Under the pieces are notes generated by a model that was given only the letters and a program-made list of their open reading frames with translations, did no database searches and had not been told where the DNA came from. A stretch of DNA of 29,843 bases, from IMG/VR virus record IMGVR_UViG_3300021407_000008. The stretch is one strand, 5' to 3'. Shown one piece after another: positions 1-29,843 of the stretch. Each line of letters begins with the position of its first letter. Position 1 is the first letter of the stretch. The translations under genes were made by a program, and so were the position numbers. Source of the DNA: a virus (Duplodnaviria; Heunggongvirae; Uroviricota; Caudoviricetes).

Positions 1-2
1 AC

Positions 3-92
3 GCCGCCGCCAACGCCGCCAATGGCGCCGCCAATGGCGCCGCCAACGCCGCCAATGGCGCCGCCAACGCCGCCAACGCCGCCAACGCCGCC
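3..92 (+). repeat. Coding tandem repeat GCC-GCC-AAY(-GGC), 9/12-nt units
   Basis: Read directly; 30 codons of AAN/AANG units. Confidence 0.95.
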
Positions 93-191
93 TACGTTGG
101 CGCCGCCGATTTATATCTAACCATGTCGGCCATGTTAGCACTAGAAGTTTTACGAGAACTTAAGAGTCCGGGAATTGCTTTATTGAAATGA
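3..191 (+). CDS. 3' end of an Ala/Asn-repeat phage protein (partial, starts before the window)
   Basis: Frame 3 is open from the window start: AAANAANGAANGAANAANGAANAANAANAAYVGAADLYLTMSAMLALEVLRELKSPGIALLK, stop TGA at 189-191. Confidence 0.75.
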   Translation, partial: AAANAANGAANGAANAANGAANAANAANAAYVGAADLYLTMSAMLALEVLRELKSPGIALLK

Positions 192-207
192 AAGAGGGAA
201 ACGAAAA

Positions 208-879
208 ATGAAAACAATGATTGCATTACTCCTGCTGCTTGTCGGAATTCAGGCGCAAGCATGGGATAACAAACAGAACCAAAACCAGCACCAAACACAA
301 ACCACAACGGTTAATAGTGGCAATACGACCACGAATAGCCACAACAATACAAGCACAAGTGGCGCGAGTTCTGCGGCTACTGGCGGAAGTTCTGAATCTA
401 GCGGCACGTTGTCTAGCCAAGTAGCTAGCAATTACATCAATAGCGTTCCACGGCAAGCGCCGCCCGCGATTGGAACTACCACATTCCAGAGTAACGACTG
501 TACAAAGACTTACGGGGCTGGTGCGAGTGCTCCATTTGGCGGGATTAGCTTAGGTGGCGGCAAAGTAGACAAGAATTGCCGGATGTTGCGAACTGCGGAT
601 GACTTCGCTAATCAGGGCAAAATGCTTGCCTATTGCAAAATCATGGTTATGACGCAAGATGCCAAGGCGGCAGGCGTTACCATGGACGATTGTATGTATC
701 AAGCCCCAGAACCTACGCCAATAGTTGAGCCTGTAGCGCCAGAACCAATAGCGCCGCCTATTCTGTTAGCAGAAGCGCCGATTATCACCATAAACGTGCC
801 CGCTATGCCGGTATTGGCGTGTCCGCGACCGATTCATAAGCATCGTGCATCTAAACCTTGTCCGACACTGGAAAAGTAA
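208..879 (+). CDS. Exported phage protein with signal peptide, N/T/S/Q-rich linker, Cys-containing core and Pro-rich tail
   Basis: MKTMIALLLLLVGIQAQA-W signal with AxA cleavage; core QAPPAIG...DCTKTYGAGASAPFGGISLGGGKVDKNCRMLR...LAYC resembles an uncharacterised phage family I recall (APPSA...C...G.S.G...D.NC..L). Confidence 0.75.
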   Translation: MKTMIALLLLLVGIQAQAWDNKQNQNQHQTQTTTVNSGNTTTNSHNNTSTSGASSAATGGSSESSGTLSSQVASNYINSVPRQAPPAIGTTTFQSNDCTKTYGAGASAPFGGISLGGGKVDKNCRMLRTADDFANQGKMLAYCKIMVMTQDAKAAGVTMDDCMYQAPEPTPIVEPVAPEPIAPPILLAEAPIITINVPAMPVLACPRPIHKHRASKPCPTLEK

Positions 880-1301
880 TGCACTGCGCTTTTTGCAGAT
901 CGAGATTAGTAGCTTGCCGGTTTGATGGGCCAGATACGGTAATTTTAATGGTTAAAAACCGTACAACCTACATCTGGAATACTGACAACTGGATAGCTTG
1001 TGAAACGTGCGCCCAGTTGCTTGAATCTGACAGATTGGACGAATTGACCAATCGGGCGCTGGATTCAGACCGTTTTTTATTAGTAAACGAGTTGCAAAGA
1101 CGAGAAATGTTTTTTACTTTGCTTCGAAGGCAATACGCACAAATTAAACAAAAAAGAGAGGCGTTACATGAAACCAGAAGAATTGATCCACCACGTAATC
1201 GCGGGAAGCGGCGAGTCTGTATTACGGGCAGCCGCGCAAGTTCTCCTAGACAAACTAGACAAGCACGAAGCCGAGGAAGGCGAGGAGAAAAAGGTCTATG
1301 A
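879..1301 (+). CDS. Hypothetical Zn-binding phage protein (CxxC ... WxACxxC)
   Basis: ATG at 879 overlaps the upstream TAA; MHCAFC...NWIACETCAQL; the 3' end overlaps the next gene by 134 nt. Confidence 0.65.
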   Translation: MHCAFCRSRLVACRFDGPDTVILMVKNRTTYIWNTDNWIACETCAQLLESDRLDELTNRALDSDRFLLVNELQRREMFFTLLRRQYAQIKQKREALHETRRIDPPRNRGKRRVCITGSRASSPRQTRQARSRGRRGEKGL

Positions 1302-1452
1302 AGCTATCTTGGCCGTGCCAGAAGGAAAAGAAACCTTTACGGCGGCTATGATGATTGGCGCGATTGCCCAATCGTGGATAGAGTCTAAAAAAATAGCGGC
1401 TAATCCGACTCAGTTTATTGGGGCGGTTAGCCAGAAAGCGGGGAATTGCTAG
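1168..1452 (+). CDS. Hypothetical protein
   Basis: 94 aa ORF, SD-like GAGAGG upstream, abuts the next gene. Confidence 0.7.
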   Translation: MKPEELIHHVIAGSGESVLRAAAQVLLDKLDKHEAEEGEEKKVYEAILAVPEGKETFTAAMMIGAIAQSWIESKKIAANPTQFIGAVSQKAGNC

Positions 1453-2046
1453 GTGCGGTATTTGGATAAATCCCAGTTGCGTGCGCTATTGGATGCAGCG
1501 AAAAGGGATAACCCCTTGCACCATCTGTTAATTCTCTTGGCTTACGCGCATGGACTTAGAAGTACAGAAGCCGTTAATGTTTGGATTGGCCCAACTACTG
1601 CTCGGATTAAGACAATCAAAAACGGCAAGCCGTCTACTGTGCCAGCACCGTATATTGAATCCAATACGCTGATTGTGCAAAGACTCAAGGGGAGCGAATG
1701 CACGCGGCAACCATTGGTATCTAGTTCTGATCCGTTGTTCGATGAAGTATCGTTGCTGTCTGGTTTACCGAATGGCAGATTGTTCCCCAACTGGACTAGG
1801 CACGACTTTAACAATTTGATGCGCTCCTACGGGAAGCGCGGCATTATCCCGCAATTTCTGGCGCATCAACACATTTTAAAACGTTCTATTGGCAAGCACA
1901 TGGTACGCGGGGCGGGATTAGATAACACGAGCATTTACCTTGGCCATAAAAATTGGTCAAGTACGAAGGCTTACGTGAAGAATTCCGATTCTGAGGCAGC
2001 AGCAGCAATGAATGAAGCAGTATTTGGCCGCATGGAGGCGGCGTAA
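1453..2046 (+). CDS. Compact tyrosine recombinase, FimB/FimE-like, catalytic domain only
   Basis: Box I LLAYAHGLRSTEA; RLKGSECTRQPL (compare FimB RLKKGFSTTHPL); box II HQHILKRS...LGHKNWSSTKAY with His and nucleophile Tyr. Confidence 0.85.
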   Translation: MRYLDKSQLRALLDAAKRDNPLHHLLILLAYAHGLRSTEAVNVWIGPTTARIKTIKNGKPSTVPAPYIESNTLIVQRLKGSECTRQPLVSSSDPLFDEVSLLSGLPNGRLFPNWTRHDFNNLMRSYGKRGIIPQFLAHQHILKRSIGKHMVRGAGLDNTSIYLGHKNWSSTKAYVKNSDSEAAAAMNEAVFGRMEAA

Positions 2047-2048
2047 AA

Positions 2049-2552
2049 ATGAAAACTAAATTGAGTAAGAAGGCGGTAGCGTTACTCCGTAAGGTGCAGG
2101 CGGCAATCACAGAAGAACCGAATCGCTTGGTAATGGGATCGTGGGGGATACAAAGGTTAGGGCAAAAATTTGTTGTCACTAGCGACTACAATCCAAAAAA
2201 ACAAGAGAAAAGAACCCTGCCCGCTTGTGGCACTGTCGGCTGTATTGCTGGCTGGACGGCAATCTGTGGACTGCCAAAGAAAGAAGTTCCTTCCATTACG
2301 ATTAACGGGATAGAAATGGTCAATGTTTCGGAGATTGATGACGTTGAGAAAAAAGCTATTGATTTGCTTGGATTAGATAGCAAACAAGCGCAACGTCTGT
2401 TTTTTCTTCGCAGTTGGCCTATTGTTCAATCATTTGGCTATGAATCTTGGCCAGAAGAATTTGACAAAGCTTATGGCAAGGCAAAAACCGCCAAAGAGCG
2501 TGCCAAGGTAGCCTGCGAACGTATTGACCATTTTATTGCGACTGGAGAGTAA
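2049..2552 (+). CDS. Hypothetical phage protein with CGTxxCIAGW motif
   Basis: 167 aa ORF; ACGTVGCIAGW is a motif I recognise from uncharacterised phage proteins. Confidence 0.75.
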   Translation: MKTKLSKKAVALLRKVQAAITEEPNRLVMGSWGIQRLGQKFVVTSDYNPKKQEKRTLPACGTVGCIAGWTAICGLPKKEVPSITINGIEMVNVSEIDDVEKKAIDLLGLDSKQAQRLFFLRSWPIVQSFGYESWPEEFDKAYGKAKTAKERAKVACERIDHFIATGE

Positions 2553-2991
2553 CCACGGGCCTTGCCGAGATGAATTCTCGGTAAGGCTTTATTTTTGCCT
2601 GAATCTTGGGGATTAAACCTGCTACACTGTAGCCATACACGCAAAGTAGCGCCCTATCCGCATTGTTCTGCGTGGTTTCTAGCGCCTTTCTAAGCATTTT
2701 ACAGCCAATTTGTACGTTTAACGTAGGTTCTAATAGTTCCATTTGTGTCTGGTTATATCCGAGGTCTTTAGCCGCCTGAGAGTTGATCTGCAATAGCCCT
2801 AGCCGCGCATTGGGAGCCTTCAGGGACGACAAATTAGGGTTGTATTGCATCGGGTCCATGGATTGCTCTACGAGGGCCGGATTCCAGCCTGAGAGGATTT
2901 CAATGATTGCGCAGCATAATTCTGGCGGTATTCCTTCTCGAATAGCGATATCTATAGCGATTGCAACGAGTTCCGGCTTGCTATGAATCAT
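2533..2991 (-). CDS. SLT lytic transglycosylase-fold protein, probably catalytically degenerate
   Basis: IPPELCCAIIEILSGWNP, GLLQI, LLEPTLNVQIGCKML match SLT motifs; the canonical ES reads LS. Confidence 0.8.
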   Translation of the reverse strand: MIHSKPELVAIAIDIAIREGIPPELCCAIIEILSGWNPALVEQSMDPMQYNPNLSSLKAPNARLGLLQINSQAAKDLGYNQTQMELLEPTLNVQIGCKMLRKALETTQNNADRALLCVYGYSVAGLIPKIQAKIKPYREFISARPVVTLQSQ

Positions 2992-3161
2992 GTACGATAC
3001 GGGTCTATGGCATCGCCTAGAAGGTCTAAGGCTAATTGGGAGAAACTAATCTTTTGTTCATCGCTAAGATATACGGCTATCTCGTCTTCTGAAATCCTCA
3101 TAGCCATTATCATATCTGGGATGATTTCAAACGCTATAGATTCGGGTTCTTCGTCCATCAT
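2988..3161 (-). CDS. Small acidic hypothetical protein (57 aa)
   Basis: ATGA overlap with the upstream stop at 3158-3161 and with the downstream start at 2988-2991. Confidence 0.65.
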   Translation of the reverse strand: MMDEEPESIAFEIIPDMIMAMRISEDEIAVYLSDEQKISFSQLALDLLGDAIDPYRT

Positions 3162-4687
3162 TGTCCACCATGCGGTACGCGCCACAAACCTAGTTTTCTT
3201 GCTCCCTCTACCATGACAGCATATTTAACTACTCGTTTTGCGAACTTTTGGAAGTTTTGATTCTTTGAAAAATGTACTAAGCCATCATGCAATTCATCGT
3301 AGTCACTGCCATATAAAGTTTTGGCCGCATCGCGTTGTCCCTCGAATCGCTGTAGGACTTTATTCCAATCAGTTTTGCCGTTGCTGGTAGATTCTTCTGC
3401 TAAATCTTTCAGTGCCCCATTGCGTAAAGACTGTACCTCTTCGGGGGTTTTATCGGCCAAGAATTCGCTTACCATGGTGCCATCAGTAGCTTTACTGTTT
3501 AGTTTTTTGATTACCAGTTCTGGCGTCTTAGCCTTGAATAATGGCGATGCCGGACCCTTGGTTTGACGCTGGACGGTCGTAGCATATTGTTTATTGGCAG
3601 CCTTTAGTGCGTCGGCTTCTTTTGCTCCGTCGATTTGGAGATACATTTCTTCGTCAAAAGCTTTCTTGATTTGCTTATAGTAACCAAGCGCTGTTCCATT
3701 AGCATTGCCAGACGCAACTGCTTTTTGTTGTTGGTCGATAACGCTATTCAATTGGTTCCTGATAGCCTCAACCCTTGTACGATCAATTTGCCTTAAATGA
3801 TTTGGATTTAATTCATCTATAACAGACTTAGCACGTTGCACTTCTGGGTCTTTTAGGGACTCCAATCCTTCACTGGTTCCTAGTGAATCACTTAGGGCGT
3901 CGAGAGACTTTTGCAATTCAGTAGTGGGGCCAATGTTTAGCCTGAATTCTTCTGGCATGGCAGCACCTTTGGCTGCGCCTACTGCCATACCTTGAGTTTC
4001 ACGGATACGCTTAGCGGCATCTATTTGCGCCTGCCCTGCTTCGGCGCGCGGAGAGCCAGATTCGATTGCTTCACTCACGGCCTTAGCGCCAGAAACGCTA
4101 CCGCCACGTAGGGCATTCAACCCTTCAAAAGCAGCGCCAGCCGCCGCGCCCACTCCCGCCGCTTCAGCGCCACTCTTCACAGCTTCAGACGGAGCGCTCC
4201 CGTGCAGCATCTTTTGTACTGCCGTAATGCCACCGCCCTTCATTGCCGTCATACCAATCTCTAGGGCGCGTTTCAGTTGTGGTGATTTTTCTATTAGTTT
4301 TGCTACCTGCCCAGCATGGGCAAGTTTTTCGCCTGCCGTAGCTCCTTCCGCCGAGCCAAGCAATTCCCCGCCAAGCATAAATTCGCCAATATTTTCTAGT
4401 CCCATGCCGGTAGCCTCACCAGCATTTTTAGGCATTTCCGGTTGTGGCATTGGGTGTGCTTGCGATGTTGGATAAGGTGCGACACGCTCCGCTAATCCAC
4501 GCAGGGTTTTCCCGGTAGTCATCAAAGACTTGGTAACACCCGTTTCCGCGTCGCTAATAAAATCTTCCGCCTTACTTAAGTAGTCGCTTGGTGGCGGAGT
4601 TGTAGCAATAGAAGCATAGGGGTCGTCGTTTGACTGGCTTTGTTGCTGCGCAGGTGCAGCTATTGCGGCATATGGGTCATCTGCCAT
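3158..4687 (-). CDS. Internal virion / DNA ejection protein (P22 gp16-like position)
   Basis: 509 aa, helical, A/G-rich hydrophobic-like stretch, N-terminal DDPY repeats; last of three large ORFs after the nozzle gene; function inferred from synteny. Confidence 0.6.
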   Translation of the reverse strand: MADDPYAAIAAPAQQQSQSNDDPYASIATTPPPSDYLSKAEDFISDAETGVTKSLMTTGKTLRGLAERVAPYPTSQAHPMPQPEMPKNAGEATGMGLENIGEFMLGGELLGSAEGATAGEKLAHAGQVAKLIEKSPQLKRALEIGMTAMKGGGITAVQKMLHGSAPSEAVKSGAEAAGVGAAAGAAFEGLNALRGGSVSGAKAVSEAIESGSPRAEAGQAQIDAAKRIRETQGMAVGAAKGAAMPEEFRLNIGPTTELQKSLDALSDSLGTSEGLESLKDPEVQRAKSVIDELNPNHLRQIDRTRVEAIRNQLNSVIDQQQKAVASGNANGTALGYYKQIKKAFDEEMYLQIDGAKEADALKAANKQYATTVQRQTKGPASPLFKAKTPELVIKKLNSKATDGTMVSEFLADKTPEEVQSLRNGALKDLAEESTSNGKTDWNKVLQRFEGQRDAAKTLYGSDYDELHDGLVHFSKNQNFQKFAKRVVKYAVMVEGARKLGLWRVPHGGQ

Positions 4688-6487
4688 TTAGTCTACCGCC
4701 GTATGCCCGTGGGCTTGAATATCTTGTTTGATTTGATCGTCCGTTTTGCCTTGGTTTTGCGGTAACTGTCTAGCCGCTTTCATGCTAACGGTTTTACCGC
4801 TTGGGGGTGCTACGGCTTCTTGCGGCATCTTTGGGGCGCGGAGATTGTGGGTCAAACCTCTTTGTGCATCGTGTATTTCTTGGATACTACTAGCTCCTAA
4901 GATTTTATCCGAAGCGTCTGCGTAGGCATCGTTCTTTGCGGCAAGCAGTTTATATGCGTTATTCAAAATATCTTTTAGCTGCGTGCGCTGCAATGGAGTT
5001 AATTGTTGAACGGTTTTATCGTCCGCGCGGCTAAACCAAGTTTCTACATCCCCCATCCATCCTCGCGCCTGAGAACCAATAGAATTAAGTTCCGCACCCG
5101 TAATACGCACGCCGCCGCCGCCTACAGTTCCACGCAATGCAGCAATCTTGGCAACGGCATCGTATTCCCCGCCGCCCTTATTCAACAAGTTGATAGCCTC
5201 GGCAAAATCTTGGAACTTGCCTTGGTCTTGTTCAATCGTATGGTTTATGGGTACTAAAGCTTTTTGGCGAACAGTCTCCGTAAACCTATCTGCTTTATCG
5301 CTGGCTCCAGCAGCGGCTTTTTCCTTCGGAGTAGGATATTGCGACCTAATTTCTGGCGCACGCAGAGATAGTGCCTGAGCGAGTTCGCGCACTTTTGGAT
5401 TCTTTGGATTAGATGCCAACGTATCAGACGCGAAAAGCGCGGCATTGTTGGCGCTTTCCCAATCCTTCATTTGGCCACCTTTATAATAATCCTCTAGGCG
5501 TTTTACGGTGTCTTTGTCTGCTGCTGCTTGCTGCGGATTGAAGCCTGGAAACATGCCGCTATCTCGTATGAATTCTTCCGCATCATCCTTTCCGAGTTCT
5601 ACACCGTCCCTGCCTCTGGTGGTCTTGCTTCCCAATCCAGAAGCATCACCCTCCGTCGCATAAGCATAAACGTTTGCCATGTTTTTAATTGGCGGGTAAC
5701 CAGAATTCTCCACTGCTTTCTCTAAATCGGCAGAGCTTATCATGGATGAATTGGTTGACAGCGGCTTAGAGTTCTGCGATTGAATGTTTTGCGATACACC
5801 ATTTCTTACCGCGTGTGTACCGGCAACCGATGCATCCGAAGCCTCCGTACCAGCAGAAATATTCACCGGCATTGACGGCAACTTGCCTGTACCTGCCACG
5901 CCAGAAAGATTAATATCTTTCGGAATTCCGCCTTTGCGGACAATGGCAATCTGGTACAGCGGAGAATCCGCCGTAGTCCCACCTTTCGGAACAATTCTTA
6001 CATCTTGGTCGGGATGCGCGGCTTTTTGTTTAGATAATTCTTGGCGTAACGCTGCGGGGTCTTTGTTGGTTCCACCTACCCAATCAATCATTCCTTGCCG
6101 ATCTAATTGGTCATGGAAATCGCGAGCGGTATTGTAAACGCTGTTCCGTGTTTCTTGGTCTGCCTTAGCCAATAGATGCTTAGTCTGCAATTCGTATAAC
6201 TGCCCCATGGCTATACGCTGCTTGCGTAACGTAGCTTCGTCTGCTTGTTCGGATTGCTGCGCTTGGCGCTGCTGAGCGATTTGGGGCGCGTTAATTCCCG
6301 CTGCCATGGAGCGTGTATATGGATTGCTTTGATTCTGTGCTAGGGCTTGAACGCCGCCTTGGACTGCGCCTTTTACCAGGGTTCCAACTAGCGACGAAAA
6401 GAACCCTGTCCCGCCAGAAATTCCGGCAGGCTGGCCGCTTAGTGCGCCTTGTTGGCTAGGGTCGGTTTGTGTCTGCGGATCGGGCAT
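4688..6487 (-). CDS. Internal virion / DNA ejection protein (P22 gp20-like position)
   Basis: 599 aa, G/Q-rich N-terminus, helical composition; function inferred from synteny. Confidence 0.6.
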   Translation of the reverse strand: MPDPQTQTDPSQQGALSGQPAGISGGTGFFSSLVGTLVKGAVQGGVQALAQNQSNPYTRSMAAGINAPQIAQQRQAQQSEQADEATLRKQRIAMGQLYELQTKHLLAKADQETRNSVYNTARDFHDQLDRQGMIDWVGGTNKDPAALRQELSKQKAAHPDQDVRIVPKGGTTADSPLYQIAIVRKGGIPKDINLSGVAGTGKLPSMPVNISAGTEASDASVAGTHAVRNGVSQNIQSQNSKPLSTNSSMISSADLEKAVENSGYPPIKNMANVYAYATEGDASGLGSKTTRGRDGVELGKDDAEEFIRDSGMFPGFNPQQAAADKDTVKRLEDYYKGGQMKDWESANNAALFASDTLASNPKNPKVRELAQALSLRAPEIRSQYPTPKEKAAAGASDKADRFTETVRQKALVPINHTIEQDQGKFQDFAEAINLLNKGGGEYDAVAKIAALRGTVGGGGVRITGAELNSIGSQARGWMGDVETWFSRADDKTVQQLTPLQRTQLKDILNNAYKLLAAKNDAYADASDKILGASSIQEIHDAQRGLTHNLRAPKMPQEAVAPPSGKTVSMKAARQLPQNQGKTDDQIKQDIQAHGHTAVD

Positions 6488-6848
6488 CTAGAAAGTATTC
6501 TAGTTTGGTTTCTGGACTAATTGTTTCGTCTTTGCATGATTGGCGAAGGTAGCGGCAAACATATTCGTCGGTGCCGTCATGGAGCAAGTAAACGCGCATT
6601 AAGTTTTTTATAGTGCCGTCTTGCATGTTGGCGTTAGATTTTCCGCTACACTTTAATCTTAAGTCGTACAACCCAGAAACTAGCCCAGAGTGCATACTTT
6701 TGAACTTGCGCAATTTACCAGTTGCAATATTTTTGTCGAATTCTCCTAGGCGCAATGGGTTGTTCGCGTGGTAGGCGGGATCGGTTGGAATTTGGCTCTT
6801 ATTATAAGCGGCAATCGCACTTAATAGGCATTCTAGTCGGCTTCGCAT
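6456..6848 (-). CDS. Lysozyme-like virion protein of the NNPGN type, degenerate (130 aa)
   Basis: ATG at 6848 follows the upstream TAA by 1 nt; AIAAYN...AYHANNPLRL...LRKFKSMHSG...TIKNLMRVY...Y..YL...ISPETKL parallels the AIA.xEG...NNPGNL...F.F.S...G pattern. Confidence 0.5.
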   Translation of the reverse strand: MRSRLECLLSAIAAYNKSQIPTDPAYHANNPLRLGEFDKNIATGKLRKFKSMHSGLVSGLYDLRLKCSGKSNANMQDGTIKNLMRVYLLHDGTDEYVCRYLRQSCKDETISPETKLEYFLDARSADTNRP

Positions 6849-6849
6849 A

Positions 6850-7755
6850 TTACTGGACGCCACCGGGAACGCTGCCAAATACTCCCGATGGTCCGGTCGG
6901 GGCCGTTGGAACATTCGGATAATACGGCTGTCCCATGCTCGGGTTTGGTGGCATCCAAGACGTATCAGTTGGCCCACTACCGCCGCCGCTAAAGAGGCCA
7001 GACAACCCACCAGTTAATAGATTAGCGCCACTATTAATAAGTCCACCAAGTAAACCTTGCCCCAAGTTTCCCCAGAAATTGCCAGCTTGTTGTTGCTGGT
7101 TTACCGTGGAGGCCTGGTTGAAAGCGTTCTGGTTAGCGCCAGTTAGCAAACCGCCCGTTCCGGGAGTCATGCCAAACATCTGCGGTACATTCTGTAATCC
7201 AGCCAGCGCCGTCATTTGTTGCTGGTTCTTATATTGTTGGTTGGCTAGATTGATTTGATTCGTACCGGTTGCGACCGTATTGCCTGCGGCAGAAGATATT
7301 TGCGACTGAATAGCTTGCTCTACGCCACTGGGCAGACCGGCCATGTTGTTGGTTGCAAAAGCTGCTTGTGAGTTTTGTTTGGCGTTAGCTGCCTGTGCTC
7401 CGGTGGTATTTACAAGCGAAGCCTCAAGGTCGGCCATGGCCGTGGGTCCGAATCCCTGCGGATTTAAAAACATAGATTGCAGTTGAGGTACGAGGAATTG
7501 GTTAAGGTAGCCCTGCTGCTCCGCGAACTGGGTTTGGAAGTCAGCTAATAGTTGGCCCGATTCCATCGACGCCTGCTGTTGGGCTTGCTGCTCCGCTTGG
7601 GACGGGCCTGAACCGCACAAACGTACCCAAGGGCCGCTATCAGGATAATCAAAGTAGATAGATTCAAGAGGCTGGAGACTTTCTATGTCGAAGGAATATT
7701 TGGTGTAGACTCTTGGCACACCGTAGATTCTAATGAAGTTGGCTGAGTAAGCCAT
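6850..7755 (-). CDS. DNA ejection/pilot protein (P22 gp7-like); possible GTG start at 7719
   Basis: Q/N/G-rich, with a Gly/Leu amphipathic C-terminal segment (NLGQGLLGGLINSGANLLTGGLSGLFSGGG); acidic-aromatic leader before CGSG; follows the gp14-like gene. Confidence 0.65.
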   Translation of the reverse strand: MAYSANFIRIYGVPRVYTKYSFDIESLQPLESIYFDYPDSGPWVRLCGSGPSQAEQQAQQQASMESGQLLADFQTQFAEQQGYLNQFLVPQLQSMFLNPQGFGPTAMADLEASLVNTTGAQAANAKQNSQAAFATNNMAGLPSGVEQAIQSQISSAAGNTVATGTNQINLANQQYKNQQQMTALAGLQNVPQMFGMTPGTGGLLTGANQNAFNQASTVNQQQQAGNFWGNLGQGLLGGLINSGANLLTGGLSGLFSGGGSGPTDTSWMPPNPSMGQPYYPNVPTAPTGPSGVFGSVPGGVQ

Positions 7756-8129
7756 AGCACCCGTTCTTCTGGGCTATCAACAAACCCTAGATAGCGACGG
7801 CAGAACCATGCAAGAGTCTTAGATGCGGTGTCGTAGATGATTTGTTTGTAGCCGTTACGCTTGGCCGATTGGACTAATTCCGGGAATTGGCTAACGAGAC
7901 ATTTGCGGATTCTTTCTTTGTCCACGTCGCAAAATTGGATGTGAAGTCTAAGCGCAGACGATCCACGTAGATATAAAATTGGACCAGATTCATCTTCGTA
8001 GACACGAGAAATCGTGCTTGGCTCTGAAAAAAACTTGGGAGTCATCCATTCCGCGTGGCACTGGTCTGAGCGGATTTCTTTCTCCATTCGCGGAAAATCT
8101 TCAGGAATTATCGGGCGAGAAGTAATCAC
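7683..8129 (-). CDS. P22 gp14 / GNAT-fold-like virion assembly protein
   Basis: 148 aa; starts SRPIIPEDF and ends with LAWFCRRYLGF, typical of degenerate GNAT folds; position between the needle-position gene and the first ejection protein. Confidence 0.5.
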   Translation of the reverse strand: MITSRPIIPEDFPRMEKEIRSDQCHAEWMTPKFFSEPSTISRVYEDESGPILYLRGSSALRLHIQFCDVDKERIRKCLVSQFPELVQSAKRNGYKQIIYDTASKTLAWFCRRYLGFVDSPEERVLWLTQPTSLESTVCQESTPNIPST

Positions 8130-8146
8130 AAAAACGATACTAACAT

Positions 8147-8821
8147 TTAGTGCGGAATTAGTGATTGCAAAAAGAACGAACGCCCTACTCCGGGACTAGA
8201 AACGTTGCCGCTTGGTCCATTCCAATAAACGGAATACGTCTCTAAATTAAGTGGCGAGTGTGATAGTGGCGAAGGGTCCGTAAAAGAAATCGTGGTAATT
8301 GTTGGGGTATTGGAATTTACGTGCGTGGTTTCTAAAAATTGCTGGCTAAGCAGCTGACCGTTACGATAAAACGCGAATCGTACTGGGTCGGATGGCGAAG
8401 TAGACTGCACTGGAATAGATGCCGACATGTTTACCGGACCATTAACCACAAGAGATAATTCCATATTAGGTACGGTACTCCAGACATTGCTAGCCAAAAC
8501 TCCGCTTTGTGCTCCTGCACCTGTAACTTGTGTAGCTTGCGTACCGCCCGGAGTAGCGCTGCTAGTAAGGGTGGCGACCGGGGTGTGGGTAAGAGCTACG
8601 TCCGGCAAACTCCACATCGCACGCCTAGAACCGGGAGAGAAGTTTAGAAATGGCGACTCGTAGCCTACGTCTGTGTCATAAACATCTTGTGGAGACGCAA
8701 AGCTACGTGGGCGAATCGTAGCGGGGGAGCGGCCAGCAGAGACAGAGCCTACGTTCGCGGCAGATTGTTCTACCGCTTGGTCCTGTGTCTTTTGTAATAA
8801 TTCTTTAAGCGTTTGAGTCAT
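8147..8821 (-). CDS. Tail-associated protein (needle/spike position) with C-terminal beta-sandwich
   Basis: Directly after the nozzle gene; T/S/G linker, then alternating beta-strand pattern (WSTVPNMELSL...FAFYRNG...TYSVYW). Confidence 0.5.
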   Translation of the reverse strand: MTQTLKELLQKTQDQAVEQSAANVGSVSAGRSPATIRPRSFASPQDVYDTDVGYESPFLNFSPGSRRAMWSLPDVALTHTPVATLTSSATPGGTQATQVTGAGAQSGVLASNVWSTVPNMELSLVVNGPVNMSASIPVQSTSPSDPVRFAFYRNGQLLSQQFLETTHVNSNTPTITTISFTDPSPLSHSPLNLETYSVYWNGPSGNVSSPGVGRSFFLQSLIPH

Positions 8822-8835
8822 GTAAGTTATTGATT

Positions 8836-11280
8836 CTAATGGCCTTGCAATTGTGGCAGAGCCGAGGTCTGCGGTGCATTGCCTTCTTGTTTCCCTGATA
8901 ACCCAAGTCCCAAAACTTCATTCTGCGCCGCCTCTGCTGGCCACTGAATTAAAATTTGCACATACTTAACCGCTTCCGGTGCCTTCGATGTAAGCCATTG
9001 GTAGCGTAGGCTACGATAATTAACTGGCGTTTGCCCATAGGTTGGCGGATCGTTGATTGGGTTGGCTAGTGCGATAAAGCTACCCGTAATCTGGCTTCCG
9101 GCTTTGTTGGTAAGCGTAACGCCTTCATCGTTAGGCAAAACTGATACCGTAGGTACACTGCCAGCGTTAGTTAATTCTAGGAATACATTCTCCATCTTAG
9201 CCAAGGTTCCTGGGTCGGCTTCTTGGATAGTTCCAACAACCACATTAGGAGCATATGTGGTGCCCAAATCGCTGAACGTGTTTAAGTCTCTTTGGGCTAG
9301 CGTTGTTCCAGTACCAATCAGATACTTCCATATTCCCGCTTGGACTTCCATGGCCCCAGCAGCGGTGATGTTTGGGAATTTTAGTAATGCTGGCAAGCAC
9401 CACGCCTGCTGTCTGGAATTAAATGGATAGAGAACTTGATTCGCTACATCTAGCAAAAAAATCATGGCGTCCAAACCAGAGCGATACATAGTCACATAAG
9501 CTTGGGTTGGGTCTATGTTCTGCAACTGATCGGCAATGACTCCACCGCCCACTTCTTCCATGCCGGACGCGGTTAAGGCTAAGAATTGACGATCTGCTGT
9601 GAACATGTAGACATTAGAACCATCCGTATCCGCCGCGTTATAACTCCATAGGCCAGCATCTTTCACAAAATCGTTTACGGTGAAATTGGTTGTAGCCGTA
9701 CCGCGTACTACTAAGATTTCATCTAGGGTATGAGCCAACAAACCATTTGGTAGAGCCGTAAGGCGTGGAGCGTTGTTTGGTAGAACGAACACATAAACCG
9801 GATTCCAGTTAGATTGTTGCAATCCAGATAGCGAGTCTGGACCAGTAGAGAAATAAAGCAAATTACCAACCATACCCCATAGCCTGCCAGCAAACCACTC
9901 CATGGCAGTAAGTCCGACTGGTGGAGGAGTGTTTTGAAAATTTGTAGCCGCTTGATTGGATACGTTTAATTGATTGTCGGTAGCGGTGTCCTGCACGTTT
10001 GCGGTTGCATTAGGGAATGGCGAGTTCGGAAGTTCGTAAAACACCGTACCGCCACCTGAATCTGTGGTTCTGTAAACGTGAATATCGCTTACTTGTGGGT
10101 CGGTAGACGCCACTAGTGCGATTTGTACCGATGCTTTTCCTGTAAATGGTCCAGTATTCGTAGATGGTGGCGATGCGTTTGAAATTTCTCCGCTAACCGG
10201 ATTTCCGTAAGCGGTTACATATGACCATCCGTTGATTGCGGCGAAAGAGCCGGACCCGGTGGGCGTAACCGTTGGTCCGGTAGCTAGAAAAAATGTGATG
10301 TTTACGTTATCAACAAAGAATTCTACCCCAAGAGAGCCAGCAGGCACGCTTACTGAAATAACGCATCCAAAAGTTGAAGCATTGACGAATGTTGGCGTTA
10401 AGATTCCAACCTGCCCCCATGCGTCATTAGCTCCGCCAAAAGTTAATTGAATTGGCGTAGTCGAGTTGATAGAAGAAGTGTGGGTTCCAAATGGATTGTG
10501 CCCTGCCCCATGGGCGGTATTAAAAAGCGCGACCTGAACCTGCGCCCCCGGTACAACCGAACTAACATAGGCGTTAAATGTTACTTGTGTTCCGGCAATT
10601 TTGGCAGTGGAGGGAACCGAGAATCCGAAATTGGTAGCTTGTAGATATCCTGAGAATCTGTGTCCAAATTGCGAACCGTCCCTTACGACAGTGGCATATG
10701 CGGTTGTGGATGTGACATTGCTTGGATTGGTCCATGCCGCACTACCAGCACCCGTTGTCCCGCCAGTTCCGGCAATATTAGGTCCAGCGGTACTAGCAAT
10801 TCCAGCAATACCCCAATTGGTTACTCCTTGTGTTCCCCCCGGCCCATCCCACTTAAAAGCAAAGTTTCTGCCGCTAACAAATAAATAATTCCCCACGCCA
10901 AACATGTAACCCTTGACGCCGATTTGATCTGCTGTCTTAGTGAAGATAACCGTAGGCGTCGTATCTGTTGGACCGATGTATTCCACGTCCGCAGTCGTAT
11001 CAAAAATCTGGAATACACCTTGGCTGGCAGTTTTCCACGAATAGGTGTTGAGAAGCGTTCCGTTAAGCGATGCGGTGGAATATTGGATATATCCCGGACG
11101 GCGCTGGAGAGTTAAGCGTGGAGTTATCTCAAGGTCATTCCCGGAGAGTAAGGCATCGTAAAGCTCGATCACTCGGCGTCCCATCAACCGGATCGGAGTT
11201 ACTAGCTGATTGCGCAGCGTGACAAGCCCGGTATACCACCGGGCAAACCAGATGGCCCCCGCTTCGAAAAGATATGACAT
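8836..11280 (-). CDS. Tail nozzle / tubular protein B-like (P22 gp10 / T7 gp12 analogue) with inserted beta domains
   Basis: 814 aa, beta-rich with propeller-like repeats (WFAGRLWG...NLLYFS, YTGLVTLRN N-terminus); synteny. Confidence 0.65.
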   Translation of the reverse strand: MSYLFEAGAIWFARWYTGLVTLRNQLVTPIRLMGRRVIELYDALLSGNDLEITPRLTLQRRPGYIQYSTASLNGTLLNTYSWKTASQGVFQIFDTTADVEYIGPTDTTPTVIFTKTADQIGVKGYMFGVGNYLFVSGRNFAFKWDGPGGTQGVTNWGIAGIASTAGPNIAGTGGTTGAGSAAWTNPSNVTSTTAYATVVRDGSQFGHRFSGYLQATNFGFSVPSTAKIAGTQVTFNAYVSSVVPGAQVQVALFNTAHGAGHNPFGTHTSSINSTTPIQLTFGGANDAWGQVGILTPTFVNASTFGCVISVSVPAGSLGVEFFVDNVNITFFLATGPTVTPTGSGSFAAINGWSYVTAYGNPVSGEISNASPPSTNTGPFTGKASVQIALVASTDPQVSDIHVYRTTDSGGGTVFYELPNSPFPNATANVQDTATDNQLNVSNQAATNFQNTPPPVGLTAMEWFAGRLWGMVGNLLYFSTGPDSLSGLQQSNWNPVYVFVLPNNAPRLTALPNGLLAHTLDEILVVRGTATTNFTVNDFVKDAGLWSYNAADTDGSNVYMFTADRQFLALTASGMEEVGGGVIADQLQNIDPTQAYVTMYRSGLDAMIFLLDVANQVLYPFNSRQQAWCLPALLKFPNITAAGAMEVQAGIWKYLIGTGTTLAQRDLNTFSDLGTTYAPNVVVGTIQEADPGTLAKMENVFLELTNAGSVPTVSVLPNDEGVTLTNKAGSQITGSFIALANPINDPPTYGQTPVNYRSLRYQWLTSKAPEAVKYVQILIQWPAEAAQNEVLGLGLSGKQEGNAPQTSALPQLQGH

Positions 11281-11310
11281 TACATAGCGAAGTTTATAGG
11301 AGTTGTCAGA

Positions 11311-11445
11311 TTAGGCGGCGCGGAGGAAATCTGCTATCTTGCGAGCTACAGCTATAACTTTAGCCTTTAGGATAGCCATGAACCCATCATCTTCATTGGG
11401 ATTCCACATATGGTTCAACTGGCCGAGATTTTTGACTTGGATCAT
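11311..11445 (-). CDS. Micro-ORF, 44 aa (not in the supplied track)
   Basis: MIQVKNLGQLNHMWNPNEDDGFMAILKAKVIAVARKIADFLRAA; ATGA-coupled to the upstream ORF. Confidence 0.5.
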   Translation of the reverse strand: MIQVKNLGQLNHMWNPNEDDGFMAILKAKVIAVARKIADFLRAA

Positions 11446-11549
11446 GTACGTCTAACGTAGCGCATTTCTGTAATCTTGCTCGGCATTTGGCAGTGTGGGC
11501 ATATAACCGTCATCGGCGGGAAGAAGAATTCCCATACTTTACGAAACAT
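11442..11549 (-). CDS. Micro-ORF, 35 aa with CxxC (not in the supplied track)
   Basis: MFRKVWEFFFPPMTVICPHCQMPSKITEMRYVRRT; overlaps the upstream gene end; SD-like GAAGG upstream. Confidence 0.5.
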   Translation of the reverse strand: MFRKVWEFFFPPMTVICPHCQMPSKITEMRYVRRT

Positions 11550-11742
11550 TAGCCTTCTTCCATTCTTTTATTTCCTCCAATAAAGCTATAACGTCGTCTT
11601 CCGGTATCGCCATACTTTTTTGTCCGAGAGGATTGATTGGCTCATTAAACAATTCGATAACGGCAAATTCCCGCTTTGGATCGTGCGGACACTCATCAAC
11701 CGTAATTGCAAAAGTTCTAACTTTCGGAGTTAATGTAAACAT
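11539..11742 (-). CDS. Small hypothetical protein (67 aa), probably leaderless
   Basis: ORF track; extended -10 six nt upstream of the ATG. Confidence 0.7.
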   Translation of the reverse strand: MFTLTPKVRTFAITVDECPHDPKREFAVIELFNEPINPLGQKSMAIPEDDVIALLEEIKEWKKANVS

Positions 11743-11748
11743 AATAAC

Positions 11749-11757
11749 AATATACCA
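11749..11757 (-). promoter_or_regulatory. Extended -10 element TGgTATATT
   Basis: TGnTANNNT match 6 nt upstream of ATG 11742; no SD. Confidence 0.5.
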
Positions 11758-11797
11758 CGTCGGTTAGTGCTTTTACCTGCCTGTCGGCCACCTACGT

Positions 11798-11899
11798 TTA
11801 ATGTACTTTCGCGACGGGATATAGAATCCACTCGTAGAACCTAATGGTCGCAATAATGCCAAGCGCTAGGCCAGACAAAAAACCAACCCAGAATTTCAT
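11798..11899 (-). CDS. Single-TM micro-protein, 33 aa (not in the supplied track)
   Basis: MKFWVGFLSGLALGIIATIRFYEWILYPVAKVH; ATG directly follows the upstream TAA. Confidence 0.6.
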   Translation of the reverse strand: MKFWVGFLSGLALGIIATIRFYEWILYPVAKVH

Positions 11900-12079
11900 T
11901 TAGTCCTTTTGCGCAAGCCAGTTCTGCGCGGAGTTGCGGTTCTGGTACACGGCAAAGACTGTACCTTGGCCTTCAAACGCGGCTACGGCTTCTTGCAGCG
12001 ATGCGGCAGGGCAGTTATGAGTTTCAATTTCATTTTTGAGATTGCGGCTTACGAATGTGTAGATAAATTGCTTGGGCAT
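11900..12079 (-). CDS. Small hypothetical protein, 59 aa (not in the supplied track)
   Basis: MPKQFIYTFVSRNLKNEIETHNCPAASLQEAVAAFEGQGTVFAVYQNRNSAQNWLAQKD; AAGGA SD upstream. Confidence 0.6.
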   Translation of the reverse strand: MPKQFIYTFVSRNLKNEIETHNCPAASLQEAVAAFEGQGTVFAVYQNRNSAQNWLAQKD

Positions 12080-12104
12080 AAGGTTTTCCTTTTTGTACTA
12101 GGTG

Positions 12105-12132
12105 ATTTTAGCAGACGTGATATATAATCACG
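12105..12132. promoter_or_regulatory. Back-to-back divergent promoters with a central inverted repeat
   Basis: Minus-strand TGcTAAAAT (12113-12105); plus-strand TATAAT (12123-12128); CGTGAT-N5-ATCACG (12116-12132). Confidence 0.55.
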
Positions 12133-12134
12133 AA

Positions 12135-14336
12135 ATGGAAACCTACACCACATTCCTAGAATCCAAAACATCGTTTGCCAAAGAATGCGGACTAGATATT
12201 TCCCGCGACTCGCTCAATCCTAAGCTGTTTGACTTCCAGCGCGATATCGTTGCTTGGGCGCTTCGCAAGGGACGTGCTGCCATATTCGCGGATTGCGGAC
12301 TTGGGAAAACTCCCATGCAACTTGAATGGGCAAGGAACGTACCTGGAGATGTGTTGATATTGGCCCCGCTCGCAGTTGGCCAACAAACGGAACGCGAAGG
12401 CAATAAGTTTGGAGTTGATGCCAAGTATTTACGCAAACCTGATGGCGGCGTGATTGTCACCGTAACCAACTACGAAATGCTCGAACATTTTCCTCTTGGC
12501 AATTATTCTGGCATTGTTTTGGACGAATCGAGCATCCTGAAGTCTTACGATGGTGCATTTCGCACAGAGCTTACCGAACGTGCGCGAATTGTTCCGTATC
12601 GGCTAGCTTGTACTGCTACTCCCGCCCCTAACGATTACATGGAACTTGGTAACCATGCCGAGTTCTTAGGCGTAATGACTCGCACGGAGATGTTATCTAC
12701 TTTCTTTGTCCACGATGGCGGAGATACATCAAAGTGGAGACTAAAGAAACACGCCACGAAAGATTTCTGGAAATGGATTTGTTCTTGGGCGGTAATGCTT
12801 AGAAAGCCATCGGACCTTGGTTATGATGACCGCGACTTCATTCTCCCACCACTTGAAATTCAAGACATAATGATCGACGTAGCCAAGCCTACCGATGGAT
12901 TTTTGTTTGCGTTACCGGCTATCACGCTAGAAGAACGCCGCAAGGCGCGAAGCATTACAGTCGAAGAACGTGCAGCCAAAGTGGCGGAGATTGTGGCGAC
13001 TAAGCCGAATGAGCCATGGCTGATATGGTGTAACCTTAACACCGAAAGCGAAATCGCGGCAAAATATCTTGGAGCAGTAGAAGTGCGTGGCTCCGATTCT
13101 CGGGAAGAAAAAGAATCTAGAATGTTAGGTTTCTCCGCTGGCGATATTCGCGTGCTTGTGACCAAGCCTTCCATTGCGGGGTTTGGCATGAACTGGCAGC
13201 ATTGCCCAAACATTGTTTTCTTGGGTTTGTCGGATTCCTATGAGCAGTTCTATCAAGCGATTAGGCGTTGCTGGAGATTTGGTCAGACCAAGCCGGTGAA
13301 TTGCTACGTCGTAACTAGTTCACAAGAGGGAGCGGTAACGGAAAACATCAAGCGTAAAGAAAGAGACGCTCAAAAAATGGCAGAGGAGATGGTTAATAAT
13401 ATGCACGAATTAAACCAGAAAGAGATTCGCGGCAAGGGCGGCAAGGTAGGAAACAACGTTATTCACAGAATGGATGCTGGCGCGGGGTGGATAATGCACC
13501 TAGGCGACTGTGTGGACGTTCTAGAGAAGCGACCAGATGATTCTGTGGATTACTCAATTTTCTCCCCACCATTCGCTTCGTTGTATACCTATTCGGCGCT
13601 ACCAAACGATATGGGTAACTGCCGTACTCATTCTGAGTTTTACGAGCATTTCAAATTTCTAGTTCCACATTTATTGCGGGTTCTTAAGCCCGGAAGAAAC
13701 CTTAGTTTTCATTGTATGAATCTTCCTATGACCAAGGAACGCGACGGCGAAATCGGACTATGGGATTTTCGCGGAGAACTAATTCGCATATTTACCGATG
13801 CCGGATTTCTGTATCACTCCGAAGTTACGATTTGGAAAGACCCAGTTACGGCGATGCAGCGGACGAAGGCTATTGGGCTGCTTCATAAACAACTGAAAAA
13901 GGATTCCTGTATCAGTCGGCAAGGAATAGCGGATTATCTTGTAACCATGCGAAAGCCGGGGATAAATCCAGAACGTGTAACGCATACCGCTGAATCTTTC
14001 CCTGTTTCTCGCTGGCAAGAGTGGGCATCTCCGGTTTGGATGGATATTAACCCTAGCGATACATTGCAACGCGAGTCCGCTCGCGAACACGAAGATGAAC
14101 GGCATATTTGCCCGCTGCAATTAGAAGTCATTAGGCGCGGTATGATTCTTTGGTCGAATCCGGGAGACTTAGTGCTTAGCCCGTTCGCTGGAATTGGTTC
14201 TGAGGGATACGTGTCGATTCAGGAAGATCGTAAGTTTTTAGGGATTGAACTTAAAGAATCCTATTGGAAGCAGGCTTGTGCTAACCTTAAAATCGCGCAT
14301 AGGAAAACCGATACGTTGTTTGCGGTCGGATCATAG
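12135..14336 (+). CDS. SNF2-like helicase fused to a beta-class N4/N6 DNA methyltransferase
   Basis: Walker A FADCGLGKT, LDESS, TATP, QAIRRCWRFGQ; MTase motif IV FSPPF precedes motif I SPFAGIGS; ATG 12135 preferred over the GTG at 12102. Confidence 0.9.
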   Translation: METYTTFLESKTSFAKECGLDISRDSLNPKLFDFQRDIVAWALRKGRAAIFADCGLGKTPMQLEWARNVPGDVLILAPLAVGQQTEREGNKFGVDAKYLRKPDGGVIVTVTNYEMLEHFPLGNYSGIVLDESSILKSYDGAFRTELTERARIVPYRLACTATPAPNDYMELGNHAEFLGVMTRTEMLSTFFVHDGGDTSKWRLKKHATKDFWKWICSWAVMLRKPSDLGYDDRDFILPPLEIQDIMIDVAKPTDGFLFALPAITLEERRKARSITVEERAAKVAEIVATKPNEPWLIWCNLNTESEIAAKYLGAVEVRGSDSREEKESRMLGFSAGDIRVLVTKPSIAGFGMNWQHCPNIVFLGLSDSYEQFYQAIRRCWRFGQTKPVNCYVVTSSQEGAVTENIKRKERDAQKMAEEMVNNMHELNQKEIRGKGGKVGNNVIHRMDAGAGWIMHLGDCVDVLEKRPDDSVDYSIFSPPFASLYTYSALPNDMGNCRTHSEFYEHFKFLVPHLLRVLKPGRNLSFHCMNLPMTKERDGEIGLWDFRGELIRIFTDAGFLYHSEVTIWKDPVTAMQRTKAIGLLHKQLKKDSCISRQGIADYLVTMRKPGINPERVTHTAESFPVSRWQEWASPVWMDINPSDTLQRESAREHEDERHICPLQLEVIRRGMILWSNPGDLVLSPFAGIGSEGYVSIQEDRKFLGIELKESYWKQACANLKIAHRKTDTLFAVGS

Positions 14337-14339
14337 TGT

Positions 14340-15044
14340 TTACCTCGTTTCTCCTTTCGCGTTAATCCATTTCGTGCGCTTTAGATAAGATACTGCGCTC
14401 TCCATTAGCTCCGTATTGTGATAGAACTGCCCCATGCCCGCGTTGCACGTCCGACACAGAATACCACGAACGCACTTCCCGCATGATTTATCACCAGCGC
14501 AGCAATCATGGTCGTGATCTACATGCCAGAACGCTACTTCGTTTTCTTTGGGCCTTTTGTGGCACAGCGCAATTCCGCACTTGCCGCCTTGTTTTTCAAT
14601 GATCGCATAGAATTGATCTGCGGTTATATTGAATTTGTTTTTTAGATTTCGCGCCCAAAGTTTTTCTCTGTTATCTCTGGCATATCTGTTTACGCGGGTT
14701 CTGGTAGCAGCTATATTCTCTGGTGTGCGCGTTTTGTACTTGTAGTCGTCGTAGCATTCTTGACACATCCCCTTCGCGTAATGAATCCTGTCAGTATGGC
14801 AATCCGCCATGCGCTTACCAGTTCTCTTGCGGCGCTCTGGACGAACAATACTGTAGCACTCATAACACAAGCCAGCAGAGTAATGCTGTCTATCTGTATG
14901 GCAGGTTGCACGAACGTCTTTTACTATCGTTCCCGCCGGGCGTGATTTCTCATATCTGTAACGGTGAAAGCAGGCTTGACAAAGACCGTGGGCGCAGTGT
15001 GGTTCAAGTGGATGGCATGTAGCTTGTGGTCGTACTCTTGGCAT
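14340..15044 (-). CDS. Endonuclease VII-family HNH nuclease with three N-terminal Cys/His repeats
   Basis: QGGKCGIALC...HVDHDHDCC...CVRGILCRTCNAGMG; AAGGAG SD before ATG 15044. Confidence 0.9.
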   Translation of the reverse strand: MPRVRPQATCHPLEPHCAHGLCQACFHRYRYEKSRPAGTIVKDVRATCHTDRQHYSAGLCYECYSIVRPERRKRTGKRMADCHTDRIHYAKGMCQECYDDYKYKTRTPENIAATRTRVNRYARDNREKLWARNLKNKFNITADQFYAIIEKQGGKCGIALCHKRPKENEVAFWHVDHDHDCCAGDKSCGKCVRGILCRTCNAGMGQFYHNTELMESAVSYLKRTKWINAKGETR

Positions 15045-15064
15045 TTTGTTTCTCCTTAATGCCA

Positions 15065-15072
15065 ATTATACA
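15065..15072 (-). promoter_or_regulatory. TGTATAAT -10 element upstream of the EndoVII gene
   Basis: Exact TATAAT 20 nt upstream of the ATG; the same 8-mer precedes two other endonuclease genes. Confidence 0.5.
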
Positions 15073-15113
15073 TATAGTTCTTGGTTTTGTATACAACTAT
15101 AAGTTCTTTGTTT

Positions 15114-16451
15114 TCAGCCACCTCTAAGAATTGCAACGTCAGGAAAATAACTTTCCGATCTCATTTCTTGATCTTTTATGTCCAATGCGCGGAGCAGGTT
15201 TTGCTGATGCTGTGCTTCTTTAGTTGGCCAGCGAGGATCTTCAAACCACGCCAAGGCCGCACTGAGCACTCCGCTCCTAAGCACATAAGCCAAATTATCC
15301 GGCCACGGGTACCAAGTATTTTGCAGCGAAGTTTTTATGGGCGCTTTTTGTTGGTAGAAGATGAATGCTTGCCAGATTTGACTAGACGGTACAGGCCAGA
15401 AGCGGAATGTAAGCGTGGTCCCAAATGCCTGCCCGATAGGACTGCCGATGGTTTCCAGTATCCCGTTAGCGATTATGATTGGCGTATTGGCTGCAACGTA
15501 TAGGATTTGCGGATTGCTGGAAAACGTTATAGACGTTGTGACTAAGTTCTGTGCCGCGTTTACGCTCAGTTTCCACGTTGTTGCCGTAGCGGAATCATTC
15601 AACAAATAAAAAGCAGTTCCTACGATGTTGGTCTGCGTAATTATGATCTGACCTGCCGGATTAACCCCCAAAAGCCAATTATTGCCATTTGGGTCAGTCA
15701 AGACTACGGCGGTAGTTGCAGGCACGTTTTCGAGCAACATGCAAACCTTAAACGGCGGTTGGATGATGCTTTCGATATAGAGCGAAGAAACCACTTCTAT
15801 ATCGTGTACTGGCCTTACGGTACCAGTATTCATGTAATCCTGAAGCGTACAGTGGGAAACCCAGTTTAAGTCGCCTATGCCCTGTCCGCCATCGTTGGCC
15901 AATCCTGTAGTAGCAACGGTAAACGTTACTCCAAGGATTCCACCATTGGGAGCAACCACGAGTCCGGTAATCGGAACGTTGGTTACATTCATCGCAGATT
16001 GCGCTGCGCCGCGTATAGTGACCAAATTTCCTACTTGTGGCACGCTAGAGCCAGTCGTTACCGGAACGGAGCCTGGAGGGCCGTTTAGGCCAAATGTACC
16101 ATTGGGGGCGAAGTCGGAGAATGACGCCGTAACCGTGGTGCCAGATTGGGTTAATCCCGGCCCGTTGGCCGAGATGACAGAATTTAAATGAACTACACAT
16201 ACCGGTACGGGCGGAGCCGATCCAGCGTTTACGCTCATCTGGCATCCAGAAAGAACATAGTCTTGCTGATAGGGAATTGTCGTAAATGGCGCTATCGCGG
16301 CCTTGTTGAATTTCCAATCGTAAGGAGAAGAAAGCAAGAGTTGTAACGTATCGTTACAGATTGAAAGTGCGGGTTCGTTGGCAACCCCTCCAGCGCCGAT
16401 AAGCGGAGCCATTCTCACGTAAGTCTGAGTAAGCTGAACAACGTCGTTCAA
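15114..16451 (-). CDS. Head-tail adaptor / tubular protein A-like (P22 gp4 / T7 gp11 analogue) with a large beta insertion; may start at ATC 16469
   Basis: N-terminal helices then YDWKFN...TTIPYQQDY; C-terminal FRFWPVP...FYQQKAP...PWPD...GVL..AL...D pattern typical of adaptors. Confidence 0.65.
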   Translation of the reverse strand: MNDVVQLTQTYVRMAPLIGAGGVANEPALSICNDTLQLLLSSPYDWKFNKAAIAPFTTIPYQQDYVLSGCQMSVNAGSAPPVPVCVVHLNSVISANGPGLTQSGTTVTASFSDFAPNGTFGLNGPPGSVPVTTGSSVPQVGNLVTIRGAAQSAMNVTNVPITGLVVAPNGGILGVTFTVATTGLANDGGQGIGDLNWVSHCTLQDYMNTGTVRPVHDIEVVSSLYIESIIQPPFKVCMLLENVPATTAVVLTDPNGNNWLLGVNPAGQIIITQTNIVGTAFYLLNDSATATTWKLSVNAAQNLVTTSITFSSNPQILYVAANTPIIIANGILETIGSPIGQAFGTTLTFRFWPVPSSQIWQAFIFYQQKAPIKTSLQNTWYPWPDNLAYVLRSGVLSAALAWFEDPRWPTKEAQHQQNLLRALDIKDQEMRSESYFPDVAILRGG

Positions 16452-16493
16452 TAGAATAGTAGATGAGATAAGTTCGTCTCGATTCGTTAAAAT

Positions 16494-17828
16494 TTAGTTC
16501 GGATTGGCGATAACCATCCAATCAAACGCATCGGTCGCTCCCGAACAAGACACAGTGAAGCCTGTTTTACTTTTGGTACTTAAGCTAACGCCGCCAGCCG
16601 TAGTCTCGTCAAACACTAAGATTACTGGCTGAGAGGCATAAGTCACGTTTGATGGCAAGGTGATTGCTTTTGTGCTACCAACGCAAGCCGATATTCCGGC
16701 AATCGTGTTTGCGACCTTTTGCAAAAGCGCTCCATCTACCTGTAGTTCATATGCCTCATATGATCCACCGAAGGCGAATAATCCGATGACATGAGCCGTA
16801 TATTTCGGAGTTACGCTACCAAGCACGTTAATACTTAAAAAGTTGGACGCTGATTCCACTTCATAACTATTGCCCGAGCTTGCCCCACTGCAAATAGGAT
16901 TCGTAAAGTTGGGGCTGAGAATAGCTGCCACCCAAGAGTTCGCATCGGCGTCGATGTCGGAGTTTGGGGTGCTCTGGTTATATGTGATAGCGCAACTTCC
17001 ACCGCCCGGAATATCGGTATGAATAAAACAACTGTCACAATGATTACTGTCGGTGTTGAGTTCGCTGTCCCATCCGTTTTGAACGTTCCCCGTTGTGATG
17101 AAACGAACAAACCAGTTATCGCTAACCACGGAACCAGAGTTAACCGCACCCGCACCGGCAATCTGAATGGCGTAATTACAATATTGGCCAGTGGCATTTA
17201 AACACTGAATACTAAAGTCAATGAAGTGATTTGCAATAGTATTGCAGCCCGGACCACACGAACCGTTACTAACACCAAGAATCATCGCTGGCGTACTCGT
17301 TCCACCCGTGCCACCATTCGGACCGGTTAGTGTGTCCCCGATAAACCAATTGAACGAGGAGCTAATCAGGCTCATGGAGCAGTTATCTGGCTGGAAAAAG
17401 GTTATTCCGTAGGCGACAAAATTTTGTAGGCCGGTAAAGGTAATGCAACTCGCATAATTGAGGGTTACTTGGGTGGTAGTAACATTAGGTGAAATCCCAA
17501 ACGAGCCAACGACTCCTAGGTTTGCTGGAGCACAGAGGGATACTAGGCTAACGTTAGAAAGTCCAGTAGTCGGACCCGTGCCGCTGTAGCCGCATGGAAA
17601 GTATACCGTGCCGCCAGTTGACGGTAGTGCGTTTACGGCGGCTTGGGTGGAAGCGAACTGATTGGCAAATACCGCCCCATTGATTGCGGCCACGTTGTTA
17701 AACGTTTCTACGCCGGTCCACGTACAAGATTGATCTAGTGCGCAGAATACGTGAACCGTTTGCGATTGGAGACTGGTGGCCGTTAACAATAAAATTATCG
17801 GACAACACATCCAGAGTAATTTCTTCAA
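16494..17828 (-). CDS. Tailspike/pectate-lyase-like beta-helix protein with an N-terminal signal peptide
   Basis: MKKLLWMCCPIILLLTATSLQS signal; STQAAVNALPSTGGTVYFPCG beta-helix cap; N/S/T/C-rich coils; small C-terminal beta domain (KTGFTV...FDWMVI); TTG start with AAGGAG SD. Confidence 0.7.
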   Translation of the reverse strand: MKKLLWMCCPIILLLTATSLQSQTVHVFCALDQSCTWTGVETFNNVAAINGAVFANQFASTQAAVNALPSTGGTVYFPCGYSGTGPTTGLSNVSLVSLCAPANLGVVGSFGISPNVTTTQVTLNYASCITFTGLQNFVAYGITFFQPDNCSMSLISSSFNWFIGDTLTGPNGGTGGTSTPAMILGVSNGSCGPGCNTIANHFIDFSIQCLNATGQYCNYAIQIAGAGAVNSGSVVSDNWFVRFITTGNVQNGWDSELNTDSNHCDSCFIHTDIPGGGSCAITYNQSTPNSDIDADANSWVAAILSPNFTNPICSGASSGNSYEVESASNFLSINVLGSVTPKYTAHVIGLFAFGGSYEAYELQVDGALLQKVANTIAGISACVGSTKAITLPSNVTYASQPVILVFDETTAGGVSLSTKSKTGFTVSCSGATDAFDWMVIANPN

Positions 17829-18013
17829 GCGGCTTGCTCCTTAATCTCAATTGCGCGGGCGTGCATAATGGCTTTGCCGATGGCGTGAATTTTGGTAGTG
17901 AGTTTTTCTTCCCAGAATAAGTTCATCTTGCGGCCAAACGCCTCGCGATGTAGGCGCGTTCTCCATTGGCGCAAGAGGAAGTAAGCATTCGTAGTCGGGC
18001 GAAGGTCTTTCAC
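17825..18013 (-). CDS. Small basic hypothetical protein
   Basis: 62 aa, coupled to the downstream start. Confidence 0.55.
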   Translation of the reverse strand: MKDLRPTTNAYFLLRQWRTRLHREAFGRKMNLFWEEKLTTKIHAIGKAIMHARAIEIKEQAA

Positions 18014-18025
18014 TCGAATACGATT

Positions 18026-18631
18026 TTAGGGGAGTTGGAGGATGGTGTTCTTGGACTTGGAGTGTTCTAGAACCTTGCGGCAGTGTTCAACGAAAAAAGA
18101 AGCAGAACGATTGGTTTTCATTTGGTTATCTACCGCGCAACACGGCACGCAATTCCCATCCGCGTATCCTAGGTTGTTATCAACCCTGTCAATACCATTG
18201 GATATATATGGCAGATTATCGGCGTTAATCCTTTTGTGTCTCGAATAATGCAAGTTGGATGGCGGCTCTCCGCAGTAATGGCACGGACTAGACGTAATTT
18301 CTATAAATACTTCCAAGGATAGCGAGAAATCTAAACATCTCTTCTTTGCACTGCTCTTGTACATGGTATACATATCCATAATTGCAACCATGTTTCCTTG
18401 ATGTTTGGGTCTGCCACAACCGCAACTCTTAACGCGGCCTTGTTTTAGATGGGTTGGAGTGCAAGTTTTACTTGCTCCGCAATCGCACAAACATAGCCAC
18501 GTGGTTTCATACCAAACGTCACCACTGGCACGACGAGAAGATTTGCCTTTGCACGTAACTTTCCGTGGTTCTCCTAGGCCAACAACGGTCAGTTTATCGA
18601 AACGCTTACCAATCGGCGGAATTATCGGCAT
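18026..18631 (-). CDS. HNH-type homing endonuclease (GIDR subtype)
   Basis: GKRFDKLTV...WLCLCDCG...SCGC; PCHYCG...NGIDRVDNNLGY..GNCVPCC. Confidence 0.85.
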   Translation of the reverse strand: MPIIPPIGKRFDKLTVVGLGEPRKVTCKGKSSRRASGDVWYETTWLCLCDCGASKTCTPTHLKQGRVKSCGCGRPKHQGNMVAIMDMYTMYKSSAKKRCLDFSLSLEVFIEITSSPCHYCGEPPSNLHYSRHKRINADNLPYISNGIDRVDNNLGYADGNCVPCCAVDNQMKTNRSASFFVEHCRKVLEHSKSKNTILQLP

Positions 18632-19158
18632 TAATCGACGTATACCACGGAATTACCGCGCTGGGTTGGTATGCGCAGTTTTTCTTTGTATTGCTGCCAA
18701 ATTTCTTCAGTCAAACACTCTTCGCGGCGAGGACTGAATAATGCGGGGCAGTGCTGGCAGATTCCGCGAGTTACCCCATCCGACTGCCTAGCCCACGCGA
18801 TTGCTGAGCTTTGATCCTCGCGTTGATGTGAGCAATTTTCGGCACGAAGGATTTGACCTTCCCAATAGGCTTTCTGGGCTTGCAATTTGGCTTCGTGTGC
18901 TCTGGCCTGTTGCTTTTCGTGGAACTCGCTAACCGGAGGCTTGCGAGCTACCTCAATAGCTTGGGCCAGTTTTTCCGCAAACATGACTTGGCTTTCATTC
19001 ATTCGGGCGTTGAATGCGGCTAATAGTTGGGCAAATTCGCTAACCGGAACAGAGATAGACTGCTTGGATTCGGTTAACTGTTCCGGTTCTGGTGGAAGTT
19101 CTTCGGTCCCTACGGGAGATTCAAATGGGTTAACTTTACTACGCGGCAAAAGTATCAC
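18631..19158 (-). CDS. Hypothetical phage protein (coiled coil plus CxH...CxxC)
   Basis: 175 aa; AGGAG SD; NCSH...GICQHC. Confidence 0.75.
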   Translation of the reverse strand: MILLPRSKVNPFESPVGTEELPPEPEQLTESKQSISVPVSEFAQLLAAFNARMNESQVMFAEKLAQAIEVARKPPVSEFHEKQQARAHEAKLQAQKAYWEGQILRAENCSHQREDQSSAIAWARQSDGVTRGICQHCPALFSPRREECLTEEIWQQYKEKLRIPTQRGNSVVYVD

Positions 19159-19195
19159 GCTCCTAAGTTCTAAATGCTAAAGAAGTTGTTGGATA

Positions 19196-19795
19196 TTACG
19201 CAAAGTATTCGTTTATCTTGCTAGCTATTTCATCCCAAGTTTTGCCTTCCCAAGATTTCACTAATTCGGCAGTAACCTGTTTTTGTGGAATGTGTTCTTT
19301 TTTGCAAGCGCAAAACTTAAAATTGTAAGCTATTGAACTTCCCGCTAGGCGGGCCGGGTCGGCCACTGATGGCTCCCAATCGCGGATAATAAAATTGAGA
19401 TTATCGTTTTGGCTCCAATGCAATATTCCGCAATCATGCCCATGTTCCGCAACGGCCAATCTTGCTGCGTTGGTATATGCTCCAATAGCTTGATGCGCGA
19501 TATTGATAATCTTAGCCTCTAATTCTCCCACGGAGAATCCACCCAGAGTATCGGGCAGCGTTTTCCAGTTATAGAAGCTTGTAACCCTTGATATAACAGC
19601 GCCACTATTGAGCGCGACAATACCAGCATTACGATTCCATTCTGGAACCGTAAAAAATTTAACGCGATCTAGTCGGTAATCGTTGATTTGTGATTCGATG
19701 CCAGTTTTTACGGTTTCAAAGAAAACCTTTTCGGCGGCTATATGAATTGCTGGTGGACTATTGTGATGTGGAGTTGACGATGGGGTGTATGCCAT
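19196..19795 (-). CDS. Hypothetical protein
   Basis: 199 aa, coupled to the upstream glycosyltransferase. Confidence 0.75.
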   Translation of the reverse strand: MAYTPSSTPHHNSPPAIHIAAEKVFFETVKTGIESQINDYRLDRVKFFTVPEWNRNAGIVALNSGAVISRVTSFYNWKTLPDTLGGFSVGELEAKIINIAHQAIGAYTNAARLAVAEHGHDCGILHWSQNDNLNFIIRDWEPSVADPARLAGSSIAYNFKFCACKKEHIPQKQVTAELVKSWEGKTWDEIASKINEYFA

Positions 19796-19796
19796 T

Positions 19797-20636
19797 TTAT
19801 TTTACCAATGCCATTTTTTCTTCGATTTCGGCTTGTGCAACCCCAGATTCTGCAACCGCAAGCAAACTGCCGGAATAGGAGTAAATCCCCCAGTGCTTTA
19901 GCGTAACCCACGGTGCCATCCAAACCTTACCGCCTAATGATTTCCACATACGGGTGAACCAATAATCCTCAGACAGATAATTCTTTGTTGCAGGGTCAAT
20001 CTCAGCGCGGTAGAAGTCGTAAATTTCTGGACCATAGAAACTGGGTTCGTCCGACATTGGAATGTAAGACTGCACCTTGCCAGAATCAATCATTTTTTCG
20101 TATACAGAGCGATTGATTAACATGAAGCCGGTTCCGGCGTCAGTAACTTCGTTGAGCGTGTCTAGGCTGATCTGAGCTACTTTTTCTTTCTCGGTTTTGC
20201 CGACTATGTTAATGACGAAATCCCCACAAACTTTATCGAGCCGGTCTACTGGAATGTTGTGGTCAATAGTTACAGCTTTCTTAACTCGCGACCAGTTGAT
20301 TTGTTTCTTGGGATAAGGCGCGGCAATAAATTCCTCATTCAGTGTCAACATCTTTAGGATGTCCGCCGCCTGAAACTCTATGTCGCTATCAATCAACATT
20401 TGGTGAGTAAATGTAGACGACAGGAATAGGTCTGCTTGCCGATTACGCGCCCGAGTAACCAAGCTATCGTGCATAAAGTTAATCGAAAGCGGTACTTCGT
20501 AAGCGCGACACAAGCTGGCCAAACTTAACAGGCCATTCACGTAGGGCGATAAGCATGTCAGATTATAGACTGGCGTGGTCAGGAATAAGCTTTTTCCGGC
20601 TAGTTCGTCAACTCTCACGGTATCTCTTTCCACCAA
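19797..20636 (-). CDS. GT-A fold glycosyltransferase-like protein
   Basis: TPVY, SLVTRARN, DxD motif IDSDIEF, APYPKK, AGTGFMLI, SEDYWF, LKHWG. Confidence 0.85.
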   Translation of the reverse strand: MVERDTVRVDELAGKSLFLTTPVYNLTCLSPYVNGLLSLASLCRAYEVPLSINFMHDSLVTRARNRQADLFLSSTFTHQMLIDSDIEFQAADILKMLTLNEEFIAAPYPKKQINWSRVKKAVTIDHNIPVDRLDKVCGDFVINIVGKTEKEKVAQISLDTLNEVTDAGTGFMLINRSVYEKMIDSGKVQSYIPMSDEPSFYGPEIYDFYRAEIDPATKNYLSEDYWFTRMWKSLGGKVWMAPWVTLKHWGIYSYSGSLLAVAESGVAQAEIEEKMALVK

Positions 20637-21226
20637 ATTCTGGAATGTTCAGCTACGTTAAATGTACCTAGAATTTCAGTACACGCCTGCACTACTCCCG
20701 GCGATCCCATATCGTAGTCGTGGCCACAAAGTAAACCGTTAGGTTCCAAGACCGAAAGCGCCGTTTTAATATCGCGCATCACGTTTTCATATCTGTGCGA
20801 CCCGTCGATAAAGACCATATCGTATTTGGGTGGTTGCGGCGCATTGGCGAAGTCTAGCGAGCCATGGTCGGCTTTCCATGGCAGAACCCTACCAGAAGCG
20901 ATATGTTGGCTTAAATTGGCCGCAAACGTGTCACAGATGGCGCTCCGCTCTTTCCATGAGATAACAATATCTTCTGGCCCCTTGAAGCTATCGCAGGCGA
21001 TTACAAAGCCGGTAGTATGGTCGGCCATGGCCATCGTTGTGCGACCATAGTAGCTACCTAGTTCTAAGATTTTTGTGTGGGTACACGCGGAGTGAGCTAG
21101 GAAAGCTAAGTCGTCCCAGCCGCTCAATCCCTTTACGTTTAGGGCGTTATCTAATCCGCAATCTTTAAAGCGTGGAATATTGTTTAGGCAGGCATCCAAC
21201 GCTTGTTGATCTTTATCTACAGGCAA
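20615..21226 (-). CDS. Class I SAM methyltransferase (Methyltransf_24-like)
   Basis: ILELGSYYGRTT; VFIDGSHRYENV..D; GLLCGHDY. Confidence 0.9.
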   Translation of the reverse strand: MPVDKDQQALDACLNNIPRFKDCGLDNALNVKGLSGWDDLAFLAHSACTHTKILELGSYYGRTTMAMADHTTGFVIACDSFKGPEDIVISWKERSAICDTFAANLSQHIASGRVLPWKADHGSLDFANAPQPPKYDMVFIDGSHRYENVMRDIKTALSVLEPNGLLCGHDYDMGSPGVVQACTEILGTFNVAEHSRIWWKEIP

Positions 21227-21540
21227 ACATCAACCTGAATTCTGACGGTTTTACCTTTGATTTCGTGCCAAAGTATCGGAGCTTCATAGCTTGGTTTTGA
21301 ATCATTTTCGTAAGTGTAGCATCTAATGCTGTATTTACCAACCACTAGGTTCTCTGGCTTTTTACCAGAACCGCCGAGAAAGCCGTTGAGCGTAATCCAG
21401 ACTTCACCAGCACCGTTAATTTGGGTACGCTTGACTGTAGCTTGGGAACCGTTAGGACGGGATACTTCTACGTTGTAATCGTCGGGATTATCCCCTAGAT
21501 CAAGGGGAACGAGTTCTACGTTATTCCACCAAACCTTCAA
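21217..21540 (-). CDS. Hypothetical beta-rich protein
   Basis: 107 aa ORF in operon orientation. Confidence 0.65.
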   Translation of the reverse strand: MKVWWNNVELVPLDLGDNPDDYNVEVSRPNGSQATVKRTQINGAGEVWITLNGFLGGSGKKPENLVVGKYSIRCYTYENDSKPSYEAPILWHEIKGKTVRIQVDVCL

Positions 21541-21593
21541 TCAGTTAATCCGCTTCTCTCTTAATCGGCATAAACTATTGATAACAAAGGGCT

Positions 21594-21953
21594 TCAATAT
21601 TGAACGACCACCAAGTCTACCGTCTGTTGGAGATTAAGATTGGCGTTGGTTGAATTGATTAGCGGCACCTGTACTCGCGGATGGTTGCCAGAAGCGTAAG
21701 AACCGCTAGCTGGAGCCAATAATTGTACCGCGCCAAAAGAAAGTCCAGTATTCATGTTGGCGTTGGCTAAGTTTGCGGGAAGGGTCGCCTCTACCTGGCC
21801 GTTGCCCTGGAATTGAAACGGCACAGTCAGGGTAATAGTGGTTTGGCCGCCATTTCCCGTGACATTGCCAGCGGCTATAGCATTAGGCGAGTAGACGCGA
21901 GAGTGTTCCGAGCTAGTAGTGCGGGTCCAATTGCTTTTCTGAAATGATGCCAT
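21594..21953 (-). CDS. Small Asn/Gly/Thr-rich beta protein, putative virion decoration protein
   Basis: 119 aa, few charges, beta pattern; located in the late operon. Confidence 0.55.
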   Translation of the reverse strand: MASFQKSNWTRTTSSEHSRVYSPNAIAAGNVTGNGGQTTITLTVPFQFQGNGQVEATLPANLANANMNTGLSFGAVQLLAPASGSYASGNHPRVQVPLINSTNANLNLQQTVDLVVVQY

Positions 21954-21957
21954 AATC

Positions 21958-22434
21958 CTAAACTCCTTCTGGAAAATTCAATGTTGCGAATTCCCCATGG
22001 TACTGCTTGGCTGCTGCGTCATATGCTTTGGCGGCTTCTATTTTGTTCTTAAAGTAGCCAAGGCTTTTTTGTTTGCCGTCTACCTTGATTCTAGCCGCCC
22101 AGTACGAACAACCGCGAACCACAAACCAAACCACGCCACGATATCCGCTTGTATTGTTTTTCTGTACAAGTTGCTTGCGGCGTTGATTATCGCATCTTGC
22201 CACGTACCGCAAATTGCTTTTCTGGTAATTCAACCTATTGAAATCTATGTGGTCACATTCGTAACCTTTTGGCGGTTGCCCCAGAATAAATTTGTGCATC
22301 AGTGTTCTATCTTTTGTGCTTACCACATATCCGCCATTAAGGATGCACCACTTGCTATAGGCGGTTAACTTTTCAAAGAACTCGTTGTCTACTATTGCAA
22401 ACATCTCAGAGTTTGTTAGGGAAATTAGCTTCAT
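21958..22434 (-). CDS. HNH-AP2 homing endonuclease
   Basis: MHKFIL...CDHIDFNRL...SNLR; AP2 domain NNTSGYRGV...WAARI...LGYF....EAAKAYDAAAKQYHGEFATLNF; ATG at 22434. Confidence 0.9.
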   Translation of the reverse strand: MKLISLTNSEMFAIVDNEFFEKLTAYSKWCILNGGYVVSTKDRTLMHKFILGQPPKGYECDHIDFNRLNYQKSNLRYVARCDNQRRKQLVQKNNTSGYRGVVWFVVRGCSYWAARIKVDGKQKSLGYFKNKIEAAKAYDAAAKQYHGEFATLNFPEGV

Positions 22435-22443
22435 TTGGAAGCT

Positions 22444-22451
22444 ATTATACA
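22444..22451 (-). promoter_or_regulatory. TGTATAAT -10 element upstream of HNH-AP2
   Basis: 9 nt upstream of ATG 22434, no SD. Confidence 0.5.
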
Positions 22452-22459
22452 CCCTATAC

Positions 22460-22846
22460 TCAGACCCCTTGGTTGAACACGAACAGCAATCGCGAATTGG
22501 TGTTGATGTTAGCCGTGCTTCCCATACCGTAGAACGTTACGTTAATTCCAGAGCTATTCTGGAATACGCTCGAAATAGCTACGTTCGTGGTGTTCAGGAA
22601 GTTGATGTTGGATTGCTGAATATTGGGTGCTGGCGAGTTGTAATTTGTGTTCGCAAGCAGCGTAACCGCGATTGGTAGCTGATAAGTGTTAGAAGTGAAG
22701 AACGAACCGCTGCCAGCAACAGGGGCGACAAAGGTTACAGTGGTCGCAGTATTTGCTGTTAACGCAATATTTTGGTTGCAAATTGCCTCGCACCAGAGTC
22801 CCACAGAAGACGATTGAGCAGAACTAAGATTGCCTACGTTTGACAT
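22460..22846 (-). CDS. Small Asn/Ser/Thr-rich beta protein, putative virion decoration protein
   Basis: 128 aa, 20 Asn, only one Glu and one Arg, no Asp or Lys; AAGGAG SD. Confidence 0.6.
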   Translation of the reverse strand: MSNVGNLSSAQSSSVGLWCEAICNQNIALTANTATTVTFVAPVAGSGSFFTSNTYQLPIAVTLLANTNYNSPAPNIQQSNINFLNTTNVAISSVFQNSSGINVTFYGMGSTANINTNSRLLFVFNQGV

Positions 22847-22935
22847 GGAAGATATCTCCTTGGGCTGGCGATTTGCGCGGCCCTGTTAACAGTTAAAATC
22901 GTAGAGAACTTTGTGGAAGCAATACAATGGCGGGA

Positions 22936-23853
22936 TTATTTTTGGGCAAAAACGGTATCTACTAGATATTTGAAAACGCTTTCTGTGGTTAGGTTTTCTC
23001 GCGCATGCTTCATTACTTTTTCGATAACCCGATTGTAGAAGTCAATCGCGGTATCCTTGCCTTCTGTCGGGCTGTATTCGATTAATCGGCGCACCATATC
23101 TACTTCACGCTTAGGATAGCGGTGCATAACTAAGTCTGGAGTTCCGTCTATTGCGCGATGGTACGGTATTGCCCACTGGCTCAAAATCTCCACGTGGCGC
23201 ATACAATCGTGTCCCATGCGTCTCATAGTAGGCGCGAAGTAGCTACAAGCATACCCGGCGAGATAATCCTTTTCGTTATCGTAAACCGTAGATTGGTTTA
23301 TTAGCGGATCGTATGCAGACATGAAGCGAGTTTTTTCTGGCATTGACGGCAGAATTTTGTGGGCAGGGATACCGAAGTGAATTGGCCAGAAGCCGTCTAT
23401 CTGACTGCACAATTCCCTTTTGAACATGAGCACCTTATCGTGCAACGGAAAGGTATAAGGCGAATCCTCGCCATCCACGGCTGCTATTTTGTTTCTTGGA
23501 TATACAGAAGTAATGCCGCCAAAATAGAGTTGATTTCTCTGTATTGACCCGAAAATAACAATGTCGAAAAACTTATTCTTGAGTTTGTTTACAATATCGT
23601 CTCGGTCTACCGCTAGAGTGGGATCAAGTAATTTGCAGTGCGAGAAGCCGCGACCATGAAAGCCTGATACATCGCCATAATCGGTGTATAGATAACTACA
23701 ACGCGGAAAGTCTACGAAGTCTCCTCCGAGCGTAAGCCTGCCGCCGTGGCATATTGTGTCGGCCATGAAATCTGGCAAATCGCCGTTAGTTAAAAAAAGT
23801 ATCTTCAAATGGGGTTTTTCTCCCAAAATTCTGGCGTCCCAAAACCTTGCCAA
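22936..23853 (-). CDS. Glycosyltransferase-like protein (GT-B-like)
   Basis: DIVIFGSIQR, AVDGED, FKREL, PIHFGIP, GHDCMRHVEIL...IPY resemble a GT-like family I recall from large DNA viruses (GWDCLRHYEI..GCIPY). Confidence 0.6.
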   Translation of the reverse strand: MARFWDARILGEKPHLKILFLTNGDLPDFMADTICHGGRLTLGGDFVDFPRCSYLYTDYGDVSGFHGRGFSHCKLLDPTLAVDRDDIVNKLKNKFFDIVIFGSIQRNQLYFGGITSVYPRNKIAAVDGEDSPYTFPLHDKVLMFKRELCSQIDGFWPIHFGIPAHKILPSMPEKTRFMSAYDPLINQSTVYDNEKDYLAGYACSYFAPTMRRMGHDCMRHVEILSQWAIPYHRAIDGTPDLVMHRYPKREVDMVRRLIEYSPTEGKDTAIDFYNRVIEKVMKHARENLTTESVFKYLVDTVFAQK

Positions 23854-24014
23854 CTATCATGCTCTGGTGCCTCAACATAACCATCTCGCAATTCGTGTTG
23901 TGGCTCTTTGTTGACCCACATAATGCCGACACCAAACGGACCAAGGCCACCGAGACATACCCGGTTACGCTTGGTATCTTTGAAAATTATTGGGCATGGA
24001 GGTTTATATTTCAT
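23805..24014 (-). CDS. Small hypothetical protein
   Basis: 69 aa, ATGA-coupled to the upstream MTase. Confidence 0.5.
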   Translation of the reverse strand: MKYKPPCPIIFKDTKRNRVCLGGLGPFGVGIMWVNKEPQHELRDGYVEAPEHDSWQGFGTPEFWEKNPI

Positions 24015-24583
24015 AATTTTTTAAACACCGCAATCCAGTCCTTCCACTGGTCGCCGCTGATAATTTCTTCGCCTACCTTGAATTCGTATTCGCTAATGTG
24101 GCTGTAGATCAATTCCACTGGTTGCCCCATACGCTCTGACCACTTTTGTAATGCTAGCCCAGAACCGGGATAAAATCTCCAGCAATCTACGGGGCATGGA
24201 TGATATGGGCCGGTACTGGGTGCTTGTAAATAAATCAAACCACTATTTTTGAGTACGCGCACCATTTCCATAAACAGCAACCAAAAGAATTCTACATGCT
24301 CCATGGTGGACGAAGAAACCACGATGTCTGCATATTCGTTGGGTAAATCCACCGAGTACGGGTCGCTAGTCACGATGTCTACATGCTTACCGTGTACGCA
24401 GTCTATTCCAACGTACTTCACGGTTTCGGGAATTATCTGACGGATCGAACCGTTAATGTCTTGCGAACCGAACTCTACTACGGTCGCAGTCTCGGGCGAG
24501 ATTTCACCGGCAAATTTGTCAAAGAAAAACTTCGCGTTTTCATAGGCGGTTCCGTGCATTATGGTAATGGGCACCCGTGCCAA
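24011..24583 (-). CDS. Class I SAM methyltransferase (Methyltransf_11-like)
   Basis: VVEFGSQDING, YVGID, DIVVSSSTMEHV, RVLKNSG, GPYHPCPVDCWRF. Confidence 0.9.
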   Translation of the reverse strand: MARVPITIMHGTAYENAKFFFDKFAGEISPETATVVEFGSQDINGSIRQIIPETVKYVGIDCVHGKHVDIVTSDPYSVDLPNEYADIVVSSSTMEHVEFFWLLFMEMVRVLKNSGLIYLQAPSTGPYHPCPVDCWRFYPGSGLALQKWSERMGQPVELIYSHISEYEFKVGEEIISGDQWKDWIAVFKKL

Positions 24584-25584
24584 CTAAGCTGCCTCCAAGA
24601 TGGCGGCATATTCCTCTCGACTTCTATGTTGGTAAACGGCTTACCCTTTTGCGGCCCGCGTTCTTTGGCCCATTTCGCCATGCGTGCTAGGCCGTCTTCT
24701 AGTGTAACTGTTGGCTTATAGCCGAATACGCCCTGACATCTTCTGTGGTCACTTAGCGCGTGCATAACCTCATTGCGTTTGTCTAGGTGGGTTACGGGGA
24801 GATTCGTTCCCATAGCCTGCTGTACCGCTTCCGCAAGTCTATTGACTGAGTAGGGTATATCCGCACCTACGTTAAATGTATTGTTGTACCCAAAGTCGGC
24901 AAAGTTAACCGAGTTGGCAATAATTGGCGCTACGTCATCTACGTGAGTAAATGCGCGAGTCTGCGTACCATCCCCAAAGATTGTTAGGGGTTCGTGCTTC
25001 ATGCATTGATTCATGAATATCCCAACCACGTTGCGGTATGGGTCGGACATGTTTTGTCTCTGGCCGTAGATGTTGTATGGGCGGAAGACGATGTAGTTTA
25101 GTCCAAACATGCGGTTGGCGGCGTGCAAGTCCAACTCCACTGCGTATTTTGCAATTCCATAACAATCCTCCGGCGTGGGAACGGTAGATTCAAGGAATGG
25201 AACTTGGTTTGTGCCGTAAACGGCGATAGACGAAGTAAACACAAAGCATTTTACCCCGCCATGATTGACTGCCGCGTTTATCAGGTTGATTGAGCCGATC
25301 AGGTTGTTTGTGTAATTGTAACGGCGAATAAAGTGGGACAAGCCCTCAGCCGCGTAAGCCGCGCAATGGTACACGTAGTCGATTTGGTGCGATACGAATA
25401 TCTCGCCAAGCACAGACAAATCGTTTATAGAACCGCGCAGCAATGTTGCTTTAGGGTTGACGTTATCCGCAAAGCCGCCAGACAAATCATCTAGTACCAA
25501 AACATCGTGGCCTAGTTCGATCAGGGAATCTACTATGTGGCTTCCGAGAAATCCGGCACCGCCAGTAACAAGTGAGCGAATCAT
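24559..25584 (-). CDS. NAD-dependent NDP-sugar epimerase/dehydratase (extended SDR)
   Basis: LVTGGAGFLG, DDLSGG, HCAAY, TSSIAVYG, YGIAK (YxxxK), RPYNIYGQRQ, GDGTQTRAF. Confidence 0.95.
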   Translation of the reverse strand: MIRSLVTGGAGFLGSHIVDSLIELGHDVLVLDDLSGGFADNVNPKATLLRGSINDLSVLGEIFVSHQIDYVYHCAAYAAEGLSHFIRRYNYTNNLIGSINLINAAVNHGGVKCFVFTSSIAVYGTNQVPFLESTVPTPEDCYGIAKYAVELDLHAANRMFGLNYIVFRPYNIYGQRQNMSDPYRNVVGIFMNQCMKHEPLTIFGDGTQTRAFTHVDDVAPIIANSVNFADFGYNNTFNVGADIPYSVNRLAEAVQQAMGTNLPVTHLDKRNEVMHALSDHRRCQGVFGYKPTVTLEDGLARMAKWAKERGPQKGKPFTNIEVERNMPPSWRQLSWHGCPLP

Positions 25585-26930
25585 TTTTCCACCACTATCA
25601 CGCCAAATCCGAATTCTCCGGGTAATTCAAAATGAGTTAACCCCATAACGAATTTCCTGTACTCCTCGCCAACTTCTCGACTAGGAAAATCGCCGCCGCA
25701 CGTTTCAGATGTTTGTTTTGCCTCAATGTCGTGGCACATAATAATTCCTCCATGTTTGACCCAACGATAACAGTTGTTTAGGTCGGCCAAGAAACCAGTC
25801 TTGGTGTGATCCCCATCTATTAACGCCGCATCGAATTCGTTGTCTGGGAATATCGCCTTCTTGCTATCGTTGTGCTCAAAGGTCCAGCGTGGATGTGTCC
25901 ATAGTTTGGAACAATCGTTTTGGTCTATCGAGTGGAGATGCCCGCCATTCTCCTCTAACCCCAAAAGCATTGCGCTTGTGCTAGCCCCGTCGCGAACACC
26001 TATTTCCAGCATCCGTCCACGCGAATTCTTGCGTAGCCATGGCAAATATTCTTTCATGTCGCCTTCGCGGCAACCCTTTTCGTAACGCTCAAGGATGGGA
26101 TTTCTGGCTGGTAGGTGTTCTAACGCGGCGGCTACGGTAGCAATATAATCTTGTTCTTTTATGGCCTTCAGTGCGGTTTCGCCCATATTCCGCCGCCAAC
26201 CATCGTTGTCCAAGAGGTTGTGTACGAAGCGAACGATGTTCTCGTAAGAACAGTAAACAATGGAGTGCTCCAGCCATGGGTAGTCGGACTTATCGGCGCT
26301 GAATTCGCTAAGAATACATTTCGAGTTAGCCATCCAAAAAGATAGCCGTTGAATATTGGTGAGGTTGCGCCCGTCGTGCTGAATGTTAAGGCATATCTTG
26401 GATGATGCTATGGCTTGGTCGCGAGCGCCACCATAACATGAATCAAACACGGCTACTTTTAATCCCGATTTGCGCAATTCTTCTAAGATTGCTTTGCGGC
26501 GTGGAGTTATCCATCCAGAAAAGAAAACGTCCCACACTTCTTCCGTGCGCGGTATTTTTGTCAGATTCGGGGTGTATCCGAATGGAACGTGCTGACAGTC
26601 GTAGCCTAGTCGTTTCCATTCGTTGTAGTTTTGCTTATTGTAATCCCAAACCGTTTTGCCTTTGGCGAGGCGCATTATATTTTCCCATGATGCATGTGCC
26701 GCGCCTTGCTCTAAATTGTAGATGATTACATTGTCCGGCAATGTTTGTTCTTTGGAAAGCAATTCCGCGCCGAATAAGATGTTCATTCCGTCTGGCGAAA
26801 AAGTGTTCTCGCAGATAACCACTTGGTTACCAAGCGAGGAAAGCGCCCAAGACAACGAATCAATGATTTCGTTAAATCCGTCGCTATGCAAAAAACTTGG
26901 AGGCTTAATCCTTGTAATGTGGAATTTCAT
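25581..26930 (-). CDS. Fusion of a GT-B glycosyltransferase and a C-terminal Methyltransf_24-like SAM methyltransferase
   Basis: N-terminal: YNLEQ, VWDY, VPFGY, DVFFSG..TPRR, SKICLNI, ILSE; C-terminal: MLEIGVRDGAST, LIDGDH, GGIIMCHD; ATG 26930 preferred. Confidence 0.85.
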   Translation of the reverse strand: MKFHITRIKPPSFLHSDGFNEIIDSLSWALSSLGNQVVICENTFSPDGMNILFGAELLSKEQTLPDNVIIYNLEQGAAHASWENIMRLAKGKTVWDYNKQNYNEWKRLGYDCQHVPFGYTPNLTKIPRTEEVWDVFFSGWITPRRKAILEELRKSGLKVAVFDSCYGGARDQAIASSKICLNIQHDGRNLTNIQRLSFWMANSKCILSEFSADKSDYPWLEHSIVYCSYENIVRFVHNLLDNDGWRRNMGETALKAIKEQDYIATVAAALEHLPARNPILERYEKGCREGDMKEYLPWLRKNSRGRMLEIGVRDGASTSAMLLGLEENGGHLHSIDQNDCSKLWTHPRWTFEHNDSKKAIFPDNEFDAALIDGDHTKTGFLADLNNCYRWVKHGGIIMCHDIEAKQTSETCGGDFPSREVGEEYRKFVMGLTHFELPGEFGFGVIVVEK

Positions 26931-26937
26931 GGAAGGA

Positions 26938-27570
26938 TTATATCCTGAAACCAGCAACGTTTAAATGCCAATGTTTGGCTCTGGTATCAGAAAAATGAAC
27001 ATCCCCAAAAACCTGTAAGACTTGTTGCCAAGTTATTGCGCTGAATTTTAACAATCTAACCAAGCAAGTTCGCCAGCCATAGTCAACTCGCACCGGCAGA
27101 TCGGCGGCGTCTGTGTGGATGATGCTAAATTCACTAATCCATCCTTTTTTAAAACTGGCGTTGGTATATTCCCTCTTCCCATTGCGGACCAAATAGAACG
27201 CTGCGCAACCATTGACCGCCTTGCTATCCTCAACAATTAAATCTGGATTTAGCTTTTGGACGCGCCGCACAAACTCAGAAGAATGCAGCAATTTTCCCAT
27301 CTGGCGTTCTTTGTTTTTGAAGTCAGATTGATCTTCGTAGCGCTGATCGTTGATTTGTTTGTCGGTCTGCTCCCACATTTGCAAAAGATGCTCACGGTCG
27401 CCAGCGGGTAGTAGATTCTCACGGTGCAGCGGCTCCACATACGGAGCCTTCATCCAAGTGTAGCAATCAGGCTGGAACCTTTCTTCTGGCTTAGGTAGGG
27501 GGGTGTATGTATCCGCTAGTTTAATTCCAGAACTACGTTTAACGTACTTATTCGCCAATATGGGATTCAT
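26938..27570 (-). CDS. Hypothetical phage protein
   Basis: 210 aa; C-terminal GWRTCLVRL...ITW..V...FG. Confidence 0.75.
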   Translation of the reverse strand: MNPILANKYVKRSSGIKLADTYTPLPKPEERFQPDCYTWMKAPYVEPLHRENLLPAGDREHLLQMWEQTDKQINDQRYEDQSDFKNKERQMGKLLHSSEFVRRVQKLNPDLIVEDSKAVNGCAAFYLVRNGKREYTNASFKKGWISEFSIIHTDAADLPVRVDYGWRTCLVRLLKFSAITWQQVLQVFGDVHFSDTRAKHWHLNVAGFRI

Positions 27571-28252
27571 CCAATACTTTAGGTTTAAAACCGTCGCGGG
27601 TTAACTGGATTTCTACGATGCCACCGGGGCCAACGGGAATGGAGTGGTAGCTTTGGTCGATCTTCTCGCCAAGGTATTCAAAAATGACTTGGATAAAGCT
27701 TCCATGGGTAACCATAACCCACGGCAAACCAGACATGGAACGCGATAGATATTTGTTAAACGATTCTTCGCATTCCGCGCTAAACTCCGCGTAAGACTCG
27801 CCGCCTACCGGAAGTTTTTCTGGATGATTTTTAAGGTCTAAAATCTGTTCGTCTACTTCATCTATTGGTTCGCCTTCTATTTCGGCTCCAAGGTGCCAAG
27901 ATCGTAGGTACGGGTCCATCTGTAATTCTTTGTCTTTTTCTAACGCAATCGGTAGGGCCGTTTCCTTGGTCCGCGACATATCATCCGTAACTACTCCGCC
28001 AATTTCAATGTCACTGAAAAACTTGGCTACCTTTTTAGCGTCCTCTTTGCCTTGCTCGTCTAGCGATTGGTTGGATAATCCGCGTACCAACTTTTGCTTG
28101 TCTTGTTTAATCTCGCAGTGGCGCACAATATACATAACCGTCCGACCAAGTTTGGACAGAACCGAACTAGGCGAATAGGAATTCAGTACATCACTAGACG
28201 TAGACGGCGAATCCCATTCTGGCATTAGTAAACTGGCAGGGGAATAACTCAC
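27548..28252 (-). CDS. Histidine phosphatase (phosphoglycerate mutase superfamily); start could be ATG 28135
   Basis: YIVRHCE (RHG-like), L...G..DA, SRTKETA, VTHGSFI. Confidence 0.85.
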   Translation of the reverse strand: MSYSPASLLMPEWDSPSTSSDVLNSYSPSSVLSKLGRTVMYIVRHCEIKQDKQKLVRGLSNQSLDEQGKEDAKKVAKFFSDIEIGGVVTDDMSRTKETALPIALEKDKELQMDPYLRSWHLGAEIEGEPIDEVDEQILDLKNHPEKLPVGGESYAEFSAECEESFNKYLSRSMSGLPWVMVTHGSFIQVIFEYLGEKIDQSYHSIPVGPGGIVEIQLTRDGFKPKVLDESHIGE

Positions 28253-28270
28253 TGAAATAGATTACCAAAC

Positions 28271-28372
28271 TTAGTAGAAATCGGAACAACTAAGGAAAAA
28301 GTGGCAGACTGGGCAAATCATTTTACAGCGCGATTGCTCAAGTGCGGAACCGCATTGCGGACAATTATTTAT
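28271..28372 (-). CDS. 33 aa six-Cys zinc-finger micro-protein with a non-canonical ATA start (or pseudogene)
   Basis: (I/M)[32 protein letters not shown]; GGGAG SD; ATAA overlaps the upstream TAA. Confidence 0.55.
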
Positions 28373-28776
28373 GCCGATTCTCCCGATTGCGCCAATGAAT
28401 CCAATACGCTATTCGCTTCTTGTAATTCTTTGGCAGCCTCAGCTTTAAATTTCTGAGCTTTCTGTTCGGCCAGTTCTGCCATGGTATTAAGGATTGTTTC
28501 CATGTGCCGATTAAGCGCCCCAACAAGAAATTCTTGCGCATGCACGCCGCCAACCGAGGTCATCGAGCTACACGAAGAACTGCCGTAATAACCGGTATAA
28601 CAAGACAGGCCAACCTTAACCGCGAATACCGAGAAATCGGAACCAAGACTAAATTTTAGATCATGCTTATCGCAGCGCGAATCCTTGATTGCTTCGCGAT
28701 AATTAGGAACAATGCCGCGCAGGCGCTTGGCGGTATCGAGCAAAGCCTTAATCTCTTCAAACTTTTCCATTTTCAT
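28369..28776 (-). CDS. Hypothetical protein
   Basis: 135 aa; GAGGAG SD; C-terminal coiled coil. Confidence 0.75.
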
Positions 28777-28830
28777 GTTTAATTTTCCACTCCTCTAGAT
28801 ATTGGATGGAACTCTCTAGCGTTTGGATGT

Positions 28831-29406
28831 TTAGCCTCGTAATATTTTTGTTTCTTCGGTAACTATGCCGGTTAAGTCTATGTAATTTCCCTTGGTGTCT
28901 AATTTAAATTTGCGGCGCGGTAGTGGTTTTGTTTCCTTGATAAATCCAACCCTATATTGCGGTCCTTTGTCGTTTAACTTTCTTGATTCTTGGTACATCT
29001 GCTCACGAAGTTCTGGGTTTCTGGTTCTTACCGGCAGCGCCAGATATTTAAGCGCAAGATCAACCAACTCCTGTTTGCCTTCAATGAACGGCTTAATGCC
29101 AAGAAGAAAGCCGCGCTGTTTTTCCTTGCCGGTAATAAACCACTTACCAGAGCGTTTCCAAGCTTCGCCCTTGGTTTCAAAAATCTTGCGGCTATCCCCA
29201 GAAGTGTTTCCCTCTGGAACGTTTTTGGCGAAGAATTCCAAAATTCTTGGATGTGTGTTTGTTACGTTGAGATTGAGGGCATATTGAGTGTAGGCCCGCT
29301 TGTCGCCATCGTGGAAAGCATCACAACGGGCAATACCAATATGCCCTTCGCCGTCCATGTAAGCGCCCAATCTTGCCCATGTAATTTCGCTAATATTTTC
29401 AAACAT
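28831..29406 (-). CDS. Free-standing single-motif LAGLIDADG homing endonuclease
   Basis: ARLGAYMDGEGHIGI helix; YALNLNVTNT...ILEFF; W.I.G; FL..IKPFI..K. Confidence 0.85.
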   Translation of the reverse strand: MFENISEITWARLGAYMDGEGHIGIARCDAFHDGDKRAYTQYALNLNVTNTHPRILEFFAKNVPEGNTSGDSRKIFETKGEAWKRSGKWFITGKEKQRGFLLGIKPFIEGKQELVDLALKYLALPVRTRNPELREQMYQESRKLNDKGPQYRVGFIKETKPLPRRKFKLDTKGNYIDLTGIVTEETKILRG

Positions 29407-29432
29407 GTCCCAATTCTACAGTATCTCTCCCA

Positions 29433-29440
29433 ATTATACA
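29433..29440 (-). promoter_or_regulatory. TGTATAAT -10 element upstream of LAGLIDADG
   Basis: Exact TATAAT just downstream of the terminator. Confidence 0.5.
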
Positions 29441-29445
29441 AGCGC

Positions 29446-29476
29446 AAAAGAAAACACCCCAGATTTCTCTGGGGTG
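29446..29476 (-). terminator. Rho-independent terminator after the intron-containing gene
   Basis: 9-bp perfect stem CACCCCAGA-GAAA-TCTGGGGTG followed by TTTTCTTTT. Confidence 0.85.
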
Positions 29477-29495
29477 GGTAAGTTGTTGAAAACAA

Positions 29496-29523
29496 TCAGG
29501 ATATACTCGCTTCCGCTTTAATA
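29496..29523 (-). CDS. Terminal exon of the probable major capsid gene
   Basis: After splicing reads (L)IKAEASIS-stop; lies immediately before the terminator. Confidence 0.65.
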
Positions 29524-29753
29524 CCTTTGTTATCAAAGACTTACAAGTCTTTGAGCTAGTTCGTTTCCGTCTAGCTCTGCGTATCGCTACGCAGTGCGGA
29601 CTGACTCTTTACCCGGCGAGGGGTAATGCCCATACAGTCTCTACGCCTTCCATGTTTCCATGGCTTGGTTCGGCATTGTCTCCAATTGGAGAGTTCCACC
29701 GACTTTGAGCATTTTTCATCTTCAGGTCGCCCTGAAGCGGGCCTATTTGATTA
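29524..29753 (-). ncRNA. Group I self-splicing intron, 230 nt, no endonuclease ORF
   Basis: P1 with U-G at the 5' splice site; P2 GCGA loop; P3 UGCUCA/UGGGCA; P4 UCGGU/GCCGA; P5; P6a GAAA loop; P7 GACUG/CAGUC; P8 UACCC/GGGUA; P9 GCGA loop; terminal G; P10 AAUA/UAUU. Confidence 0.9.
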
Positions 29754-29843
29754 AGCCTAAAACGGGGGTGCAAGGCTGCTGATTGAGGGACCCTCATGGC
29801 CGCATACTTAAAGTTATAGGCACATGAAGCCCCTACAACTCTA
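29754..29843 (-). CDS. Upstream exon (partial) of the probable major capsid protein
   Basis: Open frame RVVGASCAYNFKYAAMRVPQSAALHPRFR(L); heads the late module and ends at a strong terminator; resembles capsid C-termini I recall (G..C.YN.K), but only 30 codons are visible. Confidence 0.5.

Follow-up and report, generated by a model that had tools for sequence, protein, structure and literature searches.

The gene cassette and its flanks

What is modified by the sugar-acting enzymes that an uncultured soil phage encodes in a minus-strand block between the 3′ end of its capsid gene and an SU10-type adaptor gene? A sequence-only reading of the window (the whole stretch of DNA that was analysed, 29,843 nucleotides) had proposed that the phage makes its own sugar donor, builds an oligosaccharide and caps it with methyl groups on the virion. 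The capsid–adaptor interval contains three glycosyltransferase (GT) domains, one of GT-A type (19797-20636) and two of GT-B type (22936-23853 and within 25581-26957), together with three SAM O-methyltransferase-type domains and one GalE-like epimerase. From the capsid to the adaptor, the genes are as follows.

29609..29842, minus strand: 3′ exon region of the major capsid gene (upstream flank); its first 30 residues are identical to the capsid C-terminal region of relatives L001 and L002
27548..28252, minus strand: histidine phosphatase (branch 1), a conserved head-module gene; PF00300 His_Phos_1, E 1e-27
26938..27570, minus strand: 210-aa protein, a conserved head-module gene; orthologues in L001-L003, L011 and L012
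25581..26957, minus strand: fusion of a GT-B domain (about residues 10-285) and a Mg-dependent class I O-methyltransferase domain (about residues 295-458); PF13578, E 1e-15
24559..25584, minus strand: GalE-like NDP-sugar 4-epimerase, extended SDR; PF01370, E 1e-51
24011..24583, minus strand: small class I SAM methyltransferase (Methyltransf_11); PF08241, E 7e-8; phrog_32762
23805..24014, minus strand: 69-aa ORF, coupled to its neighbours (ORF list)
22936..23853, minus strand: stand-alone GT-B fold glycosyltransferase, 305 aa; AF2 pLDDT 94.7, Foldseek
22460..22846, minus strand: 128-aa protein, candidate glycan acceptor or virion decoration; 40% Asn/Ser/Thr, 1.6% charged residues
21958..22452, minus strand: HNH-AP2 homing endonuclease, between the 128-aa and 119-aa proteins; phrog_99, E 3e-36; PF13392, AP2
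21594..21953, minus strand: 119-aa protein, candidate acceptor or virion protein; 31% Asn/Ser/Thr, 6% charged residues
21217..21540, minus strand: 107-aa protein, kept in L001, L002 and L009 at 56-69% identity
20615..21226, minus strand: stand-alone class I O-methyltransferase-like enzyme (Methyltransf_24); PF13578, E 5e-15
19797..20636, minus strand: GT-A type glycosyltransferase with a DxD motif; phrog_1574, E 2e-35
15114..16451, minus strand: SU10-type head-tail adaptor (downstream flank); PF24175 SU10_adaptor, 29.1 bits, cut-off 27

The genes of the region share one orientation, and neighbours abut or overlap by 4-25 nt in the ORF list. These co-oriented genes are bounded by the 3′ exon of the capsid gene (29609-29842) and by the gene for the SU10 adaptor (15114-16451), which agrees with the position in the head-to-adaptor block given by the sequence-only reading, and its enzyme calls all held in the light of Pfam, PHROG and PDB matches and of AF2/Foldseek. 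Three IMG/VR relatives, 50-95% identical at the amino-acid level, keep the arrangement without frame breaks; all four genomes of the window lineage have the module in the capsid–adaptor interval, and adaptor orthologues were present in all relatives. The 19-residue Kyte-Doolittle mean never exceeded 1.25 in the cassette proteins, none of which contained a membrane segment, and all cassette enzymes are predicted to be soluble. The same operon also encodes a beta-helix protein (16494-17828) that has a signal peptide. No family match was found for the 107-aa protein or, in Pfam and PHROG, for the 69-aa ORF. The homing endonuclease gene is missing from the same site in L002 and L009, and L001 has one that is 42% identical.

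The histidine phosphatase, which had been counted as part of the system, does not belong to it. In L011 and L012, its orthologue directly follows the capsid gene in an interval that contains no GT or methyltransferase genes. Because the 210-aa protein, for which Pfam, PHROG and Atlas gave no match, also follows the capsid in these GT-less intervals, we excluded both genes from the cassette. The L011 and L012 records are 42% and 13% complete, so that "cassette-less" refers to the capsid-adjacent interval only and a cassette may be present elsewhere in those genomes.

Glycosyltransferases of two folds

The proposed presence of two GT folds was confirmed, with GT-B indicated by AF2 models and Foldseek for two domains and GT-A by family profiles and the DxD motif. 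The fusion gene, whose start is probably the ATG at 26930, encodes a protein with a weak Pfam match to Glyco_trans_1_2 in addition to Methyltransf_24. In its AF2 model (pLDDT 93.5), the N-terminal half matched the GT-B enzymes WaaG, ManT and EXT1/2 by Foldseek. Homologues of the fusion formed 41 clusters, all 41 of them fused. The stand-alone GT-B protein, which probably starts near residue 10-16, had no Pfam match; its model matched PimB′, T4 alpha-glucosyltransferase (AGT), ManT, HepE and PBCV-1 A075L, the last with an E value of 3e-3 and a TM score of 0.36. For the two GT-B domains, the Foldseek probability was 1.00 against PimB′, AGT, ManT, HepE, WaaG and MshA, and both AF2 models display the two Rossmann-like domains and intervening cleft that characterize GT-B enzymes. 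The two domains are unrelated to each other at the profile level (hhalign probability 0.6%). The family of the stand-alone enzyme comprised 1379 metagenomic representatives at E ≤ 1e-3, mostly viral and unannotated. In part of the family, the enzyme is joined to a CmcI/rhamnosyl O-methyltransferase, Methyltransf_24 or GT2 domain, which links this family to glycan synthesis with O-methylation.

The protein encoded at 19797-20636 did not itself match Pfam and was assigned to GT-A through the profiles of its family members and its DxD motif. Among 51 members, 42 matched Anp1/GT62 (best E 3e-7), and further matches were to GT21 (13), GT8 (8) and GT2 (3). D83 and D85 of the DxD motif are invariant across the family; the window proteins contain all family-invariant residues by construction, as the invariant columns were defined on them. 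More than 3329 metagenomic homologues were found, again mostly viral and unannotated, and tblastn against phage records matched cyanophages, rhizobiophages, Caulobacter phages and pelagiphages. Since T4-like phages such as Cr30 carry their homologues in the replication module, the GT-A family is not tied to the virion in general.

Methyltransferases and epimerase

The methyltransferases had been described as acting on small molecules rather than DNA, and the matches to Methyltransf_24, Methyltransf_11 and CCoAOMT/MeT1-like enzymes supported this view. The PF13578 scores of the fusion and the stand-alone enzyme were 58.8 and 56.7 bits, compared with a gathering cut-off of 26.3, and the Methyltransf_24 sequences contain SAM motif I (LEIGVRDG/ILELGSYYG) and an acidic metal-binding motif (IDGDH/IDGSH). 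By profile, the closest solved structure to the fusion's methyltransferase domain was MeT1 (6G7D, E 3e-9), and Foldseek matched the C-terminal half of the fusion to Mg-dependent O-methyltransferases (CCoAOMT-like, MeT1). The enzyme encoded at 20615-21226 gave weak PDB matches to O-methyltransferases. From profiles, motifs and the model, the Methyltransf_24 domains are predicted to be of the class I cation-dependent SAM O-methyltransferase type. A homologue of the 20615-21226 enzyme comes after the fusion gene in L018, and the methyltransferase at 24011-24583 is kept in L001, L002, L009 and L013.

Judged by its sequence, the protein encoded at 24559-25584 certainly belongs to the extended-SDR epimerase family. 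It contains the motifs TGGAGFLG, SS-x-A-VYG and YxxxK, its best PDB match was UDP-glucose 4-epimerase (4ZRM, E 3e-55), and it scored 162 bits against TIGR01179 galE, for which the equivalog cut-off is 262. The suggestion that the phage makes its own sugar donor was too strong, as the cassette has only this 4-epimerase-like SDR, with no kinase or nucleotidyltransferase, and most other cassette-bearing lineages have no epimerase.

A mobile trio linked to head genes

The synteny search that had been suggested for linkage to head genes was positive. A core trio, in the order GT-B/O-methyltransferase fusion, GT-B and GT-A, is kept in three phage lineages. This order is found in L013, L016, L017, L018, L021 and L022, in all of which the late operon begins with the trio, followed immediately by the terminase, portal and major head genes. 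These loci fall into two groups whose terminase and portal genes showed no BLAST similarity to each other. The position of the trio is always inside the morphogenesis block or at its head. In the window lineage, the core trio is an accessory, horizontally mobile module for building and tailoring a glycan, inserted into the conserved capsid-to-adaptor block, and this lineage adds to it the GalE-like 4-epimerase and two SAM methyltransferases. What is new here is the trio as a mobile module with a fixed gene order and a link to head genes.

Small Asn/Ser/Thr-rich proteins as candidate acceptors

The 128-aa gene is the most conserved of the region (88-95% identity in relatives) and has a strong Shine-Dalgarno sequence, AAGGAG, 5′ of its start. 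Orthologues of the 119-aa protein occur in L001, L002 and L009 at 74-78% identity, and in the cassette-less interval of L011 at 30%. Compared with the 40% and 31% Asn/Ser/Thr and 1.6% and 6% charged residues of the two proteins, their positional homologues in L011 and L012 have 14-21% and 10-16% for these two measures. The Asn/Ser/Thr-rich, nearly uncharged state was found only in cassette-bearing phages, which amounts to a single evolutionary comparison, and no such shift was seen in three of three control orthologues. In L017 and L018, Asn/Ser/Thr-rich, charge-poor proteins follow GT-A immediately, and L017 encodes, three genes past GT-A, an Asn/Ser/Thr-rich protein that carries a signal peptide. 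No Asn/Ser/Thr-rich neighbour was found in L013, L016 or L021, and neither the 128-aa nor the 119-aa protein carries a signal peptide. A charge-poor, Asn/Ser/Thr-rich composition is also common among fibre-like phage proteins, which are not necessarily glycosylated. We infer that the most promising candidate acceptors are the 128-aa and 119-aa proteins, followed by the capsid protein and an insertion in the adaptor.

Comparison with known glycosylation systems

To our knowledge, virion glycosylation has been experimentally shown among tailed phages only for some mycobacteriophages. According to a citing paper, their glycans are located on the capsid and tail tube (Freeman et al. 2023, cited in PMC12619734). 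In Corndog (Cluster O), gp35 (O-methyltransferase), gp36 and gp37 (glycosyltransferases) and gp38 (GlcNAc-transferase) are encoded between portal and protease (PMC4351075). GT and O-methyltransferase genes in a structural operon are therefore already known from Cluster O, and by analogy the present set appears to be a variant of that arrangement. In both cases, a tailed phage carries the genes co-oriented within its head-morphogenesis operon; the Cluster O enzymes are not virion components. However, Cluster O phages are siphoviruses of Actinobacteria with the genes between portal and protease. The present set is also larger, with three GT domains, three methyltransferase domains and an epimerase, and has a GT-methyltransferase fusion and enclosed small Asn/Ser/Thr-rich proteins. 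A tblastn search of 50,697 phage records gave no match for the fusion or the GT-B protein, and the 63 records matching GT-A included no mycobacteriophage.

The chlorovirus PBCV-1 uses the soluble enzymes A064R (GT-GT-methyltransferase) and A061L (a 209-aa methyltransferase), along with A075L and A111/114R, on its capsid glycan, in which methyl groups cap the terminal sugar (PMC9614988). In both systems the virus encodes soluble, cytoplasmic GTs, one polypeptide that joins GT and SAM methyltransferase domains, and an independent methyltransferase of ~200 aa. In contrast to the phage, PBCV-1 is a eukaryotic giant virus whose genes are expressed early and scattered in the genome, and its GT domains differ in fold and order (GT-A and a novel GT, versus GT-B here). 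As A064R and A061L were compared by architecture only, the likeness is an architectural analogy and not membership.

Possible targets of the cassette

The soluble enzymes could instead modify host lipid-linked glycan intermediates at the inner membrane face, such as those of O-antigen, capsule, EPS or a general protein-glycosylation donor. The cell surface would then be altered late in infection (for example, by receptor masking, which would spare progeny from adsorbing to debris), or the host would transfer the glycan in the periplasm to Sec-exported fibres or spikes. Many cellular GT-B and GT-A enzymes with such nearest neighbours (WaaG, PimB′, HepE) do use lipid-linked acceptors although they lack membrane segments themselves, and signal peptides are present in the beta-helix protein of the same operon and in the Asn/Ser/Thr-rich protein of L017. 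We nevertheless consider this rather unlikely: the cassette includes no flippase, polymerase, oligosaccharyltransferase, initiating polyprenyl-phosphate transferase or any other membrane protein, GtrABC-type proteins (flippase, bactoprenol GT, integral GT) included (Kyte-Doolittle maximum ≤ 1.25), and the 128-aa and 119-aa proteins would not be exported by a signal peptide. The seroconversion modules known to us belong to temperate phages and do not lie among head genes, which also counts against such a role.

The two halves of the fusion have their nearest solved relatives in the methylmannose polysaccharide pathway (ManT, 7QSG; MeT1, 6G7D; pMeT3; PMC9883506), in which a GT-B mannosyltransferase and Mg-dependent sugar O-methyltransferases (MeT1, MeT3) are likewise encoded in a compact soluble gene cluster. 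By comparison with this pathway, the product could be an O-methylated oligo- or polysaccharide free in the cytoplasm, or a glycosylated small molecule, that alters host physiology in late infection. MeT1 is the best profile relative of the methyltransferase domain, and ManT ranks high among the fold matches of each GT-B domain. However, the likeness is at the fold or family level only (9-20% identity), with just 12-20% identity to the pathway's own enzymes, the cellular pathway has a hydrolase partner whereas no hydrolase or acyltransferase partner was found here, and the repeated placement beside head genes and the enclosed virion-like small proteins would be left unexplained. The resemblance concerns the chemistry, sugar O-methylation, and not the biological role, and a free saccharide seems distinctly improbable. 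Glycosylation of a hydroxylated DNA base, with methylation of the attached sugars and evasion of restriction, appears more improbable still. In its favour, T4 AGT is among the GT-B fold matches, GT-A homologues occur in T4-like replication modules, and the phage systems (T4 alpha- and beta-glucosyltransferases on hmC; RB69 and DLP3, which arabinosylate 5-hydroxycytosine) combine GT-B enzymes with sugar-nucleotide enzymes. Foldseek neighbours of phage DNA glycosyltransferases are the same as those found here, and these clusters act late in infection (PMC13326640), so that late expression does not separate the DNA and virion readings. Such systems, however, need a ThyA-like hydroxylase/hydroxymethylase or a TET enzyme together with nucleotide kinases and dCTPase. 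A search of G001-G004, in which control profiles matched, found neither PF00303 (ThyA-like) nor PF12851 (TET/JBP) in the complete relatives G001 and G002 or the partial G003 and G004, and no dCTPase or nucleotide kinase lies in or beside the cassette. Moreover, the methyltransferase domains belong to the CCoAOMT/MeT1 type of O-methyltransferase, and sugar O-methyltransferases are not described for DNA glycosylation systems.

The best reading of the cassette, which we regard as about evenly balanced between right and wrong, is glycosylation of virion proteins with a methylated glycan. It builds on the observed enzyme families and folds, gene order and head-gene linkage, on the absence of membrane segments and on the shifted composition of the small proteins. 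The enzymes would be co-expressed with the head genes, and the epimerase would convert a host UDP-hexose (or UDP-HexNAc), the presumed donor, into its 4-epimer. The three GT domains would then add sugars sequentially, straight onto a cytoplasmic virion protein, and the O-methyltransferases would methylate and thereby cap them, presumably in that order. The acceptors would be the two small uncharged Asn/Ser/Thr-rich proteins enclosed by the enzyme genes, and a possible benefit is shielding or stability. In a more specific version, which we think doubtful, the 128-aa and 119-aa proteins and their L017 and L018 analogues would be dedicated glycan carriers, decorated in the cytoplasm by the mobile trio and mounted on the head, where they would give a tailed phage of Gram-negative soil bacteria a methylated glycan coat, with the module serving as a plug-in unit between unrelated phages. 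A still bolder variant would have the same glycan also passed to Sec-exported fibres of this phage group.

If virion-protein glycosylation is correct, podovirus-like phages of Acidobacteria would join the mycobacteriophages as examples of it. Methylated virion glycans could affect stability in soil, adsorption, and recognition by host and predator enzymes. The two small proteins would offer compact candidate acceptors for biochemical work, and the trio would be a portable three-gene unit that can be searched for in viromes. Because both GT families are large (1379 and more than 3329 members), mostly viral and unannotated, assigning their function would annotate many genes.

Gene order and enzyme content of the late block

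In the ORF list, every real gene from 29842 down to 14340 was on the minus strand. The block reads as follows, in order of transcription.

Genes of the late block
First in order, minus strand: capsid 3' exon
28831-29406, minus strand: LAGLIDADG-like gene
28369-28776, minus strand: 135-aa protein (phrog_25872), between the LAGLIDADG-like and phosphatase genes
27548-28252, minus strand: histidine phosphatase (His_Phos_1)
26938-27570, minus strand: 210-aa protein
25581-26957, minus strand: glycosyltransferase (GT)/methyltransferase fusion
24559-25584, minus strand: epimerase (Pfam Epimerase)
24011-24583, minus strand: Methyltransf_11 enzyme (Pfam)
Next, minus strand: 69-aa ORF, before the 305-aa gene
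22936-23853, minus strand: 305-aa protein, GT-B fold (AF2 model)
22460-22846, minus strand: 128-aa protein
21958-22452, minus strand: HNH-AP2 endonuclease
21594-21953, minus strand: 119-aa protein
Next, minus strand: 107-aa protein
20615-21226, minus strand: Methyltransf_24 enzyme (Pfam)
19797-20636, minus strand: 279-aa protein (phrog_1574)
19196-19795, minus strand: 199-aa protein
Next, minus strand: 175-aa protein, before the HNH gene
18026-18631, minus strand: HNH endonuclease
Next, minus strand: 62-aa protein
16494-17828, minus strand: 444-aa beta-helix protein with a signal-peptide-like start
15114-16451, minus strand: SU10-type adaptor
14340-15065, minus strand: EndoVII-type homing-endonuclease gene

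Cassette genes overlapped by 4-25 nt or abutted. The phage is divergent: no nucleotide match to 14000-29843 was found among GenBank phages by megablast. A strong terminator-like hairpin (9-bp stem and T run) was located at 29476-29455 on the minus strand, just past the capsid coding end, so that expression of the downstream enzymes would require read-through or internal promoters; none of the latter was identified. A promoter-like site at 26965-26937 was not counted because the 210-aa gene ends within it and only 7 nt separate it from the fusion ATG. Four free-standing homing-endonuclease-type genes (HNH-AP2, HNH, EndoVII and LAGLIDADG-like) interrupted the operon. The HNH-AP2 site was empty in two close relatives (L002 and L009) and held a 42% identical HNH gene in a third (L001).

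All enzyme assignments of the sequence-only reading were borne out by Pfam, PHROG and AF2 fold matches. Pfam E values were 1e-27 for His_Phos_1, 1e-51 for Epimerase, 1e-15 and 5e-15 for Methyltransf_24, and 7e-8 for Methyltransf_11. The nearest PDB entries to the epimerase were UDP-glucose 4-epimerases (4ZRM, 3e-55); GalE-type motifs were present, yet the score fell below the galE equivalog cut-off. The 305-aa protein, which had no Pfam hit, belongs to a large family (1379 representatives), and its AF2 model (pLDDT 94.7) showed a GT-B fold. In the fusion model (pLDDT 93.5), one half was GT-B and the other an Mg-dependent O-methyltransferase; the family profile matched the sugar 1-O-methyltransferase MeT1 at 3e-9, and 6G7D was named as MeT1 in the Foldseek table. 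Among 51 relatives of the 279-aa protein, 42 matched Anp1/GT62, a GT-A family; the DxD motif was invariant. With every call upheld by Pfam, fold models and family profiles, the set was confirmed: three GT domains, which represent two folds, one epimerase, and three methyltransferase domains of the small-molecule type. Neither the GT-A and GT-B proteins nor their family profiles gave a usable match in PDB sequence searches.

The two GT-B domains are not recent duplicates, as their families showed no relation by hhalign. Three fused members of the GT-B family were on short contigs (2.6-4.7 kb); in the two readable ones, the only neighbours were hexapeptide acyltransferase genes.

Genes belonging to the cassette

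The whole arrangement was kept in three close relatives; two of these genomes are complete, measure 100-103 kb and have terminal repeats. Two distant relatives (L011 and L012), with 43% identical adaptors, had a shorter capsid-adaptor interval in the order capsid, histidine phosphatase, 210-aa homologue, a protein of ~200 aa, one of ~100 aa, 175-aa homologue, and adaptor. This interval contained no GT, methyltransferase or epimerase gene; the records are 42% and 13% complete, so a cassette could lie elsewhere in those genomes. Since the phosphatase and the 210-aa protein occur there too, both are conserved head-module genes. The cassette enzymes are an insertion around the small proteins, in two blocks. 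The phosphatase had previously been counted as part of the glycan system, an assignment that must be withdrawn, given that the gene still stands beside the capsid gene in L011 and L012, whose interval lacks GT genes. For the same reason, a role as the pathway's sugar-phosphate phosphatase, by analogy with GpgP, was rejected.

A phosphatase with an intact RH...H core lay directly 3' of the major capsid gene in every relative (orthologues at 1159-1788 in L011 and 4651-5286 in L012). Atlas searches with the 210-aa and 128-aa proteins yielded nothing informative, and the 135-aa protein (28369-28776) had no tblastn counterpart in relatives L001-L003. In the 199-aa protein (19196-19795), the motif of the capsid C-terminus recurred in diverged form (IRDWEPSVADPARLAGSSIAYNFKF vs IVRNWEPSVADPARVVGASCAYNFKY in the L001 capsid). 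L001, L002 and L009 had no counterpart of this protein at the same position. The protein may be a minor capsid paralogue, or a duplicated capsid fragment left behind by intron/homing-endonuclease activity.

A core trio linked to head genes in three lineages

The fusion family was small (41 clusters). On all long contigs, homologues of the 305-aa GT-B and 279-aa GT-A genes came after the fusion gene, in the same order; epimerase, Methyltransf_11 or Methyltransf_24 genes were only sometimes present. Outside the window's lineage, the trio stood at the start of the late operon, with the terminase, portal and major head genes directly downstream. These phages formed two groups whose terminase and portal proteins had no mutual BLAST similarity, and neither group showed the window's adaptor or 814-aa protein. 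The trio, with its gene order kept across such dissimilar phages, is thus a mobile module that has come to lie in or at the head-gene block of three lineages. The synteny search suggested in the sequence-only reading thus favoured linkage to structural genes. Neither the adaptor nor the 814-aa protein was detected in the partial relative G003, which marks it as an unrelated phage and has no bearing on the cassette.

One trio-bearing locus, L017 (GCA_025462865.1, contig JAOAPI010000182.1, 65 kb), combined the cassette with phage head genes and had been placed in a Candidatus Sulfotelmatobacter (Acidobacteria) MAG by binning. Such a placement fits an acidobacterial host, a prophage or a co-binned phage. 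Among GenBank phages, tblastn with the 444-aa protein, the fusion and the GT-B protein returned nothing; as far as these searches reach, no cultured phage in the collection carries the fusion or GT-B gene.

Candidate acceptor proteins

The 128-aa gene was the most conserved of the region (88-95% identity) and had a strong ribosome-binding site. Its product contained 40% Asn/Ser/Thr and only two charged residues, and the 119-aa protein contained 31% Asn/Ser/Thr and 6% charged residues, vs 14-21% Asn/Ser/Thr and 10-16% charged residues in the positional homologues of L011 and L012. Pairwise comparison with these homologues gave E 0.007 and a common C-terminal motif for the 128-aa protein, and 30% identity for the 119-aa protein. 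No such shift between groups was seen in the controls (phosphatase, 210-aa and 175-aa proteins). Furthermore, Asn/Ser/Thr-rich, charge-poor proteins were encoded directly 3' of the GT-A gene in L017 and L018, another trio-bearing locus. As a sign of an acceptor, the shift is only suggestive, because it amounts to one evolutionary contrast and one parallel and because fibre-like proteins commonly share such composition. The two small proteins are not paralogues, since BLASTP gave no significant similarity between them.

The adaptor (15114-16451) was 445 aa long, whereas those of L011 and L012 have 337-338 aa. Its additional ~100 aa, at about residues 254-344, were Asn/Ser/Thr-rich, and charged residues overall made up 9% of the protein vs 19%. 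Signal-peptide-like, beta-rich, Asn/Ser/Thr-rich proteins were also encoded near the cassette, at 16494-17828 in the cassette's own operon (18 Cys) and, in L017, at 14967-16064, three genes after the GT-A gene.

Proposed target and known systems

In the proposed pathway, a GalE-like enzyme would convert a host UDP-sugar to its 4-epimer, a step that would be optional because the enzyme is missing from most other lineages. The three GT domains would then add sugars in the cytoplasm, and up to three O-methyltransferases would methylate them. PBCV-1 offers a parallel: A064R attaches two rhamnoses, the last of which it 2-O-methylates, and the 3-O-methyl group comes from A061L (209 aa) (PMC9614988). 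By this analogy, the fusion suggests a similar coupling of addition and capping.

Repeated placement by head genes and the two small proteins enclosed by enzyme genes point indirectly to virion proteins as the target, and we regard the chances of this as evenly balanced. Delivery to host lipid-linked glycans, including a route to Sec-exported fibres, seems unlikely: the cassette proteins all lack membrane segments, and flippase, polymerase and oligosaccharyltransferase are all absent from the cassette. Still less probable is that the enzymes make a free methylated saccharide. Fold matches and late timing do not discriminate between DNA and protein as acceptor. In all known routes of phage DNA glycosylation, whose defining enzymes are listed in PMC13326640, hydroxylases (ThyA homologues, TET) create the acceptor. 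Genome-wide, both were absent from the two complete and two partial relatives examined, and modification of phage DNA is very improbable. Some of the probability was assigned to none of these readings.

For the virion-protein reading, the functionally nearest known system is the set of virion glycosylation genes in mycobacteriophages. In Cluster O phages, the genes between portal and protease encode a GlcNAc-transferase, two GTs and an O-methyltransferase, and it had already been proposed that their capsid carries methyl and glycan modifications (PMC4351075). Capsid and tail-tube glycans were reported later, as cited in PMC12619734. The claim that such a set is undescribed was therefore too strong as regards its kind, since Cluster O phages already carry an O-methyltransferase and GTs among head genes. 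New here are the enzyme set, which had no tblastn relative among mycobacteriophages, the GT-B/O-methyltransferase fusion and the portable trio over three lineages. The candidate carrier proteins that the enzyme genes enclose are new as well, as is the group of phages and hosts.

The GT-A family in other phages

Single phrog_1574 GT-A genes were present in the replication module of T4-like phages (Caulobacter phage Cr30, at 65871-66719, phiM12, DLP6 and cyanomyoviruses), between gp46/47 and gp45 homologues. In T4 itself, the gene for the DNA alpha-glucosyltransferase has a similar location. The acceptor of these family members might be different. In the cultured pelagiphage HTVC023P (gp77-gp78), a phrog_1574 GT-A gene adjoins a GT1 gene, and a putative tail protein gene lies a few genes upstream of the pair. 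The GT1 and the 305-aa GT-B are not homologous. This phage could be tractable for examining virion glycosylation by the phrog_1574 GT-A family.

Follow-up and report, generated by a model that had tools for sequence, protein, structure and literature searches.

The origin of mobile introns from ORF-less introns and free-standing nucleases is most prominently explained by collaborative homing, for which two phage systems have been tested. In S-PM2, a group I intron of psbA and the adjacent free-standing nuclease F-CphI home collaboratively (Zeng, Bonocora and Shub 2009, summarized in PMC3984707); catalytically, F-CphI belongs to the Endo VII type (PMC6083498). In T3/PhiI, the partners are an intron of the DNA polymerase gene and the free-standing gene 5.3, which encodes an HNH enzyme (Bonocora and Shub 2009, cited in PMC3984707 and PMC10448857). 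The terminase intron of ICP1 also has a nuclease gene next to it, of the T5orf172 family, and nuclease turnover has been proposed for such loci (PMC10448857). Finally, Cluster J mycobacteriophages carry introns in capsid and tail genes (PMC3706429). The layout of collaborative homing and the presence of introns in phage capsid genes are thus already known. What is notable at the locus described here is that one nuclease family can be seen to have replaced another, and that one intron family has spread to at least 11 sites of a single gene.

The locus comes from an uncultured soil phage of ca. 103 kb, in which an ORF-less intron (intron B) interrupts the capsid gene eight codons before its end and is followed by a free-standing LAGLIDADG gene. 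The window, that is, the whole stretch of 29,843 nt that was analyzed, ends inside the capsid gene, and all genes in this part of it lie on the minus strand. The features, with the evidence for each, are as follows.

29754..29843, minus strand: a piece of the last-but-one capsid exon, covering about codons 293-322 of a major capsid protein of the N4-gp56 type and continuing past the window end.
29524..29753, minus strand: intron B, a group I intron without an ORF, 230 nt long, after the second base of codon L322 (Rfam, P1/P10, covariation, frame restoration).
29496..29523, minus strand: last capsid exon of 28 nt, with the third base of L322, the eight codons IKAEASIS and a TGA stop (sequence reading).
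29446..29476, minus strand: intrinsic terminator of the capsid gene, with a 9-bp stem and a T-run (terminator scan).
29408..29440, minus strand: tandem promoter-like motifs of the nuclease cassette (motif count and loci of relatives).
28831..29406, minus strand: free-standing LAGLIDADG gene, 191 aa (profile, fold, conservation).
28769..28852, minus strand: remnant of the 3' end of an Endo VII-type gene (tblastn and blastn).

Elsewhere, the window carries two more nuclease genes, one of the Endo VII type (15065-14340) and one of the HNH-AP2 type (22452-21958).

Neither DNA nor protein searches of GenBank phages gave a close match, and there was no match in an exact-DNA scan of IMG/VR or in single-protein scans of IMG/VR with the LAGLIDADG nuclease and the next gene as queries. 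The capsid protein as query returned 30 IMG/VR loci, and exact-protein look-ups added further contigs. Three complete genomes of ca. 100 kb with terminal repeats (G001, G002, and G003) were also compared; the backbone of the window is near those of G001 and G003 and far from that of G002, which is the genome of locus L024.

RF00028 matched positions 29763-29577 (minus strand) with 50.0 bits, exactly its gathering score, and an E-value of 3.8e-11 when a 2.3-kb stretch was scanned. When the whole window was scanned, intron B fell below the gathering score and hence was not listed, so that on the generic Rfam model alone it is borderline. Sister introns scored 68.3 bits in L026 and 63.2 bits in L075. 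The strongest support for intron B is the comparison with relatives. Six related capsid introns align as one family at 56-74% identity, and 36 of the 59 predicted pairs in this six-member family stay paired through changes on both sides. Moreover, removal of intron B restores the reading frame and the conserved capsid C-terminus of intron-free relatives. The predicted fold has a z-score of -5.1 against shuffles. Reading of the sequence together with the Rfam alignment places the 5' splice site after T29754, with P1 formed by exon GGCU and guide GGCC and including the U.G pair. The intron ends with the terminal G at 29524, and the first four bases of the 3' exon, UAUU, would form P10 with AAUA just upstream of the guide. 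These comparisons mark intron B as a genuine member of a single compact intron family, and it is presumed to be splicing-competent. An ORF-less intron near the end of the capsid gene, as claimed in an earlier note on this DNA, is thus borne out.

In a soil metatranscriptome, which consists of contigs only and may include carried-over DNA, one contig crosses the 3' splice site of intron B in the unspliced state. Contigs identical to parts of the LAGLIDADG gene occur in a soil RNA library, where DNA carry-over is likewise possible. The spliced joint, an intron-free variant, and a nuclease-free variant were not seen among the reads and contigs of the soil runs, and these data speak neither for transcription nor for splicing.

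The identity of the host gene follows from its homologues, which their sources name 'N4-gp56 family major capsid protein', in agreement with the assignment in the earlier note. With the open frame at the window end as query, a search of 1.8 billion representative proteins yielded P0005, an intron-free homologue of 330 aa, and the translation of exon 29754..29843, RVVGASCAYNFKYAAMRVPQSAALHPRFRL, matches its residues 293-322. The predicted spliced C-terminus is ...HPRFRL|IKAEASIS*, and the intron-free ends are ...HPRFRLIKAEASIS in L027 and ...HPRFRQLKTEASIS in P0005 and L001. The closer relatives L027, L024, and G001 have the exact C-termini RFRLIKAEASIS or RFRLLKAEASIS, and the peptide IKAEASIS is identical in L027, L024, L075, and G001-type relatives. 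Sequence homologous to the terminator is also found 3' of the capsid gene in G001 and L027, both of which lack the LAGLIDADG gene. The remainder of the capsid gene of the window's phage was inferred from two proteins, P0003 and P0004.

The free-standing gene encodes a protein of 191 aa with the single motif LGAYMDGEG at residues 13-21. It had no match in Pfam (LAGLIDADG_1 and LAGLIDADG_3), in NCBIfam, or in a direct sequence search of the PDB, and among 5.8 billion proteins its close relatives form only one other protein cluster. Starting from a small alignment, we gathered distant relatives from IMG/VR and aligned 29 of them, nine of which match Pfam LAGLIDADG_1, into a profile (A3). The whole lengths of I-MsoI, I-CvuI, and I-CreI are covered by matches to this profile, with E-values from 1e-10 to 1e-8 per single domain. 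An AlphaFold2 model built with the alignment had a pLDDT of 84.6; a single-sequence model with a pLDDT of 48 was discarded. The predicted structure has the alpha-beta-beta-alpha-beta-beta-alpha fold, and the top Foldseek match was I-CreI (probability 1.0, TM 0.73, rmsd 2.9). The neighbors in the ESM Atlas are viral LAGLIDADG clusters; free-standing LAGLIDADG-like genes are common in viral metagenomes, as seen in both the ESM Atlas and IMG/VR. Residues D18, E20, G21, and K111 are invariant across the 29 relatives and, in the profile alignment, line up with the acidic motif residue and the region around the lysine in I-CreI and I-MsoI. Compared with the L024 orthologue, dN is 0.17 and dS is saturated, and for that reason no dN/dS ratio is given.

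I-CreI, I-MsoI, and I-CvuI are homodimeric LAGLIDADG nucleases encoded within rDNA introns of algal organelles. The phage protein is similar to them in its single-motif size class, its predicted fold, and the aligned catalytic acid and lysine. Unlike them, it is free-standing, shares only 15-20% identity with them, and is missed by the Pfam models. By profile, model, and conservation, it is a true I-CreI/I-MsoI-like LAGLIDADG protein, intact, conserved, and under purifying selection, which upholds the LAGLIDADG assignment in the earlier note. By analogy, the single motif and the size mean that it is presumably homodimeric, and its conservation makes it probably active as a DNA-cutting protein. 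It could instead mainly help, as a maturase acting in trans, to splice the several related ORF-less capsid introns, or be an inactive relic: bacterial LAGLIDADG proteins with maturase activity are known (PMC3984707), and several related introns of this capsid gene have no proteins of their own. Against this explanation stand the four invariant residues, the purifying selection, and L026, whose three ORF-less introns are kept with no such gene downstream; we regard it as very improbable.

The LAGLIDADG ORF starts 117 nt past the 3' splice site and 90 nt past the capsid stop, and therefore lies outside intron B. Its position behind the terminator (29476-29446), about 120 nt downstream of the intron, agrees with the earlier description. 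Just ahead of the ORF are two tandem motifs of 13 nt, TGTATAATTGGGA and TGTAGAATTGGGA. They are copies of TGTA(T/G)AATTGGGA spaced 20 nt apart, and the second ends one base before the ATG. In the window, five matches to the motif are observed compared to 0.63 expected. The earlier note had given the nuclease gene its own TATAAT, and an exact TATAAT does lie within the first motif, although a sigma-70 scan that also demands a -35 element found no promoter there. Among the 74 loci compared, only the LAGLIDADG gene of the L024 type is likewise preceded by this tandem pair. By sequence, the motifs look like promoters of the extended -10 kind, and they are part of the nuclease cassette.

The L024 gene occupies the same place, 96 nt past the capsid stop and with the same tandem motif ahead of it. 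Homology between the two copies begins at the tandem motifs and stops near residue 173, and the flanks, including the terminators, are unlike each other. This delimits a discrete cassette. A resemblance of the tandem repeat to the codon-281 junction was also considered and was dropped. The similarity of the 5' flank of the cassette to the capsid exons was not significant against shuffles, and hence no target is recognizable from that flank.

At its other end, the LAGLIDADG ORF overlaps, in another frame, the remnant of an Endo VII-type gene (28852-28769). The remnant aligns with NIQFLQAAIQYLEEWRAKH of the Endo VII ORF of L076 at 53% over 30 aa (tblastn, E 1.7e-5), and the similarity extends to DNA (blastn, 79% over 47 nt, E 1e-7). 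Because this 3' remnant directly follows the LAGLIDADG ORF, one nuclease gene has replaced another at this locus. Genes of the Endo VII type are found behind the capsid gene in several relatives. L075 has an ORF-less intron (Rfam, 63 bits) at exactly the nucleotide position of intron B and a free-standing Endonuclease_7 gene 55 nt past the stop. In L076, the intron is at codon 328 and is followed by a terminator and then an Endo VII gene, while L077-L080 have an intron at codon 320 and a 38-aa N-terminal remnant of an Endo VII gene. L006 has an Endo VII gene and no intron in the last capsid codons. The window adds intron B at codon 322, with the LAGLIDADG gene and then the C-terminal Endo VII remnant.

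In total, an intron within codons 320-328 is present in four of the five lineages with an Endo VII gene or remnant and in none of about 27 capsid loci without one; these lineages are related, yet their introns sit at three different insertion sites. An intron is no obligatory partner of the nuclease, as L006 has the gene without one. Scanning IMG/VR with an Endo VII alignment returned 80 loci, among which only the already known L006 contig had this capsid gene upstream. The simplest history suggested by these sequences is that an Endo VII-type nuclease was the original neighbor of intron B and that the LAGLIDADG cassette later replaced it.

This arrangement is similar to S-PM2 in that F-CphI shares the Endo VII family with the nucleases of L075 and L076 and with the window's own remnant. 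The differences are that the intact nuclease here is a LAGLIDADG protein, the host gene encodes a capsid protein, the distribution of the nuclease does not follow intron B, and the pairing is a proposed one. As at the ICP1 locus, a structural gene or a packaging gene holds an ORF-less intron with a free-standing nuclease gene next to it. The nuclease family and the host gene are different, and, unlike in ICP1, a remnant of the gene that was displaced has survived, so that turnover is directly visible.

The LAGLIDADG gene is known only from the lineage of the window and from L024/L035 (72-77% identity). In L024/L035, the capsid gene is uninterrupted at codon 322 and encodes the same peptide. 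The sole capsid intron of L024 is ORF-less, 204 nt long, and located at codon 281. In the window's phage, the 154-aa ORF P0003 starts as a read-through of an intron homologous to that of L024 and resumes exactly at RNWEPS (codon 281); from this protein we infer that the phage has a codon-281 intron just past the window end. The codon-281 intron would then be present in both LAGLIDADG-bearing lineages (2/2), and both it and the LAGLIDADG gene are absent from the closer backbone relatives G001 and G003. On the contig encoding P0004, intron B is present and the codon-281 intron is absent.

These data bear on the pairing proposed in the earlier note, in which intron-free codon-322 alleles are cut by the LAGLIDADG protein, the allele with intron B is shielded by it, and intron and nuclease gene are converted together. 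In favor of this pairing, the two elements lie 117 nt apart in a layout like that of published collaborative homing (PMC3984707), and both are also present in variants from two further soil DNA runs (93-96% identity). On the other hand, L024/L035 have an orthologous nuclease with the codon-322 site uninterrupted, and the intron at the identical site of L075 goes with the unrelated Endo VII gene. The co-occurrence of intron B and the nuclease that the proposal implies is thus broken in these relatives, and the proposal is only partly supported. A weaker point concerns the P0004 contig, which has intron B and an 81-aa ORF downstream: a search of the 5.8 billion proteins for N-terminal pieces of the LAGLIDADG protein, such as that ORF might be, returned no close one. 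The layout of an ORF-less intron with an adjacent free-standing nuclease therefore stands, but the two are not gained and lost together.

Since a homodimer should prefer a pseudo-palindrome, we scored symmetry over 22 bp at codons 281 and 322. Averaged over 23 intact alleles, codon 281 ranks 7 of 1996 centers, and the L024 junction, CCAGTT-GATCGT|AAGA-AACTGG, is symmetric at 7 of 11 positions; this fits a homodimer target. Codon 322 is unremarkable over the intact alleles (rank 215 of 1996), which again speaks against it as the target. Still, the junction of the window at codon 322, CCCGTTTTAGGCT|TATTAAAGCGG, is also symmetric at 7 of 11 positions and centered on the insertion point, which a homodimer would require, and that of L026 is symmetric at 8 of 11, so that the codon-322 junction would also suit a LAGLIDADG homodimer. 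With 7/11 at both junctions, palindromy gives no means of telling codon 281 and codon 322 apart. Given the distribution, we consider the codon-322 pairing unlikely.

The distribution favors codon 281 as the LAGLIDADG target, with the limits that only two lineages are involved and that the elements are tightly linked. The gene and the codon-281 intron lie within ca. 450 bp of each other and would thus be co-inherited even without any partnership. Because dS between the two copies of the nuclease is saturated, common descent with later loss from G001 and G003 is also compatible with the data. Together, these observations suggest that intron B and the LAGLIDADG gene are neighbors in a crowded hot spot of selfish DNA rather than a proven team.

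We tentatively favor, at somewhat less than even odds, a layered model in which the capsid 3' end and the spacer behind it are a landing pad for selfish elements with at least two layers, and the LAGLIDADG gene is best paired with the codon-281 intron. In the first layer, an Endo VII-type free-standing homing endonuclease would once have resided behind the capsid terminator, partnered with the ORF-less intron B at codon 322, as in the relatives. In the second, which has left its trace in the window, the LAGLIDADG cassette (two promoter-like repeats and the ORF) displaced most of the Endo VII gene and left its last ca. 30 codons. The LAGLIDADG homodimer would most likely cut nuclease-free capsid alleles of co-infecting relatives, and repair would copy the gene in. 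An intron in cis would interrupt the target in the nuclease's own genome; by distribution, the best-fitting immunity intron would be the one at codon 281 and not intron B, which now persists beside the new nuclease.

A stricter version, which we hold to be doubtful, is a true succession of collaborative-homing systems, first Endo VII with the introns at codons 320-328 and then LAGLIDADG with the codon-281 intron or, less likely, intron B. If true, it would be the first case of collaborative homing by a LAGLIDADG nuclease, with a natural series of free-standing, intron-embedded (L027), and decayed states.

The opposite possibility is that the elements are independent hitch-hikers: the LAGLIDADG gene would spread by intronless homing, and the introns would be unrelated tenants of the same hot spot. 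Its target would then be the spacer, the displaced Endo VII gene, or another part of the capsid gene, and immunity would come from its own insertion or from divergence. The location of the cassette inside the former Endo VII gene is what one would expect if it had homed into that gene or competed with it. However, the same cassette is found in L024, where we detected no Endo VII trace, and its 5' flank lacks the similarity to capsid exons noted above. Separate gain and loss also fits, since L006 has a nuclease without an intron, and L026 and G001 have introns without a nuclease gene downstream of the capsid gene. Turnover of nuclease genes was proposed by Barth et al. as an alternative reading of such loci (PMC10448857), and the further Endo VII and HNH-AP2 genes of the window are in line with independent spread. 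By contrast, linkage is argued by the association of Endo VII with the codon 320-328 introns (4/5 vs 0/27) and of LAGLIDADG with the codon-281 intron (2/2). On balance, fully independent spread seems rather unlikely to us.

Across the clade, the capsid gene is rich in introns. Judged from interrupted tblastn alignments and from read-through ORFs, it has insertions at codons ~191, 203, 277, 281, 300/301, 303, 308, 320, 322, and 328. One intron family occupies at least 11 sites among close relatives, and six of these sites fall in the final 30 codons. As in other phages, such as the Cluster J mycobacteriophages, self-splicing introns lie in late structural genes, sometimes several in one gene; the difference here is the spread of one family over so many sites in close relatives. 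L026 alone has three ORF-less introns, all without a LAGLIDADG gene downstream. Distant LAGLIDADG ORFs are borne inside introns at codon 277 in L027 and at codon 191 in G001. The combination of an intron and a neighboring nuclease gene is shared with T3/PhiI, for which a route to mobile introns has been proposed, and the merged state of that route is represented here by L027, with its LAGLIDADG ORF in the codon-277 intron. Unlike T3/PhiI, where the nuclease is an HNH enzyme, this locus combines several introns and two nuclease families.

This clade of ca. 100-kb soil phages therefore provides natural variants of one gene, with two unrelated nuclease families, one landing pad, and ORFs both inside and outside introns, and the locus offers a chance to learn whether LAGLIDADG enzymes join collaborative homing. 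For annotation, it matters that gene callers mis-call the capsid gene of these phages, which is broken up into several ORFs.

For the 103-kb contig, the gene table lists ORFs of 388, 159, 247 and 154 aa at the place of the capsid gene; as a single gene of 330 aa is expected there, it is evidently broken up by gene callers. Judging from P0003, a 154-aa read-through ORF of this phage that resumes the capsid frame at codon 281, a further intron probably ends ∼33 nt past the window end (region about 29876 onward). A related capsid locus, L027, carries an intron close to this site:

L027, 2804-3433: intron at codon 277, holding a 154-aa LAGLIDADG-like ORF

This intron precedes the codon-281 site by 13 nt, and its ORF is 28% identical to the free-standing LAGLIDADG enzyme of the window. 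It may represent the merged state of the nuclease gene and the intron.

The last 30 capsid codons are broken into tiny exons in relatives (split capsid genes: L026, 7094-7548; L076, 380-980; L034, 1857-2763). L026 has introns at codons 300 and 308 with an exon of ∼20 nt between them. Those of L076 are at codon 301 and, three codons ahead of the stop, at codon 328. In the complete relative genome G001, introns are found at codons 191 and 203, and the codon-191 intron contains a LAGLIDADG-like ORF.

Several relatives have a histidine-phosphatase gene downstream of the capsid locus, at a varying distance:

L001, 1066-1296
L078, 2750-3379
L076, 3321-3992
window, 27548-28252, minus strand

The interval between the two genes is a variable spacer, as its gene content differs in nearly every phage. 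In the window, a remnant lies directly 3' of the LAGLIDADG ORF:

28769-28852, minus strand: last ∼30 codons of an Endonuclease VII (Endo VII)-type gene

The remnant matches the free-standing Endo VII gene of L076, itself situated behind the capsid gene.

Both LAGLIDADG copies, in the window and in the related locus L024, are preceded by tandem direct repeats of TGTAGAATTGGGA with a 20-nt period:

window, 29408-29440, minus strand
L024, 7259-7291

In both, the repeat stops one base short of the ATG, and no Shine-Dalgarno sequence is visible before it. The repeat could constitute two extended -10 promoters driving a leaderless mRNA, or else a binding site. The window has two further homing-endonuclease-like genes:

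14340-15065, minus strand: 241-aa Endonuclease_7 protein (Pfam E 1.4e-18)
21958-22452, minus strand: 164-aa homing-endonuclease-like protein with HNH_3 and AP2

Across the start of the former, at 15072-15060, lies the motif TGTATAATTGGCA, similar to the repeats preceding the LAGLIDADG gene; together they may reflect a promoter type common to these nuclease genes.

Follow-up and report, generated by a model that had tools for sequence, protein, structure and literature searches.

Group I introns in phage capsid genes have been described before. The mycobacteriophage LittleE (Cluster J) carries one in its major capsid gene (Pope et al., 2013, PMC3706429), and the same paper cites Tuc2009 for a capsid-gene intron. 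Several introns may also share a gene: three group I introns are reported in orf142 of Staphylococcus phage Twort (Landthaler and Shub, 1999, as cited in PMC6669764), and the Jug jumbo phages possess many group I introns of ~206 nt that have been validated by metatranscriptome (PMC12880540). Where the intron and its endonuclease are encoded apart, movement may proceed by collaborative homing, as reviewed for the psbA intron of cyanophage S-PM2 and the free-standing endonuclease F-CphI (Zeng, Bonocora and Shub, 2009, in PMC3984707); a second phage system of this type is also reviewed there, and T4 mobE/I-TevIII is treated in PMC2790892. LAGLIDADG enzymes are listed as a family less usual in phages (PMC3984707).

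Here we describe a locus at one end of a 29,843-nt stretch of DNA from a Caudoviricetes virus (IMG/VR record IMGVR_UViG_3300021407_000008), hereafter the window. We are highly confident that positions 29753-29524 of its minus strand are a compact, ORF-less group I intron near the 3' end of a capsid gene. A sequence-only reading of this DNA had described the capsid location as unusual, which overstates the case, as LittleE and Tuc2009 (PMC3706429) precede it and as sister introns occur in the same gene. The window intron is the last of several in its gene, not an isolated element.

The Interrupted Gene

The interrupted gene encodes the HK97-fold major capsid protein of a soil phage of ~100 kb. 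Its penultimate exon is cut by the window edge, leaving a 3' part at 29754..29843 on the minus strand which encodes ...RVVGASCAYNFKYAAMRVPQSAALHPRFR and the first two bases of a Leu codon; this part matches positions 3147-3236 of L001, and homologous exons are present in 29 relatives. L001 is a 3.6-kb JGI contig that overlaps the window end with 7 mismatches in 438 nt and extends the capsid gene, and the upstream exons of the window genome are read only via this 98.4%-identical sequence. With exon 2 of L001 as the query, 37 related loci were found in IMG/VR, and 305 relatives, typically of ~330 aa, in a library of 1.8 billion proteins. An 83%-identical, intron-less homologue matches PHROG 1357, labelled 'major head protein' (E 1.5e-22), and the AF2 model of the same homologue (pLDDT 87.5) retrieves the capsids of N4, Pan3, GP4, and HTV1 in Foldseek (E 1e-13 to 1e-11). 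This fold search was needed, as a PDB sequence search with the homologue returned no meaningful match; a Pfam search with it returned no match. The profile and fold matches of the homologue, together with the extension of the gene via L001, uphold the earlier designation of a probable major capsid gene.

In the gene maps of two contigs, one from ENA (103 kb) and one from Logan (36 kb), an SU10-type portal and head genes are situated upstream of the capsid gene, and the endonuclease discussed below, a 135-aa ORF and a His-phosphatase gene downstream. A blastn search of the INPHARED phages with the region gave no match. Elsewhere in the window are genes for a helicase fused to a DNA methyltransferase domain (12102-14336, plus strand) and for an endonuclease VII/HNH-like protein (14340-15065, minus strand), and a short integrase-like ORF (1453-2046, plus strand) recognized by PHROG hits alone.

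On entry into the window at 29842, the minus-strand frame encodes ...YNFKYAAMRVPQSAALHPRFRL and then continues for 47 further codons to a TAA at 29611-29609. This in-frame TAA (29609..29611, minus strand) is situated in J8/7 of the intron and closes the read-through of the unspliced transcript, which is why gene callers report a 154-aa 'protein'. When used as a query, the read-through ORF retrieves two proteins, namely the window's own 154-aa gene call, and a 116-aa protein from the intron-less locus L002 that terminates in ...HPRFVELRTEASIS. The last exon is 28 nt in length (29496..29523, minus strand) and supplies the third base of the Leu codon, the residues IKAEASIS and a TGA stop at 29498-29496, such that the spliced frame reads ...PRFRL-IKAEASIS. 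An intrinsic terminator of the capsid transcript follows at 29445..29476 on the minus strand, and consists of a hairpin (29476-29455) with a 9-bp stem and GAAA loop, and then a T-run; similar hairpins are found 3' of the capsid stop in L017 and L031. Two further proposals made from the sequence are thereby sustained: an intron nine codons before the gene end, on which the spliced frame and the intron-less relatives agree, and a strong terminator right after the stop.

Fold and Proposed Splicing of the Intron

The intron spans 29524..29753 on the minus strand (230 nt), as supported by Rfam RF00028, by a covariance model built here (R1), by covariation and by RNA contigs. Its helices, all formed by standard pairs on the minus strand, comprise P1 (29757-29752/29745-29740; GGCUUA/UAGGCC), P2 (29737-29731/29726-29720), P3 (29713-29706/29632-29625), P4 (29702-29697/29675-29670), P5 (29692-29688/29683-29679), P6 (29668-29667/29647-29646), P6a (29663-29659/29654-29650), P7 (29639-29635/29603-29599; GACUG/CAGUC), P8 (29624-29621/29614-29611), P9 (29594-29588/29583-29577), P9.1 (29575-29555) and P9.2 (29554-29533). 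The 5' splice site falls after U 29754, inside P1, where this U forms a wobble with the guide G; the intron-terminal G (omega-G) is at 29524 (minus strand), and the UAUU of the 3' exon can pair with the guide AAUA as a 4-bp P10. The features that define group I introns are thus present, including the U.G pair at the 5' splice site, the terminal G, the P3-P9 core and a P3/P7 pseudoknot with covariation. The predicted minimum free energy is -93.5 kcal/mol (z = -5.4 versus shuffles), and no ORF of at least 60 aa lies wholly inside the 230 nt.

A local search with RF00028 (Intron_gpI) aligned the full-length model (1-253) to 29763-29577 with a score of 50.0 bits (E 8.7e-12), which is borderline in being exactly at the gathering score of 50; the near-identical copy of the intron in L001 scores 50.3 bits. 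Rfam runs over the whole window, in gathering mode and at E <= 0.01, returned no match for the intron because speed filters drop the match, and so do not indicate its absence. The Infernal check foreseen by the sequence-only reading therefore succeeds locally and returns nothing in whole-window runs. That reading was also right in calling the element a group I intron without an ORF and in placing its two splice sites, all of which are confirmed here, and its P1 with U-G wobble, P7 of GACUG/CAGUC, terminal G at 29524 and P10 were all found where it had drawn them. A search of IMG/VR with the exact intron pattern gave no match.

Other classes of insert were considered. An intein was ruled out, given the in-frame stop and the RNA fold of the insert, as was a group II intron, for which the only match scored 10 bits (E 9.8). 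An assembly artifact was ruled out because the intron stands directly in the sequence of both the window and JGI contig L001. In addition, a Logan contig of DNA run X1, which may be the window's own source, spans the intron with 0 mismatches, and an identical intron read-through is present in the ENA 103-kb contig, as seen at the level of gene calls.

We propose that, in the late capsid transcript, the end of the 5' exon, ...AGGCU, would pair with the guide UAGGCC inside the intron, forming P1 with the U.G wobble at the splice site, and that an exogenous guanosine bound in P7 would attack the bond that follows U 29754. Positioned by P1 and P10 (UAUU/AAUA), the 3'-OH thereby released on the exon would in turn attack after the terminal G 29524. 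Together these two steps would excise 230 nt and join ...HPRFRL to IKAEASIS-stop in a full-length, 333-residue capsid protein, with an expected ligated RNA junction of ...AGGCU/UAUUAAAGCG. By analogy with the group I family, we infer that the intron is autocatalytic and guanosine-dependent. Ribosomes could compete with folding, as the exon-1 frame enters the ribozyme core for 47 codons. Capsid protein is among the most heavily expressed of late products, and several introns in a gene of this kind would imply very efficient splicing.

Sister Introns in the Same Gene

The covariance model R1 describes the core from P3 to P9.1 and was built from relatives. It scores the window intron at 164.5 bits and recognizes 16 strong members in 10 sources, one of them in the window and others in the distant capsid genes of L034, L035, and L038. 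In the 16-member alignment 90.8% of cells pair, as opposed to 35-38% with the partners slid, and both-side changes occur in 42 of 48 base pairs, values reached in 0 of 500 shuffles; the alignment was fitted to R1, and the covariation counts are inflated as a result. P7 was added by hand and, though outside the model, is 93.8% paired with an exchange of AU:9 / GC:5. A U at position -1 opposite the guide G, and a 3'-terminal G, are found in every member and in all nine delineated sister introns. Further, the guides co-vary with their own exons, such that the site B intron of L001 has AAUCGU/GCGAUU where that of L003 has GAUCGU/GCGAUC. Introns of ~190-230 nt occupy at least seven sites of the capsid gene in related phages, with guides that fit the local exon, and all R1 hits in three complete, ~100-kb relatives with terminal repeats fall inside the capsid gene.

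Intron A of L001 (1681-2343), which bears a 187-aa LAGLIDADG-like ORF, is located just beyond the window end, and is accompanied in that contig by the ORF-less, 206-nt intron B (2908-3113), which is without P2 and scores 42.4 bits with Rfam. Site B is also occupied in L003, and in L017 by an intron with a 154-aa ORF; site D, in exon 2, is occupied in L017, L029, and L030, and site D' in L031 by an intron with a 166-aa ORF. L029, a sister phage, contains introns E (4815-5047) and F (5070-5270), separated by a 22-nt exon (5048-5069), and the removal of D, E, and F from this locus restores a full 333-aa capsid protein. The closest relative of the window intron, designated C, is intron E of L029 (73% identity over 193 nt by blastn; 70% by global alignment), which is inserted 66 nt upstream of site C. 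P2, P9.2 and a UAACAA tail are common to introns C and E, and are absent in B and D.

The site D introns of L017 (2344-2535) and L029 (4294-4485) are 192 nt long, in frame and free of stops, which is why ORF finders report a capsid protein with a 64-residue insertion. Between these two introns P7 differs by a compensatory change, GACUA/UAGUC versus GACUG/CAGUC. The capsids of L034, L035, and L038 are only 32-36% identical to that of the window phage, and their genes contain one to three family introns each (R1 scores of 53-138 bits), so the association of this intron family with the capsid family is old or recurrent.

The Splice Junction in Intron-Less Alleles and in RNA

Exon mapping across all loci identified 29 alleles without an insert at site C, the intron being carried by 2 of 31 alleles. 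All but one of these intron-less alleles (28 of 29) stop at the homologous codon, with a C-terminus of the form ...PRF-x-x-x-x-E(A/S)SI(S/A), and the exception, L027, is 26 nt shorter. The C-terminus is exactly HPRFRLIKAEASIS in L003, L017 and spliced L029, and once the proposed introns are taken out, L001 and L029 encode capsid proteins of 333 residues that are complete and share this C-terminal end. The C-terminus predicted by the sequence-only reading for intron-less capsid homologues was thus encountered in 28 of 29, identically in three. Protein and exact 21-mer searches of JGI metagenome contigs revealed no further site C introns or endonuclease carriers.

Contigs of public soil runs were aligned to the window from 28300 to 29843. 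Two RNA contigs, X8 (1376 nt) and X9 (503 nt), originate from soil metatranscriptomes of two different studies and join 29521 to 29752, skipping exactly 230 nt with a 2-nt ambiguity of placement (TA at both ends) that includes 29524-29753. The anticipated junction, which restores the capsid C-terminus and stop, is therefore seen in RNA contigs of two studies. DNA run X1, from which the window probably derives, aligns colinearly and retains the intron. An RNA-library contig of X2 (29506-29656; 151 nt) is unspliced across the 3' site, and could represent precursor RNA or DNA. In two runs the RNA contigs terminate at 29487/8, and coverage elsewhere in the stretch is patchy. Separately, RNA contigs of X2 and X9 match only a 42-nt core (29636-29677; 4 mismatches) and diverge on both sides, and probably derive from further introns of the family that are expressed in soil.

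That the stretch is not removed at all, such that the phage has a capsid protein with a 47-residue read-through tail or a pseudogene, and that a strain without the intron is the source of the joined RNA contigs, strikes us as very improbable. Gene callers do annotate the 154-aa read-through product, RNA run X2 contains an unspliced contig, and the RNA origin of X8 and X9 is unprovable from contigs, as an intron-less strain, or DNA in an RNA library, with identical flanks might give the same joined sequence. Yet the flanks of X8 and X9 match the intron-bearing window with 0 mismatches, in a stretch where the aligned intron-less relatives L003, L017, and L031 differ at many synonymous positions. 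Moreover, the ribozyme fold is complete and covarying, and the 28-nt last exon is intact and in phase, with an encoded tail identical to that of three relatives.

The Neighboring Endonuclease Gene

A free-standing LAGLIDADG homing endonuclease gene (28831..29406, minus strand; 191 aa) begins 90 nt past the capsid stop, and encodes the motif LGAYMDGEG at residues 12-20. Asp18, Glu20, and Gly21 are invariant among five members of the endonuclease family, and the protein can be aligned with ORFs carried by introns of this capsid gene in L001, L017, and L031. In a Foldseek search of the PDB, the 47 best matches of its AF2 model (pLDDT 67) are all I-CreI, I-MsoI, I-CvuI or engineered derivatives thereof (E 3e-5 to 1e-3), in agreement with an alpha-beta-beta-alpha-beta-beta-alpha fold. 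A homodimer is predicted via the motif helix (interface residues 7-20) with an ipSAE of 0.72 against 0.01 for the best control, a mark that is reached by 20 of 30 proteins solved as same-chain pairs and by 1 of 23 single-chain proteins; the dimer runs agree in at least 69% of contacts, with a partner pLDDT of at least 80. This prediction may reflect memory of, or likeness to, solved I-CreI dimers. Pfam assigned no family to the 191-aa protein at E <= 0.01, a LAGLIDADG profile included, and its PHROG matches are weak and limited to PHROG 5046, labelled 'HNH endonuclease'.

Just before the endonuclease start codon, at 29408..29440 on the minus strand, are two tandem TGTA(T/G)AATTGGGA motifs resembling an extended -10 element, which are the best two of 5 matches (0.63 expected) and may serve as a phage promoter of that type. 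Most relatives have the His-phosphatase gene immediately after the capsid stop and no endonuclease there, on which basis the endonuclease and the 135-aa ORF (PHROG 25872, unknown function) are regarded as an inserted cassette (28253-29490, minus strand). IMG/VR searches with the 135-aa and 191-aa proteins gave no match. L003 is the only relative with a homologue of the endonuclease after its capsid gene (77% identity), and is without intron C; the homologue search returned this one relative, and an IMG/VR search with the L003 homologue returned only L003 itself. The TGTA(T/G)AATTGGGA motif is also found before the L003 endonuclease and after the L031 capsid gene.

Possible Routes of Intron Mobility

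Site C is the center of a pseudo-palindrome, CGYTTTA-N7-TAAAGCG, which scores 7/11 in the window lineage and 8/11 in L029. Only 18 of 2136 centers in the capsid gene reach 7 (top 1%), a modest statistic of roughly p = 0.02 that was noticed after the fact. The layout expected under collaborative homing is present here, in that an ORF-less intron is accompanied by a free-standing endonuclease gene adjoining the interrupted gene. Under this model the adjacent LAGLIDADG homodimer would cleave capsid alleles that lack the intron, at the pseudo-palindrome into which the intron inserts; the intron and endonuclease gene would be copied together during repair, and the intron would shield the capsid allele of the carrier phage from cutting. 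With a putative target suggested by the pseudo-palindrome, collaborative homing is a plausible route of mobility. We go further only tentatively, in suggesting that the intron and LAGLIDADG gene are a homing pair caught before fusion, in a family that spreads within one gene by re-matching its guides. Against such a pairing, L003 has a 77%-identical endonuclease yet no intron at site C; and with two endonuclease-bearing lineages only, co-occurrence with the intron proves nothing.

These same observations favor a reading which we consider possible, if doubtful, in which the intron splices but is immobile, vertically inherited cargo, and the LAGLIDADG gene is an independent element that targets other nearby sequence, such as its own intergenic site. 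Free-standing endonucleases are, indeed, common between conserved phage genes (PMC3984707). Immobility is harder to reconcile with an insertion site centered on a pseudo-palindrome of the kind recognized by homodimeric LAGLIDADG enzymes, with an endonuclease homologous to ORFs in sister introns of the same gene, and with the confinement of the intron to one shallow lineage among 31 alleles, which argues for recent gain. The intron might alternatively have arrived with no endonuclease, from an E-type intron 66 nt upstream, either through retargeting at the RNA level (by reverse splicing into the capsid mRNA followed by reverse transcription and recombination) or through illegitimate recombination. 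The ~70% identity of intron C to intron E of L029 over most of its length and the shared P2, P9.2 and tail are consistent with this route, as are the guides matched to local exons at seven or more family sites and the restriction of all copies to the capsid gene in three complete genomes. We nevertheless consider it rather unlikely. To our knowledge, fixation of reverse-splicing transposition has never been shown in phages; introns C and E have diverged by 30%, which does not fix the route, and retargeting is in any case compatible with later endonuclease-driven homing.

Significance and Comparison with Known Systems

Where the intron is unrecognized, the capsid gene is annotated as fragments, here as a 154-aa 'protein' with a nonsense tail, and in relatives as a capsid protein lengthened in frame by 64 residues. 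As a standard Rfam scan of a 30-kb contig misses the window intron, viromes probably contain more introns of this kind than are counted. Introns in capsid genes, and phage genes with multiple introns, are already known; the candidate pairing of an intron with a free-standing LAGLIDADG gene, and spread within one gene, are the part worth pursuing. An ORF-less intron beside a free-standing LAGLIDADG gene is a rare arrangement and, if the reading as a homing pair is true, the soil-phage capsid gene would be a natural laboratory for the assembly and retargeting of mobile introns.

The window intron resembles RF00028 members in its full-length match, P3-P9 core, U.G pair at the 5' splice site and terminal G, and differs from them in being very compact, without P5abc or P7.1/7.2, and in having two extra 3' hairpins, P9.1 and P9.2. 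As in LittleE, a self-splicing intron in the capsid gene is absent from close relatives, and that of LittleE is spliced in late expression (PMC3706429). The LittleE intron also has a related, ORF-less copy in another structural gene, the BAKA tail gene (265 bp; PMC3706429). At 819 bp, however, the LittleE intron is larger and contains an endonuclease gene on the opposite strand, whereas the window intron is 230 nt long and has no ORF, the endonuclease gene being downstream. Unlike that of LittleE, moreover, the window intron is located 9 codons from the stop, and has sisters at no fewer than six other sites in its gene.

Twort and the Jug phages, compared here by description only, offer a likeness in having multiple small group I introns within a single essential gene, and in RNA reads that bridge the junctions. 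The window phage belongs to another lineage, that of a ~100-kb soil phage with an SU10-type portal, and in three complete genomes the members of its intron family occur in no gene other than that of the capsid. In pairs of the S-PM2/F-CphI type, the target of the enzyme is expected to be the insertion site of the intron, as we propose for the window pair. The enzymes of those pairs are of the Endo VII/HNH type with cleavage demonstrated, whereas the window enzyme is a predicted I-CreI-like LAGLIDADG homodimer, whose putative target is suggested by the pseudo-palindrome at site C.
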